The notes below the pieces were generated by a model. It did no database searches. It saw nothing but the letters and a program-made list of their open reading frames with translations, and was not told the origin of the DNA. From an uncultured Gammaproteobacteria bacterium (GTDB taxonomy: Bacteria; Pseudomonadota; Gammaproteobacteria; Magnimaribacterales; TMED112), in contig CAZNPG010000004.1 of NCBI GenBank assembly GCA_964575305.1, forward strand, positions 5,647 through 69,646: DNA of 64,000 bases, in the 5' to 3' direction. This document shows, piece after piece, positions 1 to 64,000 of this stretch. The position numbers were made by a program, and so were the translations under genes. Within the stretch, counting starts at the first letter, position 1. Each line of letters opens with the position of its first letter.

Positions 1-2376
1 AAATGGACATAGACCAGCTGCTAAGAATGAAGCAGCATTATCAGGTGTTTGTCTAACAACTGCTGGGTTACTTATTACAGCACCGCAATTGTTAATATCA
101 TTTGATGATAGTCTCAAGAATAAATCTAATAACATATGGTTTTCTTCACCAAACAAACCAATTGTATTTGTTGAGTCAATTGACCAGACGTCATATGTAA
201 TCGTTAGATTATCTGTAGGTTCTATAACTAAACCAACAGTTGTATTTTGAGATTCTTCAGCAGTTAGTTTTGAACTACCCATAGCTTGTCTCTGAACACT
301 ATAACGACCATCTGAGTCATCAGTATCAACACCTAAAGCAATAGCATATTTTGTTGCAGCATCGTTTCTGGTGTTATTTCTAACGACCATGCTTTCGTTA
401 ATAGTAATCATGTTTGGAGCTCTAAATGTATCTTGTTGTGAGCCTCTTATTTTCACTAGATCATTTACTCTCCAACCAAAAGCTACCCTAGGTACACCAG
501 TACCTTCAAAGTCTGAATAAGCTTCTTGTCTGTATGCAAGTTGTAAGTCAAATTGCTCAACAACAGGAATATTCATTTCTGGGCTTACTAAAGGAATATC
601 AAATTCAAGATACACTGAATTAACATTTCGAGCACCATCACTATCTGGAGTAGGGCTACTGTTAGCTAAGTCAGAAACATATGGATATGAATCACCAGCA
701 CTTGTTGAAAGCTGACCACTTGTTTTTCTTTCTGTAAAGACAATAGTTCCATCTAATCTTGGGTCTCTATCATCTAAGAAAGTGTCATTTCTTGCTTCAA
801 GACCCCAAGCCATACCAACATCTCCACCTTTAATTGAAAAGACATCAGGCTTAGAGAATCTAAAGTCTGCTGTAGTCATAGTTCTTTCGTTGTATCTGTA
901 TGCATCTACAATCGCACCTGCTATATTGCCAGGCGTATAGTCAATTGGATTATGAGAGACAAAACCAGTTTGATAAACACCGCCACCATTAAATGGATTG
1001 TATGCACCAGGTCCTTCTTTATGAAGCAAACCGTCTAGAAGTGTGTTGGATACTCTGTTATGAGTAACATCAAAAGCTTCTGCTGTTGAGTAAGATACTG
1101 CAGATTCCCAATCCCATCCAGAATCAGTTACTCCTCTTAAACCAACAAGATACCTATTAGTTTCTTTATCGTTATCTACATTTCTTTGCCCAGCATCTAC
1201 AAATCTATAGTTATCCATTAGTAGAGCTTTACCTGTAAAGTTATAAAAGTTTGTAGCAGGCACAACAAATTTTACTGATGAGAAATGAGATACGGAGTGT
1301 CTATTACCGTTATATTCACTTTGGTATTGTCCCCACTCAGCAAATAATTCTCTTCCATCACCAAGGTCATGGTTTAAGAAAACAAACGTATTATGTCTCT
1401 GAACAGCACCTAATACATCTCTTTGACCGTTCCAGTTGTGTGTATAGTTGCCAGAGGAATCTGAAGCTGCACAAACACCGCCACCAAGATTCAATAGACA
1501 ATTTGCATCACCAGCAGCCTTAATTAAGAATTCACCTGAACTATCTGTATAAGGGGCACTACCACTCATATCAAATTGTCCCCATGCAGAGTTAGATGAA
1601 CATCTATAAAAAGCACTATCAAATTCTGCAGGCACTAGATCGCCATAGTCACATCTACCCATAATTTCATCTTCTGATGCGGCTACTCTATCTCTTTGGT
1701 AGTAACTGAAATACATAGAAACGTTTGTATTTCCGCCATTGAAATCTTTTCCATATTTCATAGAGAATTTATGATCATCTCTGTTGAAGTGTTGCCAATT
1801 TTGGAATCTTCCTCTCATTTGGAAACCTTCAAAGTTTGTATCTAAAACATTATTAACAACACCAGCAACAGCATCAGAACCATAAATAGCTCCAGCACCA
1901 TCTCTAAGAATTTCGACTCTATCTACAAGAGCAACTGGTATGTTGTTTGAGTTAACTGTAGCTACAGGAACGAAACTACCACCAACTTCTTCTGTTTGAT
2001 ATGAAGGAGTAGAAATCATTCTTCTCCCATTTAAAAGTACAAGTGTATTACCAGTACCTAATGATCTAATATCAAAGGCACCAACGTCACCTCTGGAAGC
2101 ATTAACACCGCCCCCATTTGAACCAACGTCATTGAACTGGTTTACACCTTGTTCGGTTAAAGTAGCTAAAAGCTCATCACCTGAATTAACACCTCTATCG
2201 TCGATGTCATCTGCAGTAATTACTGTCACAGGCAAAGCTTCGTTAATACGGGCACCTTTAATTTGAGTACCAGTAACAACCACTTCTTCTACATCATTGC
2301 TATCAGCTGATTCCTGCGCATTCACAGAAAAAACAACCGCACACATTAATAAAACTAAATATTTAATCTTGGTCAT
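1..2376 (-). CDS. TonB-dependent receptor, runs off the left window edge (C-terminus missing)
   Basis: Not in ORF track; hand translation from ATG at 2376: MTKIKYLVLLMCAVVFSVNAQESADSNDVEEVVVTGTQIKG...IRSLGTGNTLVLLNGRR...VDRVEILRDGAGAIYGSDAVAGVVN (signal peptide, TonB box, plug motifs). Confidence 0.93.
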   Translation of the reverse strand, partial: MTKIKYLVLLMCAVVFSVNAQESADSNDVEEVVVTGTQIKGARINEALPVTVITADDIDDRGVNSGDELLATLTEQGVNQFNDVGSNGGGVNASRGDVGAFDIRSLGTGNTLVLLNGRRMISTPSYQTEEVGGSFVPVATVNSNNIPVALVDRVEILRDGAGAIYGSDAVAGVVNNVLDTNFEGFQMRGRFQNWQHFNRDDHKFSMKYGKDFNGGNTNVSMYFSYYQRDRVAASEDEIMGRCDYGDLVPAEFDSAFYRCSSNSAWGQFDMSGSAPYTDSSGEFLIKAAGDANCLLNLGGGVCAASDSSGNYTHNWNGQRDVLGAVQRHNTFVFLNHDLGDGRELFAEWGQYQSEYNGNRHSVSHFSSVKFVVPATNFYNFTGKALLMDNYRFVDAGQRNVDNDKETNRYLVGLRGVTDSGWDWESAVSYSTAEAFDVTHNRVSNTLLDGLLHKEGPGAYNPFNGGGVYQTGFVSHNPIDYTPGNIAGAIVDAYRYNERTMTTADFRFSKPDVFSIKGGDVGMAWGLEARNDTFLDDRDPRLDGTIVFTERKTSGQLSTSAGDSYPYVSDLANSSPTPDSDGARNVNSVYLEFDIPLVSPEMNIPVVEQFDLQLAYRQEAYSDFEGTGVPRVAFGWRVNDLVKIRGSQQDTFRAPNMITINESMVVRNNTRNDAATKYAIALGVDTDDSDGRYSVQRQAMGSSKLTAEESQNTTVGLVIEPTDNLTITYDVWSIDSTNTIGLFGEENHMLLDLFLRLSSNDINNCGAVISNPAVVRQTPDNAASFLAAGLCPF

Positions 2377-2482
2377 ATTGAAAAACCCCTCTCGTTAAAA
2401 CCTATTTAACTAAAAATAGTTAGTTTTTTCAACCTTTTAAACATCTTTTAACTTTACTAAAATTCTATAAAATAAGGGGTCT

Positions 2483-2558
2483 GGGGCCATAGCTCAGCTG
2501 GGAGAGCGCAACACTGGCAGTGTTGAGGTCAGGGGTTCGATCCCCCTTGGCTCCACCA
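2483..2558 (+). tRNA. tRNA-Ala(GGC)
   Basis: GGGGCCATAGCTCAGCTGGGAGAGCG...CAACA-CTGGCAG-TGTTG...GGTTCGATCCCC...GGCTCCACCA; cloverleaf with encoded CCA. Confidence 0.97.
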
Positions 2559-2637
2559 TTATTTTAGAATAGATTAAATGGCTGCATTTTTAGTGCTTTT
2601 AACGTAAATAATCTATTGCTCTAGTATGATTAAACCA

Positions 2638-3741
2638 ATGCGTATTATTTGTTTTCTTTCTATCTTTTTACTAAGTGCTTGTGGAGGTAGTGGTAGTAGC
2701 GGCACAGATGTAAGCTTACCAGACACATTCATAAGTATTTCGACAAACCAGAATGCTCAACTTGTGACTAAGACTGTTACTTTAACTTGGTCTAGTGTTG
2801 GAGCAGATAATTGTACAGCAAGCGGCGACTGGGAAGGCGATAAAGGTTTAAGTGGATCCGAAGAGGTAGAGGTAATAAAAGTTGGTACAAATTTATTCAC
2901 TCTTATATGCCAAGCACAGAGTTACCATCATAAAGAAGCTAATGTAAGGGTAGAAGGATACATAACAGAAAACAAAACAATTCAGCAAACTGTGGGAAAC
3001 ATTTCGGTAAATAGAGAGTTTTACATAAGATACCCTCAGAATCCTGTTGAGAATCAATACCCTTTAGTATTTATTTTTCATGGTGCTGGTGGCAATGGTG
3101 AACAGGAAATGAATCGTCATGCCGAAATCTTAAACTTAATTGATGAAGGAAAATTTATCGGTATATTCCCAACAGGCTTTGAAAATAGATGGAATGTAAG
3201 TGGTGAAACAAATGCAGATGACGTTGAATTCTTCGATTTAATGATTACTGAACTGAACAACTCTTCTATTTTTGATACAAACAATACATATGCAATTGGA
3301 ATCTCAAATGGAGCTGGAATAATCAATAAAATTGCTAAAGAAAAGGATTTGTTGAAAGGAATTGCTCCCTTAATAAGTCAACAATCTGAACCAGTTGGAG
3401 AGATAGTCCCTGGTATTCCATTATCTGTTTATCAAGTTAACGGTGAAAATGATGATCTTGTACCTATTGAGGGAGGATCAGGTGTTGCTGGCACAATATT
3501 TATGTCTGCTAAAGCTAGTGCTGAGAATTGGGCTATAAATTTTAATTGCTCAATGACACCAAATGAAGAAGAAATCTATTGGGGATCATTTGAGGTAGCA
3601 GAATTTACATATGCAGATTGTTTGAATGGAGTTGAAGTTAAATATTTTGTTGTAAAAGATTCTGGCCACAATATACAATTTGAAAACCAAATTGATTTAT
3701 TTAATCAAATTTGGGAGTTTTTTATTAGAACAACTAATTAA
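2638..3741 (+). CDS. Lipoprotein: Ig-like N-terminal region plus alpha/beta-hydrolase (PHB-depolymerase/LpqC-like esterase)
   Basis: Lipobox LSAC then GGSGSSG; FHGAGG oxyanion motif, GISNG nucleophile elbow, GENDDLVP, GH. Start moved from 2626 to 2638 because TATGAT (2625-2630) lies 7 nt upstream. Confidence 0.75.
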   Translation: MRIICFLSIFLLSACGGSGSSGTDVSLPDTFISISTNQNAQLVTKTVTLTWSSVGADNCTASGDWEGDKGLSGSEEVEVIKVGTNLFTLICQAQSYHHKEANVRVEGYITENKTIQQTVGNISVNREFYIRYPQNPVENQYPLVFIFHGAGGNGEQEMNRHAEILNLIDEGKFIGIFPTGFENRWNVSGETNADDVEFFDLMITELNNSSIFDTNNTYAIGISNGAGIINKIAKEKDLLKGIAPLISQQSEPVGEIVPGIPLSVYQVNGENDDLVPIEGGSGVAGTIFMSAKASAENWAINFNCSMTPNEEEIYWGSFEVAEFTYADCLNGVEVKYFVVKDSGHNIQFENQIDLFNQIWEFFIRTTN

Positions 3742-3764
3742 AATTAAAACACTTAGGGGGGAAG

Positions 3765-4244
3765 ATGGAGATTTCATTAATAGGTTGGATACATACAATT
3801 TTAGGGACTTTAGCAATATTTGTTGCTGTTTTTATCATTATTGCTCAAGGCTCCATAACCAAGAATAATTTCTTGGGAAAGTTTTATATAATTGCTACTT
3901 TTATCACTGCGTCTACAGCCTTAATGCTTTATAAGAATGGTGGTTTCAATCTTGCTCATCTACTAGCAATATTTACATTGATTGCAATTTTGTTGGGATT
4001 GGCTTCTGAAAGATTCAGTTTTTTTGGTTTATCTAGGTATATCCAAGCAATATCTTACACAGGCAGTGTGCTTTTTCATTTAATACCGGGGATCGCAGAA
4101 GTGAATAAAAGACTACCATTAGATAACCCAATGGGTTTATCTGTTTTAGACCCTCTCAACATCAAATACTACCTGATATTTACAGCTGTCATAGGTATAA
4201 CAATTCTTGTCCAAATATATCTTATTTGGAAGAAAAAAATTTAA
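3765..4244 (+). CDS. Multi-pass membrane protein (DUF2306-like)
   Basis: About five hydrophobic segments; conserved-looking His residues (WIHTILG, LAHLLA, LFHLIPG). Confidence 0.55.
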   Translation: MEISLIGWIHTILGTLAIFVAVFIIIAQGSITKNNFLGKFYIIATFITASTALMLYKNGGFNLAHLLAIFTLIAILLGLASERFSFFGLSRYIQAISYTGSVLFHLIPGIAEVNKRLPLDNPMGLSVLDPLNIKYYLIFTAVIGITILVQIYLIWKKKI

Positions 4245-4684
4245 GCGTTATTTTTTTTCCAGAAAGAATGGAGCAGGTAGAACCAAAAGGCGTTTATTAC
4301 AGGTTCCACAAAAGCATCTATAGCAGCTAAATTTAGAGATGCATTAAAGATTAATGCGGCACATATTGTAGCTAAACAAATATGCCCGATAGTGTAGACA
4401 ATTGTGAGAACTAAGTCTGATAGTTTTGTTTTAAAGAACTCATGTAACAGGTAAAACCAGAAACCATTTATTACAGGCTCCACAAAAGCATCTAAAGCAG
4501 CTAGATTTAGAGATGCATTAAAGATTAATGCGGCACAAGTTATAGCTATTATGATATGTCCAATGGTATAGATAAAAGCTAAACCTATACTACCAAGACT
4601 CCTGCTTCTTTGTTCAATTAATGATGCAAGTTTTTTACTTGGTTCAGTGGTGCTTTCTTTAATAATATTGGCTAATTCAGTCAT
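4241..4684 (-). CDS. Membrane protein with two tandem DUF2061-like repeats
   Basis: YTIGHIIIAITCAALIFNASLNLAALDAFVEPVINGFWFYLLH repeated at a 58-aa period. Confidence 0.6.
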   Translation of the reverse strand: MTELANIIKESTTEPSKKLASLIEQRSRSLGSIGLAFIYTIGHIIIAITCAALIFNASLNLAALDAFVEPVINGFWFYLLHEFFKTKLSDLVLTIVYTIGHICLATICAALIFNASLNLAAIDAFVEPVINAFWFYLLHSFWKKNNA

Positions 4685-4688
4685 TTGG

Positions 4689-5435
4689 TTAGTACAAGCT
4701 TAACTCTTTTTTACCTTGAATATAGGCTTTCCATGCTATTTCTTGTAAAAAAATTCTATCTTCATCAGTAATAGAATTGTAATAATTAAACTTAAGGCCA
4801 ACAGGCGATGTTTGTGTAATTGAAGCAACTACGGTAGCAGCTGCGAGATATGTACCTAAAGGCCCAGGATGAGTGCCATCTATATGGTGAAGTTTAATAT
4901 TAGATCTAGCAGCATAAGCCAGCTCATATGCCAGACCTACAGGGATTACAATTGAATCACTTGCTTCAGCTGCAGAATAATATGTTGTTTTAATTTTTTT
5001 TATCAAATTTGGCTCGTATCTACTATCTGCTTTTGTATATGCATGTGTCATGTAAAGGGCAGTAGTAATACCAAGATTTTGTGCTTTTTCTGCATAATTT
5101 ATTGCAGTAGCTATAAACTCATTTTGATTCTGCTTGTTTGTAACTTGAGTGCTTCCACCTTGCATTACTAATAAGTCAATTTGCTGGTCTAGGTTTAAAT
5201 TTTTAAAGTCTAATAGATGGTCGATATTATGGTGATGTAACCTAGAACCACCTATTGCTGATAATTTAGTTTCAATATCAGAGTCATAATGTTCACGTAA
5301 CATAAATTCAACGTAATTATGAACACTGTTGTTGTAGTAGAGATAGCTATTACCAACGAACAAAATATTTTTTGGTTGTTCAGCATTTATGCTACAAGCA
5401 AAAATGCAGAGTAGGACAATTCTAATTAATTTCAT
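4689..5435 (-). CDS. Secreted SGNH/GDSL-like hydrolase (DUF4886-like)
   Basis: Signal peptide; ILFVGNSYL block I; DGTHP block V. Confidence 0.7.
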   Translation of the reverse strand: MKLIRIVLLCIFACSINAEQPKNILFVGNSYLYYNNSVHNYVEFMLREHYDSDIETKLSAIGGSRLHHHNIDHLLDFKNLNLDQQIDLLVMQGGSTQVTNKQNQNEFIATAINYAEKAQNLGITTALYMTHAYTKADSRYEPNLIKKIKTTYYSAAEASDSIVIPVGLAYELAYAARSNIKLHHIDGTHPGPLGTYLAAATVVASITQTSPVGLKFNYYNSITDEDRIFLQEIAWKAYIQGKKELSLY

Positions 5436-5857
5436 TTGATAATATCTTTATGCATGGCTGTAAATTTTACAATGCTTATCAAATCTTCATTTTCATTTGT
5501 TATCTCAACATTCCAAACTGATGTGCTTTTGCCTATATGAATAGGAGTAGCTTTAGCAAAAACAAATCCATCTTTCACAGACTTTAAATGATTAGCATTC
5601 AAATTTAAGCCGACAACATTCTTTTTTTCAGGATTAATGCATAGAAAAGCAGCAAAACTCGCAACACTCTCTGCAAGAACGCAAGATGCTCCACCATGTA
5701 ATAGACCTAAAGGTTGTTTAGTATGATCATTCACAGGCATCTTAGCCGTTAAAAAATTAACTCCTAATTCCAAATATTCAATGCCAAGAGTTTTGTCGAT
5801 GCCTGTAGATGCATCTTTGAGGCTTATTTCCGAATAATCTTTAAACCAAATACTCAT
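5432..5857 (-). CDS. Hotdog-fold acyl-CoA thioesterase (PaaI/YdiI family)
   Basis: QPLGLLHGGASCVLAES; LNANHLKSV. Confidence 0.9.
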   Translation of the reverse strand: MSIWFKDYSEISLKDASTGIDKTLGIEYLELGVNFLTAKMPVNDHTKQPLGLLHGGASCVLAESVASFAAFLCINPEKKNVVGLNLNANHLKSVKDGFVFAKATPIHIGKSTSVWNVEITNENEDLISIVKFTAMHKDIIK

Positions 5858-6081
5858 AACAGAATTATATATAAAAATTAAAAATTATTTTTTTGCAAAA
5901 AAAAGCATAATTAACATAAAAATTTAAAAAAAATTAAGAAATAGAGCTAAAAATTATTACAAAAGTACATTTTTTACATAAAAAAGTTCTGTTTTTGTAA
6001 TATTAAGATTAGAATCTCAATTAATATCGCTGCTTACAATTTTAATTAGAATGTCTGGCCCAACTTCCATTCTTTGATTTG

Positions 6082-7431
6082 TTAAGTAGCGATACCTTTT
6101 CTTTTTTTAATAAGATCCTTTGTATAATTTAACATTGAATTTTTATCTTCTATCTGTTCATTCACAGAACATGACAGATATTCATTATTTGCAGGCAGCC
6201 AAGGATTGAATGAGCTAAAGCCAAGATTTTCTTTCTTAGAATTCCATGGCATTGGAGTTCGACAACCATCTCTACCTTTAAAGTCAGGCCAAAAATTTTT
6301 GCCAAAAGGGTCTTGTAGATCTTTAAAAGCTACATTAGTTTCTGTTAAACCAAGTTCTTCCCCTTGATATATACAGATATTACCTTCAAGTTCTAGCAGT
6401 TTTTTCATTATATTTTTTGGATTTTCAGTTATTCGAGAAGCAATACGTTGTGAATCATGGTTGCTAAAAGACCAACAAGGCCAAGATCCTGGATTCTTTG
6501 TAAAGAAATCTTTTACTATTTTGTCTGTCTTAAGGAAATCAAAATCTTCTGAAAGAAATTCAAAACAGTAAGCCATATGCAATCTATTATTGTTTGCATA
6601 TTCGCCAATTATTTCCAAAGGGTTTTCAGCAACAATTTCACCTACAGATATAGCATTGTACTTATCAAGCATTGCTCTAATCCTAGTTAGGTAGCTTAGT
6701 GTTTCCGGTTGAGTGTTATCAAACTTATGCACTTGTAGCCCATAAGGATTATCTTTATTAAAACCTAGTGGTCGAACAAGTTTTGGATCTTTTGGAGGGT
6801 TATTTCTTAACTCTTTATCATGATATAAGAAGTTAATTACATCAAATCTAAAACCATCAACTCCGAAATCCAACCAAAACTTAATTTCACTTAACATCTG
6901 TTCTTGGACCTCTGTATTATGAAAGTTAAGATCTGGTTGAGACTCTAGAAAATTATGTAAGTAATATTGTTCTCTCGTTCTATCCCATTTCCAAGAACTA
7001 CCTCCAAAAACTGATAACCAATTATTAGGAGGTGTGTCTGGTGTACCATCTTGCCAAACATACCAATCTTTGTATTTATTGGTTTTTGAACTACGACTTT
7101 CTTTAAACCATTCATGTTCATCTGAAGTATGACTTAAAACTAGATCAGTAATTACGCCAATATTTTTTTTATGAAAAACATCTATAAGTTTCTTAAAATC
7201 TTCATTTGACCCAAAAATCTTATCCACCTTACGATAGTTTGATACGTCATAGCCAAAATCTTTTTGAGGTGATTCAAAAAAAGGTGATATCCAAATGTAA
7301 TCTACTCCTAGGTCAGAAATGTAATCTGCTTTACTTGATATTCCATTCAAATCACCAATCCCGTTTCCAGATGTATCTTGAAAAGATCTAGGATAAATTT
7401 GATAAATTACTTTGTTTTTCCAATTAATCAT
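6082..7431 (-). CDS. GH13 alpha-glucosidase, apparently lacking the C-terminal domain
   Basis: VIYQIYPRSFQD, GFRFDVIN (nucleophile), VGEI (acid/base), SNHD, GRDGCRTPMPW. Confidence 0.9.
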   Translation of the reverse strand: MINWKNKVIYQIYPRSFQDTSGNGIGDLNGISSKADYISDLGVDYIWISPFFESPQKDFGYDVSNYRKVDKIFGSNEDFKKLIDVFHKKNIGVITDLVLSHTSDEHEWFKESRSSKTNKYKDWYVWQDGTPDTPPNNWLSVFGGSSWKWDRTREQYYLHNFLESQPDLNFHNTEVQEQMLSEIKFWLDFGVDGFRFDVINFLYHDKELRNNPPKDPKLVRPLGFNKDNPYGLQVHKFDNTQPETLSYLTRIRAMLDKYNAISVGEIVAENPLEIIGEYANNNRLHMAYCFEFLSEDFDFLKTDKIVKDFFTKNPGSWPCWSFSNHDSQRIASRITENPKNIMKKLLELEGNICIYQGEELGLTETNVAFKDLQDPFGKNFWPDFKGRDGCRTPMPWNSKKENLGFSSFNPWLPANNEYLSCSVNEQIEDKNSMLNYTKDLIKKRKGIAT

Positions 7432-7511
7432 TTATCAGTAGATTAGCTCATTTTTCACCATAGGAATAATTTAATTTTTATATATAATCTTTACTATCTG
7501 GGGATTACATT

Positions 7512-8441
7512 TTGAGTTCTGAAACATTACTTATTGATTTGGGTGGGACAAACCTAAGGGCAGGTGTTGGTAACCCTGAATCTTTAAAAGTATCAGATGT
7601 CAAAAAATTTCCCATCAAAACAAATGACGACTTTTATAATGCTTTGGATTCAATAAATTCTGAGGCTAATTGTAATGAAATCATAATTTCTGCCGCTGGC
7701 CCATGTGAAAACAATACAATTTCCATGACAAATAGAGATCTTTCCATTTCAGGTACTGATGTTGAAAAAAGATTAGGTGCTTCAGGATGCTATTTGTTAA
7801 ATGACTGGGAATCTATTGGCTATTCTTTACCACTAATGAAAGACAATGATCTAAAAACCATTAAGCAAGGCAACTTAGATTTGCAGAATACTTGTCTTGC
7901 GATCGGTCCTGGCACTGGTCTAGGTTTTTCTGTGCTTAGGTATGTAAAAAATACTCCTTATGTATATGCAACGGAATTAGGAAACACAAAATCTTTTAAT
8001 GCATATTTCAGTAAGTTGTTTGAGGTGAATAATGATTTAGAATTTCTTGTTCTAGAAGATTTTCTTTCAGGGTCTGGTATAAAAAAGATTTATAAGGAGA
8101 AAAGTGGAGAAAGCTTAACCCCAGAAGAAGTAGTCGGAAATTATGGAACAAATGATTTAGCAACATTTGTTATCGATAAGTTTGTCATAGGCTTAGGTGT
8201 TTTGTTATCAGATTTGGCTTTAACTTTTAATGCAAAAGGGGGCATTTTTTTTGCAGGTAGTATAATGAGAACAATCTCAGAAATGAAAGCCATAAATATG
8301 CTTAAAGATAACTTTGAAAATCATCATTCAGAAGCCCACAATAATATTTTAAAAAACATTTCAATAAATTTAATTAACAAACAACATACGCCTTTGTATG
8401 GGAATTTGAATTATTCTGTCATAAGGAGGTTACATGAATAG
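7512..8441 (+). CDS. glk: Glucokinase
   Basis: IDLGGTNLR, LLNDWE, GPGTGLG, LEDFLSGSG; TTG start after a GGGGA RBS. Confidence 0.85.
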   Translation: MSSETLLIDLGGTNLRAGVGNPESLKVSDVKKFPIKTNDDFYNALDSINSEANCNEIIISAAGPCENNTISMTNRDLSISGTDVEKRLGASGCYLLNDWESIGYSLPLMKDNDLKTIKQGNLDLQNTCLAIGPGTGLGFSVLRYVKNTPYVYATELGNTKSFNAYFSKLFEVNNDLEFLVLEDFLSGSGIKKIYKEKSGESLTPEEVVGNYGTNDLATFVIDKFVIGLGVLLSDLALTFNAKGGIFFAGSIMRTISEMKAINMLKDNFENHHSEAHNNILKNISINLINKQHTPLYGNLNYSVIRRLHE

Positions 8442-10035
8442 TTTAGACTACTTAATAGTTGGATTTTATGCTGTTGCTCTTATAGCAATTGCAACTTACG
8501 TCTCTAGAACTAAAAAAGGAGAGGATAAAACACCAGAAGAGTATTTTCTGGCAGGTAGATCGCTTCCTTGGTGGGCTATAGGTACATCTTTAATTGCAGC
8601 AAATATTGCTGCTGACCAAATTATTGGTATGAATGGAGATGCCTATGCATTTGGAATGGCAATAGCAGTATACGAATGGACTGCAGCTGTAGCTTTAATT
8701 GTTGTAGGGAAGTTTCTGCTACCTGTTTATCTAAAACAACAAGTTTTTACTATGCCTCAATTATTATCTCAACGATACGATACGAGGGTGAGTAAATTAC
8801 TCGCTGTATTAATGTTAATAATGTATATCTTTGTGATTTTGCCCACTATTTTGTGGCTTGGTGCGAAAGCAGTAAACAATCTTACAGGTCTAAATTTAAT
8901 TATGGCTATGGTATTGCTGGGTTTATTATCTCTTGCCTACTCATTGTATGGTGGATTAAAAGCTGTCGCCTTTACTGATATTATCCAAGTTAGCTTGTTA
9001 ATTTTTGCAGGTTTATACGTTTCTTATGTAGGTTTAAATGCCATATCAGATGGAGCTGGAGCATGGGAAGGTTTTATGACCTTGCAAGCTAATTTCCCTG
9101 AAAAGTTTGATGCCTTATTATCTTATGTGCCTAAAGAACAAGATCCTGAAGCATATGGAAATTATGTAAAACTACCTGGTATATGGGTGCTGATTGGTGG
9201 TATGTGGATTGCTCATTTTTATTATTGGGGAACAAATCAATACATAACTCAAAGAGCACTTGGTGCTAAAAGTTTAAATGAAGCACAAAATGGCCTGATG
9301 TTTGCAGGTTTTTTAAAAATATTGATGCCTGTAGTTGTGGTTCTTCCAGGTTTAATAGCAGTTGCCCTTGAAGGCACAACTATACCTTCTCTTGAAGGCG
9401 ATAGAAGTAGAGCTTATCCATCCATGTTGTCATTGCTTCCTAATGGCATATTAGGGTTAACTTTTGCAGCATTGGTAGCAGCTATCGTCTCATCTTTAGC
9501 TTCACTAACAAACAGTGTTAGCACTATATTTACAATGGATTTATATAAAGGTGATATGTCAATGAACGATAAGAGTCTTGTTGGTGTGGGTCGAAAAGCA
9601 GGCCTTATTGGTTTGATTATTTCCATCATTGTTGCACCTATCTTCCTTGGAAGTTTAGACTCAGCTTTTCAGTATGTGCAAGAGTACATGGGTTTATTTA
9701 GTCCAGTAATATTATTTGTCTTCTTGTCAGCAATTATCTTCAAAAATTCAACTTCAAACTCAGTTTTATGGGGTTCTGCAACTGCCTTAATTGCAGGTGT
9801 AATAATGAAGCTTTATGTGGCAAATACTTCTGAATCATTAATTGAACCATTTATGCATCAAATGGCTATTTCATTTTTCTTAGCTTTTGTTGTCAGTAGT
9901 TTGCTCTCACCTAACAATGAGAATGCCAAAGTCTTTGCTTTAACTGCAGAGGATTTCAAAACCTCAAAGTTATTCAATATAGGGTCGATTACCATCGTTG
10001 CTATCTTGGCTGCAATATATATAAATTACGCATAA
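8434..10035 (+). CDS. Sodium:solute symporter (SGLT-like sugar/Na+)
   Basis: EEYFLAGRSLPWW, YGGLKAVAFTDIIQ, NQYITQRALGAK; many TM helices. Confidence 0.92.
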   Translation: MNSLDYLIVGFYAVALIAIATYVSRTKKGEDKTPEEYFLAGRSLPWWAIGTSLIAANIAADQIIGMNGDAYAFGMAIAVYEWTAAVALIVVGKFLLPVYLKQQVFTMPQLLSQRYDTRVSKLLAVLMLIMYIFVILPTILWLGAKAVNNLTGLNLIMAMVLLGLLSLAYSLYGGLKAVAFTDIIQVSLLIFAGLYVSYVGLNAISDGAGAWEGFMTLQANFPEKFDALLSYVPKEQDPEAYGNYVKLPGIWVLIGGMWIAHFYYWGTNQYITQRALGAKSLNEAQNGLMFAGFLKILMPVVVVLPGLIAVALEGTTIPSLEGDRSRAYPSMLSLLPNGILGLTFAALVAAIVSSLASLTNSVSTIFTMDLYKGDMSMNDKSLVGVGRKAGLIGLIISIIVAPIFLGSLDSAFQYVQEYMGLFSPVILFVFLSAIIFKNSTSNSVLWGSATALIAGVIMKLYVANTSESLIEPFMHQMAISFFLAFVVSSLLSPNNENAKVFALTAEDFKTSKLFNIGSITIVAILAAIYINYA

Positions 10036-10040
10036 TAAAT

Positions 10041-12464
10041 ATGAAACGTTTTGTAATAATATTTTTACTATCAATACCGTTATTTAGCGATGAATTGAAT
10101 TGGGAAAGAGTAAATTCTTGCCCAGTTGGAAATATGGCTTTTGTTGAAGAGGTCTTGTCTGAAATGACCTTGGAAGAAAAAGTTGGCCAAACAATTATGG
10201 CTGATTTAGATTTTATTAAACCTAGCGATCTTAAAAGATATCCAATAGGCGGGATTCTTAATGGAGGTAATACCTCACCAAATGGCAATCAAAGAGCTAG
10301 TACAAATGAGTGGAAACGTCTCGCACAGGATTTTTATGATGAATCAACGAATTCAGGAGCAGATATTCCGATTCTTTGGGGCACAGATGCAGTGCATGGT
10401 CACAGCAATGTTTTTGGTGCCACAATTTTCCCTCATAATATTGGTCTTGGTGCTTCAGCTAATGAAAAGCTTTTAGAGGATATTGGCGCAGCTGTGGCAG
10501 AAGAAGTCCTAGCTACTGGTCTTTATTGGACTTTTGCCCCAACCGTTACAGTTCCACAAGATTATAGATGGGGAAGAACTTATGAAGGTTATTCTGAAAG
10601 CCCAGAATTAGTTTCAAAATTAGGTGAAGCATTCATATATGGTTTACAAGGAAGAGGAGATCAATTCCTAGCACCAAATAAAATTATTGGTACTGCAAAA
10701 CACTTTTTGGGCGATGGGGGCACTTACTTAGGTGTTGATCAAGGAGATACAAAGGTAAGTGAAAATATTTTAAAGGATATACATGGAACACCTTATTACA
10801 GTGCTCTTGATGCATGTATACAAACTGTGATGGCAAGTTTTAATTCATGGAATGGTTCAAAGGTACATGGAAATGAATACCTTCTTACTGAGGTTCTAAA
10901 GAACCAAATGGGTTTTGATGGTTTTGTTGTTGGGGACTGGAATGGTCATGGTCAAATACCAGGATGCTCTAATGGTAGTTGCCCAGAATCACTTATTGCA
11001 GGTGTTGATATGTACATGGTTCCTGAAAATTGGAAGGATCTATATCGTAATACTTTAAGACAAGCAGAGAATGGTGATATTCCAATTGAACGGTTAGATG
11101 ATGCAGTGAGGAGAATCTTAATTGTAAAAGAAAGGCTTGGTCTATTTGAGGGAAAGAAACCATCAAATTCTCCTTTTTCTGAAGTAGGTTTACAACATAA
11201 TAGAGATATTTCACGCCAAGCAGTGAGAGAATCTTTAGTGCTATTAAAAAATAATGAAAATGTGTTACCAATCAAACAAGGAAAAAAGGTCTTAGTTATT
11301 GGTCCTGATGCTGATTCTTTGAGAACTCAAACAGGCGGATGGACACTAGATTGGCAAGGCACCAATAACCAGAATAAAGACTTTCCTAATTCGGTTACTT
11401 TTTTAGATGCTCTTAAAGAAGAAGTCGGAGCTGAAAATGTTACCCATGTACAGTTTTTAAATAGTGTAAATGCTGAGGATTATGATGTTGCAATTGTTGC
11501 ATACGGAGAACAACCATATGCTGAAGGCGTGGGCGATAGAAGTAATTTAAATTTTTCATCTAAAAGACACATAGCATTTTTAGAGCTGCTTGCAGAAAAT
11601 AAGATACCTACTGTTTCTTTGTTTTTTACTGGTAGACCATTATGGGTAACAAAAGAAATTAACTTATCTGACGCTTTTGTAGTTGCCTGGTTACCAGGTA
11701 CTGAATCAAGAGGCATGACAGATGTTTTGGTTAATGGTGATAAGACAAATTATGACTTTACTGGTAAATTACCCTTCAGTTGGCCTAAAAACACCTATCA
11801 AGCAAACTTGAATTACTATGATGCAACAAGTGACCCATTATTTGCATATGGCTACGGCCTTACTTATGAGGATAATGTTTCAGTTCCTAATCTTGATGAG
11901 GGAGAAATCAATGCTAACGAACAACTCCCTAAAATTGAGTTATTAAAAGGTACAATTAGTGAGAATTTCATAGGTTACATTCAAGAAAGCAACCTTCAAC
12001 AAGTACAGATTTCAAGTAATAAAGTTTCTTCACAAAATAATATTGTTAAAGTCGACTTAATTGATGTTAATAAACAGGACGATACCTTAAAACTGAAAAT
12101 TACTGAGTCAGATCACCTCAATAGCTTTTTACTTCTATCGAAAGAAATTCTTAATTTAAGATCATTTGATGATGGATATATAAACTTGAGAGCAAGGGTA
12201 AATGAAACAAATCAGGATATTAAATATTTAATTTCATGTGGAATAGGGTGCACTCCAGTATTAGATCTTTCAGAATTTTTGACAAAGTCTGATACTTTTA
12301 TTGACTATAGTTTACCTATAAAGTGTTTTTCTAATAACAGTAGTCTTGACTTATCAAAGGTAAATTTACCCCTATACATTGCTACAAAAGGACCACTAGA
12401 TTTAGATTTAATGAATGTAGAGATAGGAAGAGAGAAGGGCGAAAAGGTCCTTGAGTGTTACTAA
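10041..12464 (+). CDS. Periplasmic GH3 exo-beta-glucosidase with extra C-terminal domain (ExoP-like)
   Basis: Signal peptide; WGTDAVHGH, RWGRTYEGYSE, KHFLGDG, VGDWNG (nucleophile), GEQPYAEG, WLPGTE. Confidence 0.9.
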   Translation: MKRFVIIFLLSIPLFSDELNWERVNSCPVGNMAFVEEVLSEMTLEEKVGQTIMADLDFIKPSDLKRYPIGGILNGGNTSPNGNQRASTNEWKRLAQDFYDESTNSGADIPILWGTDAVHGHSNVFGATIFPHNIGLGASANEKLLEDIGAAVAEEVLATGLYWTFAPTVTVPQDYRWGRTYEGYSESPELVSKLGEAFIYGLQGRGDQFLAPNKIIGTAKHFLGDGGTYLGVDQGDTKVSENILKDIHGTPYYSALDACIQTVMASFNSWNGSKVHGNEYLLTEVLKNQMGFDGFVVGDWNGHGQIPGCSNGSCPESLIAGVDMYMVPENWKDLYRNTLRQAENGDIPIERLDDAVRRILIVKERLGLFEGKKPSNSPFSEVGLQHNRDISRQAVRESLVLLKNNENVLPIKQGKKVLVIGPDADSLRTQTGGWTLDWQGTNNQNKDFPNSVTFLDALKEEVGAENVTHVQFLNSVNAEDYDVAIVAYGEQPYAEGVGDRSNLNFSSKRHIAFLELLAENKIPTVSLFFTGRPLWVTKEINLSDAFVVAWLPGTESRGMTDVLVNGDKTNYDFTGKLPFSWPKNTYQANLNYYDATSDPLFAYGYGLTYEDNVSVPNLDEGEINANEQLPKIELLKGTISENFIGYIQESNLQQVQISSNKVSSQNNIVKVDLIDVNKQDDTLKLKITESDHLNSFLLLSKEILNLRSFDDGYINLRARVNETNQDIKYLISCGIGCTPVLDLSEFLTKSDTFIDYSLPIKCFSNNSSLDLSKVNLPLYIATKGPLDLDLMNVEIGREKGEKVLECY

Positions 12465-12931
12465 GACTCAAGCTCATTTGCTGAGATAAGAATTCCATTT
12501 TGGTCAACATATGCCCAGTATTCTGGTTGTATGTTGACTTCATCAACCACGAAGGATGCATTAATCTCCCCTTTACCATTTTTATTGCTTTTCTTTGGAC
12601 AAGCTCCAAGAGCATAAATGCCTAAGTTCATATTTTTTAATATTTGAATATCTCTAACACAGCCATTGACTATAATTCCTCCCCAATTGTTTTTAATAGC
12701 TAATTCAGCAAGATTGTCTCCTAATAAAGCAACATTCTTTGATTTGCTACCATTAATGAATAAAACAGATTGTTCTCCATCTCTAGATAAGATCTCTCTT
12801 ACTAAAGAATTGTCATCTGGACATTCAACTGTAACTATTTTGCCTGCAAATTCTGTAACATTTGTGTAGGGCGTGAATCCTAAGATGAAAGGAAGATGTG
12901 GGTATTTATCTGATAGATCAGGTGTAGTCAT
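12461..12931 (-). CDS. rraA: RraA family protein (RNase E regulator / HMG aldolase-like)
   Basis: TPDLSD, DNSLVRE, ALLGDNLA, WGGIIVNGCVRD. Confidence 0.85.
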   Translation of the reverse strand: MTTPDLSDKYPHLPFILGFTPYTNVTEFAGKIVTVECPDDNSLVREILSRDGEQSVLFINGSKSKNVALLGDNLAELAIKNNWGGIIVNGCVRDIQILKNMNLGIYALGACPKKSNKNGKGEINASFVVDEVNIQPEYWAYVDQNGILISANELES

Positions 12932-12956
12932 AAAAAAAGGGAGGCGAACCTCCCTT
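12932..12956 (-). terminator. Intrinsic terminator of the TBDR gene at 12983-15709
   Basis: Minus strand AAGGGAGG-TTCG-CCTCCCTT followed by a U-tract. Confidence 0.9.
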
Positions 12957-12982
12957 ATATATTAAACAAAAATACTAACTAC

Positions 12983-15709
12983 TTACCAGTAGTATCCAAA
13001 TCTAATCAACTTTTGAGATGGAGCGGAATAAGCTCCTCTAGGTATGCCTGCTTCAACTCCTATAGACCATGGCACAACTTCACTTTTTGCATTGTAAGAT
13101 GCAAACTGAATATACCAGTTGTCTTTAGAATCCAACGTTAAGAAATAATCAAACATCTCCCAAGCTGGACGTAGATCAGTATAGTTCTCAAGTGGTAAAC
13201 AGAAATAACCAGGACCATCACAACCACCTTCATCATCAACGTGTTTGTCCATATTCCATGGAGTTACATAAGAATCAGTTTCCCAGTGGTAATTAACACC
13301 AGGTTTTAATTCCATACCATTTTGTAGTCTATAGGTGTGCTCAAATCGCACTGTTAAGGCTACATCTGGAGTGTAGGGTGCTTCATTGCCTTTTAAGTTT
13401 ACAAAGTTATTAGGATTTGTTGGATCAATTGAAGCTCCATAATCTCTTCCAAATAAAGCATCCTGACCATATCTCCACATTGTATTGAAATCATCTGTAA
13501 ATTCTGTGTGGTAACTAGTTACGAAGCCTGATAGTTTACCTCCATCATAAGGTAACCATGTGTATTCAAACTCAACTCCCCAATGAGTTTGTTCACCAAA
13601 GTTCTCGGTTGTCCAAAGAGTTACACCTTGATCGTAATATGTGAATTGGCCAAATGTTGGTGAATTTGGGTCAGAATCGTACCCATATACTTCAACCACA
13701 TCAACTGGCAAGTTACCTGTAAATTGTTTGCCATCGTAAATTGTATAAAAAACATTAAAGGAATAATTTAACGTATTGTCTTCATTTTTTGCTTTAACAC
13801 CCCACTCACCTGTAGTTACATATTCTGGGTCATAATTAAGGTCTACTCTTTGACCTTCAGAGTACAACAATGAGTTACTTGGTGCCACATACACATCAGC
13901 CAAGCTTCCTGATTTATAGGCGTTAGCTAAGTAAGCGTACATAAATGAGGTATCACTCATGTCCCAATCAAGACCTAAACGCCAAGAGAAATTATCCCAA
14001 GATTGTGAAGTATCATTATTTGTAACAACAACACCACAACCAATCATTGGTGCTACACAATCGACACCGTCAACCATTTTACCCATTTGAATCCAATAAT
14101 CTGGAGCTAATTGATTGATTGCGTCAAATGGATTGCCACCAGTACCATAAATTTCAGGATAACAACCATTACCACTATTACAGTTAATATTTCTGCCACC
14201 TACATCTGATTTTTCATCGTAAGAGAATCTTCCTCCAAAGGTAAAAAATAGATCATCTCTTAATGCATATGTTGCCTGACCATAAACTGCATAATGGTTT
14301 AGTTCTCTATTGGGTTGCCAAAAATAATCATGCCCATTTAATTCGGCTGTGAAATTTGCAAGCATATCGTTGTCTTCAGTGCTCGTAAAAACTCCACCAA
14401 CCCAAGCCCATTTATCGTCAGCTCCAGTTAGATAAGCATCCAAAACATTTGATTCAGTAAGAAGTCTATTTATATTGAAAGCCATGCCATATTGATAATT
14501 CACACCTGAATCAATTTCAAATTGGCTTGATTGTTCTAACTCTTGATAACCATAGTTAACAGTTAAGTTAGTTGTTTCATTTAGTTGACGTTTATATATT
14601 GCTCTAAATGAATCCATATTCATCTTATTAAAGCCAGGAGTGTTTGCATAAGCTTGGAATCTATTTTCAGAACCAAGGATATCCGTACATGTATTAGCTG
14701 GTCCATCTTTAGCCATTGCACCTTGTCTTGTTTTCATCAATTCGCAGCTGAGCACATTAGTCCAACCCTTTCCGTTATCTTCATAATTTTCATATTGAAG
14801 ATTGATGTCAGCATTATCATCAATGACATAAGTTGCGCTTACTCTCCATGCACTATCTTGAATAGCTGTATAGAAGTCTGCTGGGTCAGCTTTAACTTTT
14901 GTGAAAGGATCTGCAAATGTTCCTTGACCACAACCATTACCAGGTTGAGTTGAGCAGCCTAGGTACCAAGCATAATCAGATAAATAACTTCTTTGATCTG
15001 GACTAGTAATTGCTTGAAATTGATCTGTGATATTAGAAGGTAATCTTCTCCAATCAAGCTGCGAACCATCCCAATAACCATCTAAAAATGAATCTTTAGA
15101 TTGTTCCATATAAGCAAATCTTAATGCCAATTTTTCATTAATTGGAAGGTTATAGTGTGCTCTTAATCCAGCTTGATTTAATTGCCCACCTTCTAAATTT
15201 AATGAACCACCTTGAATATCAAAATTTGGTTTAGCAGTAACTATATTTAAAGTTCCAACAACTGAGTTTCTACCATATAAAGTACCTTGAGGACCTCTTG
15301 TAAGCTCTGTTCTTTCTAAATCAAACATCAGTGCATTGGCTGCTTGCGGTCTTGCTACATAAACACCATCAACATGTATACCAACTGCAGGATCACCTAA
15401 TTCAGTGACATTCTCGGTTCTAATGCCTCTTAAAGTTATGATTGGTGCATTGGTATCAGTATTCTGAACATAGAGACCTGGAATCATATTATTTAGATCT
15501 TTTATGTTGTTTAGACCCAATTCAATCAATTGAGTGCCTGTCAAAGCTGTAACAGCTTGAGCAGTATCAAGTATATCTTTTTCAGTTTTTGTAGCAGTTG
15601 TTACAACTACCTCTAATCCTTCATCTTCTTCATCATTTTCTTGAGCAAAAGTTGGAAGCATTAAGGTTAGCAACATTAAAGTTTTTAGAAGTGTATTTAG
15701 AAAGTCCAT
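12983..15709 (-). CDS. TonB-dependent receptor (probable glucan oligosaccharide uptake)
   Basis: Signal peptide, EVVVTT TonB box, ITLRGI, LTRGPQGTLYGRN, aromatic C-terminus; sits between GH3 and GH16 genes. Confidence 0.93.
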   Translation of the reverse strand: MDFLNTLLKTLMLLTLMLPTFAQENDEEDEGLEVVVTTATKTEKDILDTAQAVTALTGTQLIELGLNNIKDLNNMIPGLYVQNTDTNAPIITLRGIRTENVTELGDPAVGIHVDGVYVARPQAANALMFDLERTELTRGPQGTLYGRNSVVGTLNIVTAKPNFDIQGGSLNLEGGQLNQAGLRAHYNLPINEKLALRFAYMEQSKDSFLDGYWDGSQLDWRRLPSNITDQFQAITSPDQRSYLSDYAWYLGCSTQPGNGCGQGTFADPFTKVKADPADFYTAIQDSAWRVSATYVIDDNADINLQYENYEDNGKGWTNVLSCELMKTRQGAMAKDGPANTCTDILGSENRFQAYANTPGFNKMNMDSFRAIYKRQLNETTNLTVNYGYQELEQSSQFEIDSGVNYQYGMAFNINRLLTESNVLDAYLTGADDKWAWVGGVFTSTEDNDMLANFTAELNGHDYFWQPNRELNHYAVYGQATYALRDDLFFTFGGRFSYDEKSDVGGRNINCNSGNGCYPEIYGTGGNPFDAINQLAPDYWIQMGKMVDGVDCVAPMIGCGVVVTNNDTSQSWDNFSWRLGLDWDMSDTSFMYAYLANAYKSGSLADVYVAPSNSLLYSEGQRVDLNYDPEYVTTGEWGVKAKNEDNTLNYSFNVFYTIYDGKQFTGNLPVDVVEVYGYDSDPNSPTFGQFTYYDQGVTLWTTENFGEQTHWGVEFEYTWLPYDGGKLSGFVTSYHTEFTDDFNTMWRYGQDALFGRDYGASIDPTNPNNFVNLKGNEAPYTPDVALTVRFEHTYRLQNGMELKPGVNYHWETDSYVTPWNMDKHVDDEGGCDGPGYFCLPLENYTDLRPAWEMFDYFLTLDSKDNWYIQFASYNAKSEVVPWSIGVEAGIPRGAYSAPSQKLIRFGYYW

Positions 15710-15838
15710 TATTCCCCTTAGAGTTGATTAAAACTGCTTAAAAAATAAACTTATTGGTAATGTATGTCAACATTTTACATATGTTTGGCTATTGATATAA
15801 TCAGGTCTTAATTCAAATCAAAAATAGCTTATTAATTC

Positions 15839-17491
15839 ATGTCTAAAATTAAACTTAAAATAGTAAATATTTTTATTTTAATATTAGTAACAGCATGTTC
15901 AGGCGGTTCATCTGGGACTAATGAGGGTATTTATCCAATACCTACACCGGCTCCTACACCAGCTCCTACCCCAGAACCAACACCGGAACCAACTCCAGAG
16001 CCAACACCGGAACCAACTCCAGAACCGACACCGGAGCCAACACCAGCTCCAAATACTTTGTATGTCGATGATTTTGAAGATTATCCAGCTGATGTTGAAA
16101 ACATTAGTCCATGGAAGGCTTATGTAAATAGATTTCAAACAGATTGCACTAGTTATATAGATGGTTACCAAGTAAGTCCTGCTCCAAATGGCGAAAATAT
16201 TAGTAGCATTTCATCGGGAGAAGCTGGCGTAAATGGTGGCGATCAGTATTTAAATATTTTTAGCAATTATGGTGATGATCATAACTCAGTATGTCTGGAA
16301 ACAAGTGTGTACAGAGAGTTCATAATAAATGATTCCTTTGAAGGGGATTTTTCATTTTCATTTGATGCTAAAAGGCCAGCTGCTGAAGGTTCCGCAGTTG
16401 AAGAACCATCTAGTGCTAGAGCATTTATAAAAAAACTTGATCCAAATTCTGGGTTTTCAACAGTTGAATACGAATGGCAAGATATGACAGATATTTCAAA
16501 ACAAACATGGTCCAGAGGGGAGATAACCACAACTGTTGATGCTGATGCTGAACAAGGATATTACCTTCAATTTGGCTATAACAATATAGCAACTGCTTAT
16601 AACCCCAGTGGAGTTCTATACGATAATGTTGTCATAGAAGGTGGTTTAGCGCCTGAACCAACACCAGCTCCATCTGTTGATTTCTGCCCAAATATTACCC
16701 CAAATGAGTACGATGAATTTAATTTAGTTTGGCAGGACGATTTCACCGGTAATGTTTTAGACACTAATGTATGGTCATATATGTATGGCGATGGCTCACA
16801 GTATGGGATCCCAGGTTGGGGCAACAGCGAATGGCAACTTTATACTGACTCATCTGAAAATGTTTATGTAAAAAATGGCTGTTTATATATAGTGCCAAAA
16901 TACAATGAATCAGATGATCAGTATTACAGTGCCAGATTAAGATCAAAAGGTGGCCAAACGTTTCTATTTGGCAGGATAGATGTTGGTTTTTCTGCACCGT
17001 CGATGAATGGAGTATGGCCAGCAATTTGGATGATGCCAGAATACGATAGATATGGGGGTTGGCCAAAAAGTGGAGAGATCGACATTATGGAAGGAAAAGA
17101 TCAATTGATTGATCAAATAAACACGACAGCTCATTATGGCCATGATTACCATAGGTACTATTCCAGATGGACATCTCTATCATCTCAAGATTTTACCAGT
17201 GACCCAGCCAATCATAATGTCATAAGCCTTATATGGGATGAGCAAGGATTTCAATGGGTTTATAATGATGTAGTTTTATTTACGTTGGACTATACAACAT
17301 TAGAAAATCTCGAACCAAACCCATTCTTAGAAAGATTTCATATGATTCTTAATTCTGCTGTTGGTGGACATTATCCAACATACACACCAAATGCAGATCA
17401 GTATTGCAAAATTAATGACACTGCTGATTGTTATGACTCACAAAAACTTATTATTGATTATGTTGCTTACTATCAAAAAAGCTCTGAGTAG
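15839..17491 (+). CDS. GH16 endo-beta-1,3-glucanase (laminarinase-like) lipoprotein with Pro/Thr linker and CBM-like middle domain
   Basis: Lipobox VTAC; WPAIWMMP; catalytic GEIDIME; FHMILNSAVGG. Confidence 0.9.
   Translation: MSKIKLKIVNIFILILVTACSGGSSGTNEGIYPIPTPAPTPAPTPEPTPEPTPEPTPEPTPEPTPEPTPAPNTLYVDDFEDYPADVENISPWKAYVNRFQTDCTSYIDGYQVSPAPNGENISSISSGEAGVNGGDQYLNIFSNYGDDHNSVCLETSVYREFIINDSFEGDFSFSFDAKRPAAEGSAVEEPSSARAFIKKLDPNSGFSTVEYEWQDMTDISKQTWSRGEITTTVDADAEQGYYLQFGYNNIATAYNPSGVLYDNVVIEGGLAPEPTPAPSVDFCPNITPNEYDEFNLVWQDDFTGNVLDTNVWSYMYGDGSQYGIPGWGNSEWQLYTDSSENVYVKNGCLYIVPKYNESDDQYYSARLRSKGGQTFLFGRIDVGFSAPSMNGVWPAIWMMPEYDRYGGWPKSGEIDIMEGKDQLIDQINTTAHYGHDYHRYYSRWTSLSSQDFTSDPANHNVISLIWDEQGFQWVYNDVVLFTLDYTTLENLEPNPFLERFHMILNSAVGGHYPTYTPNADQYCKINDTADCYDSQKLIIDYVAYYQKSSE
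15941..16051 (+). repeat. Nine tandem 12-nt units encoding a PTPA/PTPE linker
   Basis: CCT ACA CCG GCT / CCA ACA CCG GAA etc.; synonymous variation between units. Confidence 0.95.
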
Positions 17492-18419
17492 CCTTCTTCT
17501 TTTTTTCACGCTTTCAACATTTGCTGAAATAAATAATGTTTCAATTGTTATCCATGGTGGTGCAGGTTGGTTCACAGGCATGGCTCAAGATGATATCGAT
17601 GGCATTAAAAAGGCTTTAGAAGAGTCAGCTAATAAAGGTTATGAGATTATGCTTAAGGGCGGCACAAGTATAGATGCTGTTGAGGAGGCCATAGTTATAT
17701 TGGAGGATAATCCACTCTTCAATGCTGGAAAGGGAGCAGTTTATACATCAGAATTTAAACAGGAATTAGATGCTTCCATTATGAATGGTTCTGATTTAAA
17801 TGCTGGAGCAGCTGCTTCTGTGACAAACGTTAAAAATCCTATAAGGCTAGCAAGACACATAATGGAAAATACAAAACATGTTATGTTTTCCAGTAAAGGG
17901 GCTGAAAGAGTTGCTAAGGAGGCTGGCTTGGAGATTGTCTACCCAAGCTATTTTTATTCAAAAGAAAAGCTTGAAAGAGCAAGAAATCAACAAAAGAAAA
18001 GCAAAATGGGCACAGTAGGTGTTGTTGCTTTAGATGCGTACGGCAACATAGCTGCAGGCACGTCAACTGGTGGAATGACAAACAAGAAACCAGGCAGGAT
18101 TGGAGATTCACCAATTATCGGTGCAGGAACATGGGCAGAAAATAATGTATGCGGTGTGTCAGGTACTGGTCATGGTGAGTACTTCATAAGGCTTGGTGTT
18201 GCAAAAGAAATTTGCGCATTAGTGAAATATCAAAACTTAGGTATTGAGCAGGCCGCTCAGGCAGTAATTGATAAGTTAGGAGATATGGGAGCAGATGGGG
18301 GCGTCATAGCATTAGACTCAAATGGCAATCCTGCAATGATATTCAACACTCCTGCAATGGCCAGGGCTTATAAAAATTCAGATGACAGCACTTACGTAGA
18401 GATATACACAGATAAGTGA
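17460..18419 (+). CDS. iaaA: Isoaspartyl peptidase/L-asparaginase (Ntn hydrolase) with signal peptide
   Basis: IHGGAG, PLFNAGKG, GTVG nucleophile, GTSTGG, GRIGDSP; start moved to ATG 17460 (MLLTIKKALSSLLLFFTLSTFA). Confidence 0.88.
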   Translation: MLLTIKKALSSLLLFFTLSTFAEINNVSIVIHGGAGWFTGMAQDDIDGIKKALEESANKGYEIMLKGGTSIDAVEEAIVILEDNPLFNAGKGAVYTSEFKQELDASIMNGSDLNAGAAASVTNVKNPIRLARHIMENTKHVMFSSKGAERVAKEAGLEIVYPSYFYSKEKLERARNQQKKSKMGTVGVVALDAYGNIAAGTSTGGMTNKKPGRIGDSPIIGAGTWAENNVCGVSGTGHGEYFIRLGVAKEICALVKYQNLGIEQAAQAVIDKLGDMGADGGVIALDSNGNPAMIFNTPAMARAYKNSDDSTYVEIYTDK

Positions 18420-18655
18420 AGACATTTTTTGAAAACCAGCTACTCAATCTTGATTTGCATGGTGTAAGACATGGTGATGTGGAAGTAGTTGTTGAAGATT
18501 TTGTTTTAACCAACCAAGAACAACTTCCATTAATTGTTATCTGTGGCAATTCTTCAAAAATGATCGATATCGTTTCAAAGACATTAAAAAAAATGGAAAT
18601 TAATTTTGAGGAAACTAGATACGGTAGAATAAGGATTAATTCTTTAGATGCGTAA
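18416..18655 (+). CDS. Stand-alone minimal Smr-domain protein
   Basis: LDLHG motif then VICGNS; ATGA overlaps with both neighbours. Confidence 0.65.
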   Translation: MKTFFENQLLNLDLHGVRHGDVEVVVEDFVLTNQEQLPLIVICGNSSKMIDIVSKTLKKMEINFEETRYGRIRINSLDA

Positions 18656-19751
18656 ATTAAAAGTAATACAAATTCTTCCAACACTCAACACTGGTGGAGT
18701 AGAGAGAGGTGTTTTAGATTTTAATAACTACCTAGTAAAGAAAGGACATGAATCATATGTGATATCAAATGGCGGCAGACAGGTAAAAAATTTAATTGAA
18801 GATGGTGGCAATCATATCCATCTTCAGATCTCAAACAAAAGTATCTTTACGTTATTTCAGGCAAAAAAATTAGCTGATGTAATTAATGAAATATCGCCAG
18901 ACATAGTTCATATTCGTTCTAGAGTACCAGCTTGGGTTCTCCAGTTATCAAAAATATTTATAAAAAACCCAAGGCCAATTATTTTTTCCACATTTCATGG
19001 TTTATATAGCACACCTTTCTATAGTCGAATAATGGCAAGCTTTGATAGAGTGATTGCTATTTCTAAAACAGTGGAAAACTATATTAATGAAAACTATGAA
19101 AGATATTTAAAAAAACCTCCTAGATTGATTTATAGAGGGTCTGATGAAGAATATTTTTCAAATAGTTTTGTTCCATCTGAAAGTTATAAGGATAATTTCT
19201 TTCAACAATTTACAAACTTAAAGAATAAGAAAATTATTACTTTTCCAGGAAGATTATCATCATGGAAAGGCCAGGAATCATTTATCAAACTAATGTCTGA
19301 TCTACCCGAGGATTATTCAGGCTTAATAGTTGGACCATATGCATCTGCTAAACCTAAATATTTAAATAGCTTAAAGAAGCTTATTGAAGACTATAGATTA
19401 CAAAATAGAGTTTACTTTTATAATGCCAAAGACGACATTAGAGAGATTTACTACTTATCAGAAGTGGTTTTGAATTTGTCATCAAAACCTGAGCCATTTG
19501 GTAGAACAATTTTAGAGGCAGCCATGATGGGAAAGAAGATTGCTGGTTGGGATAGAGGGGGCCCAGGAGAAGTTCTGGAAATGTGCTTTCCTCAAGGAAA
19601 AGTTGAATTTAATAAATTCAATTCATTAGTTGAAACAGTAAAAAATTTATCTGAAAAAGAAGATGTTCCAAGCAATATTTTTTTAACATCTGATTTGATG
19701 CATTCAAAGACTATCGATTTTTATTTGGATGCTATAGATAAAAATTCTTGA
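18648..19751 (+). CDS. GT4 glycosyltransferase
   Basis: GGVERG, PGRLSSWKGQ, EPFGRTILEA. Confidence 0.88.
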   Translation: MRKLKVIQILPTLNTGGVERGVLDFNNYLVKKGHESYVISNGGRQVKNLIEDGGNHIHLQISNKSIFTLFQAKKLADVINEISPDIVHIRSRVPAWVLQLSKIFIKNPRPIIFSTFHGLYSTPFYSRIMASFDRVIAISKTVENYINENYERYLKKPPRLIYRGSDEEYFSNSFVPSESYKDNFFQQFTNLKNKKIITFPGRLSSWKGQESFIKLMSDLPEDYSGLIVGPYASAKPKYLNSLKKLIEDYRLQNRVYFYNAKDDIREIYYLSEVVLNLSSKPEPFGRTILEAAMMGKKIAGWDRGGPGEVLEMCFPQGKVEFNKFNSLVETVKNLSEKEDVPSNIFLTSDLMHSKTIDFYLDAIDKNS

Positions 19752-20689
19752 TACTTTCTATTTACTTTTTGGGTTTGTATGGAAAGTAGGTTCTTACTCT
19801 TAATCTGATTGAAACAATTCTTTTGCAATAAGCTAAGTTCATTAATTTTTCCTACCCATTTTTCTAATAAATGCTGGAATGATTTATCGTTCGTTTCTGC
19901 GATAGATTCATTTGGTAGCACTTCTGCAATGTTGCCACAATCTGTTGAAAGAACTGGAACTTTACAGTACAGCGCTTCGTATAAAACTTTTGGAGATCCT
20001 TCTCTATCAGATGAGATGATCAAGGCATGTGCTTTACTTAGCAATGACCCAACATCGTCAATCTCTGAATGAAGTTCGATAGTATTGCTTAAACCAAGCT
20101 GTTTTATTAAAACTATTAGATCTTTTTCTAATTGACCACTGCCTACCATTAATAATTTTCCATATTCAGGGTTCCAAGCTCTAATCAGTCTTTCAGGATT
20201 CTTCACTGGTTCAAACCTTCCTATATATAAAAAATATTCAGGGGGTTTTTGTTCAAAATTACTGAATCTACTTTCATCAACCCAATTTTCTAGTACCATA
20301 GATTTTTGTCGTGGTATTTGTTCTAACGATTTCTTACTAGCCCCAAAAATAAATTGTGTTTTTTTGAAAGCTGCTACATTTTTCTTCGTGCCATGAATGG
20401 TTGAGAAATGTAAATCAGCTTTAATAAAGTTCGTCATTTTTTGGCCATGGGTATGCACTACTTCAGGGTTAATTCTTGCCATAGCGTCACGTAATTCAAG
20501 CCACAGTAGTGGAGAATAACGCCATTGATTTGTATTAATTGTCGTGTAGTCAGCTCTAAATTTATGTTTAAATCTTTCTGGACCAATCACCACAACCTCA
20601 TGATTTTTAGACTGTTCAAATGATAGTTCCTCAATATGCCTTTCAAGGCCGGCAAAGACTTTGCTTGAAAATAAATGAAGAATTTTCAT
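19721..20689 (-). CDS. GT4-like glycosyltransferase
   Basis: AGLERH, IGRFEPVKN, SSDREGSPKVLYEA. Confidence 0.85.
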   Translation of the reverse strand: MKILHLFSSKVFAGLERHIEELSFEQSKNHEVVVIGPERFKHKFRADYTTINTNQWRYSPLLWLELRDAMARINPEVVHTHGQKMTNFIKADLHFSTIHGTKKNVAAFKKTQFIFGASKKSLEQIPRQKSMVLENWVDESRFSNFEQKPPEYFLYIGRFEPVKNPERLIRAWNPEYGKLLMVGSGQLEKDLIVLIKQLGLSNTIELHSEIDDVGSLLSKAHALIISSDREGSPKVLYEALYCKVPVLSTDCGNIAEVLPNESIAETNDKSFQHLLEKWVGKINELSLLQKNCFNQIKSKNLLSIQTQKVNRKYQEFLSIASK

Positions 20690-21606
20690 AATATTTCAAA
20701 TAGTTTTTCAACTACTCTTTTTGTCTCTCTAAGTGGTTTACTAATTTTTGGATGTTTTAGATCTGCTGATTTTATTGATCTAGACAGCATGTATCTTTTT
20801 GAATCGATATAACCTATTTGTCCTTGCAATTTTAATTTATCAATATTTTTCGTAACTTTAGTTTTTTTTTCGCTTCCATATTGGTCAGCCGTATGATGTT
20901 CATGATGAAAAACATAAACTTTTGTATTTGTAGAAAGCCCTTCATACAAAACCGATACACTCTCAGGTGTTAAAAAAGTGACCTCACTTTGTTTTATTTC
21001 TTCTGTAAGCCAATCTTCTTCAGTATCCTTCCAGCTAAAGAATTCAGCATTTCCAGAGTGCTTAGGAATATCTAAATTTGGTGATCTCGGAGAAGTGGTT
21101 ATTTTCCACTGATAATCTTTAAACTGATCATTTAGAAGCCATTCAATTTGTTGATTAACAACTTTTTTTCGAAAATGGTAATGCCTGCTTTTGCCTCCAA
21201 TAATAATTAAACCTGTTTTTGGTTTTATTTCTGAGTCAGAGTATTTAGATAAAACCCCTTTAGTTGTTATGACGTTTTTAGGTTTTCCTAAATAATATCT
21301 ATCCATGTCTGGAACAATAGCTATGTCAAACCATTGAGTAGGGCGCAAAGAAGGCTTCATTAAAACAATAGTTTTGGCTGTTGGGTGTTCTTTTTTCGCT
21401 GTAAGCATATGTTTATGGGTATTATTTCCCGCACCAATAATTACATCTGGTACAGAATTATGTTTCTCCCAGGTATTGAATTCAAAGAGAGAAATTTTTT
21501 TAAATAAGGTAAATTCTGAAATTAGAGCTTCAAGTTGCTTTTCATGTCCTTTTTTTCCATCTTTAAAGGCCCAAATAGTAATTTCTTCTTTTTGTTTAAG
21601 AGACAT
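20686..21606 (-). CDS. ELM1/GtrOC1 family putative glycosyltransferase
   Basis: DGKKGHEKQ, IIGAG, IIIGGKSRHY, TTSPRSP, TPESVSVLYEGLST. Confidence 0.75.
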   Translation of the reverse strand: MSLKQKEEITIWAFKDGKKGHEKQLEALISEFTLFKKISLFEFNTWEKHNSVPDVIIGAGNNTHKHMLTAKKEHPTAKTIVLMKPSLRPTQWFDIAIVPDMDRYYLGKPKNVITTKGVLSKYSDSEIKPKTGLIIIGGKSRHYHFRKKVVNQQIEWLLNDQFKDYQWKITTSPRSPNLDIPKHSGNAEFFSWKDTEEDWLTEEIKQSEVTFLTPESVSVLYEGLSTNTKVYVFHHEHHTADQYGSEKKTKVTKNIDKLKLQGQIGYIDSKRYMLSRSIKSADLKHPKISKPLRETKRVVEKLFEIL

Positions 21607-21624
21607 AGATTAAAATAATGCTAT

Positions 21625-22398
21625 ATGAATAAAAATAATCAATATAAATCTATTTTTCTTTCAGATATTCATTTGGGATTTAATGGTTGTCAAAATGAAA
21701 AATTAGAACACTTTCTCAAATCTGTAAGTTGTGAAAATTTATACTTAGTGGGAGATATTATTGATTTTTGGTCGATGGAAGATAAATTCTATTGGCCCGA
21801 AGGACATCAAAGAGCATTAAGCATATTTGATGAAATGTTCAAAAATGGTACTAATATTTTTTACATATCTGGCAACCATGATGACCCATTAAGAGATCAA
21901 GGTCTTAAAGAAAATTTAAAATTAAAGAATGATGATTATGCTCAAATCATGAATGTTTTATCCAATTTTAATCATGAAGAGAAACATGAATTTGTGTCCA
22001 TCAAGCATGGAAAAATTATTGTCTTACATGGCGATCAGTATGATGCAGTTACTTCTAATGCAAAATGGCTATCCAAATTTGGAGGTATGCTTTATGACGC
22101 ACTTATATTCATCAATAGGCCTTTATCAAAATATCTTAAAAACCTAACAAAAAAAATTGTTTCAAAAGCTAGTGGGTTCCAAGATTTGGTGAAGAAAGAA
22201 TGTCAAAAAGGCAATTATTCAGGTCTAATTTGTGGCCATAACCATAGACCTGAAATATTGAAATTTAAGACACATTTTTATTTGAACACGGGTGATTGGG
22301 TTGAATCTTGTTCTGCTATAGTGGAAGAAAATGATGGAACAATAAAATTATTAAAGATTGAAGAAGACCTTAAAATAAATACAATTTCAGAATTATGA
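21625..22398 (+). CDS. plcP: PlcP-like metallophosphoesterase (LpxH-like family phospholipase C)
   Basis: SDIHLG, LYLVGDIID, GNHD, HGDQYD, CGHNH, NTGDWVESCSAIVE; coupled to a GT4 gene. Confidence 0.75.
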   Translation: MNKNNQYKSIFLSDIHLGFNGCQNEKLEHFLKSVSCENLYLVGDIIDFWSMEDKFYWPEGHQRALSIFDEMFKNGTNIFYISGNHDDPLRDQGLKENLKLKNDDYAQIMNVLSNFNHEEKHEFVSIKHGKIIVLHGDQYDAVTSNAKWLSKFGGMLYDALIFINRPLSKYLKNLTKKIVSKASGFQDLVKKECQKGNYSGLICGHNHRPEILKFKTHFYLNTGDWVESCSAIVEENDGTIKLLKIEEDLKINTISEL

Positions 22399-23387
22399 AC
22401 AAAATATTAATAATTACAGATGCATGGGAACCTCAAGTTAATGGTGTAGTTACTACTATGACCACAGTTGTTAAAAAACTTAGGGAAAAAGGGTTTGAAG
22501 TTGATGTAATACATCCAGGAAATTTTCATACATTTCCATTGCCAAATTATCCTGAGATTTCTGTAGCTTGGAATTTCTGGGATTTAAAGAAAAAAATTAA
22601 AAAATCTAATCCTGACTATGTGCATGTCTCTGTTGAGGGCCCATTAGGTGTCACTGGTAGACATTACTGTATAGAGCACAATATTCCTTACACAACATGT
22701 ATTCACACCAAATTTCCAGAATATGTTTATGAGAGATTTGGTATTGGACTTGACGTTACAAAAGGTTTGCTCAAATGGTTCCACAATTCAGCCGCAAAAA
22801 CTCTTGTAAATACAGAAAGCCATAAAGCAGAGTTAGAGGAAGATGGATTTACAGACTTGGTACTTTGGTCAAGAGGATTTGATAGTGAAATTTTTTATCC
22901 TAGTCCAGATGAAGCCAAACAAAAATACCTTCTTTATGTTGGAAGAGTTGCTGTAGAAAAAAATATAGAAGAATTTTTAAAAATGGAATCAGATCTACCT
23001 AAAGTCGTTGTTGGTGGTGGGCCAAGTTTAAAATCGTATGCAAAAAGATATCCTGATGTCGATTTTGTCGGTTTTAAAAAAGGAAAAGAGTTAGCTGATT
23101 ATTATAGAGATGCGGCATGTTTTGTTTTCCCATCAATGACAGATACTTTTGGAATTGTCTTAATAGAAGCTCTTGCTTGCGGTACACCAATAGCTGGATT
23201 CAATGTTACAGGTCCAAAAGATATTGTAATAGAAGGCATAAATGGATCATTAGATGATGAAGATTTGCAAAAAGCTGTAAATAGAGCATTACAAGTTAGT
23301 AGAGATACAACTTATGATTCATCAAAAACCTATACTTGGGATACAGTAGCAGATCAATTCATTAGTTCCTTGGTCCCTATAAAGTAA
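22395..23387 (+). CDS. agt: Agt-like GT4 glycolipid glycosyltransferase
   Basis: ITDAWEPQVNGVVTT, HTKFPEY, VGRVAVEKN, FPSMTDTFGIVLIEALACG. Confidence 0.7.
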   Translation: MNKILIITDAWEPQVNGVVTTMTTVVKKLREKGFEVDVIHPGNFHTFPLPNYPEISVAWNFWDLKKKIKKSNPDYVHVSVEGPLGVTGRHYCIEHNIPYTTCIHTKFPEYVYERFGIGLDVTKGLLKWFHNSAAKTLVNTESHKAELEEDGFTDLVLWSRGFDSEIFYPSPDEAKQKYLLYVGRVAVEKNIEEFLKMESDLPKVVVGGGPSLKSYAKRYPDVDFVGFKKGKELADYYRDAACFVFPSMTDTFGIVLIEALACGTPIAGFNVTGPKDIVIEGINGSLDDEDLQKAVNRALQVSRDTTYDSSKTYTWDTVADQFISSLVPIK

Positions 23388-24127
23388 TGTTTTTATTTTT
23401 ACCAATTTCAGACGAAAATCCGGCATCACAGAAACCTTTACTTACTTGGTCACTGATAGCATTAAATTTTTTAGTATTTTTCTATCAACTGTCTTTATCT
23501 GGCAGTGCCAATCAAATGCTAATAAATGAATTTGGTGTTAAGCCTAGTGTATTTTTCGAGATGCGTGATTTCCACACAATTATAACTTCAGCTTTCATGC
23601 ATGCTGGGTGGATGCATCTCCTTTCAAACATGCTTTTTTTATATATCTATGGAGATAATATTGAATCCTATCTAGGTAGAATAAATTTTTTAATTTTCTA
23701 TATTCTCGGTGGAGTATCAGCTGCCTTGCTGCAAGCTTTTTTTTCTGGTGGTGTAGATGTTCCGATGATAGGAGCAAGTGGTTGTATAGCAGCAATTATG
23801 GGGGCTTATTATGTTCTCTACCCTAAAGCAAAAATAAATGTATTTCTTTGGTTCTTTATATTTATACAGTTCATTAAAGTTCCAGCAAATATTGTTTTGT
23901 TAATGTGGATTATTGGGCAATTTATTTCTGCTGCAGGCGGCTCATACTCAGGTGTTGCATACTTTGCACATATTGGAGGCTTTTTATTTGGGTACTTAGC
24001 AATTCAGTATTTCTTTAAGGAATATGTAAAAAAAGCAAGGGTTATTACAAATTATGAAGTTGTAGAAGATAATGATTTGCCAATTTCCAGGAAAAACAAA
24101 TCACAAGGATTAACCAAAGATGATTGA
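23387..24127 (+). CDS. Rhomboid intramembrane serine protease
   Basis: FMHAGWMHLLSNM, GASG, AHIGG. Confidence 0.92.
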   Translation: MFLFLPISDENPASQKPLLTWSLIALNFLVFFYQLSLSGSANQMLINEFGVKPSVFFEMRDFHTIITSAFMHAGWMHLLSNMLFLYIYGDNIESYLGRINFLIFYILGGVSAALLQAFFSGGVDVPMIGASGCIAAIMGAYYVLYPKAKINVFLWFFIFIQFIKVPANIVLLMWIIGQFISAAGGSYSGVAYFAHIGGFLFGYLAIQYFFKEYVKKARVITNYEVVEDNDLPISRKNKSQGLTKDD

Positions 24128-24413
24128 TGAAATAAAAGATAAATTAACAAGCCAAATCAATAGTAAGTATTTAGATATTATTGATGAAAGCCCAAAGCAT
24201 GGAGGCTATACAGGTGCAGTTTCACATATAAAAATAATTATTGTATCTAATCAATTTGATGGATTGAGCTTAATTAAGAGACACCAACTTGTTTATAAAG
24301 CACTAGGACCTTATGTGCAAAAAATTCATGCAATCTCTATAGTCTCCAAGACACCAGAGCAATGGAAAGAATCCAGTGAATTTATAGCTTCACCAGACTG
24401 TGCGAAAAATTAA
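24120..24413 (+). CDS. bolA: BolA family protein
   Basis: DESPKH, SHIKIIIVS, RHQLVY, IHAISI. Confidence 0.88.
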   Translation: MIDEIKDKLTSQINSKYLDIIDESPKHGGYTGAVSHIKIIIVSNQFDGLSLIKRHQLVYKALGPYVQKIHAISIVSKTPEQWKESSEFIASPDCAKN

Positions 24414-26674
24414 TGAACAAATTCTTTCAAAGCATCGTAAAAAATAACAAACTGACACTTCTATTACTTGCTGCTTTTATAGTAATTAGTTCTCTAAGTT
24501 TAGATAAATTTAGATTTGATGCTTCATCAGACACTCTAGTGCTAGACACTGATCCAAGCTATGAGTTATATGAAGATATAAATGACAGATTCTCATCAAC
24601 AGAATTTCTAGTCATAGCTTTAGAGGGTGACAATATTTTTTCCGATGAAAGTCTTAAGCAATTACAAATATTGGAATATAAGTTAGAGGAAATAGTTGGT
24701 GTAAGCAACGTTATATCAATACTGGATGCTCCACTTTTTGAACAACCAAAGCTATCTCTCGTAAAATCTGCAACCAACGATAAATATCTTCTTCAAGATG
24801 ATTTAGATTTACAAGATGTAAGAAGAGAGCTTATAGAAAGTCCATTATTCAATGAATTAATTATTAACTCATCAGGTAGAGCCATAGCGATGCAGTTAAA
24901 TTTAGTTGATCTTGATGACTACAGCAAGACAGTAAAAGAGATAAGAAATGTTTTAGAAAAAAATAACTTTTTTTCTCATTCATATTTAGCTGGGCCGGCA
25001 ATGATTGTGTCTGACACAATATCATTCATAAAAAAAGATGTTCAAAACTTTGGACTAATTACATTCCTTATTTTTTTTATTCTTCTTTTAATATTCTTTA
25101 AAGATTTTTGGTCAGCAACAATAATCATGACAAACGCTACAATTGTTATCTTTCTAACAGTATGTTTTTTAGGTTTTTATGATTGGCCAATAAGTATTGT
25201 TTCATCAAATTTCCTTACCTTATTATTTATTTCCTCAATAGCCGTGTCAGTGCATATTCTTGTTAAATTGCATGAGGGTCAGAAAGAAAATATTCCTTAT
25301 GAACATTCTCTGGCTAAGATTTTTATACCTTGTTTGTATGCTGCCTTAACAACAATGGTTGGTTTTCTTTCTTTATTGCTAAGCAATATTCAGCCTGTAA
25401 TTGATTTTGGCAAAATGATGGCCTTGGGTGTGATAATAAACCTATTTATTTCCTTTCTTTTTATTCCAGCCTTAATAGGTGTAAAGAGATTGAATGAAAC
25501 AAGCCAGCTTTCTATTGCCGATATATATTACAGATACTTGTACGTAGACTTTGTTCATATTTTTAGAAAGGTCTTATTGCCTTTAGTCCTAATTGGTGTC
25601 CCGTTCTTTATTTACCAAGCTTCTAACCTTAAAGTCGAGAATAAATTCATTGATTATTTTGATGAATCCACTGAAATACATAGAGGTATGAATTTTATTG
25701 ATCAACAGCTAGGCGGAACGACACCATTAGATATTATTCTTACATTGCCTGAAGAAGAAACCTTCATAGATGAAGATGATCTTTTCTTTAGTGAAGGATC
25801 AGAAACAAGTGAGTATTGGTGGCGACAAAAGAACATGAAAATATTAAAAGATATTCAAAGTTATTTAGATAATTTACCAGAAATAGGCAAAGCTTTAAGT
25901 ATTGTAAATGGAGTGTTATTGGCTGAAAAATTAAATAATTTTAATGAAATGGGAGATCTAGAATTAGCCTTTGTAAAAAATTCCTTACTCACCAATGACA
26001 AAGCAAAAGATCTTCTAGGTAGTTATATAACCAAAGACAATAAAGAAGCAAGAATTACCTTAAGAATAATAGATACATACGATCAATTAAATAGAAATAA
26101 ACTCATTAACTCTATAGATGATTATTTAGCTAATAAGCTTAATGATACAAATATTGGCTATCAGATTAGTGGGTTGGGTGTTCTTTATAATAATTTATTG
26201 CAAAGTTTATTTAGTTCGCAAATTAAAACCTTATCATTTGTTTTTATTTCTATTTTCTTAATGCTATTAGTGCTATTTAGATCATTCTTTACAGCATCAG
26301 TTGTAATTTTTATTCCTTGCATCGCAGTAGGGATGATATTCACAACAATGAGTTTGTTTTCAATCCCCCTTGATATTATGACAATAACCATTGCCTCCAT
26401 TTCAGTGGGAATGTCAGTAGACTATGCGATACATATTGCCTGGAGATTAAAAGAAGAACAAAAGAACTCAACTGAAACTGCTGAAAAAAATACTATCTAT
26501 AGCTCAGGCCAAGCAGTTTTAATTACAGCTCTGACGATCGTGATTGGATTTTTAGTTTTTAGTTTTTCTAATTTCAATCCAACGATTCTATTTGGACTAT
26601 TATCTGCACTATCTATATATCTCAGTGCCGAATTATCTTTGAGGTTAATACCTTCTATCTTAAATACGAAATAA
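24413..26674 (+). CDS. MMPL/RND family transporter
   Basis: Two TM-loop-TM repeats; LTTMVGF, GMSVDYAIH. Confidence 0.85.
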   Translation: MNKFFQSIVKNNKLTLLLLAAFIVISSLSLDKFRFDASSDTLVLDTDPSYELYEDINDRFSSTEFLVIALEGDNIFSDESLKQLQILEYKLEEIVGVSNVISILDAPLFEQPKLSLVKSATNDKYLLQDDLDLQDVRRELIESPLFNELIINSSGRAIAMQLNLVDLDDYSKTVKEIRNVLEKNNFFSHSYLAGPAMIVSDTISFIKKDVQNFGLITFLIFFILLLIFFKDFWSATIIMTNATIVIFLTVCFLGFYDWPISIVSSNFLTLLFISSIAVSVHILVKLHEGQKENIPYEHSLAKIFIPCLYAALTTMVGFLSLLLSNIQPVIDFGKMMALGVIINLFISFLFIPALIGVKRLNETSQLSIADIYYRYLYVDFVHIFRKVLLPLVLIGVPFFIYQASNLKVENKFIDYFDESTEIHRGMNFIDQQLGGTTPLDIILTLPEEETFIDEDDLFFSEGSETSEYWWRQKNMKILKDIQSYLDNLPEIGKALSIVNGVLLAEKLNNFNEMGDLELAFVKNSLLTNDKAKDLLGSYITKDNKEARITLRIIDTYDQLNRNKLINSIDDYLANKLNDTNIGYQISGLGVLYNNLLQSLFSSQIKTLSFVFISIFLMLLVLFRSFFTASVVIFIPCIAVGMIFTTMSLFSIPLDIMTITIASISVGMSVDYAIHIAWRLKEEQKNSTETAEKNTIYSSGQAVLITALTIVIGFLVFSFSNFNPTILFGLLSALSIYLSAELSLRLIPSILNTK

Positions 26675-27451
26675 CCTATTGAAGTTCTTGGTTGTTTCAT
26701 CTGCAAGCAAGCCTTCATCAATATTCAATAACTCGCTTATATTGCGAGCAATATGTTTTAGAAATAATGGTTCATTCCTATTATTACGTGGTTTATTTCC
26801 CATATTTTTTGGAACCAAGTAAGGTGCATCTGTCTCAATTAATAATCTGTCTAAAGGGATGTATTTAATTATGTCTCTTAAGTTTGCTCCACGTTTTGGA
26901 TCACAAACCCACCCTGTAATACCTATGCATAATCCAAGATCTAAAAATTTCTTTAGTTCAGATTTTGTGCCTGTAAAGCAATGCACAATACTCTCAGGAA
27001 CATGGTCAATATAATTTTTTATCATTGGGTAAAAATCATCAAATGCCTCTCTATGGTGTAAAAATACCGGGTATTGATTTGTGCTAGCTAACTCTAGAAA
27101 AGCATTAAAGCATTTTCTTTGGATTTCAGGACTTTGAAAATTTCGGTAATAATCCAATCCAATTTCGCCAACAGCTTTTACATGCTGATTATCTAAATAC
27201 TTTTCCAAATTCTCGATAGTGTTAGGTTTTAAATCTGATGCATAATGAGGATGGATGCCAACAGAACAGAAAATATTATTTTGATAACTTTCTGATAATT
27301 CAATTAAATCTTCGATTTCTTTTTCTTTCGAAGCTGGGCAGAAAAAATATTCAACCCCTTCATTATTTGCTGCTTTCAGAACTTCACCAAGATCGTTTTT
27401 AAAACTTTCATGATTAATATTGAAACAAGAATCTGCTAGTAACATTTGCAT
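26660..27451 (-). CDS. tatD: TatD family nuclease (start may be 27445)
   Basis: VGIHPH, AVGEIGLDY, LHHRE, VHCFTG, ETDAPY. Confidence 0.92.
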   Translation of the reverse strand: MQMLLADSCFNINHESFKNDLGEVLKAANNEGVEYFFCPASKEKEIEDLIELSESYQNNIFCSVGIHPHYASDLKPNTIENLEKYLDNQHVKAVGEIGLDYYRNFQSPEIQRKCFNAFLELASTNQYPVFLHHREAFDDFYPMIKNYIDHVPESIVHCFTGTKSELKKFLDLGLCIGITGWVCDPKRGANLRDIIKYIPLDRLLIETDAPYLVPKNMGNKPRNNRNEPLFLKHIARNISELLNIDEGLLADETTKNFNRLFRI

Positions 27452-27480
27452 TTATTTTGGTAAACTCTAATCTAGTCTAA

Positions 27481-28323
27481 ATGAGATTCCAAGGTACAAA
27501 AAGTTATATTGCTACAGATGATTTAAAACTTGCAGTAGATGCAGCTTTAAGTCTTGAAAAACCTTTGCTTGTAAAAGGTGAACCAGGCACGGGAAAAACA
27601 ATGCTTGCCTTAGAAGTTGCTGAGTCACTAGGCATGAGGTTAATTGAGTGGCATATCAAGTCAACAACCAAAGCTTCACAAGGTCTATATGAGTACGACG
27701 CTGTTTCAAGGTTGAGAGATTCTCAACTAGGCAACGAGAAAGTTGAAGATATTGCCAATTACATTAACAAAGGAAAATTATGGGACGCTTTCACAGCGGA
27801 TGAGCAAGTAGTTCTGCTCGTTGATGAAATTGATAAAGCCGATATTGAGTTTCCTAATGACTTGTTACAAGAACTAGATAGGATGGAATTTTATTGCTAT
27901 GAATTAGACCAAACAATTAAAGCAAAAAATAGACCTCTAGTAATCATTACGTCTAATAATGAAAAAGACTTACCAGATGCATTTCTCAGAAGGTGTTTCT
28001 TTCATCACATAGCTTTTCCAGAAAGAGATGTTCTAGAAAAAATCATCTCTGTTCATATTCCAAAAATTAAAAAGAAACTCCTTAAAGAAGCTATGGATGT
28101 TTTTTTTGATATAAGAAAAGTTCCAGGCATGAAAAAGAAACCTTCTACAAGCGAACTTATAGATTGGTTAAAATTAATTGTATCTGATGATATTGCCCAA
28201 GAAGTAATAGCATCTAAAAATAAAAATTTAGTTCCACCTCTTTATGGAGCACTTCTAAAGAATGAGCAAGACGTTGAACTTTTACAACGATTAGCTTTCA
28301 TGACAAGAAGAGAGTCTGATTAA
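27481..28323 (+). CDS. MoxR-type AAA ATPase
   Basis: GEPGTGKT, LLVDEIDKAD, LPDAFLRRC. Confidence 0.92.
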   Translation: MRFQGTKSYIATDDLKLAVDAALSLEKPLLVKGEPGTGKTMLALEVAESLGMRLIEWHIKSTTKASQGLYEYDAVSRLRDSQLGNEKVEDIANYINKGKLWDAFTADEQVVLLVDEIDKADIEFPNDLLQELDRMEFYCYELDQTIKAKNRPLVIITSNNEKDLPDAFLRRCFFHHIAFPERDVLEKIISVHIPKIKKKLLKEAMDVFFDIRKVPGMKKKPSTSELIDWLKLIVSDDIAQEVIASKNKNLVPPLYGALLKNEQDVELLQRLAFMTRRESD

Positions 28324-29504
28324 TGCTAATAAATCTTTTTAACACACTTAGATCATATGGTGTGCCTGTAAGTCTTAAAGAATTTCTTGATCTACTAAAA
28401 GGCCTTGAAAAACAAATAGTTTTTGCAAATTGGGATGATTTCTATTTTCTTGCCAGAACTGTATTAGTTAAAGATGAAAAATATTTTGACAAATTTGATA
28501 GAGCATTTGATGTCTACTTCAGAGGGATAAAAAATATGGATGATGTTCTTAAAATGATGATTCCTGAAGACTGGATTAGAAAAGAATTTGAGAAAAATCT
28601 TACCCCAGAGGAATTAAGCAAGATTAAAGATCTTGGTGGCTTAGAAAAATTAATGGCTGAATTTAAGAAAAGATTAGAAGAGCAAGAAAAAGAACATCAT
28701 GGTGGGAATAAATGGATAGGTACTGCTGGCACTTCACCTTTCGGAAATTCTGGTAATCATCCAAATGGTATTAGGGTTGGTGGCAAAGCTAACAAAGGAA
28801 TGGCTGCCAAAGTTTGGGAAGAACGAAAATATGAAAATCTTGATGATTCTCTTCAGCTAGGTACGAGAAACATAAAGATAGCTTTGAGAAAATTAAGGAA
28901 AATGGCCAGAAAAGGGGAGAACTTTGAATTTAATCTCGAAAATACAATTAAAAGCACTGCAAAGAATGCTGGTTATTTAGAGCTTGAATATGTAAGAGAG
29001 AAGCTTAATGACATAAACCTTATAGTTTTCTTTGATGTTGGAGGCTCAATGGACCCTTTTGTAAAGATGTGTGAAGAATTATTTTCTGCTGCTAAGTCTG
29101 AATTTAAAAATTTAGAATATTATTATTTTCACAACTGCATTTATGAGTCAGTTTGGACAGATAATTTCAGAAGAAATGAGAATAGAATTTTAACCAAAAG
29201 CATTATCAATAAATTTTCACCTAATCACAAAATTTTAATTATAGGTGACGCTAGCATGGCTCCGTATGAATTAACTAATGCTGGTGGCAGCATTGAGCAT
29301 TGGAATAAAGAGTCAGGTGAGTATTGGCTTCAAAAAATTCAATCATATTTCAATAAGACTGTTTGGCTGAACCCCGTTCATGAAGATCACTGGGATTATA
29401 CGTCGACAATAAAAATGATTAACCTCTTGATGGAAGAAAAAATGTACCCACTAACTATTAGCGGTATATCTGGTGCTGTAAGCCACTTATCGAAAAGACA
29501 ATAA
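28323..29504 (+). CDS. VWA-domain partner of MoxR (CoxE-like)
   Basis: GTAGTSPFG, DVGGSMD MIDAS, FHNC, GDASM. Confidence 0.85.
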   Translation: MLINLFNTLRSYGVPVSLKEFLDLLKGLEKQIVFANWDDFYFLARTVLVKDEKYFDKFDRAFDVYFRGIKNMDDVLKMMIPEDWIRKEFEKNLTPEELSKIKDLGGLEKLMAEFKKRLEEQEKEHHGGNKWIGTAGTSPFGNSGNHPNGIRVGGKANKGMAAKVWEERKYENLDDSLQLGTRNIKIALRKLRKMARKGENFEFNLENTIKSTAKNAGYLELEYVREKLNDINLIVFFDVGGSMDPFVKMCEELFSAAKSEFKNLEYYYFHNCIYESVWTDNFRRNENRILTKSIINKFSPNHKILIIGDASMAPYELTNAGGSIEHWNKESGEYWLQKIQSYFNKTVWLNPVHEDHWDYTSTIKMINLLMEEKMYPLTISGISGAVSHLSKRQ

Positions 29505-30415
29505 TGAAAGCTTTAGAAATAAAAAATCTTACAAAAATCTATGGTAATGATGTCCATGCTTTAAAAGGGATAGATTTAAATGTTGAAAGAGGTGATTTTT
29601 TTGCATTGCTTGGACCCAATGGCGCAGGAAAATCTACAACAATAGGGATTATTTCTTCATTAGTAACTAAGAACGAAGGATCTATTTCAATATGTGGGGT
29701 TGATATAGATGAAAATTTTCCACTTGCAAAATCAAAACTTGGAGTGGTAAACCAAGAATTCAATTTTTCTCAATTTGAGAAAGTTCAAGACGTCATAATG
29801 GGGCAGGCTGGTTATTATGGAGTAGATCCTAAAACCGCAGCTGAGAAAACAGAACATTATTTAAAAAAGCTAGGCATTTGGGATAAACGTGATGTTTTTA
29901 TAAGAGAGCTTTCTGGAGGTCAGAAACGTAGAGTAATGATTATAAAAGCATTAATTCATGAACCAGAGTTGCTTATTTTAGATGAGCCGACTGCAGGAGT
30001 TGATATTGAACTTCGAAGAGGGCTATGGGACTTTCTTATAGAAATAAACAACGCAGGCACAACAATTATTTTAACTACTCATTATTTAGAAGAGGCTGAA
30101 AATTTATGTCGAAACATAGCTATTATCGATAACGGCACAATCATAGAAAATACCAAAATGGATTCTTTGTTGCAGCAATTAGAGAATCAAATTTTTACTA
30201 TTGAAACGGATAATGACTTACCTAGTGATTTAAAGATAGAAGGTTTTAAAATAAATGTAGATGCAAGCAGAAAACTTTCTGTAGTAATACCTAAAGATGT
30301 TGCTTTAAATGAGCTATTTGCAAATGAGACATTTAGAGAACTCAAAATTAACAACATTAAGAACCAAACTAATAGACTTGAAGAGCTATTTATTAATTTA
30401 ACAACTAAAAAATGA
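29504..30415 (+). CDS. ABC transporter ATP-binding protein (YadG-like)
   Basis: GPNGAGKS, LSGGQ, LILDEP. Confidence 0.92.
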   Translation: MKALEIKNLTKIYGNDVHALKGIDLNVERGDFFALLGPNGAGKSTTIGIISSLVTKNEGSISICGVDIDENFPLAKSKLGVVNQEFNFSQFEKVQDVIMGQAGYYGVDPKTAAEKTEHYLKKLGIWDKRDVFIRELSGGQKRRVMIIKALIHEPELLILDEPTAGVDIELRRGLWDFLIEINNAGTTIILTTHYLEEAENLCRNIAIIDNGTIIENTKMDSLLQQLENQIFTIETDNDLPSDLKIEGFKINVDASRKLSVVIPKDVALNELFANETFRELKINNIKNQTNRLEELFINLTTKK

Positions 30416-31185
30416 ATCATTTCCAATCTCTCAAAACTTTAGCTTATGGACAGGTTCGAAGAATACTTAGAATTTGGATTCAGACTATTATCCCGCCTGC
30501 TATAACAACAGCATTATATTTCTTAATTTTTGGAGAACTAATAGGTAGAAGAATTGGAGAAATGCCAGGCTATGAAGGCTTAACCTATCTAGAGTTTATG
30601 GTGCCAGGTTTGATTATGTTAGCAGTCATTACTAATTCATATGCTAATGTTGCTTCGGCATTTTTCGGAGCAAAATTCCAAAAAGCAATTGAAGAGATTT
30701 TAATATCCCCTATGCCAAATTGGTCAATACTTCTTGGCTTTATTGTTGGTGGCATTGCAAGAGGTGTGTTGGTAGGTCTTGTTGTTGTAGCGGTAAGCTT
30801 ATTTTTTACATCATTTGAAATTGTAAATCTTCCATTAACCTTGTTTTCAATTTTGATTACTTCAACATTGTTTTCAATACTAGGTTTAATCAATGGCGTA
30901 TATGCCAAGACTTTTGATGATATAAGCATCATTCCTACCTTTGTGCTTACACCGCTTATTTATCTAGGAGGTATTTTTTATTCAATTGAAATTCTTAGTG
31001 AACAATGGCAGTTCTTCTCAAAAATTAACCCAATCCTTTATATAGTAAATTTCTTTAGATATGCGATGTTAGGAACATCTGAAATAGACCCTTTATCAGG
31101 TTTCATACTAATCTGCGTATTCACTGTTAGCTTTTTTATGCTCGCTTATTATCTATTATTGAAAGGCATTGGCGTAAAGGATTAG
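30412..31185 (+). CDS. ABC-2 type permease (YadH-like)
   Basis: RIWIQTIIPP, FMVPGLIM, YLGGIFYS. Confidence 0.9.
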   Translation: MNHFQSLKTLAYGQVRRILRIWIQTIIPPAITTALYFLIFGELIGRRIGEMPGYEGLTYLEFMVPGLIMLAVITNSYANVASAFFGAKFQKAIEEILISPMPNWSILLGFIVGGIARGVLVGLVVVAVSLFFTSFEIVNLPLTLFSILITSTLFSILGLINGVYAKTFDDISIIPTFVLTPLIYLGGIFYSIEILSEQWQFFSKINPILYIVNFFRYAMLGTSEIDPLSGFILICVFTVSFFMLAYYLLLKGIGVKD

Positions 31186-31186
31186 C

Positions 31187-31897
31187 ATGACAGGACCACT
31201 TGGAAAAAAGGTAGATGCTCCTTCATCTTTTGCTCCAGAAATTTTATTTAGTATCTCTCGTGATGAACAAAGATACAAAAAACAATTAATCAATCAAGAT
31301 GGTGTAGATATATGGAATATCCATGAGCTTTTTTGGGTTGATAAAAAAGGGCATGCTTATCATGACGAAGTTTCGATACATATTCCGGCACAAAGTCCCA
31401 ATACAGTTGAATCAAAATCATTAAAATTGTTCATTAATTCATTAATACACCAAAGATTCGTTAATCTTGATGACGTGAAAAATGTAATTAAGTTCCACTT
31501 AGAGCGGTTATTAGATGCTGAAATAAGCATAGGTAAGGTCCATAAGAAAGTCTCAACATCTCACCATCAAGTAATCACTAATTCTGAATTGAAGCTACTT
31601 TTTACCACGAAAGGCCAAACAAAACTTAAAGGATTTAGAGGTTTCCGCTCTTTATGTCCTGTAACGTCACAACCTGACATTGCAGAAATTTTTATTGATG
31701 GGAATATTCATGATAAAGATTTAGATCGAGTCTCAAGCTATTTGGGTAGTTTTTTTAAAAGAGAATGCTTCCATGAACTTTGTATTGAATACATTTATAG
31801 TGATTTGATCAAGGCGGGTTTCGATATTAAGAAAGTTGAAGGGTATTTTGAACGAAGAGGGGGAATCGCAATAATCCCTATCAGATATTCACAATAA
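31187..31897 (+). CDS. queF: PreQ0 reductase QueF (two-domain type)
   Basis: DIWNIHEL, VESKSLKL, RSLCPVTSQPD (catalytic Cys/Asp), FHE, RRGGI. Confidence 0.88.
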   Translation: MTGPLGKKVDAPSSFAPEILFSISRDEQRYKKQLINQDGVDIWNIHELFWVDKKGHAYHDEVSIHIPAQSPNTVESKSLKLFINSLIHQRFVNLDDVKNVIKFHLERLLDAEISIGKVHKKVSTSHHQVITNSELKLLFTTKGQTKLKGFRGFRSLCPVTSQPDIAEIFIDGNIHDKDLDRVSSYLGSFFKRECFHELCIEYIYSDLIKAGFDIKKVEGYFERRGGIAIIPIRYSQ

Positions 31898-31921
31898 AAT
31901 TTAGGATATAATGCCAATTTC

Positions 31922-32012
31922 GGAGAGATGGCAGAGTGGTCGATCGCGCTACCTTGGAAAGGTAGTGAACGTTTATAGCGTTCCGAGGGTTCGAATCCCT
32001 CTCTCTCCGCCA
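31922..32012 (+). tRNA. tRNA-Ser(GGA)
   Basis: GGAGAGATGGCAGAGTGG...CTACC-TTGGAAA-GGTAG, long variable arm, ...CTCTCCGCCA. Confidence 0.96.
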
Positions 32013-32149
32013 AAACAGTGATTTTCCTTCATTTTTAAGTATTTTGTTGTACATATTAGATATTCTGTATAAAAATTGACGTAAATCCTTGACTAAATGG
32101 GCGAATCAGGCGTTAATTAAAGATTAATTATTTAATTAAGAGGAAAGAT

Positions 32150-35100
32150 ATGACTAAAAGATTACTTTTACTATTAGTTTCTCTAGGATTCTACGGTTTA
32201 GCATTTGCTGATCAGGAAGTCGACGAAGCGGCTGATCCTGTTGTCGAGCAAGTTGAAACTGGAGATGACTCAGACGAAGCCGAGCCAGAAGAAGTGGTTG
32301 TTACTGGTTCTAGAATTGCTAGAACTCAGTACGAAGTCGCTCAACCAGTGACTATCATTTATGGCGAGGAGTATGAAAATAGAGGTTATACAAATGCCGC
32401 TGATGCATTATTTGATGTACCAGGTATTGGTGTAACAAACTCTCTAACAAACGGTTCAGGCGGTAGCTTTGGTAACCAAAGCTCACTCAGTGTGGGTCAA
32501 GCACTCGCAAATAACTTTGGACTAGGATCAGGTAGAACATTAGTTCTAGTAAATGGAAGAAGATTCGTTGGATCTACATCTCCATTTGGTTCAGGTGGTT
32601 CAGGTAATGCCGTTGATATTAACAATATCCCATCAGTAATGATCGATAGAGTTGAAATTGTAAACGCTGGTGGTTCAGCAGTTTATGGTTCTGACGCTAT
32701 TGCAGGTGTTATTAACTACGTTCTCAGAGATGACTATGAAGGAGCAGCAATGACTCTTACATACGATGATTACGCAGGTATGTCATCTGATACATCATTC
32801 CAAGCTGTTATGGGTGGTAACTTTGCCGGTGGTAAAGGTAACATGGTAATGAACTTCCAATACGAAGAAATTGGAACAGTATTTACTGGTGATTGGGACA
32901 GATACTATGATAGAGAGACTGGCATGTGTAATACAAACTCACTTGTAAGAACATATGCTGCAGGCAAATCATATCAACAACAATACATTAGAGCTGGAAT
33001 GGTCGTACCTTTCACAGCTAATGTAGAAGGTGTTCCTCAAGTAACACAAACAGGTTGTATTGGACTATCAGCTATTCCTGAGACAGGAAAAGCTTCTGCA
33101 TATGAGTATTCATTTAAAGCAGGTACATATGGTCTTTGGTTCTACGATGGTGCACTAGGTTCAGATGGACAAATGTGGCACTTTGGTGGCGCTCCAGGTG
33201 ACCTAATGCCTTACGATGATGGTATTAACTATGGTAGTTCTTTCTTTGGTTTTGATAACCCAGCTGGTTATAGATCAGACTACAACACATTAAGAGCAGG
33301 ATTCGAAAGACTAAACTTCAGCATGTTCTCAAACTACGATGTTAATGACAACATGACAGTTTACTTTGATGCTTTCCACAATGGATTCTTCTCATTTGAC
33401 TACGGAAACACATCTGGATACCCATATTCAACATATGCGTTTGGATCAGGACAAGACTTCCCTCCAACAATAGGTATCGATAACCCATACTTAACTCAGA
33501 ATTCTGTAGATATTCTGAATTCATATGGACTATCAAGTTTCCACGTATCTAAATCACAAGTTGATTTACTTCAAAAAGGTGATGGTGGATATACAATCGA
33601 AAACAATAACTCAGTTTCAATGTACTCAGTAGGTGTTGAAGGTAGTTTTGATCTTGATGATCAAACATTCAACTACTCAGCTGGTTACTCAATTGGTAAT
33701 ACAGAGATTTATTCAGATGCCCCTGGTGTAATCGGAGCTAGATACGCTGCAGCACTAGATGTAGGTATTAACCCTGCAACAGGTGAGATTGATTGTAGAA
33801 TGAACTACGATCCAGATCGTGATCCAGCATTATATGATTATTCACCGTTTGCTCCTGGATATTTCACAGGTGGAACATTATATGGTCCTAGCATTTTAGG
33901 TGCTGTTGGTGATTGTGCTCCTTTAAACATTATGGGTAGAGGTGCTCCATCAGAAGCTGCTAGAAATTATGTTGGTACTAATTTAAGAACTAATGCATTT
34001 ATTGAGCAAGAAGTTACATTTGCTAACTTATCTGGTGATTTATTTGAAATGCCAGCTGGTGCAGTTAAAGCTGCATTAGGTTTTGAAGCTAGAGTAGAGC
34101 AAGGTGACTATAATGCATCTGCTATACAAAATCTTGGTTTAACTAGATCAGCTCCAAGACCATCATTAGGTGGTGGGTATGAAGTTGATGCTGATTACTA
34201 CGAAGTTAGTGTACCTCTAATGGGTGGCGACTGGACATTACCAGGTGTTGTCTCAATGGTTCTTGACTTCTCAGCTAGAACAATTGATAACTCAATTGCT
34301 GGTGCATACGATGTAGAAGCTACATCTTTGAACTGGAGAGTAATGGATGATTTAGCGATTAGAGTATCCGAGCAGACAGCTATTAAAGCTCCTGATCTTG
34401 GAGACTTATTCTTACCACAGATTACTACATTTAGTACAGCTGCTGACCCATGTGACTACAGATACAGAGAAGTCGGTAGAAATCCAGAAGTTAGACAAGC
34501 TAACTGTGATGCTGAAGGAATTCCAGCTGACTTTGTTTCATTAGTTGTTAATGCAACAGCAAGTGGTGTTACTGGTGGTAATCCAAATCTTATTAATGAG
34601 ACAGCGGATACTAAATCTACAGGTATCGTTTACCAACCTTCATGGTGGGGTGACGTATTCTTTGGTAGTTTAAACTTAGCTGCTGACTATATTGAAATTG
34701 AATTGAATGATTACGTAACTTCATTCTCTTTAACTCAAAATATGGAAGCATGTTATGACTACGAAACATATCCAAATAGTCAATTCTGTGATTCATTCAC
34801 AAGAGACGCTGATTTTGAAGTTGTAGATTTTGCAACTGGTTTAATCAACGCTGGTTTAATTGACTTTGCTACTTATGTTTATAAAGCTGACTTTGCTTTT
34901 GATGTATCAGAAATGGCATCATGGGTATCAAGAGAGAATGTTGCTATGGACTTAGGTTCAATGGCTATCAGATGGAGAGCTACGCAAGAAGACTTCTTTG
35001 CTAGTGCAGATTCTGGTGCTGCTGAAGACCTATCTTCTGCAACAGGACAGTTTGGTAACGATGAATGGTTCTACGATACATCAGTAGAGTGGGCTAAGGG

Positions 35101-35392
35101 TAACTGGTATGTATGGGTTCAAGGTAACTCAAGATCCGGTGGTGTTATAGATATTAACCGTCAGTTTGATGATGAATATCTAGGATACGATGGTAACCCT
35201 ATATTTGAATTTGATGGATATACTACTTACAACGGTGGTGTAGGTTATACAGTGAATGATGACACAACAGTCAGAGTAAACTTCTATAACTTAATGGACT
35301 ACGATGGATTTGAAGATGATGTCTTCACTCCAGAAGCAGACCTTCTCTTCGTTGGAAGACAAGTTAATGCAAGTGTAAACGTTAGATTCTAA
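32150..35392 (+). CDS. Large TonB-dependent receptor (1080 aa)
   Basis: EEVVVTGSRI, GRTLVLVNGRR, IDRVEI, VYGSDAIAGVIN, C-terminal Phe. Confidence 0.94.
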   Translation: MTKRLLLLLVSLGFYGLAFADQEVDEAADPVVEQVETGDDSDEAEPEEVVVTGSRIARTQYEVAQPVTIIYGEEYENRGYTNAADALFDVPGIGVTNSLTNGSGGSFGNQSSLSVGQALANNFGLGSGRTLVLVNGRRFVGSTSPFGSGGSGNAVDINNIPSVMIDRVEIVNAGGSAVYGSDAIAGVINYVLRDDYEGAAMTLTYDDYAGMSSDTSFQAVMGGNFAGGKGNMVMNFQYEEIGTVFTGDWDRYYDRETGMCNTNSLVRTYAAGKSYQQQYIRAGMVVPFTANVEGVPQVTQTGCIGLSAIPETGKASAYEYSFKAGTYGLWFYDGALGSDGQMWHFGGAPGDLMPYDDGINYGSSFFGFDNPAGYRSDYNTLRAGFERLNFSMFSNYDVNDNMTVYFDAFHNGFFSFDYGNTSGYPYSTYAFGSGQDFPPTIGIDNPYLTQNSVDILNSYGLSSFHVSKSQVDLLQKGDGGYTIENNNSVSMYSVGVEGSFDLDDQTFNYSAGYSIGNTEIYSDAPGVIGARYAAALDVGINPATGEIDCRMNYDPDRDPALYDYSPFAPGYFTGGTLYGPSILGAVGDCAPLNIMGRGAPSEAARNYVGTNLRTNAFIEQEVTFANLSGDLFEMPAGAVKAALGFEARVEQGDYNASAIQNLGLTRSAPRPSLGGGYEVDADYYEVSVPLMGGDWTLPGVVSMVLDFSARTIDNSIAGAYDVEATSLNWRVMDDLAIRVSEQTAIKAPDLGDLFLPQITTFSTAADPCDYRYREVGRNPEVRQANCDAEGIPADFVSLVVNATASGVTGGNPNLINETADTKSTGIVYQPSWWGDVFFGSLNLAADYIEIELNDYVTSFSLTQNMEACYDYETYPNSQFCDSFTRDADFEVVDFATGLINAGLIDFATYVYKADFAFDVSEMASWVSRENVAMDLGSMAIRWRATQEDFFASADSGAAEDLSSATGQFGNDEWFYDTSVEWAKGNWYVWVQGNSRSGGVIDINRQFDDEYLGYDGNPIFEFDGYTTYNGGVGYTVNDDTTVRVNFYNLMDYDGFEDDVFTPEADLLFVGRQVNASVNVRF

Positions 35393-35408
35393 AGTAATCT
35401 TAATCTTT

Positions 35409-35438
35409 AAAAGGGGAAGGAAACTTCCCCTTTTTTTT
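35409..35438 (+). terminator. Intrinsic terminator after the TBDR
   Basis: GGGGAAG-GAAA-CTTCCCC plus T8; short A-run upstream. Confidence 0.92.
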
Positions 35439-35446
35439 ATTTAAAA

Positions 35447-35468
35447 ATACTGTATACTTATACAGTAT
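35447..35468. promoter_or_regulatory. LexA (SOS) box overlapping a TATACT -10 element
   Basis: ATACTGTATA-CT-TATACAGTAT perfect inverted repeat; 18/20 match to TACTGTATATATATACAGTA. Confidence 0.85.
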
Positions 35469-35631
35469 GAAAGAATTAATAAATCATTTTTTAAAGCAAC
35501 CTTTAGATAACGTATATATTGAACGTGTTGCTTTTCAATATTTTGAATCTGACTATAAGGCTGCAGAAAATTTCCTTTGTTCACTCAGAGCTGAAAATAA
35601 TCACAATATTACTAAGAATTACTTCAATTAA
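35467..35631 (+). CDS. Unknown 54-aa protein, probably leaderless and SOS-regulated
   Basis: Hand translation MKELINHFLKQPLDNVYIERVAFQYFESDYKAAENFLCSLRAENNHNITKNYFN*; ATG overlaps the end of the LexA box. Confidence 0.55.
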   Translation: MKELINHFLKQPLDNVYIERVAFQYFESDYKAAENFLCSLRAENNHNITKNYFN

Positions 35632-35654
35632 GATCTGAAATAAATTAACATTTC

Positions 35655-35848
35655 TTTAGGTGTCCCACACTCTATTTACGCAGAGAAATATGGTGTGTTA
35701 GATTAATTCTCAGCCGAAGGAGGTGATCCAAATTAGTATTAAAACAAATTCAGGATTATTAGGAGGTAATTGCTGACACCAATTATGGCCTAAGTCCGAC
35801 ATAAGGTTTTAACTTTATGAATAGCCTCTTTTTTAGAGGCTTTTTTTT
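35655..35848 (+). ncRNA. Candidate structured RNA of unknown family
   Basis: Hand-folded helices 35666-35677/35686-35697, CAGC/GCTG, TGATCC/GGATTA, GGTGT/ACACC, 35800-35819; ends in terminator; no AUG-initiated ORF of note. Confidence 0.45.
35823..35848 (+). terminator. Intrinsic terminator 3 nt upstream of the EamA start codon
   Basis: AGCCTCT-TTTTT-AGAGGCT plus T7. Confidence 0.85.
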
Positions 35849-35851
35849 ACC

Positions 35852-36709
35852 ATGAATACAAAAGATTTTTTAACATTATTATTAGTCTCCTTTTTTTGGG
35901 GAGGTTCATTTTTATTCTTACGTTTATTAGTAATAGAAGGGCTAAACCCTTTACAAATCGTTTCTCTGAGAATGATGTTTGCTGCTATATTTATTGCACC
36001 CTTTTTTTTATTAAAGTTAAAAAAATATTCCTTTTTTGATCATGGTTTCTCTTTTCTATTAATTGGTTTACTCAATACAGCACTACCATTTACGTTATTT
36101 GCTTATGCGTCTGTTAATTTGGGAGCAGGATCTTTATCTGTATTACAAGCTACAGTTCCAATTCTTACAGCCTTAATTCTCTTTTCCCTGTATAGAGATG
36201 AATTTTCAATAATGAAGCTTGTAGGTGTATTAATAGGATTTTCAGGCTTATTTTTATTAGCTGGTCCTTCCGGTGAGTTAGATTTATTCTCATCTATCTT
36301 ATGTGTTATTGCATCATTGTCATACGCTATATCAGGTGTTTATTTAGCTAATACACCACAAAAAATTAATAACTCTTTTGTTGGTATGGGTTCTATTATT
36401 GTTGGTGCTATATTGCTTTCACCATTCTTAATTAATTATCACAGTGCAAATTTAAATATTAGTTCTACAGCTTGGCTTTATATAGCATTGTTGGGTGTAA
36501 TTAACACCTCATTAGCATATGTAATTTTTATTAAATTGATTAAACGAATTGGTTCATTAAACGCTTCATTCGTAACATACTTGGTGCCTGTATCAAGCAT
36601 CTCACTTGGCATACTCATTTTAGATGAAGTGTTTACTATAGATATGATTATTGGATCATCATTAATTTTCCTTGGAGTATTTTTCTCCAACAGAGAAAAG
36701 ACTAGCTAG
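35852..36709 (+). CDS. EamA/DMT family transporter
   Basis: FWGGSF, two repeated hydrophobic halves, YLVPV, GILILDE. Confidence 0.9.
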   Translation: MNTKDFLTLLLVSFFWGGSFLFLRLLVIEGLNPLQIVSLRMMFAAIFIAPFFLLKLKKYSFFDHGFSFLLIGLLNTALPFTLFAYASVNLGAGSLSVLQATVPILTALILFSLYRDEFSIMKLVGVLIGFSGLFLLAGPSGELDLFSSILCVIASLSYAISGVYLANTPQKINNSFVGMGSIIVGAILLSPFLINYHSANLNISSTAWLYIALLGVINTSLAYVIFIKLIKRIGSLNASFVTYLVPVSSISLGILILDEVFTIDMIIGSSLIFLGVFFSNREKTS

Positions 36710-37622
36710 TCTTAGGGCCTAGGTGATTTTCGTTCTTAGATTTAGACAAATTGATCTGTTGTTGCCTTGTTTTGTATCTATTCACTTGTTTTGCAGTTTT
36801 GCTGTTAATACAGTTATCACAAGAGACTCCTTTGACGTAATTACAGGATAATTTGTCTTGCTCTGTAATAGGGGTTCTACAACCATGGCACAAATCATAT
36901 TCACCTTCTGATAGATCATGTTTAACTGAAACCCTATCATCAAAGACAAAGCATTCTCCTTCCCATTTAGAGTCATTAACATCAATATTTTCTAAGTATT
37001 TAAGAATGCCTCCTTTTAGATGATAAACATTTTTAAACCCTTGTTTTTTCATATATGAAGATGCTTTTTCACATCTAATACCACCTGTACAAAACATAGC
37101 AACATTCTTTGATTTTTTATCAGATTTACTAAATTCTTGTTTATCTACCCAATTTGGAAATTCCTTAAAATTCTTAGTTTCAGGATTAATTGAATTCTCA
37201 AATGATCCAATTGAATATTCATAATCATTCCTTGTATCAATTAATATTGTATCTTTATTATCAATTAAGGAATTCCAGTCTTTGGGGTCAACATACTGGC
37301 CAGCTTGCGTTGTAGGGTCTATATTTTTTAAACCCATTGAAACAATTTCATCTTTAATTTTAATTTTTAGTCGTAGAAAAGGTTTTTTTGCTGAAGAGGA
37401 TTCTTTAAGATCTATTCCTTGAAACTGATCTATTGATTGTAGAAATGATGTGGCTTTTAGAAGGGAATTCTCAGTGCCAGAAATTGTTCCATTTATTCCT
37501 TCTTCTCCGATTATTATGGTGCCAAGAATATTCAATGATGATAATTGAGCTTTAATAATATTTTGAAAATATTTTAGCTCTGTAATTCTACAGAATTTAT
37601 ACAGTGCTACTATTTTATGCAT
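36702..37622 (-). CDS. trhO: tRNA U34 hydroxylase TrhO (rhodanese-like, YceA)
   Basis: [44 protein letters not shown]. Confidence 0.9.
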
Positions 37623-37642
37623 AATCCTATTTTATTCATTAT

Positions 37643-37719
37643 TGGTGCGCCCGGGAAGACTCGAACTCCCGACATCCTGGTTCGAAGCCAGGCACTCTAT
37701 CCAGCTGAGCTACGGGCGC
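37643..37719 (-). tRNA. tRNA-Arg(TCG)
   Basis: GCGCCCGTAGCTCAGCTGGATAGAG...CCTGG-CTTCGAA-CCAGG...CGGGCGCACCA. Confidence 0.95.
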
Positions 37720-39392
37720 TAATATCCAGAAGCTTGACCATCCTTTCTGCTTTCGGATGCCCCATAATATACACCATCTTTTAACATTATTGCTTGGTAG
37801 CCGCCAAATCCACCCTTATCGTATTTTAGTTTATGTCCCTTATTTAATAGTTCTTGCCGTGTTTGATCAGAAAAACCTGATTCTAAGCTTATATAGCCTC
37901 CATCAAGCATTATCTCTCCCGTTGGTTGAGAAGAACCAACATGTCTTATTCTTGGTGCATCTCCAGCTTCCTGAAGATTCATATTAAAATCGATAAGATT
38001 AATAACTACTTGTGCATGTCCTTGAGGTTGCATAGCACCACCCATAAGACCGAAACTTATAAAAGGCATATCATCCTTAGTTATAAAGGCAGGGATAATT
38101 GTATGAAATGGTCTCTTACCTCCAACTAAAGAATTCTTATGGTTAGGATTTAAACTAAACATTTCTCCTCTATCTTGAAGCATAAAACCAAGGTCTTTAG
38201 GAACCATGCCAGAGCCCATGCCTCTATAGTTACTTTGTATAAGAGAAACCATATTTCCGAATTTATCAGCAACTGTAAGGTAAATAGTATCTCCATCTTC
38301 TAAACCAGCATCGAATCTAGTTGCAGCTTTATTTTTATTTATTAATTTAGTCCTAATAGATGCATAATTTTTTGAAATTAATTCAGATGTAGGAACATCA
38401 GAAAAATTTGGATCCGCATAATATTTAGCTCTGTCTTCATAAGCTAATTTTTTGGCCTCTGTAAAAAGATGAATATATTCAGCAGAATCTAGTTCCATGG
38501 AAGAGATATTAAAATTCTCAAGGATATTTAAAATTTGTAGCGCAGCTATTCCCTGGCCGTTTGGAGGCAACTCCCAAATATCATAACCTCTATAATTTGA
38601 GGATACTGGTTCTATCCATTCTGGTTCAAAATTTGCTAAATCTTTTATTGTTAATAAGCCACCTTGCGATTGGATGAAATCTGCAATACTTTTTGCTATA
38701 TCTCCACTGTAAAAATCTTGTCCATATGACGATGCAATTTTTTTATAGGTAGTTGCTAATTCTTTATTAGTAAAGATTTCTCCTTTGTCAGGTGTTCGCC
38801 CATTTTTCATCCAAACATTAGAGAAGTTTGGATAATTTTTAAATCTATTAGCTGATCCTTCTAAATAATATGCAACTAACTCAGAAACTGGAAAGCCATT
38901 TTCTGCATAACTAATTGCGTTATTAAATATTCCATTAAAATCTGCACTTCCAAATTTTTTATGAAGAGCAACCCATCCAGCTACTGCCCCAGGGACTGTT
39001 ACAGGTAAGGGCCCATATGCTGGGATCTTATCAAGACCTTGATTCTTAATAAAATCTATATTCATATCTTTTGGTGCAGGACCAGATGAATTTAAGCCAT
39101 ATAATTTTTTTGTTTTAGCATCCCATACAATTGCAAATAGATCACCACCAATACCACAGCCTGTTGGCTCTACTAGTCCGAGTACAGCATTTGCTGCAAT
39201 AGCAGCATCAATAGCATTTCCACCTTCTTTCAATACATCTATTGCCGTTTGCGTTGCTAATGGATGACTTGTTGCAGCCATTCCATTTTCAGCTATTACT
39301 TCAGATCTACTTGCGAAGGGAAGGCCAGTGATCCTATCGTAGCTAAAAACACTATTTAAGAAGAAAAAAAGAAGAATAATTTTATATTTCAT
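37719..39392 (-). CDS. ggt: Gamma-glutamyltransferase family Ntn hydrolase with signal peptide
   Basis: [22 protein letters not shown] nucleophile, [13 protein letters not shown]; start moved to ATG 39392 because the longer ORF overlaps a tRNA. Confidence 0.92.
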
Positions 39393-39400
39393 AACTAAAA

Positions 39401-39477
39401 TGGTGCGCTTGGGAAGATTCGAACTCCCGACCTCTTGGTTCGTAGCCAAGCGCTCTATCCAGCTGAGCTACAAGCGC
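39401..39477 (-). tRNA. tRNA-Arg(ACG)
   Basis: GCGCTTGTAGCTCAGCTGGATAGAG...CTTGG-CTACGAA-CCAAG...CAAGCGCACCA. Confidence 0.96.
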
Positions 39478-39521
39478 ACTTTTAAATTATAATAATCTTT
39501 GTAACAATTTTCTTAACTAAT

Positions 39522-40265
39522 ATGAAGCTAAGCATTAATTTAAACAAGATAGCCTTATTGAGGAATTCTAGAGGCTCAAATAATCCTGATATAAAAGAAT
39601 TTGCAATAACTGCTTTAGAAGAGAATATTCTGGGACTTACGGTACACCCAAGACCAGATAATAGGCATATTACATATGATGATCTTAAACGCATTAAAAT
39701 ATTAACTAGTGAATACAATAAAGAATTTAATATTGAAGGTAATCCAGTAGAAGCTCCATCATCTAGATACAAAGGTTATATACAGTTAATTGAAGAATTT
39801 AAACCAACCCAAGCAACCTTGGTACCAGATGCAACAAACCAACTAACTTCTGATCATGGTTGGGAAATACAAGACCTTAATACAGCTAACTATATTGAGA
39901 ATATTAAGAAAAATTGTACTAGATGTAGTGTATTTATTAATGCAGGAACAAATCTTAATGAGTTAAGTAATAATGCAATTGATGCAATAGAAATTTACAC
40001 AGGCCCATTTGCAGATGCTGTAAAACAAAAAAATTCTAAATTAATTGATAATGAATTATCAAAAATTGTTTTTACCTCTGAAATTGCAAAACAAAGAAAT
40101 ATGCGAGTAAATGCAGGACATGATTTAGATCTAATTAACCTTCCACTTTTAATAGATCTCAATTTAATTGATGAAGTATCTATTGGTCATGCTATTATTT
40201 CAGAATCCTTAAATAAGGGTTTTAAAAAAACAATTAGTGAATATATAAAACTTATACATGGATAA
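39522..40265 (+). CDS. pdxJ: Pyridoxine 5'-phosphate synthase
   Basis: LSINLNKIALLRN, TVHPRPD, NIEG, EIYTG, NAGHDL, EVSIGH. Confidence 0.92.
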   Translation: MKLSINLNKIALLRNSRGSNNPDIKEFAITALEENILGLTVHPRPDNRHITYDDLKRIKILTSEYNKEFNIEGNPVEAPSSRYKGYIQLIEEFKPTQATLVPDATNQLTSDHGWEIQDLNTANYIENIKKNCTRCSVFINAGTNLNELSNNAIDAIEIYTGPFADAVKQKNSKLIDNELSKIVFTSEIAKQRNMRVNAGHDLDLINLPLLIDLNLIDEVSIGHAIISESLNKGFKKTISEYIKLIHG

Positions 40266-40563
40266 AGTAATTAAAGATATCAAAGATCAAATCTCAGACA
40301 ATAAAGTTCTTCTTTTTATGAAGGGATCGCCTTATCAACCTCAATGTGGATTTTCATCAAAAGTAGCTCAAATACTTTTTAGCTATGATATAGAGTTTAG
40401 TTATATAGATGTACTAGAATTTCCTGAAGTGAGAGCTAATCTACCTAAAATATCTGATTGGCCAACTTTTCCTCAACTATTTGTTGACGGAGAACTTGTA
40501 GGTGGTTGCGATATAATTACAGAGATGCACGAAAGTGATGATCTTTCTTCGGTACTAAGCTGA
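40258..40563 (+). CDS. grxD: Monothiol glutaredoxin Grx4
   Basis: FMKG, PQCGFS, WPTFPQL, GGCDI. Confidence 0.95.
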   Translation: MDKVIKDIKDQISDNKVLLFMKGSPYQPQCGFSSKVAQILFSYDIEFSYIDVLEFPEVRANLPKISDWPTFPQLFVDGELVGGCDIITEMHESDDLSSVLS

Positions 40564-41028
40564 AGTAATAAGCGTCTGTAAGAAATTCTCTTTTCCAACT
40601 TTATCTAGTAAATCAAGCTGAGTTTCAAGATGATCTACATGCTCTTCTTCACTCTCTAAAATCTTATGTAAAAGATCTCTAGAGACAAAGTCATTTACCT
40701 TTTCGCAAGCTAAGATTGCCTTTCTTAAATCTGGTATAGCTTCATTTTCAAGTTTTAAATCATTATGAAGTATCTCTATTGGTTCTTTTGCAATATATAC
40801 ATTTCCAAGATATCGCATATTAGGCAAACCTTCTAAAAATAAAATTCTTTGAATCAAGACATCTGCATGTTTCATTTCATCCATTGATTCTGTGTACTCA
40901 TATTGAGCAAATTTATCTAAACCCCAATCAGATAGCATTCTTGAGTGAAGAAAATATTGGTTAATTGCTCTTAGTTCGTTAGACAGAATTTTATTGAGTT
41001 GTTCGATGACTTTATCGTTACCTTGCAT
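40555..41028 (-). CDS. bfr: Bacterioferritin
   Basis: EL-AINQYFLH, ESMDEMKHAD (heme Met), EEEHVD. Confidence 0.96.
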   Translation of the reverse strand: MQGNDKVIEQLNKILSNELRAINQYFLHSRMLSDWGLDKFAQYEYTESMDEMKHADVLIQRILFLEGLPNMRYLGNVYIAKEPIEILHNDLKLENEAIPDLRKAILACEKVNDFVSRDLLHKILESEEEHVDHLETQLDLLDKVGKENFLQTLITSA

Positions 41029-41079
41029 GAGTAATTTATATGTTCTTTGGCACTAAAAATCAAGAAAAATTAGCATTTT

Positions 41080-41098
41080 GCTAATGATTCTCATTTAG
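41080..41098. promoter_or_regulatory. Fur-like box about 60 bp upstream of the bfr start
   Basis: GCTAATGATTCTCATTTAG, 13/19 to GATAATGATAATCATTATC; 17 nt identical to the site at 61073. Confidence 0.7.
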
Positions 41099-41121
41099 AA
41101 ATTGAATTGATTATTATTTAG

Positions 41122-42150
41122 TTATTTTTTTTCTGAAAAACCAAGTTTCTCATGAATTTGTGTGCTTGAAGTAGTGTAGCCAAAAGGAACTCTTTCACCG
41201 GGATATACGCGTTGAAATGCTTTCTGAACAGCAAGTGTTGTCTCATGAAAACCTGAGAGAATTAAATTAAGTTTCCCGGGATATGTATTTATATCACCAA
41301 CAGCAAAAATACCATCTTTATCTGTTTGAAAATTTTCAGTATTAACTTTGATTTTGCTACCAGATAATTCTAGGTTCCAATCATTTATAGGTCCAAGTTT
41401 TTTATTTAAACCATAAAAAAATAAGATGTAATCTGATTTAATTGTTAGATCTTCTTTTGTTGCAGAATTAAAAATTTTAATTTCTTCAATATTATCATCG
41501 CCTTTAATATCTTTAATTATATAAGGCGTTAGAAGATTAATTTTACCTTTCTCATGTAAATTCCTGACTGCTACTTCAGTATCAGGAGCACCTCTAAATG
41601 CATCTCTTCTATGTATGAGTGATACATTGGCACCAATTTTTTCTAATTCTACTGTCCAATCTAAAGCACTATCACCACCGCCAAATATGACAACTTCCTT
41701 ATCTTTGAATAAGTTTTTATCTTTTATTGAATAAAATATTTTTTGTTCTTCTAGTGTTGAATAATCTGATTCCAGCTTGGGCTTTATTGGTTCAAAAGAA
41801 CCAGCTCCAGCTGCTATGAAAACATTAGTACACTCAATAACTGAGCCTTTATTTGTTGTAACTTCCCAGTAATTATTTTTTTCTTGCATGCTTTCAACAC
41901 GTTCATTAAGAATAAGGTCATAATCAAAAGGTTCTATCTGTTTAAGTAAAGCATCGACATGTTCTTGAGCTGTTTGATAAGGTACGCCTGGGATATCAAA
42001 TATAGGTTTATCTGGATACAGTTCTGCACATTGACCACCAGGTTTATCAAGATTATCAATTAATGTGCACTTCAAACCTAAAATACCAGCCTCAAATACA
42101 GTAAAAAGACCAACGGGCCCAGCACCTATAACCAATATATCTGTTTTCAT
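41122..42150 (-). CDS. Thioredoxin-reductase-like ferredoxin--NADP+ reductase (YumC type)
   Basis: GAGPVG, GGQC...[33 protein letters not shown]. Confidence 0.88.
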
Positions 42151-42479
42151 TTAACTCTCATACCTGGTTCTGCACCATTATCAGGAGAAACCATAAAAAC
42201 TTCTTCTCCACCTGGTCCTGCTGCTAAGATCATACCTTCCGAAAGCCCAAAACTCATTTGTCTTGGCTTTAGATTATTAACAAGTACTACTAGCTTATTT
42301 TCTAAATCTTCTAATTTGTATGCCTGCTTAATACCAGCAAAAACCGTTTTTTCTCCGAGTTCGCCTACATCCAATACTAATTTAATAAGCTTATTTGCTT
42401 CTGGAACTTCAACTGCATTTTTAACTCTGGCTATGCGCAGGTCAACTTTTGCAAAATCTTCAATATTTATTTCTTCCAT
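42147..42479 (-). CDS. Stand-alone tRNA-binding OB domain (MetRS C-terminal domain / Trbp111-like)
   Basis: [39 protein letters not shown]. Confidence 0.9.
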
Positions 42480-44084
42480 TTATTCTAGTATTCCGTTAAA
42501 TTCGGTTTTTTCAAGTCTTCTTATGAAGGGTTTAAATTTTTGCACTGACTTAATGTTATCTAAACCAAGATCTGAATAGTCTAATTTTTGTAAATTTAAC
42601 ATAGACAGTACTTCCGAAGTAATTTCTGGCATGAATGATTGTAATAAGATAGTTAAGTCCTTGAAAACATTTAAAGATTCTGAACAAACTATTAAACATT
42701 TTTCTTCTTCACCATTCTTTGCTTTATTCCAAGGTTCTTCTGTCGATACATATGCATTAACTTTATCTGCAAGCATCATTATATTTTTTAAAGCCTTTGA
42801 GTATTCTTTGGCATCAATTTGAGAAATAATTTCTTTGTATGTAGCACTAAATTCTTTAGATTTAGAAAGGCTATTAGCCACAATTTTAGAATCATTTAAT
42901 TTGACTAAAAAATTTTGTGTTCTACTGCCTATATTTATGTATTTACCAATTAGATCGCTATTAACCTTCTGGATAAAATCATCCAATGAAAAATCTATAT
43001 CAGAGATATCTGTATTTAATTTGGAAGATAGATAGTATCGATAGTAATCAGCAGGTGCATAATCTAATGCTTTGTCTGCTAAAATAAAATTACCTTTAGA
43101 TTTTGACATTTTCATGCCTTCTATAGTTAAGAAACCATGTACAAAAACTTCTTCTAAGCTTTCAACCTCAGCTGTTTTTAGCATTGCTGGCCAGAATAAC
43201 AGATGAAAATAGACTATATCTTTTCCAATAAAATGAATTAGTTTGGTATCTTTATTATTTATCAAGTCATCAAAATGAATATTAGATGACTCTGCCCAAT
43301 TTTTTATTGATGCTAGATAACCAACAGGTGCATCCATCCAAACATATATATATTTATTTTCTTCACCAGGAATATTGAAACCGAAATATGGTGCATCTCT
43401 TGATACATCCCAATCTCTTAGATCTTCATTTAACCATTCATTTAATTTTGCTTTAATTGGGTCTTGTTTTGATATTTTCTTAATATTCTTTTTAAGAAAT
43501 TCCGATAATTTATTCAGCTTAAAGAAATAATGTTCAGATTCTTTAATTATTGGTATTGTGTTAGATAAAACAGAAACAGGTTTAATCAAATCTAAAGCAT
43601 CATAGGTTGACCCACATTTTTCACAAGCATCACCGTATTGATCATCAGCACCACAGACTGGACATGAGCCTTTAACAAATCTATCTGCTAGAAATATATT
43701 CTCTTTTTCATCATATAATTGGGAAATATTTTTTTTGTATATGTAGCCTTTATCTTGAGCACTTTTAAAAATATCTGTTGAGAGCATCTTATTTTCTTCT
43801 GAATGTGTTGAATGAAAATTTGTGAGATTAATATTAAATTTTTTAAATGTATTCTCATGGTTGGTATGTAAATCATTGATAAGTTCTTCTGGTTCAATAC
43901 CCAAATCCTTTGCTTTAAGCATTATTGGTGTTCCATGAGTATCACTGGCACAAAAATATAATGCCTCATCTTCTGTAAGATTTTTGTGCCTAACCCATGC
44001 ATCGGTCTGAACAATTTCAAGAACATGTCCTAAATGTAAAGGAGCATTTGCATAGGGCAGGGCACTTGTAACTAAATACTTCAT
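42480..44084 (-). CDS. metG: Methionyl-tRNA synthetase without fused C-terminal domain
   Basis: LPYAN, HLGH, CPVC-x9-CEKC zinc knuckle, YVWMDA, KMSKS. Confidence 0.96.
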   Translation of the reverse strand: MKYLVTSALPYANAPLHLGHVLEIVQTDAWVRHKNLTEDEALYFCASDTHGTPIMLKAKDLGIEPEELINDLHTNHENTFKKFNINLTNFHSTHSEENKMLSTDIFKSAQDKGYIYKKNISQLYDEKENIFLADRFVKGSCPVCGADDQYGDACEKCGSTYDALDLIKPVSVLSNTIPIIKESEHYFFKLNKLSEFLKKNIKKISKQDPIKAKLNEWLNEDLRDWDVSRDAPYFGFNIPGEENKYIYVWMDAPVGYLASIKNWAESSNIHFDDLINNKDTKLIHFIGKDIVYFHLLFWPAMLKTAEVESLEEVFVHGFLTIEGMKMSKSKGNFILADKALDYAPADYYRYYLSSKLNTDISDIDFSLDDFIQKVNSDLIGKYINIGSRTQNFLVKLNDSKIVANSLSKSKEFSATYKEIISQIDAKEYSKALKNIMMLADKVNAYVSTEEPWNKAKNGEEEKCLIVCSESLNVFKDLTILLQSFMPEITSEVLSMLNLQKLDYSDLGLDNIKSVQKFKPFIRRLEKTEFNGILE

Positions 44085-44101
44085 GTTTGTTTTGAAATTA
44101 T

Positions 44102-44818
44102 ATGTTAACTTTTGAATCTATGGAAAAAATAGCTATAGCTTCAGGAAAAGGTGGTGTGGGTAAAACCTCAATTACATTGATGCTTGCAAAATATTTGAAT
44201 GATAAAGGATATAAAGTTGGATTGCTGGACGCTGATATTTATGGCCCAAACCTTACAGAATTATTCTCGGAAAATACACAAAATATTAAGATCAAACATG
44301 ACCCAAATGACAATAAATTTGAACCTGTAAAATTATCAGGCTTAGTAATAAATTCAATTAGTTTTGTTATAGATCATGACAAAGCAGCAATTTGGAGAGG
44401 GCCTGTTTTAAGCAAAGCCATTAAGCAATTATATTTAAATACCAATTGGGGCGATTTGGATTATCTTCTGATTGATATGCCTCCTGGTACAGGAGATGCT
44501 TATTTAACTATCTTAAATGACCTCGACATCAATAAAGCTTGCTTAATAGCTGTAGAAGATGATTTATGTATCTCTGATCTAAAGAGGACACAAGCTCTTA
44601 TGAAAAAATTTAATGTAACAATATTAGGATTAATAGAGAATATGTCAGAAAATTTTGATGACAACGGCAATGTTATAGAAAGTGATAGAATTAAAGCTGA
44701 ATTAAGAGAAAATATTTTATTCTCGTTACCAAGAATCAAACGATCAGATTTTTATAAAGAGGTAAAACAGATAAATAAGTTAAAAAAATATTTTCCCGAG
44801 AATCTATTAGAAAGATGA
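44102..44818 (+). CDS. apbC: Mrp/ApbC family P-loop ATPase, degenerate (start may be 44120)
   Basis: SGKGGVGKT, DADIYGP, WRGP, WGDLDYLLIDMPPGTGD, ENMS; divergent from metG. Confidence 0.8.
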   Translation: MLTFESMEKIAIASGKGGVGKTSITLMLAKYLNDKGYKVGLLDADIYGPNLTELFSENTQNIKIKHDPNDNKFEPVKLSGLVINSISFVIDHDKAAIWRGPVLSKAIKQLYLNTNWGDLDYLLIDMPPGTGDAYLTILNDLDINKACLIAVEDDLCISDLKRTQALMKKFNVTILGLIENMSENFDDNGNVIESDRIKAELRENILFSLPRIKRSDFYKEVKQINKLKKYFPENLLER

Positions 44819-45534
44819 AAAAGATTACTTTATTTTTACTACTAGCATCCTTAATTGGTGCTGAAGAAGTTCAAGAAGATATTGAAATAGATCCATTTGA
44901 AAAAATGAATAGGGTTGTTTTTAATATTTCAGATTCAATCGATCAAAATTTTCTTCGTCCAACAGCAGAGATTTATAGTGAATATACACCTTTATTTGTG
45001 AAAGATTCGGTCACTAACTTTTTTCATAATATTACAGAAATAGACACTGTTATTAATCAATTACTTCAAGGTAAACCTAAGTTAGCCGCCCAGGACACAC
45101 TGAGATTTCTAATAAACACTACTATTGGTGTTGGCGGAATTTTTGATGTTGCTTCCAGGATGGGGCTTGAAAGACATGATGAAGATTTTGGACAAACTTT
45201 GGGTTATTGGGGAATATCTTCAGGTCCATATGTATTTATACCATTTGTAGGACCCTCTACAGTAAGAGATGTATTTGGTATTCCGCTGAGTTGGTATGTT
45301 TCAGGATCATTTGCCATAGAAGAAGATAGAACAAAAATTATTTTTTCATTTTTAGATGTAGTAGAAACAAGAGAAAGAATCTTAGCAGCTGAGAATTTAA
45401 TTGTAGGCGATAAGTATGAATTCACTAAAGATGTATTTCTGCAGTCTAGAGAGCATTCTGTGAAAGATGGAGAAGTAGAAGATGAATTTCTTAGTGAATT
45501 TGAAGATGAGCTTTTTGATCTAGATCTGCCTTAA
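44815..45534 (+). CDS. mlaA: MlaA/VacJ family protein without lipobox Cys
   Basis: DPFEKMNR, RFLINTTIG, EDFGQTLGYWG, GPSTVRD. Confidence 0.88.
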   Translation: MKKITLFLLLASLIGAEEVQEDIEIDPFEKMNRVVFNISDSIDQNFLRPTAEIYSEYTPLFVKDSVTNFFHNITEIDTVINQLLQGKPKLAAQDTLRFLINTTIGVGGIFDVASRMGLERHDEDFGQTLGYWGISSGPYVFIPFVGPSTVRDVFGIPLSWYVSGSFAIEEDRTKIIFSFLDVVETRERILAAENLIVGDKYEFTKDVFLQSREHSVKDGEVEDEFLSEFEDELFDLDLP

Positions 45535-46477
45535 ACCCACTAAATATTTCTTCTAATTCTATTGATCCATCTCTAACATTTTCTAATAACTGTCTTCTCA
45601 TGTCTTTGGTGTGCGATATTCTTCTTACTATCTGAACTAAATGTGTGATAGCTCTATTAACATCTTTTTTATTTTCTAGATCTAAAATATAGGACATATA
45701 GTTTTGCATGCCTGACGTGAAATCTAATTTAGTATCGTCTTGATAAATCTCTTGATCGATTTGCAATAAAAATGCTGGGTCAGAATAAATTTTTCGACCA
45801 AGCATTACTCCATCAACGTTATTTAAAAGTTTTTTAACTTCGGATACTTCTTCAATACCACCATTAATGATGATATTAAGATCAGGGAACAATTCCTTCA
45901 TTTTAAATACAAGATCATAATTCAAGGGTGGGATGGATCTATTTCTCTTAGTATCTAGTCCACTTATGGCTTTTCGTGCATGTATTACAAATGTACTAAT
46001 TTCATAATCAGATATAGTGGAAATAAAATTTTTAAGATATTCCTCACCTTCAAAATCATCAACACCTATCCGACATTTAATTGAAAACGGCACATCTATA
46101 CTTTTTTTTACTTCATTTACACATTTGCTAAGTAATTCAACATTCTTCATGAGAAAAACACCAAAGTTACCTGATTTAACTTTTTTAGAAGGGCAGCCTA
46201 CATTTAGATTAATCTCGTCGTATCCATATTCTTGGCCTATGATAGCTGCTTCTGCTAGAGATTTTGGATCAGAACCACCTAATTGAAGACCTACAGGATG
46301 TTCACATTCATCAAAACTTAATAACCTATCAACATTCCCTTTTAATATCGCATTAGCATGAATCATCTCTGTGTACAGCATCGATCGTTTTGTAAATTGC
46401 CTTGTTAAAAACCTAAAATGCTTATCAGTTTTTTTCATCATCGGGGCGATGCAAAATTTATGAGAATTTGAAATCAT
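45491..46477 (-). CDS. dusA: tRNA-dihydrouridine synthase A
   Basis: IAPMM, QLGGSDP, NLNVGCPS, KCRIG, HARKA; start moved to ATG 46477 (ATGA overlap with nhaB). Confidence 0.9.
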   Translation of the reverse strand: MISNSHKFCIAPMMKKTDKHFRFLTRQFTKRSMLYTEMIHANAILKGNVDRLLSFDECEHPVGLQLGGSDPKSLAEAAIIGQEYGYDEINLNVGCPSKKVKSGNFGVFLMKNVELLSKCVNEVKKSIDVPFSIKCRIGVDDFEGEEYLKNFISTISDYEISTFVIHARKAISGLDTKRNRSIPPLNYDLVFKMKELFPDLNIIINGGIEEVSEVKKLLNNVDGVMLGRKIYSDPAFLLQIDQEIYQDDTKLDFTSGMQNYMSYILDLENKKDVNRAITHLVQIVRRISHTKDMRRQLLENVRDGSIELEEIFSGFKADLDQKAHLQIH

Positions 46478-47928
46478 ATGTAGTAGATAACACAAGCTAG
46501 ACCAACACTTGTCAGAACAATCGTATAGGGCAGGGCTTTATATACCATCCTCATGTATGACAATCCGATCAAGGGCGCTAATGATGATGTTAGTAAGAAA
46601 AGAAATGCAGCTTGGCCATTTGGAGTAGCAACACTAGGTAGATTTGTTCCTGTGTTAATGGCTACAGCCAATCTATCAAATTGTTCTCGTGTAATAACAT
46701 TATTCTCTAGAGCTTGGACTATTTCATTCATATAAACTGTAGCTACAAAAACATTATCACTGATAGCTGAAAGAACACCATTTGCCAAATAAAAAAGTGG
46801 TACTTGAGCATTTTCTGATGTAGCTAAAACCATATCTATTACAGGAGTAAATAATTGTTGATCACTTATAACAGCAACGACAACAAAAAATATTACAAGT
46901 AATGCTGTAAATGGTAGTGATTCCTTAAATGCACCTCCTAACTGATGTTCTTCAGTAATACCTTTAAATGCCGTTAGGAAAACCATTAGAAATAGACCTA
47001 TTACACCAACAGGTGCCAGATGAAAGCCTAAAGCTAAAATTAAGCAAATACCAAATATAGCTTCAATAACTAAATGCAGTCTATCGGTATTTGATCTTTC
47101 AGCTTCTGCTTTTTCAGCTTGCGAGATAATTTTACTTCTTAGAGTATCTGATAACTCATAACCATAGTTAAAAACTTTGAACCTTTCAATTAACACGCAA
47201 CAAAATAAACCTGAGATTAATACTGGAATTGTTACAGGTGCCATTCGATAGAAAAACTCCATAAATTCCCAGCCTGCTTTATCTGCAATCAAAAGATTTT
47301 GAGGTTCTCCAACAATTGTGCAAACACCTCCTAGTGCCGTTCCAACAGCACCATGCATCATAATATCTGCTAGAAATGATTTTCCTTGATCAAATTCACC
47401 TTCATCTATTTCTTTGTTTTTGTAACTTTTTTCAAATACATGATAAAAACCAATAGTTACTGTAATTAGTACAGCTGTTACAGTTAGCGCATCAAGAAAA
47501 GCAGATAAGAAAGCTGCAGAGATAACAAAAAGTAAAGATAAAAGAATTTTAGATTGAATTGCTTGTAATAATTTAGTGAAGATTACCATAAGTAAATTCT
47601 TCATAAAGAAGATAGCAGAAACCATAAATACTAAAAGCAAGATTACTTCTAAGTTTGTTTCTATTTCATACAGCACATGCTTAGGATCGGTTAGACCTAA
47701 CAATAAAGCCTGAAATGCTATTAGACCACCTGGCTGAAGGGGATAACATTGAATAGAAAAAACAAGTGTAAAGATGAATTGAAGCAGTACAATCCAACCA
47801 AGTACAAAACCACTATCTACTCCTAAGGAAAAAAATAAAATTGGGTTTAAAATTAGAAACGCGATGATACTCGTTTTATACCAAACGGGAGCAGCACCTA
47901 AGAAACTTTTAAATATTGTGTTTAACAC
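46474..47928 (-). CDS. nhaB: Na+/H+ antiporter NhaB
   Basis: FLGAAPVWYK, YPLQPGGL, GEPQN, AISDNVFV, TPNGQAAFLFLLTS. Confidence 0.94.
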   Translation of the reverse strand: MLNTIFKSFLGAAPVWYKTSIIAFLILNPILFFSLGVDSGFVLGWIVLLQFIFTLVFSIQCYPLQPGGLIAFQALLLGLTDPKHVLYEIETNLEVILLLVFMVSAIFFMKNLLMVIFTKLLQAIQSKILLSLLFVISAAFLSAFLDALTVTAVLITVTIGFYHVFEKSYKNKEIDEGEFDQGKSFLADIMMHGAVGTALGGVCTIVGEPQNLLIADKAGWEFMEFFYRMAPVTIPVLISGLFCCVLIERFKVFNYGYELSDTLRSKIISQAEKAEAERSNTDRLHLVIEAIFGICLILALGFHLAPVGVIGLFLMVFLTAFKGITEEHQLGGAFKESLPFTALLVIFFVVVAVISDQQLFTPVIDMVLATSENAQVPLFYLANGVLSAISDNVFVATVYMNEIVQALENNVITREQFDRLAVAINTGTNLPSVATPNGQAAFLFLLTSSLAPLIGLSYMRMVYKALPYTIVLTSVGLACVIYYI

Positions 47929-47958
47929 TTCTCTTATAAAAGTTTACATTATACAGAC

Positions 47959-48756
47959 ATGAAAAAATTAACGTCTAGTTTTTCAACAAAACAAACACCC
48001 AAATCTGATGATTTAATAGTTAGTATTAATTCAAAAAAAGAAATTCTGTTCAACACGAAAGAACATACTTTTATGCATTTAAATGCATTACATAAAGAAT
48101 CTCAAAATTTTAAGATTTTTCAATTAGGGGATAAATCGGTTTTTCTAACTAATGAATTAAGCTCGAATGATCCAGATTTAATTTATCTTAGTAAAAAACA
48201 CATGTATCCGTATCTTACCGATGATTCCTTAACTTTGATTTCCAGATCTTTTCAGATCTACGATTGGATTTTTAAACAAAATTATTGTTCAAGAACAGGA
48301 AATAAGCTCACAGAAGTCCGAGATGATTTATCAAAATTCTGTGACAGTTGTTCTAGAGAGTATTTCCCAAAAATGTCACCTTGTATTCTGGTATGTGTAA
48401 AGAATAAAGGAAGAATACTTCTTGTTAGACATAACAGCGAAATTCGTACCCTCTCAACAGTGATTGCTGGTTTTGTGGAATTAGGAGAGACATTAGAAGA
48501 ATGTGTCGCACGAGAAGTAAAAGAAGAGGTAGGTCTTGATGTCACGAATATCACATATGTCTCAAGCCAATCATGGCCATTTCCAAATCAATTAATGATG
48601 GCATTTTCAGCAGATGCAATTGATGATCAATTAAATATTGATAATGATGAGCTTATAGAAGCAAACTGGTATTCAGGTAAAGAGCTCCCTAATATTCCAC
48701 CAGAACCATCATTATCAAATTTATTAATAAAACAGACTATTAACTCCCTGCTCTAG
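47959..48756 (+). CDS. nudC: NAD(H) diphosphatase NudC
   Basis: AGFVELGETLEECVAREVKEEVG Nudix box, SQSWPFP. Confidence 0.9.
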   Translation: MKKLTSSFSTKQTPKSDDLIVSINSKKEILFNTKEHTFMHLNALHKESQNFKIFQLGDKSVFLTNELSSNDPDLIYLSKKHMYPYLTDDSLTLISRSFQIYDWIFKQNYCSRTGNKLTEVRDDLSKFCDSCSREYFPKMSPCILVCVKNKGRILLVRHNSEIRTLSTVIAGFVELGETLEECVAREVKEEVGLDVTNITYVSSQSWPFPNQLMMAFSADAIDDQLNIDNDELIEANWYSGKELPNIPPEPSLSNLLIKQTINSLL

Positions 48757-50716
48757 GGTCGTTTTTAGCTCTTCTAACTGTTTTTTTCTTAGTAGGCTCT
48801 ATTCTGTTCCCAATATTGTCATCTATTGGTTTAGGAGCAGGAGTAGGCGTCGGTTTAACATTACCGCTTCTTGGTTTTGTTGGTTTTTTAGTAACCTGCT
48901 TTCTAACTGGTTTCTTAGGGCTTTCATTAGTAACTTTAGAATTTTTTTGAACTCTATCGTTACTTTTGAAATTTTTATTTTCCTTAAAATTAGAATTTTT
49001 ATTTCTATTTTGTCTAGGATTCCTTCTTGGATTTTGTTTACCCTTACGTGGGTTATATTTTCTTCTTTGCTTAGGTTTAGGTTTCTCTTCTTCACCTTTA
49101 AAGAAATTAAATAATGAATCCAATAAACCTTTTTTATTAGAATCAATTTTTGGAATATTCCTAAACTCAACATCCTCTACTAATGCTTTATTCTGCTTTT
49201 TTGGAACCTTTACATTATAAGTAGTTCTGTTTTGAAATGCTTTAGAGGACTCCTCAAGTTCATGCTCATAATCAAAATAAGCATTTTTCTTAATCTCAAT
49301 AGTGTAGTTATCATTCTGCTTATAAGGATCAATAAAAGTCATAATCTTGTTAGAAAATTTTCTTTCTAGTTGATCAAGATTAGGTCGATATCTATTAAGA
49401 AGTTCATTTGCTACATTCGGAGAAACCTTCAACATTAAAATGCTTGATTTATTATTTATTGATTTTTCAGTTATAAGTCTAAAGATAGATTCACAAACTG
49501 AAGCAACCGATCTAACCCAAACAGTTTTACCCATAAGGTCATTTAATGCTGGTTTGATTCTTTGTCTAGACATCTCCATTAAACCGAATCGAGATATTTT
49601 ATCTAATTGAATGCGTGCATGATCTTGTTTTGTTGATTCATACATTGCTCTTTCAACCTTTTCATTATTCTTAGGATCTTCCATATCAATAAAATCTATT
49701 ACAATAAGACCACCAAGATCACGAAGCTTAACTTGTTTTCCTATCTCAGAAGCTGCTTCTAGATTGGTTTTAAGCGCAGTCTCTTCTATATCCCCACCCT
49801 TTGTAGATTTAGCAGAATTTATATCAATAGAAGTTAACGCTTCGCCTGAATCAATAACTAATGAAGCTCCAGAGTTGAGTTTTACTTCACGGGAAAAAGC
49901 AGATTCAATTTTTGATTCAATCCCATAGCTTGCAAAAAGTGGAACTTCATCATCGTAAAGTTTAATTTTCTCAATAAAATCTGGAACGATTTTATTTGCG
50001 TAAGTTTTAGCTGAGTTAAAGTCAACTTCATTATCAACTACTAACTCACCAATTTCTTCTTTAAAGTAATCTCTAATTGTTTTCTGTATTAAGCTTTGGT
50101 CAGCATATATTAATTGGCTTGATTTAGAGCCTTTTATAGCAGTTTCTACCTCAACCCATAGTTTTTTTAGGTATTCAAGATCCCATCTGAGTTCTTCAAT
50201 CTGCTTATCTATACCAGCTGTTCTAATTATGACACTCATATTTTGTGGAATATCCAATGCATCAAGTAAGCTTTTAATCTTATCTCTTTCTTCTCCATGT
50301 ATTCTTCTTGAAATACCACCGCCAGTAGGATGATTAGTCATTAGAACGATATATCTGCTAGCAAGTGAAACATATGTAGAAAGGGCAGCCCCCTTATTGA
50401 CTCTCTCTTCTTTCTCAATTTGAACAACAATATCTTCACCTTCTTTAATTTTGAATCTATCCATTCCAGTTTTTGATGGATCAAAATATTCAGGTGAAAG
50501 TTCTTTAAATGGTAGAAAACCATGTCTAGATGAACCAAGTTCAACAAAAATTGCTTCAAGACTACCTTCTATTTTAGTAATCTTACCTTTGTGTATGCTT
50601 CCTTTTTGAAAGTTATTGCCTTCGAACTCAAGATCAAAATCTATGAGTTTATCGCCGTCAATTAATGCACTTCTTCTGCCATTAATTGAATTTGTATCTA
50701 TAAGTATTTTTTTCAT
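48740..50716 (-). CDS. rne: Ribonuclease E (658 aa, short basic C-terminal tail)
   Basis: FVELGSSRHGFLP, KGAALST, IIRTAG, IDINS, DLGGLIVIDFIDM, MSRQR; start moved to ATG 50716. Confidence 0.95.
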   Translation of the reverse strand: MKKILIDTNSINGRRSALIDGDKLIDFDLEFEGNNFQKGSIHKGKITKIEGSLEAIFVELGSSRHGFLPFKELSPEYFDPSKTGMDRFKIKEGEDIVVQIEKEERVNKGAALSTYVSLASRYIVLMTNHPTGGGISRRIHGEERDKIKSLLDALDIPQNMSVIIRTAGIDKQIEELRWDLEYLKKLWVEVETAIKGSKSSQLIYADQSLIQKTIRDYFKEEIGELVVDNEVDFNSAKTYANKIVPDFIEKIKLYDDEVPLFASYGIESKIESAFSREVKLNSGASLVIDSGEALTSIDINSAKSTKGGDIEETALKTNLEAASEIGKQVKLRDLGGLIVIDFIDMEDPKNNEKVERAMYESTKQDHARIQLDKISRFGLMEMSRQRIKPALNDLMGKTVWVRSVASVCESIFRLITEKSINNKSSILMLKVSPNVANELLNRYRPNLDQLERKFSNKIMTFIDPYKQNDNYTIEIKKNAYFDYEHELEESSKAFQNRTTYNVKVPKKQNKALVEDVEFRNIPKIDSNKKGLLDSLFNFFKGEEEKPKPKQRRKYNPRKGKQNPRRNPRQNRNKNSNFKENKNFKSNDRVQKNSKVTNESPKKPVRKQVTKKPTKPRSGNVKPTPTPAPKPIDDNIGNRIEPTKKKTVRRAKNDPRAGS

Positions 50717-50735
50717 TTTATCCTTTGTTAAAAAG

Positions 50736-50820
50736 GATAAGAACAACGGATTATGCTTGCATTCTCTCTGGAATTAGCATTCTTTTGATATTGATTAATC
50801 TAAATATTGTTGTTCTTATC
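50736..50820 (-). promoter_or_regulatory. Structured rne 5' leader element
   Basis: 12-bp inverted repeat GATAAGAACAAC/GTTGTTCTTATC enclosing two smaller hairpins, 20 nt from the start codon. Confidence 0.55.
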
Positions 50821-50899
50821 ATTATATTTGTAACTATTTGCCTACTTTTTAATAAATTTTGTTTTTCGTTGTAAGCTAAGGTGGTTATTTTACAGCAAA

Positions 50900-51808
50900 A
50901 TGAGTGAAATTAATTTTTTTATTGTAAATAAAGATAATGATGGCCGAAGGCTAGATAATTATCTTTTCAGCCAATTCAAGAAAGGCATACCAAAATCTAA
51001 AATTTATAGTTCAGTACGTAAAGCTAAAATTAAAGTAAATGGCAAAAAAGCTAAGCCTGATCAAAAAGTTAAAGATGGCGATAAGGTTACATACCCTTTG
51101 TTAGTGCAAAAATCTAATATAAGCGATTCTCCAAATCTCCAGGAACATTTAAACCTGATAAAAAATTCTATCCTTTACGATTCAAAAAATTTTATCGTGA
51201 TTAATAAGCCTCCAAACTATGCAGTTCATGGTGGTTCTGGATTAAATTTCGGTATTATTGAGATAGTCAGAAAACTTTACAAATATTCAGAAAACTTTAA
51301 TCTTGCACATCGGTTAGACAAATCTACCAGTGGCTGTCTGATTATTTCTAAGAAAATGTCTTCTTTAAGAGACATACATAAGCAATTTAGAGAAAGATCT
51401 ATTAAAAAAATATATCAATGTATCGTATTAGGAGAATGGCCACATGATCTAAAAAAAGTAAAAAATAAGTTAGATACAAAGAAAGTCGACAAGAAAGAGC
51501 AGAAAACATTCAGATCAGACAGTGGCAAAGAATCACTAACTACATTTAAGATAGAACAACATTTCGATAAATTTACCCAACTCATTGCTATGCCTCATAC
51601 AGGCAGAACTCATCAAATTAGATTTCACTGTTATGATTCAGGATATCCAATAATAGGCGATAGAAAATATTCCAATGATATGTCAAAAACTTTATCAAAG
51701 AGATTGATGTTGCATGCAAAACAGATTGAGTTTCAGGATAACGGTGAAAAAATCATTATCTCCACTGATGATGATTATGGTTTATCAGATTTTAAAAAGA
51801 GTACTTAA
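50900..51808 (+). CDS. rluC: 23S rRNA pseudouridine synthase RluC
   Basis: S4 domain (GRRLDNYL), VHGGSG, HRLDKSTSG, TGRTHQIR; divergent from rne. Confidence 0.92.
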   Translation: MSEINFFIVNKDNDGRRLDNYLFSQFKKGIPKSKIYSSVRKAKIKVNGKKAKPDQKVKDGDKVTYPLLVQKSNISDSPNLQEHLNLIKNSILYDSKNFIVINKPPNYAVHGGSGLNFGIIEIVRKLYKYSENFNLAHRLDKSTSGCLIISKKMSSLRDIHKQFRERSIKKIYQCIVLGEWPHDLKKVKNKLDTKKVDKKEQKTFRSDSGKESLTTFKIEQHFDKFTQLIAMPHTGRTHQIRFHCYDSGYPIIGDRKYSNDMSKTLSKRLMLHAKQIEFQDNGEKIIISTDDDYGLSDFKKST

Positions 51809-52130
51809 AAAGCGTTACATTTATAGTCGTGTTAGCTTTGGAATTGATTTTAATTTCATCGAAGGGAAGGATTTGAAGATTTGATGTTTCCATAAGAGCT
51901 TTAGGTTCTGCATCAAAGTATTCATAAGCACCCCAAAACAATAAACCAAGAACAATTACTGCTGTTGCTTCTGTATCACTACTTGGACATCTGCCAAGGC
52001 TTTCAACGGGGCCGCTATCTTGATAAACAATTTTTTTCCACCCAATTCCTTCAATGTATTCTTCCTCACAGGAATAAGGAAAAAGAGAAAAAGATAAAAA
52101 AGCAATTAATAAAATATATATATTTTTCAT
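51792..52130 (-). CDS. Hypothetical exported/membrane protein
   Basis: Signal-peptide-like N-terminus and an internal hydrophobic segment. Confidence 0.55.
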   Translation of the reverse strand: MKNIYILLIAFLSFSLFPYSCEEEYIEGIGWKKIVYQDSGPVESLGRCPSSDTEATAVIVLGLLFWGAYEYFDAEPKALMETSNLQILPFDEIKINSKANTTINVTLFKYSF

Positions 52131-52207
52131 TACTTCTTTTTTTTTGTAATAAGCATATAACCACCGCCGAGCAGCACAATTAATGCAATAAGTAATCCTG
52201 AATCCAT
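52130..52207 (-). CDS. 25-aa single-pass membrane peptide
   Basis: Hand translation MDSGLLIALIVLLGGGYMLITKKKK*; TAATG overlap with the next gene. Confidence 0.55.
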   Translation of the reverse strand: MDSGLLIALIVLLGGGYMLITKKKK

Positions 52208-52248
52208 AAGCTGATTCTAAAATAAATCTAATAACAAATTCAATAAAC

Positions 52249-52333
52249 TGGTAGGGATGAACGGACTTGAACCGTTACGCTTTGCAGCATGCGAGTTTGA
52301 GTCGCACGTGTCTACCAATTCCACCACATCCCC
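52249..52333 (-). tRNA. tRNA-Leu(CAA)
   Basis: GGGGATGTGGTGGAATTGGTAGAC...TGCGA-CTCAAAC-TCGCA, variable arm, ...CATCCCTACCA. Confidence 0.94.
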
Positions 52334-52338
52334 GTAAT

Positions 52339-52347
52339 TGGTATGAT
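52339..52347 (+). promoter_or_regulatory. Extended -10 element for leaderless queA
   Basis: TG-G-TATGAT, 7 nt upstream of ATG 52355. Confidence 0.6.
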
Positions 52348-52354
52348 ACAACCT

Positions 52355-54507
<2,153 letters not shown>

Positions 54508-54515
54508 GAGAAATA

Positions 54516-54818
54516 ATGAATGAAGCAGCAGGACCAACTTTTGTCCCTTTTTTAATGTTATTAGTATTCTTTTTATTTATATACTTTGTAACAATTAGAC
54601 CACAACAAAAAAGACAAAAAGAGCATGAGAGCCTTGTATCTAGCCTTGAAAAAGGAGACGAAGTGATGACTTCCTCTGGACTTGTTGGCAAGATCGAGAA
54701 TGTAAAAGATAGATATGTAAGCGTTAAATTAGGCGATCAAATTTCTATAAACATGCAGAAAGAATTTATATCTTCAAAACTACCTAAGGGCACAATTAAT
54801 AGCATTGAATCACAGTGA
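54516..54818 (+). CDS. yajC: Preprotein translocase subunit YajC
   Basis: IRPQQKRQK, KGDEV, GLVG. Confidence 0.93.
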   Translation: MNEAAGPTFVPFLMLLVFFLFIYFVTIRPQQKRQKEHESLVSSLEKGDEVMTSSGLVGKIENVKDRYVSVKLGDQISINMQKEFISSKLPKGTINSIESQ

Positions 54819-56653
54819 ACAAATATAAAATTTGGCAAATAATCTTAATTTACTCTGTTTTGGTATTCGGAGTAATTTTTGCATTACCAAATTTTTTTCC
54901 AACTAAGCCAGCAATTCAGATTGCTTTTGGCGATTCAGCAAGAGTCTTAAATACTAATATTGTTGCGGATATAACAAGAGAACTAGATTCAAAAAATATT
55001 CCATTTGTTGAAATTGAACAATCAGATAATTCAGCGAAAGTAATTTTTGATGATGTTGAAAGCCAGCTAGCTGGTAGAAGAATTTTAGCTAATTACTCTG
55101 AAGGCGAATTTATAATTGCACTCAATTCAGAACCCTCTACACCAGATTGGCTCAGTTCCATTGGTGGAAAACCAATCAATCTAGGTCTTGATTTGGCTGG
55201 TGGTATTCATTTTTTACTAGAAGTTGATACTGATAGATATTCATCAGAAAGACTTTCATCAGAAGGAGCATCATTTGTAGAAGAATTTTCTAAGAGAAAT
55301 ATGAATACTAACTACACAAGCAATGATAATAAAATTGATATTTCCTTTAAGAATTTCGACGAATTGTCTATGGCTAGAGATTATTTAGATCAAAATAATT
55401 TCACTACTTCTGGCGCGAAATACAATATTTTGCAAAACAACAATAATCTTGAACTTCAATACACTGATAATTATTTATCTGAAATTGTTGACTACGCAGT
55501 AGAGCAAAACCTTGTTGCATTGCGTAATAGGGTAAATGAACTTGGTGTATCGGAGCCAATTGTTCAAAGAGAAGGTAAGGGGCGAATTGTTGTTGAACTA
55601 CCTGGAGTACAAGATTCTGCTTCTGCTAAAAAAATTATTGGTAAAACTGCCAACCTTGAATTTCGATTAGAAGCGAGACCAACAGATTCATTCCTAAGGA
55701 AAGAAAAATTTAATTTCAAAAACTCTTCTGCCAGAACTGTTTTTCTAGAAAAAGTAATTGTTATTTCAGGTGACAATGTAACAAATGCACAAAGCAGCTT
55801 TGATGAGAATGGTAGACCTCAAGTAAATATTAATCTTGATATCGATGGCGGCAGATCTATTCAGAGTGCAACAAAGGACAACATAGGCAGAAGGTTAGGA
55901 GTAGTCTTAGTAGAAGAAAAGACTAAAACATTTTTTGATGATGACAATAATGTGCGCCAAGAAACATACACAGAAAAAAGCGTTATTAGTAATGCAACAA
56001 TTCAAGCGGCATTAGGAACATCATTTAGAATTACTGGTTTATCTACAAGCAATGAAGCCAGTGAATTGGCACTATTGCTCAGAGCCGGTGCATTAGCAGC
56101 ACCAATGAAATTCGTAGAGGAACAAACAATAGGCCCAACACTAGGCCAAGAGAATATAGATAAAGGTTTAAATTCAGTAATTGTTGGATTTATATTGGTT
56201 TTTATTTTTATGTTTATCAGATATAGATTGTTTGGTTTATCTGCAAATATTGCTCTTATATCAAACCTTGTACTAGTTACAGCAATAATGTCCTTAGTTG
56301 GAGCCACACTTACACTGCCAGGTATAGCAGGAATAGTTCTGACCGTTGGTATGGCTGTTGATGCCAATGTTTTAATCTTTGCCAGAATATCAGAAGAATT
56401 AAAAGCTAATGTAGAAACCCAACAAGCTATAAAAAATGGATTTGCAAAAGCTTTTAGTACAATTATTGATGCAAATATTACAACTCTTTTGGTGGCTGTA
56501 ATTTTATATTCTATTGGAACAGGCCCGATTAAAGGATTTGCGGTAACACTAAGCATTGGAATAATAACCTCTGTATTTACAGCTATTTTTGTAACCAGAT
56601 CTTTGGTTAATTTTATTTATGGTTACAGACATGTTGAGGAGTTAAAAGTTTAA
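54815..56653 (+). CDS. secD: Protein translocase subunit SecD
   Basis: LGLDLAGG, RNRVNELGV, IGPTLG, GMAVDANVLI; GTG start. Confidence 0.95.
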   Translation: MNKYKIWQIILIYSVLVFGVIFALPNFFPTKPAIQIAFGDSARVLNTNIVADITRELDSKNIPFVEIEQSDNSAKVIFDDVESQLAGRRILANYSEGEFIIALNSEPSTPDWLSSIGGKPINLGLDLAGGIHFLLEVDTDRYSSERLSSEGASFVEEFSKRNMNTNYTSNDNKIDISFKNFDELSMARDYLDQNNFTTSGAKYNILQNNNNLELQYTDNYLSEIVDYAVEQNLVALRNRVNELGVSEPIVQREGKGRIVVELPGVQDSASAKKIIGKTANLEFRLEARPTDSFLRKEKFNFKNSSARTVFLEKVIVISGDNVTNAQSSFDENGRPQVNINLDIDGGRSIQSATKDNIGRRLGVVLVEEKTKTFFDDDNNVRQETYTEKSVISNATIQAALGTSFRITGLSTSNEASELALLLRAGALAAPMKFVEEQTIGPTLGQENIDKGLNSVIVGFILVFIFMFIRYRLFGLSANIALISNLVLVTAIMSLVGATLTLPGIAGIVLTVGMAVDANVLIFARISEELKANVETQQAIKNGFAKAFSTIIDANITTLLVAVILYSIGTGPIKGFAVTLSIGIITSVFTAIFVTRSLVNFIYGYRHVEELKV

Positions 56654-57564
56654 TGAATATACCATTCATCAAATACAACAGAATTGGCATCATGCTTTCA
56701 GCGGGTTTGATATTAATTACACTAATTTCATTGCTTGGTAGAGGATTAAACTTAGGCTTAGATTTTACAGGCGGTGTCTCTATTGAGATGAAATATGAAC
56801 AGAAGGCAGATCTAGCAAAAATTCGTAATAGCATTTCAAAAATAGACAATGCTAATTTTGTTGTTTTAAATTTTGGCAGTGATAACAATGTTTTGATTAA
56901 ATTTCAAAGCGATGAAGAGCTGAGCATTAATGCTCAAACTGTTATAGATCAACTTACAGAAGACGAATATTTAGGAGAAGTAGTAAAATCTGAAACAATC
57001 TTCCCTCAAATTGGAGAAGAATTAAGAGATCAAGGAGGCATAGCTATATTAGTAGCAATGCTAGTTATTCTTGTTTACATAATATTTAGATTCCAAATCA
57101 AATTTGGTTATGGAGCAATTGCTGCACTTTTTCATGATGTCTTGATCATTTTAGGTATATTTTCAATCTTTAATTTAACTTTTGATCTATCGGTTTTAGC
57201 AGCATTGCTTGCGGTTGTTGGATACTCTCTAAATGACTCAATAGTTGTTTCAGATAGGATTAGAGAGAACTTTTTAGATGAAAACAAAAAGGGAAGCTCC
57301 GAAGTACTATTAAACGATTCTTTAAACCAGGTATTCGCTCGTACTATCATTACTTCATTTACAACTTTACTAGTATTGATTGCATTGTTGGTTGCTGGTG
57401 GAGAAGCATTAAAGAACTTTAGTTTAGCTTTAGCAGCTGGCGTAATAGTTGGATCTTATTCTTCAATCTTTATTGTTGTAAGAGTCTTGCTCTTAACTGG
57501 ATTATCTAAAAAGGATATGGAAAAACCTAAGAATGAACCCGAAGAATCTTATTCTTTAGATTGA
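56653..57564 (+). CDS. secF: Protein translocase subunit SecF
   Basis: LGLDFTGG, FHDV, GYSLNDSIVVSDRIRE, RTIITS. Confidence 0.95.
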   Translation: MNIPFIKYNRIGIMLSAGLILITLISLLGRGLNLGLDFTGGVSIEMKYEQKADLAKIRNSISKIDNANFVVLNFGSDNNVLIKFQSDEELSINAQTVIDQLTEDEYLGEVVKSETIFPQIGEELRDQGGIAILVAMLVILVYIIFRFQIKFGYGAIAALFHDVLIILGIFSIFNLTFDLSVLAALLAVVGYSLNDSIVVSDRIRENFLDENKKGSSEVLLNDSLNQVFARTIITSFTTLLVLIALLVAGGEALKNFSLALAAGVIVGSYSSIFIVVRVLLLTGLSKKDMEKPKNEPEESYSLD

Positions 57565-58355
57565 AATCCTGCTCTTACACACTTAGATAACTCTTTAAAG
57601 CATTTTGGTGTAGCAATTATCATATGATCTGATTTATAGGTATCAGGCGTGCCTGTAAAATCTGATATTAAACATCCTGATGACTGAGCTATAAATAACG
57701 CAGCTAATCTGTCCCAAGGTTTTAGACCATGTCCCCAGAAACCATCCAATTTTCCAGCTGCACAGTATGCGATATCTAGAGAGGTGCAACCAGACCTTCT
57801 TACAGTAACATTGAAATCATTTAATAATTTATAAGTTTCTAATGGGTTATATGTATAGTTTTGATCTTTGTTTGTATGGCCGGTCGAACTTAAAAGGGCA
57901 TTAGATAGTTGTGTTTTATTGCTTGCACGAATTCTTTTATTATTAAGCAATGCTCCAGTGCCTTCACCAGCACAGAATACATGGTCACGTACAGGATCTA
58001 TTATTACTGCACAAATTACTTTACCTTCTCTTACACATGCAAGAGAGAGAGCGTAGTGAGGATATTGATATATATAATTTCTAGTGCCATCAATAGGATC
58101 TAGAATCCATGTGCATTCTTTATCATCAATTCCATCTGTACCAGTTTCTTCACCAAGGTAGCCAAAATCAGGATAATATTGTTTTAAATTTTCAAATACC
58201 TTTTCTTCAACGTACTGATCTAAATTAGTTGTGAAATCATTTTCACCCTTCTTTATGACTTTTAGATTATCAATTCTCTTACTAAATTGTATTATTTCAT
58301 TTGCACCTTCATATGCAGCATTAAGAGCTCTATTTAGAATTGGGGGTAAAGACAT
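57549..58355 (-). CDS. suhB: Inositol monophosphatase family protein SuhB
   Basis: GEE, WILDPIDGT, GLKPWD; divergent from trmJ. Confidence 0.9.
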   Translation of the reverse strand: MSLPPILNRALNAAYEGANEIIQFSKRIDNLKVIKKGENDFTTNLDQYVEEKVFENLKQYYPDFGYLGEETGTDGIDDKECTWILDPIDGTRNYIYQYPHYALSLACVREGKVICAVIIDPVRDHVFCAGEGTGALLNNKRIRASNKTQLSNALLSSTGHTNKDQNYTYNPLETYKLLNDFNVTVRRSGCTSLDIAYCAAGKLDGFWGHGLKPWDRLAALFIAQSSGCLISDFTGTPDTYKSDHMIIATPKCFKELSKCVRAGFQSKE

Positions 58356-58367
58356 AGACAATATATT

Positions 58368-59105
58368 ATGAGTTTAAACAAACAAGTCAAAATTATTCTT
58401 ATTGAAACTTCTAATTCAGCCAATATTGGTTCAGCTTTAAGAGCAATGAAAACTATGTCATTTACAAAATTATGTTTAGTTAATCCAAAAGATTATCCAT
58501 CAGAACAAGTTGAAACCTTGGCAGCAAATGCTAAAGATCTAATTGAAGATATAGAGGTAGTTAAGAGTATAGATGAAGCCTTAGAAGGCTTAAATTTTGT
58601 GATAGGAACTTCATCAAGAACACGTAAAGTGCCTTGGCCTAATGAACCATTAGATGAAGTATCACCAAAAATAATAAATGAGTCTAACGAGGGCAAGAAT
58701 ATAGGAATACTCTTTGGGCGCGAAGATAGAGGGTTAACAAACGATGAATTACAAAGGTGTAATTTGCATGTTCATATTCCAGCAAATGAAAGTTACCCTG
58801 TTTTAAATATAGCTATGGCAGTTCAAGTTGTTTGTTATCAGCTTTATATAGATTCACATAAAAATGCTATAGCCAATAAAAGTAGTTATTGGGATGTACC
58901 TTTAGCAGAAAGTAATCATGTAGAACGACTTATTAATCATTTTGTTGAAGTTGCAGCTGAATTAGAAGTTTTCAATAAAGGCAATCCAAGACAAATAGGT
59001 GCAAGAATAAAAAGAATGTTTACTCGAATAGGTCTTGATGAAATGGAAGTTAATTTCTTTCGTGGATTCTTAGGAGCAGTGGAAAAGAAGCTTAAAAATA
59101 AATAA
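58368..59105 (+). CDS. trmJ: tRNA C32/U32 2'-O-methyltransferase TrmJ
   Basis: NIGSALRAMK, GTSSR, FGREDRGLTN, VLNIAMAVQ. Confidence 0.92.
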   Translation: MSLNKQVKIILIETSNSANIGSALRAMKTMSFTKLCLVNPKDYPSEQVETLAANAKDLIEDIEVVKSIDEALEGLNFVIGTSSRTRKVPWPNEPLDEVSPKIINESNEGKNIGILFGREDRGLTNDELQRCNLHVHIPANESYPVLNIAMAVQVVCYQLYIDSHKNAIANKSSYWDVPLAESNHVERLINHFVEVAAELEVFNKGNPRQIGARIKRMFTRIGLDEMEVNFFRGFLGAVEKKLKNK

Positions 59106-59144
59106 CTTTAAAATTTAAAAATTGTAACTATAATTACCGAATGT

Positions 59145-59220
<76 letters not shown>

Positions 59221-59290
59221 TTTTTCTAAATTGGCGTCTTGACACATAAAAGTCATAAAATTCATATAGAATAAAAATTAAGGAGATATT

Positions 59291-59722
59291 ATGAAATATT
59301 TTTTAATTTTACTTACTTTATCTTTTAGTGCTTTAAGCCAAGAATCATCAAGAGAGTGGGCACCCGGTGTTTGGGAGTTAACAACTGTAGATGTAGAAGA
59401 TGGCTATATGAGTGATTATATGGATGGATTAGAGCAGACCTGGATACCAGCTGCTAAAATTCAGAAAGAAATGGGAATAATTACTGATTACAATGTATGG
59501 GTCAGCAATAATAACGTAGCTTATCTTGCTCTTTATTACCCAAATCATGCGAGTATGGATCCATGGACTGAAGACCAGCAAACTGAGTTTGCCGAAAAGC
59601 TAGAGGCTTATCGAGAAATGAAAGGTTTTGATCCAGAGGACTACGAAAAATTATCAAGTACTTATAAAGATTTACGTGACATAAGAAGTGTTCAACTTAC
59701 TTATGGTATAAATTTTAACTAA
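59291..59722 (+). CDS. Hypothetical secreted protein (possible NIPSNAP-like fold)
   Basis: Signal peptide; strong TAAGGAG RBS. Confidence 0.7.
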   Translation: MKYFLILLTLSFSALSQESSREWAPGVWELTTVDVEDGYMSDYMDGLEQTWIPAAKIQKEMGIITDYNVWVSNNNVAYLALYYPNHASMDPWTEDQQTEFAEKLEAYREMKGFDPEDYEKLSSTYKDLRDIRSVQLTYGINFN

Positions 59723-59738
59723 AGATTATAGTGCGGCT

Positions 59739-60122
59739 TTGCCGCACTTTTTTATGGACATAATTTTAGTACCAATTCTTTATTACACCTTCTTTGGTTT
59801 TCTAATTGTTTTCTCATTAATAAATAATATTCAAATTACAAAAAAATTAATTAACCAATCATATATCTTTTATTTATACGCATCAGTAGAACTTATAATA
59901 GCTTCTTTAGTGGTTATATATTCCTCATCTCAAGGCAATTATATTCTGTTAACAATTGGCTTATTACTGTTCTTATCATCGGTTTATTCTTTTTGGAAAA
60001 GAGAAGAATTATTGGTTCAGGTTGACGAACTAGGAAACCAATATGAATATATTGGCGCTTTCATCTGTTTCTTTCTTGTGGCTCTTATATATTTTTTTGA
60101 TTCTACCTCATCAGTAACATAA
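59739..60122 (+). CDS. Hypothetical membrane protein (start may be ATG 59754)
   Basis: About four hydrophobic segments. Confidence 0.55.
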   Translation: MPHFFMDIILVPILYYTFFGFLIVFSLINNIQITKKLINQSYIFYLYASVELIIASLVVIYSSSQGNYILLTIGLLLFLSSVYSFWKREELLVQVDELGNQYEYIGAFICFFLVALIYFFDSTSSVT

Positions 60123-60134
60123 TATTCATTGCTG

Positions 60135-61067
60135 ATGTTTCGAAAGATTTTATTAATTTCTGCCATTCTTTTTATAGGTTTTGTTCTATATGTATCTACA
60201 TATTACAAATCAGGGATTAACACACTTAGACCAAACCCAAATAATGAAACTATTTCATACAAACCTATTACAGAAGACCTTACTAATAAAAGAAATTATT
60301 TTACATGGATAGGTCAAGCAACAGTTCTAATGAACATCGATGAAAAAAATATTTTATTTGATCCGATATTCAGTGAAAGAGCATCACCTCTAAAGAATAT
60401 TGGGCCAAAAAGGAATATTCCCCCAGCCATTACTATTAACAACCTTCCAAAAATTGATCTCATAGTCATTTCACATAACCATTATGATCATTTAGACCTT
60501 CAATCGTTAAAAGATATTCAAAATATTAATCCACAAGTAAATATATTTGTGCCAAATGGTGACCTAAGCCTTCTGAAAAGTAATGGTCTAAATAATATTA
60601 AGGAATTTGAATGGTGGGAGACTCAAGCTTTGTTTAATTTTTCTATCATTTTTGTTCCTACAAAACATTGGTCAGCTAGAGGACTATTTGATAGAAATAA
60701 AAGTTTATGGGGTGGTTGGGTGATTAAGTCTCAGTCTAAAACTATATTACATATTGGTGATACAGCTTATGCAGATTATTTTCAAAATTTTCCGCTCAAA
60801 CTCGGGCAAATCGATATAACTTTTATGCCCATAGGATCGTATTTTCCAAGAGATATAGAAGCTGAATATCATGTTGATCCATATGAAGCCATACAATTAG
60901 CAAGAGAGCTAGATTCAAAATATACCTATGGAATTCACTGGGGAGGTATATTTTTCACACAGGAACCTACTTATGAGCCTCAAGAAATTATAGACAAAGA
61001 AATGTTAATAGACCCAACTTTAAATTTTCATACCTCGATACCGGGTATTATTTTTGACATGCCTTAA
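60135..61067 (+). CDS. Membrane-anchored MBL-fold hydrolase (NAPE-PLD/RomA-like)
   Basis: WIGQAT, DPIFS, SHNHYDH, HWSARG, GDTAY, HWG. Confidence 0.85.
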   Translation: MFRKILLISAILFIGFVLYVSTYYKSGINTLRPNPNNETISYKPITEDLTNKRNYFTWIGQATVLMNIDEKNILFDPIFSERASPLKNIGPKRNIPPAITINNLPKIDLIVISHNHYDHLDLQSLKDIQNINPQVNIFVPNGDLSLLKSNGLNNIKEFEWWETQALFNFSIIFVPTKHWSARGLFDRNKSLWGGWVIKSQSKTILHIGDTAYADYFQNFPLKLGQIDITFMPIGSYFPRDIEAEYHVDPYEAIQLARELDSKYTYGIHWGGIFFTQEPTYEPQEIIDKEMLIDPTLNFHTSIPGIIFDMP

Positions 61068-61096
61068 TTGAGAATGATTCTCATTTAGAGTATTAT
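61068..61096 (+). promoter_or_regulatory. Sigma70 promoter with overlapping Fur box
   Basis: TTGAGA-17 nt-TATTAT; perfect TGAGAAT-G-ATTCTCA palindrome at 61069-61083. Confidence 0.8.
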
Positions 61097-61106
61097 TTGA
61101 ATCCTT

Positions 61107-62135
61107 ATGCAAATATATAAAAAAATAAGTTTACTATTATGTGCCGTATTATTTATTTCAGGTTGCACACCAACAAATGAAGTGAACATCTATACATCTA
61201 GGCATTATGATGTTGACGAAATTTTATACGCAGAATTTACAAAAAAAACTGGTATCAAAGTCAATATTATTTCCGGTTCAGGGGGAGCATTGATGGAAAG
61301 GTTGAAATCAGAAGGCTCAAATTCCCCTGGTGATGTATTTTTTACTGTAGACGCAGGTAATTTAGCAAATTTTCAAAAAGGTGGATATTTACAAAGCATA
61401 CAATCTCAATCTATAAAAAATTTAGTGCCTAAGGAGTTAAGAGGTGAAAATGATGAATGGGTAGCTATAGCAAAGAGAGCTCGAGTTATATTTTATAATC
61501 CAGACACCGTTTCCCAAGAAGAGGTCATGAATATCTCTTATGAAGACTTAGCTAGTCCTAATTGGAACAAACGTATAGTTATAAGAAGTTCTTCGAATAT
61601 GTATAACCAATCACTTGTTTCATCATTAATCTCTAATTTAGGTGAAAAAAATACTGAAGCATGGGCAAAAGCTTTTGTCTCTAACTTGGCAAGAACACCT
61701 CAAGGTAATGATAGATCTCAATTAATGGCTGTAGCAAATGGTTTAGCTGATGTTGCTATAGCTAATACTTATTACATTGGCATCATGTTGTCCGGAAAGG
61801 GTGGTGCAGAGCAAAAAGAAGCAGCCTCTAAGCTTAAGATTGCCTTTCCCAATCAAGACAATAGAGGAACTCATGTAAATATTAGTGGAGGTGGTGTACT
61901 TAAACATTCTCCTAATAGAGAAAATGCAGAAAAATTCTTAGAATTCTTACTTTCAAAGGAAGCGCAACAACACATAGTTAACAACACATTTGAATACTCT
62001 GTTCTTGATTCTATTGAACCCCATCCCATAATTGCTGGATTTGGTACATTCAAAATGGACAAGACATCTGTAGCAGATTTTGGTAAATACAATCCTGCAG
62101 CGGTAAAACTTATGGATAGGGCTGGCTGGAAATAA
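61107..62135 (+). CDS. Fe(III) ABC transporter substrate-binding lipoprotein (FutA/AfuA-like)
   Basis: Lipobox ISGC; YTSRHY, TVDAG, YNQSL, PQGNDR, ANTYY. Confidence 0.92.
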   Translation: MQIYKKISLLLCAVLFISGCTPTNEVNIYTSRHYDVDEILYAEFTKKTGIKVNIISGSGGALMERLKSEGSNSPGDVFFTVDAGNLANFQKGGYLQSIQSQSIKNLVPKELRGENDEWVAIAKRARVIFYNPDTVSQEEVMNISYEDLASPNWNKRIVIRSSSNMYNQSLVSSLISNLGEKNTEAWAKAFVSNLARTPQGNDRSQLMAVANGLADVAIANTYYIGIMLSGKGGAEQKEAASKLKIAFPNQDNRGTHVNISGGGVLKHSPNRENAEKFLEFLLSKEAQQHIVNNTFEYSVLDSIEPHPIIAGFGTFKMDKTSVADFGKYNPAAVKLMDRAGWK

Positions 62136-62182
62136 TTAATTTTATTTTATCAATTTGATAATATTGGTATCTAATTACATAA

Positions 62183-63793
62183 GTGAAAAAATTATTTAAG
62201 TTAAATCCGTGGGAAATATTCGCTGCTCTAATAGCTGCAATTTTTGCTATTCCCATATTGCTTATTTTTATAAGTCTTTTAGCTGGCTTTAATGAAAATT
62301 TTATCCATATTTACAACGTAGTTCTTTATGAATATTCAGTAAATTCACTTTATTTAGTACTGGGTGTATCAGTCCTAGTTATCATAATTGGTGTTATTTC
62401 TGCATGGTTAGTTACAAACTATGAATTCTTCGGAAAAAAAATCTTTACATGGGCATTGATATTGCCGCTAGCTATACCACCTTACATTTTAGCTTATGTT
62501 TTTACAGAGATATTTGAATATTCAGGTCCTGCAAATAGTATTTTAAGATCATTAAATTTAGTTTCTGAAGATTATGTCTTACCTAATATACGATCGCTTA
62601 CAGGAGCAATACTGGTCTTTAGTTTCACGCTCTACCCATACGTATATTTAATTACTAGAGTTGCTCTCATGAATGTTGTTAAGCCAATGTTAGATGCTTC
62701 AAGAATTCTTGGTCTGACAAAAATACAAACCTTTATAAAAGTAATTCTACCAATTATAAGGCCTGCAATTTTAGCAGGTGCTGCATTAGTAGTTATGGAA
62801 ACACTATCAGATTTTGGAGCGGTTCAACATTTTGCAATACCAACATTTACAACAGGGATATTTAGAACTTGGTTAGGCATGTATGACCTAATAACAGCAA
62901 TGCAATTAGCATCAATTTTATTGATTGTCGTATGTGTAGTTTTGTATTTTGAAAGATATCAAAGAAGTAAACAAAAATTTGCTGCCGCAGGTGTCAAGTC
63001 TGAGCCACTAAGTATTATTAAATTAAATGGATGGAAAAATTTGCTGGCTACACTATTTTGCTTCATACCAGTTTTTATAGGATTTATAATGCCAGTCATT
63101 GAATTAATACGTTGGGCTATAGCAATTGATAATAACTTTTCTAATAATTTTATTTCAGCATCTTTTAATACTTTGTTTTTAGCAGTTTTGGCTGCCTTGA
63201 TTACTTCTGTAATAGGCTTGGTATTAAATTTTAATGCAAGAATAGAAAACAAGAAATCTTCTGAGGAGATCAATAACTTCGTAGCTATGGGATATGCAGT
63301 TCCAGGCTTAATTTTAGCAATTGGTATTACACAATTTCTTACCTATATCGACTTCATTCTATTTAATACTGGAATAATTATTACAGGAAGTTTGTTAGGG
63401 TTAATATTTGCTTATGTCATAAAATCTTATGCTTTATCGAATAATGTAATACAAAGTAGTTACAAACAATTCTCTATCGATTTAGATGATTCTGCCAAAA
63501 CTTTAGGGTCTACAAAAAGAAACATTCTATTAAATATTCATGTCCCATTGCTGAAAACAGGCTTAATAACCAGTTTTTTATTAGTAGTTTCAGAAGTTGT
63601 GAAGGAATTGCCTGCTACTTTAATATTGAGGCCTTTTAACTTTGATACCTTGGCAGTTAATGTTTATCTGTTAGCATCAGAAGAAAGAATGTATGAGGCT
63701 GCATTTCCTGCATTGTTTATAATATTTATAGGATTGATACCCATATATTTTCTTTCTAAAATGATCGATCATTCAAGGATTGTTAATGAATAA
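62183..63793 (+). CDS. Fe(III) ABC transporter permease (FbpB-like)
   Basis: PLAIPPY, LYPYVY, ETLSDFG, KELPATLILRPFNFDTLA; GTG start. Confidence 0.92.
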   Translation: MKKLFKLNPWEIFAALIAAIFAIPILLIFISLLAGFNENFIHIYNVVLYEYSVNSLYLVLGVSVLVIIIGVISAWLVTNYEFFGKKIFTWALILPLAIPPYILAYVFTEIFEYSGPANSILRSLNLVSEDYVLPNIRSLTGAILVFSFTLYPYVYLITRVALMNVVKPMLDASRILGLTKIQTFIKVILPIIRPAILAGAALVVMETLSDFGAVQHFAIPTFTTGIFRTWLGMYDLITAMQLASILLIVVCVVLYFERYQRSKQKFAAAGVKSEPLSIIKLNGWKNLLATLFCFIPVFIGFIMPVIELIRWAIAIDNNFSNNFISASFNTLFLAVLAALITSVIGLVLNFNARIENKKSSEEINNFVAMGYAVPGLILAIGITQFLTYIDFILFNTGIIITGSLLGLIFAYVIKSYALSNNVIQSSYKQFSIDLDDSAKTLGSTKRNILLNIHVPLLKTGLITSFLLVVSEVVKELPATLILRPFNFDTLAVNVYLLASEERMYEAAFPALFIIFIGLIPIYFLSKMIDHSRIVNE

Positions 63794-64000
63794 AGAATTT
63801 TTAAAAATTACCAGGTTACATTATGAGATTGGGAATAAATTAATTCTTAAAGATTTAAATCTATCTGTTTGTGAGGGAGAATTCATCTCTATTATGGGTC
63901 CTTCAGGTTCTGGTAAAACATCTTTATTAAGGCTAATAAGTGGCTTGAGCAAACAATCTAAAGGCACTATTGCTATAAATGACAAGATTGTTTCAGATGA
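63786..64000 (+). CDS. Fe(III) ABC transporter ATP-binding subunit, partial at right edge
   Basis: Hand translation MNKEFLKITRL...GPSGSGKTSLLRLISG. Confidence 0.88.
   Translation, partial: MNKEFLKITRLHYEIGNKLILKDLNLSVCEGEFISIMGPSGSGKTSLLRLISGLSKQSKGTIAINDKIVSD

Follow-up and report, generated by a model that had tools for sequence, protein, structure and literature searches.

A LexA-type palindrome over the start of a conserved small-protein gene, in tandem with a structured small RNA, in SAR86 bacteria

In SAR86 genomes, a conserved open reading frame (ORF) for a protein of 54 residues starts on the last bases of a perfect palindrome that resembles a LexA operator (hereafter, the box), and a conserved structured small RNA (sRNA) follows on the same strand. 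We read this arrangement, with a probability of roughly 0.6, as a lineage-specific SOS gene, with a LexA-type operator lying over both its promoter and its start; in this reading the ORF, which has no Shine-Dalgarno (SD) sequence, is probably leaderless and stands in tandem with, and runs into, an independent sRNA. It is the operator itself that points to control of the ORF by LexA.

The window, i.e., the whole 64,000-nt stretch of DNA that was analyzed, has a G+C content of ~33% and encodes TonB-dependent receptors, glycoside hydrolases, a glucose symporter, queuosine enzymes, SecDF, and similar functions. The features discussed here are as follows.

35409-35439, + strand: intrinsic terminator of the TonB-dependent receptor gene (11-bp stem and T-run)
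35447-35468, no strand assigned: palindrome, whose core (35448-35467) is the candidate LexA-type operator (CTGT-N8-ACAG; from sequence, scans, and conservation)
35453-35458, + strand: TATACT, a -10-like hexamer within the box (from sequence)
35467-35631, + strand: small protein gene, 54 aa, three predicted helices (from ORF, family, dN/dS, and AlphaFold2 model)
35646-35651, + strand: TAACAT, -10-like (TAnnAT in ORF-bearing clades), candidate sRNA promoter (from alignment and inference)
35658-35849, + strand: conserved structured sRNA of ~190 nt, ending in its own terminator, 5' end approximate (from conservation and covariation)
35666-35697, + strand: 5' hairpin of the sRNA (CACAC...GUGUG with an inner helix; 9 pairs, 6 changed on both sides)
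35717-35739, + strand: invariant 23-nt sRNA segment AAGGAGGTGATCCAAATTAGTAT (from alignment of 15 variants)
35732-35776, + strand: candidate micro-ORF within the sRNA (AUU, 13 codons, UGA), beginning 8 nt after GGAGG
35753-35797, + strand: long hairpin of the sRNA (base GGAUU/AGUCC, middle UAGG/CCUA, top AAUUG/CAAUU, invariant loop CUGACA)
35800-35819, + strand: 3' hairpin of the sRNA, CAUAAGG/CUUUAUG (read from alignment)
35823-35849, + strand: intrinsic terminator of the sRNA or ORF-sRNA transcript (hairpin 35823-35841 and T-run, 2 compensatory pairs)
35852-36709, + strand: EamA-family transporter gene, outside the unit (from Pfam)

Elsewhere in the window, the region 6082-18419 is a glucan-use cluster (GH13 alpha-amylase family, glucokinase, Na+/solute symporter, GH3, TonB-dependent receptor, and GH16) and is similar to the 'carbon assimilation region' of SAR86, the site of an abundant non-coding RNA according to Dupont et al. 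2012. A 576-aa gamma-glutamyltranspeptidase ORF with a TTG start (37719-39449, - strand) overlaps a tRNA (39404-39477, - strand); its true start is probably further downstream, and relatives call a 557-aa product.

The palindrome can be read directly from the sequence as a perfect 10-2-10 repeat, ATACTGTATA-CT-TATACAGTAT (35447-35468). The E. coli-type LexA consensus is TACTGTATATATATACAGTA, and the operators of Gamma- and Betaproteobacteria have the form CTGT-N8-ACAG, e.g., those of recA, sulA, umuDC, and tisB. Scored against this E. coli/gammaproteobacterial type of consensus, the 20-nt core of the palindrome, TACTGTATACTTATACAGTA (35448-35467), matched at 18 of 20 positions, the two mismatches being the central ones. 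The loose pattern CTGT-N8-ACAG occurs once in 64 kb versus 0.68 expected and is not significant alone; the full consensus with no more than three mismatches likewise occurs once, versus 0.00 expected (100 shuffles). The box combines the CTGT-N8-ACAG arms with a TA-rich spacer and TAC/GTA flanks, as expected of such an operator, and it is also placed like one, covering both TATACT and the ATG (35467-35469; its A and T are shared with the end of the palindrome) and being conserved with the ORF in relatives. The perfect palindrome close to the LexA consensus, the TATACT within it, and the ATG on its last bases are all present as the original prediction described them.

Wherever SAR86 has the box, its sequence does not vary. 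The window and the 29 loci that carry it, which take in 11 of the 13 SAR86 species representatives, agree at 100% of its positions, and a stretch of 24 nt, ATACTGTATACTTATACAGTATGA, is identical in every ORF-bearing locus (the window and 29 fetched loci). This invariance extends to clades in which the proteins share only 37-46% identity and synonymous sites have reached saturation, and the stretch of 8-10 nt that separates the box from the upstream T-run varies freely among relatives. Base-for-base invariance of a palindrome amid saturated neutral sites is as expected of a protein-binding operator that overlaps a core promoter and a start codon. Co-conservation of the ORF and the box had been suggested as a check on the proposed gene, and the box turned out to be identical in every ORF-bearing genome compared; among the SAR86 loci compared, it was present wherever the ORF was present and absent where the ORF was absent. 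An origin in phages was considered and rejected, given that the sole IMG/VR match to the box is a SAR86 chromosomal fragment and that the sRNA core has no viral match. That fragment, L114 (IMGVR_UViG_3300006480_000127), is filed as viral and carries SAR86 chromosome, i.e., the receptor gene end, the terminator, the box, and the start of the small ORF.

The surroundings of the box restrict where transcription could begin. Upstream lies the TonB-dependent receptor gene (32150-35392), followed by a terminator hairpin (35409-35434) and a T-run reaching to about 35439; this terminator is kept in all relatives, with a compensatory change from GGGGAAGG/CUUCCCC to GGGGAGGG/CCUCCCC. Only about 8 nt separate its T-run from the palindrome, so any promoter of the ORF must overlap the box. 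TATACT is located 8 nt before the ATG and there is no SD sequence, a geometry compatible with a leaderless mRNA. Used as the -10 element, TATACT would put the transcription start at ~35464-35467, which is 0-3 nt before the AUG, and this geometry suggests an ORF mRNA that is leaderless or nearly so. Alternatively, a weak A-rich -10 element that ends at 35448 might place the start a few bases farther upstream; neither option gives the ORF an SD sequence. A consensus scan found no full -35/-10 promoter at the ORF, and the -35 region is poor.

In the SOS reading, a LexA dimer bound to the palindrome would block RNA polymerase at the TATACT -10 element, and DNA damage would free the promoter via RecA-stimulated self-cleavage of LexA. 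Transcription would then begin on the AUG or a few bases ahead of it, and the message would be translated without an SD sequence. The sRNA would arise in two ways, as an independent transcript from a weak -10-like element of its own and as the 3' portion of the transcript that begins at the ORF, so SOS induction would also raise sRNA levels.

Assembled metatranscriptome contigs were used as the evidence of transcription. More than 12 marine metatranscriptomes hold parts of the locus, and at least six runs (X1, X2, X3, X5, X6, and X9) yielded contigs that reach from within the ORF into the sRNA. In run X3, the ORF-sRNA contig had a depth of 186 whereas the end of the adjacent receptor gene had none, a contrast that argues for RNA over DNA carry-over. 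Some of the metatranscriptome contigs continue through the sRNA terminator into the EamA gene. Contig ends at 35473 and 35658-35660 were rejected as transcript ends; they coincide with borders between shared and strain-specific sequence, where assemblers break, and are probably assembly break points. Separately, a high-depth receptor-gene contig of run X5 ends at 35394, 2 nt past the stop codon and before the terminator hairpin, running into Illumina adapter, which could reflect either processing of the 3' end or an artefact of the library.

The original prediction had placed a single unit between two terminators. Terminator-like hairpins with T-runs do lie at 35409-35434 and 35823-35841, but there are two elements between them, and the 3' half, earlier read as a 3' tail, is an independent sRNA.

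The small ORF was found in 20 distinct versions of 49-56 residues, always in the same syntenic place (QueF, TonB-dependent receptor, ORF, and EamA transporter) and with a family core of the form FL..P.D..YI.R.AFQYF..D...A..FL. The Nei-Gojobori dN/dS, calculated from the 43 codons that could be aligned beyond the ATG and with synonymous sites saturated, had a median of 0.22 over all 98 pairs; it was 0.02-0.15 in close pairs and 0.02-0.45 between the window and each relative. Variable columns numbered 33, 21, and 41 of 44 at codon positions 1, 2, and 3, respectively, and the other two frames of the region are full of stops. Judged by this conservation and substitution pattern, the small ORF is a real gene, as the original prediction had supposed, and is under purifying selection. 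The description of the gene as unannotated holds for its function, as the exact protein of the window was found on 243 public contigs and named only 'hypothetical protein', but gene callers do predict the ORF in public records.

Both word-indexed searches and exhaustive HMMER profile searches recovered the family from SAR86 sequences only, the profile search adding two clades; two further HMMER matches were discarded as long, repetitive, and unrelated proteins. The 54-aa protein had no significant match in Pfam, NCBIfam, PHROGs, PDB sequences, or Foldseek searches of PDB and BFVD, and Rfam, at the gathering threshold and at E up to 10, returned nothing for the ORF. AlphaFold2 on the family alignment gave three helices with a mean pLDDT of 79, and the peptide has no hydrophobic span, so that the product is predicted to be soluble and three-helical. 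A peptide unlike TisB or DinQ and belonging to no recognized family had been proposed, and the searches bear this out. As a guess, the protein may be a lineage-specific SOS effector, e.g., a modulator of RecA/LexA or of cell division.

Some observations count against the SOS reading. A near-consensus operator should repress tightly, yet the ORF transcripts reach appreciable depth in natural samples. No second LexA box was found, and no lexA, recA, or other SOS gene was recognized, in about 100 kb of this genome (the window plus 10 kb at each end), so that a cross-check for a regulon has no partner gene or box there. Metagenome contigs were also scanned for the LexA recognition-helix motif NAAEEHLKA in AT-biased codons, which is a narrow pattern. 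The scan gave 75 lexA loci, nearly all with CTGT-type boxes upstream, and with this pattern none of the 75 was attributable to SAR86. The attributable loci were from marine Betaproteobacteria (the lowest-G+C group), Colwellia, Pseudoalteromonas, Moritella, and Oceanospirillaceae; one lexA family presumably resembles Haemophilus LexA, and other loci were in copiotroph gene contexts. Protein searches, a cluster look-up, and inspection of L097 and L104 likewise gave no lexA assignable to SAR86. In three metagenome contigs with 33-34% G+C (L044, L034, and L080), the lexA gene of AT-rich marine Betaproteobacteria has a single TACTGTATAAATATTCAGTA box 35 nt before its ATG. In two SAR86 genome papers, supplements included, we found no mention of lexA. 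Given the abundance of SAR86 in marine metagenomes, the lack of a SAR86 lexA in the scan is weak evidence against LexA control.

The same result favors an alternative that we consider unlikely, in which SAR86 has no LexA and the palindrome is the operator of another dimeric DNA-binding protein, perhaps the 54-aa product itself acting as an autoregulator. Its likeness to a LexA box would then be convergent or inherited from a lost regulon. That the box and the ORF always co-occur and are lost together fits an autoregulator, and the nearest Foldseek neighbors of the predicted structure, none of them significant, are helix-turn-helix chains of Fis (E 4.6, probability 0.07). However, matches of this kind are at noise level, no helix-turn-helix family was found in the Pfam, NCBIfam, or PDB sequence searches, and an 18/20 match to LexA, with CTGT/ACAG arms and TA flanks, would be very unlikely for an unrelated operator.

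A role of the palindrome as RNA has less in its favor and is very unlikely. Folded in read-through transcripts into a hairpin of 9 bp, it would sequester the AU of the start codon and thereby control translation or stability of the ORF. The hairpin is predicted at -8.7 kcal/mol (z -3.4), and a metatranscriptome contig from one relative (run X8) spans the receptor gene, the terminator, and the box into the ORF, but that contig has a depth of 3.5 and may be DNA, and a strong terminator lies 8 nt upstream of the palindrome. An RNA hairpin would moreover tolerate compensatory changes, like the neighboring terminator, whereas no base of the palindrome varies, its unpaired center included.

Downstream of the ORF, ~190 nt are almost invariant across relatives while the ORF diverges strongly. 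RNAalifold predicted 39 pairs, 11 of them with compensatory changes. In a conservative structure of 23 pairs, 96.8% of cells were paired and 11 of the 23 pairs were changed on both sides; none of 500 shuffles scored as high, and slid controls were 37-52% paired. The helices are accordingly kept by compensatory substitutions, as in a structured RNA. In the long hairpin, 3 of the 5 pairs of the top helix are compensatory, and its base and middle helices are visible by eye in the alignments; in an RNAalifold alternative, GUGAUCC pairs with a downstream GGAUUAU, whose GGAUU can also close the long hairpin. The 3' hairpin, which takes the forms CUGUAAA/UUUACAG in L013 and L030 and CCAUAA/UUAUGG in L017, was left out of the formal pair count because MAFFT misaligns that part. 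The candidate promoter TAACAT sits 7 nt upstream of the start of sRNA conservation and was missed by a strict promoter scan, and the sRNA terminator ends 2 nt before the EamA start codon.

In Rfam 15, whose families include 6S, SRP, tmRNA, IMES, and riboswitches, there was no match within 35632-35822 at the gathering threshold, and searches at E up to 10 gave only low scores, far below the gathering scores. The sRNA thus appears to be undescribed in curated libraries. It is a single-copy element without paralogous copies in the window and 32 SAR86 loci (nhmmer), and a 20-mer of its core had an exact match in 13 species-representative assemblies, including the closed 1.0-Mb CP097968.1, all of them titled SAR86 cluster bacterium or uncultured/MAG Gammaproteobacteria, which places the window in SAR86 (Magnimaribacterales). 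Two SAR86 MAGs, L026 (CAZMZZ010000008.1, 1873-2106) and L027 (CAJWPI010000004.1), have the sRNA directly after the terminator of a TonB-dependent receptor gene, with neither the box nor the ORF, indicating that the sRNA is an independent gene and not merely a peculiarity of a 3' UTR. In L026 the sRNA has its own terminator, followed ~80 nt later by a gene for a 478-aa exported protein instead of EamA. A riboswitch or cis-acting leader of EamA was rejected, given that the sRNA of L026 precedes this different gene.

The sRNA, which includes AAGGAGGUGAUCC, has a 23-nt segment, AAGGAGGUGAUCCAAAUUAGUAU, that shows no change among its 15 distinct variants, the ORF-less clade included. The first 15 nt of this segment are the exact complement of the canonical 16S rRNA 3' end (UUGGAUCACCUCCUU); the comparison is with the canonical end, as the SAR86 16S gene is outside the window. 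AGGAGGTGATCC is unique in the window. An SD-like motif occurs within 20 nt of the start in ~8 of the 53 window ORFs of at least 120 aa, some of these motifs being terminator stems, and on this count the SAR86 genome seems to use SD sequences rarely (~15% of genes). The micro-ORF frame has no internal stop and keeps the same length throughout the 15 variants (e.g., ISIKTNSGLLGGNC and ISIYLLAGMTGVTF), and the other two frames carry stops. Codons 8-14 fall in helices with compensatory changes, and coding by the micro-ORF is uncertain because half of its codons overlap covarying helices. Our guess is a regulatory sRNA that works by means of its invariant, single-stranded, SD-like segment; it may be an sRNA that binds ribosomes or proteins, a dual-function RNA that also encodes the micro-ORF, or a switch.

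It is conceivable, and in our estimate highly improbable, that the box, the ORF, and the sRNA make up one damage-responsive translation module, which would shift the balance of SD-dependent versus SD-independent or leaderless translation under stress. Derepression at the box would then yield a leaderless mRNA fused to an RNA with an invariant 15-nt complement of the 16S 3' tail, and this RNA could occupy the anti-SD of the ribosome or recruit ribosomes to the 14-codon, AUU-initiated micro-ORF.

That the ORF is untranslated, being no more than the front part of an sRNA precursor, or else a leader of the EamA gene, and conserved for its function as RNA, is hardly credible: RNA contigs do join the ORF and the sRNA, and the terminator does abut the EamA start codon, but the substitutions are those of a coding sequence (low dN/dS, third positions varying most, and only the ORF frame open), the ORF region diverges strongly where the sRNA is nearly invariant, and the sRNA occurs without the ORF and beside a different downstream gene.

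SAR86 is among the most abundant bacterial groups of the sunlit ocean and has only recently been cultured. To our knowledge, next to nothing has been established about how it is regulated. An SOS-type operator that is strictly conserved on a small gene peculiar to this lineage would give a first handle on the response of these streamlined cells to UV damage, and an sRNA segment mirroring the anti-SD tail in an SD-poor genome offers a testable hypothesis of RNA-based control in a cultured organism. The combination is unexpected, in that a putatively leaderless SOS-box gene is fused to an anti-SD-mirroring RNA in an SD-poor genome. If SAR86 genomes prove to have no lexA, the perfectly conserved LexA-like palindrome will be a puzzle in itself.

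Comparison with known RNAs gives partial likenesses. Abundant unassigned marine sRNAs were reportedly recovered from metatranscriptomes by Shi, Tyson and DeLong in 2009. Dupont et al. 2012 placed one of the Shi et al. marine sRNAs in SAR86 genomes, in a region of glycolysis, glucose uptake, and pentose-phosphate genes (PMC3358033). Like the sRNA described here, that RNA is non-coding, SAR86-borne, and well represented in ocean metatranscriptomes, a comparison made by description only, and its placement in that gene region is a difference. The RNA was given without sequence, and our sRNA might be the same one (Dupont et al. 2012, PMC3358033). With CsrB, RsmY, and RsmZ the sRNA shares GGA-containing motifs, of which 3-4 are conserved (AAGGAGG, CAGGAUU, and UAGGAGG), although the Csr/Rsm sponges have far more of them. 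Similar to the dual-function sRNAs (SgrS/SgrT and RNAIII/hld), it has a stop-free frame of 14 codons behind a perfect SD, but here translation would have to start on AUU, and covarying helices take up half of the 'codons'.

Small SOS proteins (DinI, YebG, TisB, and DinQ; the division inhibitors SulA, SidA, YneA, and SosA) are likewise short, lineage-restricted, and directly under an SOS-type box, and the 54-aa protein resembles none of them in sequence or fold. Toxins of the TisB/DinQ type are membrane peptides, whereas this protein is predicted to be soluble, without a membrane helix, and the antisense sRNAs of tisB/istR and dinQ/agrB are overlapping or divergent, whereas the sRNA here is on the same strand, downstream, and non-overlapping. 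An SOS-linked type I toxin-antitoxin system was rejected on these two grounds, the soluble three-helix protein and the co-oriented downstream sRNA.

The box itself has the closest likeness to a known element. Just as in the LexA operators of Gamma- and Betaproteobacteria, a 20-bp palindrome, with arms and flanks intact, lies over the presumed -10 element and gene start and is conserved across species. It differs from them in overlapping the start codon itself, which implies an SD-less or leaderless mRNA, and in that the repressor is here putative. By this resemblance, the box and its gene would be a known kind of system, an SOS-box gene, in an important and little-studied lineage.

Follow-up and report, generated by a model that had tools for sequence, protein, structure and literature searches.

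An RNA element of about 190 bases was located on the forward strand of the 64-kb stretch of DNA analysed here (the window), between ORF54, a small gene with a LexA box, on its 5' side and the transporter gene eamA on its 3' side. The element comprised a conserved block and an intrinsic terminator (about 35658-35848, as delimited by the alignment and the terminator) and contained a 14-nt stretch perfectly complementary to the 16S rRNA 3' end. We tentatively favour, at somewhat less than an even chance, a reading in which the element acts in cis on eamA, as an attenuator of its transcription or a leader built like a riboswitch, with the 14-nt Shine-Dalgarno (SD) sequence as the switching strand. 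The candidate effectors are the 30S anti-SD, CsrA or a metabolite. If the switch model is true, the element provides a tidy and testable example of a perfect SD serving as the switching strand of an RNA. To our knowledge, little has been established about gene regulation in these marine Gammaproteobacteria. The element was among the most conserved sequences at the locus, was easily assembled from ocean metatranscriptomes and lay outside Rfam, and hence merits annotation as a new family.

Identity, SD-like boxes and conservation of the RNA element

According to the comparison with Rfam 15 (4227 models), positions 35640-35850 had no match at the gathering thresholds. At E <= 10, only chance-level matches were returned, namely the rimP leader (21 bits, threshold 47) and RyhB (17 bits, threshold 55), both of which owed their score to the terminator. 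The first-pass annotation of this DNA had proposed a structured RNA and suggested the comparison; the element was found to be a structured, terminator-ended non-coding RNA of no known Rfam family. As judged against Rfam, the element probably represents a family of RNA not described before; the psRNA groups (Shi et al., 2009) and the SAR86 ncRNA (Dupont et al., 2012) lie outside this comparison. Second copies were found neither in the window nor in any of the fetched loci (nhmmer). An origin as a 16S fragment or a primer artefact was ruled out: the match was just 14 nt long, its flanks were unrelated, and dozens of independent assemblies carried the sequence.

The 14-nt complement, SD1 (AAGGAGGTGATCCA), occupied 35717-35730, one base upstream of the position first given for it (35718-35731). 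We take its target to be positions 1528-1541 of the 16S 3' end in E. coli numbering. SD1 occurred once in the window, even with two mismatches allowed, where chance alone, at the given base composition (33% G+C), predicts some 2e-4 exact copies in 64 kb, and it was exact in all 38 of the 38 element-bearing loci fetched. When the canonical 16S 3' end of Gammaproteobacteria was taken as the partner, the duplex formed by the SD1 region was predicted at -27.4 kcal/mol. The next best anti-SD duplex anywhere in the window was predicted at -21.7 kcal/mol, and the best SD associated with a gene, at 8422 (Na+/solute symporter), at -13.4 kcal/mol. The sequence GAUCACCUCCUUA is that of a 13-nt anti-SD oligonucleotide. 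The second box, SD2 (TAGGAGGTAAT, UAGGAGGUAAU), lay at 35760-35770, exactly where it had been noticed, with a predicted duplex of -12.8 kcal/mol. SD1 thus exceeds every other SD-like site in the window by a wide margin, and SD2 is about equal to the best real SD. The genes of the window were poor in SDs: among the 49 ORFs with 150 or more codons' worth of protein (>= 150 aa), 28 showed at most a 3-nt match ahead of their first ATG.

The core of the element (35657-35822) was 94.6-100% identical at the DNA level where ORF54 was 72-82% and eamA mostly 74-83% identical. Judged from the alignment, this near-invariance fits bases that are held by two pairings plus a partner. Several diverged versions of the RNA retained both SD-like boxes, and EamA lay directly downstream in at least one diverged relative and probably in several. 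In one of these (var2), the terminator was followed by A and TGAACTTCAAAAATTTTCTTATT, reading MNFKNFLIL, an EamA N-terminus; in several further lineages, a terminator of the form GGCCUCUUU...AAAGAGGCC directly preceded the eamA ATG. Two related lineages were without the element. One of them, a sister clade, kept the LexA box, ORF54 and eamA; the similarity of its 66-nt spacer to the element was not significant (110-127 of 1000 shuffles were as good), and the spacer was rejected as a remnant.

The carriers, which look SAR86-like to us, are abundant uncultured low-G+C Gammaproteobacteria of the surface ocean, and the range is narrow, covering one marine gammaproteobacterial clade. Genome contigs reached through EamA gave one locus, in MAG CPC44. 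In metagenome contigs, the pattern CAGAGAB-N21-25-GCCGAAGGAGGTGA gave 12 matches, all of them chance matches in high-G+C DNA; the failure was partly because several relatives lack G35716 or carry A there. A pattern that would be expected to recover diverged relatives is AAGGAGGTGATCC-N25-35-AGGAGGTAAYTG. Viral contigs gave one chance match inside a coding region and none to two family-specific patterns, and phage records showed no similarity to the element.

Transcription with ORF54 and the SOS context

ORF54 (35467-35631, forward strand) encodes an orphan 54-aa three-helix protein and precedes the element within one transcription unit. Its LexA (SOS) box, TACTGTATACTTATACAGTA (35448-35467, forward strand; CTGT-N8-ACAG core at 35450-35465), ended at the A of the ORF54 ATG, and the mRNA is probably translated leaderless. 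The CTGTN8ACAG core occurred nowhere else in the window, and no related locus showed any change in the box, not even in the clade without the RNA. Substitutions between ORF54 and its homologues were mostly synonymous. AlphaFold gave a soluble three-helix model (pLDDT 83); no match was found in Pfam, NCBIfam or PDB folds, and the assignment of ORF54 to a known SOS protein was dropped for want of a family or fold match.

No terminator was found between 35631 and 35823, and ORF54 and the element shared a transcript and a terminator, as in a 3'-UTR-derived sRNA. A possible promoter of the element itself was suggested by the alignment at 35623-35651 on the forward strand (TTCAAT 35623-28, 17 nt, TAACAT 35646-51). 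In the second of these motifs, TAnnAT was kept, the following 6-nt spacer (35652-35657) varied between strains, and the conserved block started right after it; a consensus promoter scan returned nothing at threshold at this site.

The element was assembled in more than 14 marine metatranscriptome runs; assembled contigs, and no raw reads, were used, and DNA carry-over into the libraries is possible. RNA contigs that joined ORF54 to the element spanned 35473-35766, 35517-35797 and about 35558-35833, the last extent being taken from the contig's length. The assembled depth, an assembler average, reached 186-280 in a 118-Mb run. High-depth contigs of ORF54 with the element were found in runs without an eamA contig (X3, depth 186; X1, depth 27; X25, depth 35), and others crossed the terminator into eamA (X6, X8, X10, X11 and a 514-nt X3 contig). 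Hence, terminated and read-through forms both exist. Two RNA contigs began at 35658; contig ends may mark strain variation and were dropped as evidence of RNA ends, since they fell exactly where the strain-invariant block begins or stops.

The first-pass annotation had also connected the RNA with the SOS response. The perfect LexA box at ORF54 and the contigs joining ORF54 to the element agree with this, whereas the sister clade has no such RNA despite its LexA box, ORF54 and eamA. A link of the element to SOS is plausible, and it would bring both a DMT exporter and an orphan small protein into the SOS response of these bacteria.

Predicted folding and proposed attenuation of eamA

The product of eamA (35852-36709, forward strand) is a DMT-family transporter of 285 aa (Pfam EamA, 8e-40), with weak NCBIfam matches to 2A78 and YedA. 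The intrinsic terminator AGCCUCU/AGAGGCU with U8 had its stem at 35823-35841 on the forward strand and its U-run extending to 35848. The stem was kept and the loop varied in all loci, and GCCUCUUU was also present in the terminators of diverged lineages that adjoin the eamA ATG. The 5' arm was anti-SD-like, and AGAGG in the 3' arm was the only SD-like element of eamA. In the window, the ATG of eamA lay 3 nt past the U-run; across all syntenic lineages, the U-run ended 0-4 nt before the ATG. There is no room for a promoter between them, so eamA needs read-through. The position of the element as a same-strand 5' leader directly upstream of eamA was conserved across lineages.

The 5' hairpin P0 (35666-35697, forward strand; pairs 35666-71/35692-97 and 35673-77/35686-90, loop ACGCAGAG) was predicted and was backed by covariation. 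With diverged relatives included, compensatory changes occurred in 5 of its 11 pairs and 96.5% of cells were paired, a score that none of 500 shuffles reached. P3 (35759-35793, forward strand; loop CUGACAC) is the predicted hairpin that carries SD2. One or two of its pairs were compensatory: in the L030 clade, C-G replaced U-A at 35760-35792, while 35770-35782 was C-G in three diverged relatives and C.A in one. As far as the alignment tells, covariation supports P0 strongly and P3 weakly, and the good covariation of P0 with some in P3 suggests a folded RNA. P4 (CAUAAGGU-UUUA-ACUUUAUG, 35800-35819, forward strand) was also predicted, and among syntenic loci its changes were confined to the loop. 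In an earlier hand fold, a GAUCC/GGAUU helix lay inside a CAGC/GCUG helix; the former appeared in the RNAalifold consensus and the latter was absent from the prediction, with CUGU replacing CAGC in one diverged relative.

The consensus also paired SD1 with the 5' arm of the terminator. The predicted antiterminated form contained two helices, P1 (35716-24 with 35824-32) and P2 (35725-29 with 35753-57). The GGAUU of P2 (35753-35757, forward strand, within UUCAGGAUU), which is the most CsrA-like GGA site, has two alternative partners, GAUCC upstream (35725-29) and GUCC downstream (35794-97). GGAUU was kept in all diverged relatives, where the downstream partner read AAUCC instead of AGUCC, and both partners were present in every lineage. 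The minimum-energy fold of a transcript cut at 35832 or 35834 was the antiterminated form; at full length, the terminated fold was predicted at -45.2 kcal/mol and the antiterminated fold at -43.6 kcal/mol. In the terminated state, SD1 was predicted to be single-stranded, with about half of it unpaired in the ensemble of the terminated RNA. P1 and P2 showed no variation in any readable sequence, and the pairs of P4 were likewise invariant; covariation was absent from P1 and P2 because they never vary. The P1 duplex alone had -10.9 kcal/mol; when the upstream region was dinucleotide-shuffled 2000 times, 130 of the shuffles did as well or better (p ~0.065), and the folding z-score of the whole element was only -1.9.

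In the proposed mechanism, the attenuator would gate read-through into eamA from the LexA-controlled ORF54 transcript, and perhaps also from a weak promoter of its own. In the OFF state, the terminator (35823-35841) would form, GGAU (35753-56) would pair with GUCC (35794-97), and SD1 would be single-stranded; transcription would end at 35848, and terminated RNA of ~190 nt, or ~380 nt with ORF54, would accumulate. In the ON state, SD1 would be wholly paired, GAAGGAGGU (35716-24) with the terminator 5' arm GCCUCUUUU (35824-32) and GAUCC with GGAUU. The terminator would then be blocked, and the freed AGAGG of its 3' arm would serve as the SD of eamA. An occupant of SD1 would force OFF, and a stabiliser of the P1-closed junction would force ON. 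A leader controlling eamA had been the last of four guesses in the first-pass annotation and is now the best supported of them, in that the terminator abuts the ATG, its 3' arm holds the sole SD-like element of eamA, and the antiterminator is predicted to be built from the 14-mer itself. On the other side, the carriers are all relatives of one another, so that simple synteny might account for the neighbouring eamA; leakiness of the terminator would equally permit eamA expression, and two related lineages manage without the element.

The two internal partner strands of SD1 together mimic the 16S 3' tail (GGAU..CCUC.UU versus GGAUCACCUCCUUA), and the anti-SD of free 30S is the preferred candidate effector because these strands imitate that tail. 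A ribosome-sensing attenuator, in which the 16S tail of free 30S and the split internal mimic (GGAUU plus GCCUCUUU) would compete for the nascent SD1, is rather unlikely in our estimate. If it did operate, free-30S availability would set both the transcription and the translation of a transporter in an SOS operon, and the abundant terminated RNA might in turn affect how many anti-SD tails are free, in an organism that otherwise makes little use of SDs. A 30S effector would link ribosome availability directly to transcription termination without a leader peptide, and it might help explain why the canonical anti-SD is retained in SD-poor bacteria.

Alternative explanations and known regulatory RNAs

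An action in trans, corresponding to the 30S-sequestering RNA that was guessed at first, is unlikely. Here a 3'-UTR-derived or independent sRNA would pair its exposed SD1 with the 16S tail and titrate or re-programme 30S, and eamA would be just a neighbour reached by leaky read-through; in one version, mRNAs that lack an SD or a leader, ORF54 among them, would benefit during SOS. The strength of the 14-nt complement (-27.4 kcal/mol, unrivalled in an SD-poor genome and invariant in 38 loci), the half-unpaired SD1 predicted for the terminated RNA, the depth of 186-280 in metatranscriptomes and the co-transcription with an apparently leaderless gene under a LexA box all speak for it; so does the SD2 sequence, which was kept though its pairing status differed between lineages. 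The absence of a terminator between ORF54 and the element and the RNA contigs spanning both also recall 3'-UTR-derived sRNAs; unlike in these, the downstream gene starts right at the terminator. However, a stoichiometric titration of ribosomes needs very high copy numbers, the sister clade lacks the RNA although it has retained ORF54 and its LexA box, and the fusion of terminator and eamA in all lineages and the matching internal partners of the 14-mer are left unexplained. Binding of 30S is kept as a candidate only, either as the effector of the switch or as such a trans role. An RNA that binds CsrA/RsmA is very unlikely, whether it were a small sponge or a leader whose termination would be controlled by a CsrA dimer bridging AAGGAGG (35717-23) and UCAGGAU (35750-56). 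The element has three GGA motifs (at 35719, 35753 and 35762), all of them present in diverged relatives, with spacings of 34 and 9 nt that a dimer can bridge. The CsrA SELEX consensus is RUACARGGAUGU; the middle motif, (U/A)CAGGAUU, resembles it and AAGGAGGU fits ANGGANGU. The middle motif was fully paired in the predicted ensemble. With CsrB, RsmY and RsmZ, the element shares its abundance in RNA data, its terminator end and its SD-like GGA motifs. Known sponges, however, have many more GGA motifs (as a rule at least 5, for the most part located in the loops of hairpins), no CsrB, CsrC, RsmX, RsmY or RsmZ model matched at E <= 10, no GacA/UvrY box (TGTAAG-N6-CTTACA) was present in 35500-35657, and csrA was not found within the window. 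Moreover, identity extended beyond the GGA cores, and the other 9 bases of the 14-mer would be superfluous for CsrA binding. The sponge that had been suggested earlier is accordingly a weak guess.

The non-AUG mini-ORFs were present as first described, the AUU frame with 14 codons at 35732-35776 (forward strand; peptide ISIKTNSGLLGGNC) and the CTG frame LTPIMA at 35773-35793 (forward strand). A leader-peptide attenuator or tiny gene, in which SD1 would drive the AUU frame and the progress of the ribosome would decide termination, is highly improbable. The frame starts 8 nt downstream of the SD1 core, and in every variant read it was open, of constant length and closed by the same UGA stop, with several synonymous changes (UUA to UUG, UUA to CUA, AAU to AAC). 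Exporter genes are often ribosome-attenuated, as Term-seq studies of antibiotic-responsive leaders have indicated. AUU is nevertheless a very poor start; no AUG, GUG or UUG stood at a usable distance from SD1, and ATG, GTG or TTG replaced it in no homologue, including the change of ATT to ATG that would have marked an ordinary small gene. About five of the 14 residues varied (K4I, T5/N6 to Q/Y or L, L9F, L10S, C14Y), the changes being non-conservative; the P3 helix and a variable linker account equally well for the apparently synonymous ones. It is therefore doubtful that the AUU frame is a gene; of the mini-ORFs that follow SD2, neither the CUG nor the AUG one was conserved in diverged relatives. 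A type I toxin-antitoxin pair, which had been guessed together with a peptide, fared no better: neither ISIKTNSGLLGGNC nor LTPIMA is a hydrophobic membrane peptide, no antisense terminator or promoter was found, and ORF54 was modelled as soluble. The leaders of ermK, bmrCD and vmlR mediate ribosome-dependent attenuation of exporter or resistance genes. The proposed attenuator of eamA is like them in that a strong leader SD is followed by a terminator before a transporter gene and ribosome occupancy would decide; it differs in having neither a canonical start nor a conserved leader peptide, and the proposed signal is occupancy of the SD and not stalling in a uORF. A strict metabolite riboswitch, a sub-case of the attenuator reading whose estimate covers the small-molecule effector alone, is again rather unlikely. 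The P1-closed three-way junction would then be an aptamer for a compound exported by EamA, and the SD likeness would merely reflect an 'anti-anti-SD'. The architecture fits, since P1 would close a junction of P2, P3 and P4 and compete with the terminator, which hides the SD as well, and junctions and loops were extremely conserved. Against it stand the very narrow taxonomic range, a gene context that suggests no ligand, and the extra 5-6 bases of 16S complementarity and the conserved SD2, which it leaves unexplained.

Translational riboswitches such as the thiM TPP riboswitch contain anti-anti-SD elements. As in thiM, an SD-like strand and a real SD would compete here for an anti-SD-like strand; unlike in thiM, the 16S complementarity of 14 nt is far above the need of a 6-8-nt anti-SD mimic, and a second SD-like box is conserved. 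In common with riboswitch and attenuator leaders in general, the predicted exclusive helix takes the 5' arm of the terminator, and the terminator also masks the SD of the gene. Riboswitches upstream of EamA genes have precedent: ykkC subtype 2d, a riboswitch class that is still an orphan, lies upstream of EamA/TauE and controls transporters annotated as EamA (PMC7266159). The eamA leader resembles the ykkC 2d-type leaders as a structured same-strand 5' leader of a DMT/EamA gene with a terminator immediately before the gene. It differs from ykkC in having no match in sequence or structure and in its range of one marine gammaproteobacterial clade; furthermore, its proposed switching strand is a 14-nt 16S complement, and it sits in an operon after ORF54 and not just after a promoter.

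Genomic setting and distribution of the element

The G+C content of the window was 33%. All features of the locus lay on the + strand. A TonB-dependent receptor gene (32150-35392) and its terminator (35409-35434) were followed by a perfect LexA box of the gammaproteobacterial type, TACTGTATACTTATACAGTA (35448-35467), and the core of this box (CTGT-N8-ACAG) had no other instance in the window. TonB-dependent receptors were plentiful, and the source samples came from the marine surface; given these two features and the low G+C, the organism may belong to SAR86. Because the LexA box terminated at the A of the ORF54 ATG (54 codons, 35467-35631), ORF54 is probably SOS-induced and leaderless, judging from the sequence. 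It encoded a small orphan protein, 54-56 aa in length and predicted to form three helices (pLDDT 83), which had no match in Pfam, NCBIfam or the PDB folds; only 28 protein clusters were known, each from this marine clade. The element of about 190 nt occupied the 220-nt spacer between ORF54 and eamA (35852-36709), a DMT-family transporter gene.

No Rfam 15 model reached threshold anywhere in the spacer, and the matches at E <= 10 were terminator-driven noise only. Nothing resembling the element was found in phage records and viral contigs, and the sole match among species-representative genomes was the uncultured marine MAG 'Gammaproteobacteria bacterium CPC44'. ORF54 and EamA homologues were then used as anchors, and 44 syntenic loci were fetched from marine metagenomes. 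The element was present in 38 of them (CPC44 locus included), each of which (38/38) carried the exact 14-mer described below. DNA identity to the window was 94.6-100% for the RNA core (35657-35822), 72-82% for ORF54 and mostly 74-83% for eamA. The conserved block started abruptly at about 35657-35658. Upstream of it was a strain-variable 6-nt stretch, preceded by a kept TAnnAT hexamer (35646-51) with TTCAAT 17 nt farther upstream. This arrangement looks like a weak promoter; a consensus scan gave no promoter at its threshold.

The P0146 clade (loci L036-L041, 3165-3232) kept the receptor gene, LexA box, ORF54 and eamA and lacked the element. Its ORF54-eamA gap was just 66 nt, and the similarity of this spacer to the element was not significant. 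In a second RNA-less lineage, represented by contigs from DNA runs, the eamA ATG was preceded by TCCTTTAAATATACACTACGAATTTAATAA instead. With two related lineages devoid of the RNA, the element is either dispensable or was gained or lost inside the group.

The element is probably a new RNA family. Dupont et al. (2012; PMC3358033) described another abundant ncRNA, known from the ocean metatranscriptomes of Shi et al. (2009) and located in SAR86 genomes within a region for sugar metabolism. The element may have been seen earlier as an anonymous 'psRNA'.

SD-like boxes and predicted folding

Two long complements of the 16S 3' end had been noticed from the sequence, and both exist: SD1, the 14-mer AAGGAGGTGATCCA, at 35717-35730, shifted one base in the 5' direction from the position first given, and SD2, TAGGAGGTAAT, at 35760-35770. 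The 14-mer was a single copy in the window even with two mismatches tolerated. Duplex energies were predicted against the canonical 16S 3' end. The value for the SD1 region was -27.4 kcal/mol, followed by -21.7 kcal/mol for the second-strongest site window-wide; the strongest SD preceding a gene had -13.4 kcal/mol, and SD2 had -12.8 kcal/mol. That gene-preceding site was the 9-nt SD TAAGGAGGT (8422-8430) of a Na+/solute symporter gene (8434-10035). Of the 49 ORFs in the window that were 150 aa or longer, 28 had an SD match of 3 nt or less; most genes were without a recognisable SD, and the genome looks SD-poor. No SD of its own was recognisable for eamA either. Its sole SD-like element was AGAGG in the terminator 3' arm, located 10-12 nt upstream of the AUG depending on lineage.

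RNAalifold and the single-sequence folds concurred on three hairpins, P0 (35666-35697), P3 (35759-35793, carrying SD2) and P4 (35800-35819). In addition, an intrinsic terminator (stem 35823-35841 and U8) ended 3 nt 5' of the eamA ATG. With the overhangs of the diverged relatives var2 and var3 included, compensatory changes occurred in 5 of the 11 pairs of P0 and 96.5% of cells were paired, and this covariation was matched in 0 of 500 shuffles. In P3, six sequences had U-A at pair 35760-35792 and three had C-G, and pair 35770-35782 was C-G in three diverged lineages and C.A in one. The lower stem of P3 in diverged lineages was GGAUU/AAUCC, which left SD2 within an internal loop. Thus, the SD2 sequence was constant while its pairing changed, which argues that something reads this sequence. 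A possible pseudoknot would join GGUGUC (35659-35664), at the 5' edge of the conserved block, to its perfect complement GACACC in and beside the P3 loop (35776-35781).

The terminator was missing from the RNAalifold consensus. Instead, GAAGGAGGU (35716-24) paired there with GCCUCUUUU (35824-32), the terminator 5' arm (helix P1), and GAUCC (35725-29) paired with GGAUU (35753-57; helix P2). The antiterminated fold was the minimum-energy structure of transcripts ending at 35832 or 35834, in which the terminator 3' arm is not yet made. At full length the two folds were nearly equal, with -45.2 kcal/mol for the terminated and -43.6 kcal/mol for the antiterminated form. The entire 14-mer was single-stranded in the predicted terminated fold, where GGAU paired with GUCC (35794-97), and paired in the predicted antiterminated fold, the only one in which AGAGG was freed. 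Taken together, GGAUU and GCCUCUUU, the two strands of the element with which the 14-mer pairs, resembled the 16S tail GGAUCACCUCCUUA. The caveats on this switch are serious: P1 and P2 were invariant, so neither helix could show covariation, the P1 duplex alone was matched in 6.5% of shuffles, and the folding z-score of the whole element was -1.9.

A 7-nt direct repeat, ATGAATA (35816-35822 and 35852-35858), flanked the terminator hairpin and U-run, and its second copy was the eamA start; it could be a trace of terminator insertion or duplication, or chance. Codons 11-19 of eamA contained a terminator-like hairpin, AGTCTCC-T7-GGGGAGGTT (35884-35906), whose CU-rich arm was an alternative pairing partner of SD1 in a longer fold. 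Its sequence was not kept in locus L001, and it is therefore probably incidental.

Diverged relatives and expression

The diverged relatives (var2, var3, rec7 and two or three lineages without G35716) were readable in part, from listed differences and the 30-nt overhangs of RNA and DNA contigs. In the readable parts, all of them kept the loop motif CAGAGA, UAGAU(U/G)AAUUCUC, (U/A)CAGGAUU and (Y)AGGAGGUAAYUGCUGAC. They shared at least AAGGAGGUGA of the SD1 core where readable, and GUCCGAC was kept wherever that part could be read. The P0 stem, linker 35742-50, P3 and P4 varied. The var2 terminator was followed by an A and then TGAACTTCAAAAATTTTCTTATT, which encodes MNFKNFLIL, clearly the EamA N-terminus by its sequence (MNTKDFLTLL in the window). 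Several eamA-start contigs of other lineages had ACUUAUGGAUAGGCCUCUUU-loop-AAAGAGGCC immediately 5' of the ATG. Hence, the order element-terminator-eamA was conserved well beyond the clade of the window. In a var2 contig from RNA run X3 (aligned to window 35696-35742), the sequence upstream of 35696 read AAAATCACAGGA joined to AATCAGAGAGATACAGCA, that is, a segment resembling var2 at window 35744-55 next to one resembling 35678-95; var2 DNA contigs had CATGTTCTATCAAATCAGAG at this place. Candidate explanations for this junction are a chimeric cDNA, an artefact of assembly and a further lineage.

Words of the element occurred in more than 14 marine metatranscriptome runs. These data were assembled contigs, and depths are assembler averages. 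Contigs spanning ORF54 and the element (35473-35766 at depth 186 in a 118-Mb run, 35517-35797 at depth 27, and about 35558-35833) indicated that the two were co-transcribed, presumably from the LexA-box promoter. A contig of run X3 began 6 nt past the ORF54 ATG, which fits a leaderless mRNA. No eamA contig was found in X1, X3 and X25 despite high element depth. Contigs in X6, X8, X10 and X11 ran beyond 35848 into eamA, as did one of 514 nt in X3 that came from a diverged lineage. Terminated and read-through RNAs both seem to be present. Two contigs began exactly at 35658, which is the edge of the strain-invariant block, so this start may mark a break in the assembly and not the 5' end of an RNA.

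Possible roles of the element

The best-supported reading, held tentatively, is that the element attenuates eamA in cis, within an ORF54-eamA unit under LexA control, since the terminator abuts a conserved gene with no other promoter space or other SD, and the predicted competing fold uses precisely the strand that is both the best conserved and the most unusual. The general kind (leader or attenuator) is already known; the unusual point is that a perfect, extended SD would serve as the switching strand. Most conventionally, the effector would be a small molecule, and one class of orphan riboswitches does occur upstream of EamA genes (PMC7266159), but such a riboswitch leaves 5-6 extra bases of 16S complementarity and SD2 unexplained. 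Both would be accounted for if the anti-SD of the 30S subunit occupied the super-SD, although a ribosome-sensing attenuator of this type is considered improbable. A third candidate effector is CsrA, which would bridge AAGGAGG and CAGGAU.

The abundant terminated RNA could also act purely in trans, through 30S titration or as an aid to the leaderless ORF54, and a trans role could operate together with the cis role. The coding of a non-AUG peptide, proposed in the first-pass annotation, is unlikely: AUU was never swapped for a canonical start in homologues, 5-6 of the 14 residues in its frame varied, and the mini-ORFs downstream of SD2 were not kept in diverged relatives.

Downstream of the locus, a gamma-glutamyltranspeptidase gene was called mechanically as an ORF of 576 aa with a TTG start (37719-39449, - strand). 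A tRNA gene overlapped the 5' end of this call, and a second tRNA gene adjoined the 3' end (tRNAs at 37646-37719 and 39404-39477). Homologues were 557 aa long; hence, the real start lies farther downstream than the called TTG.
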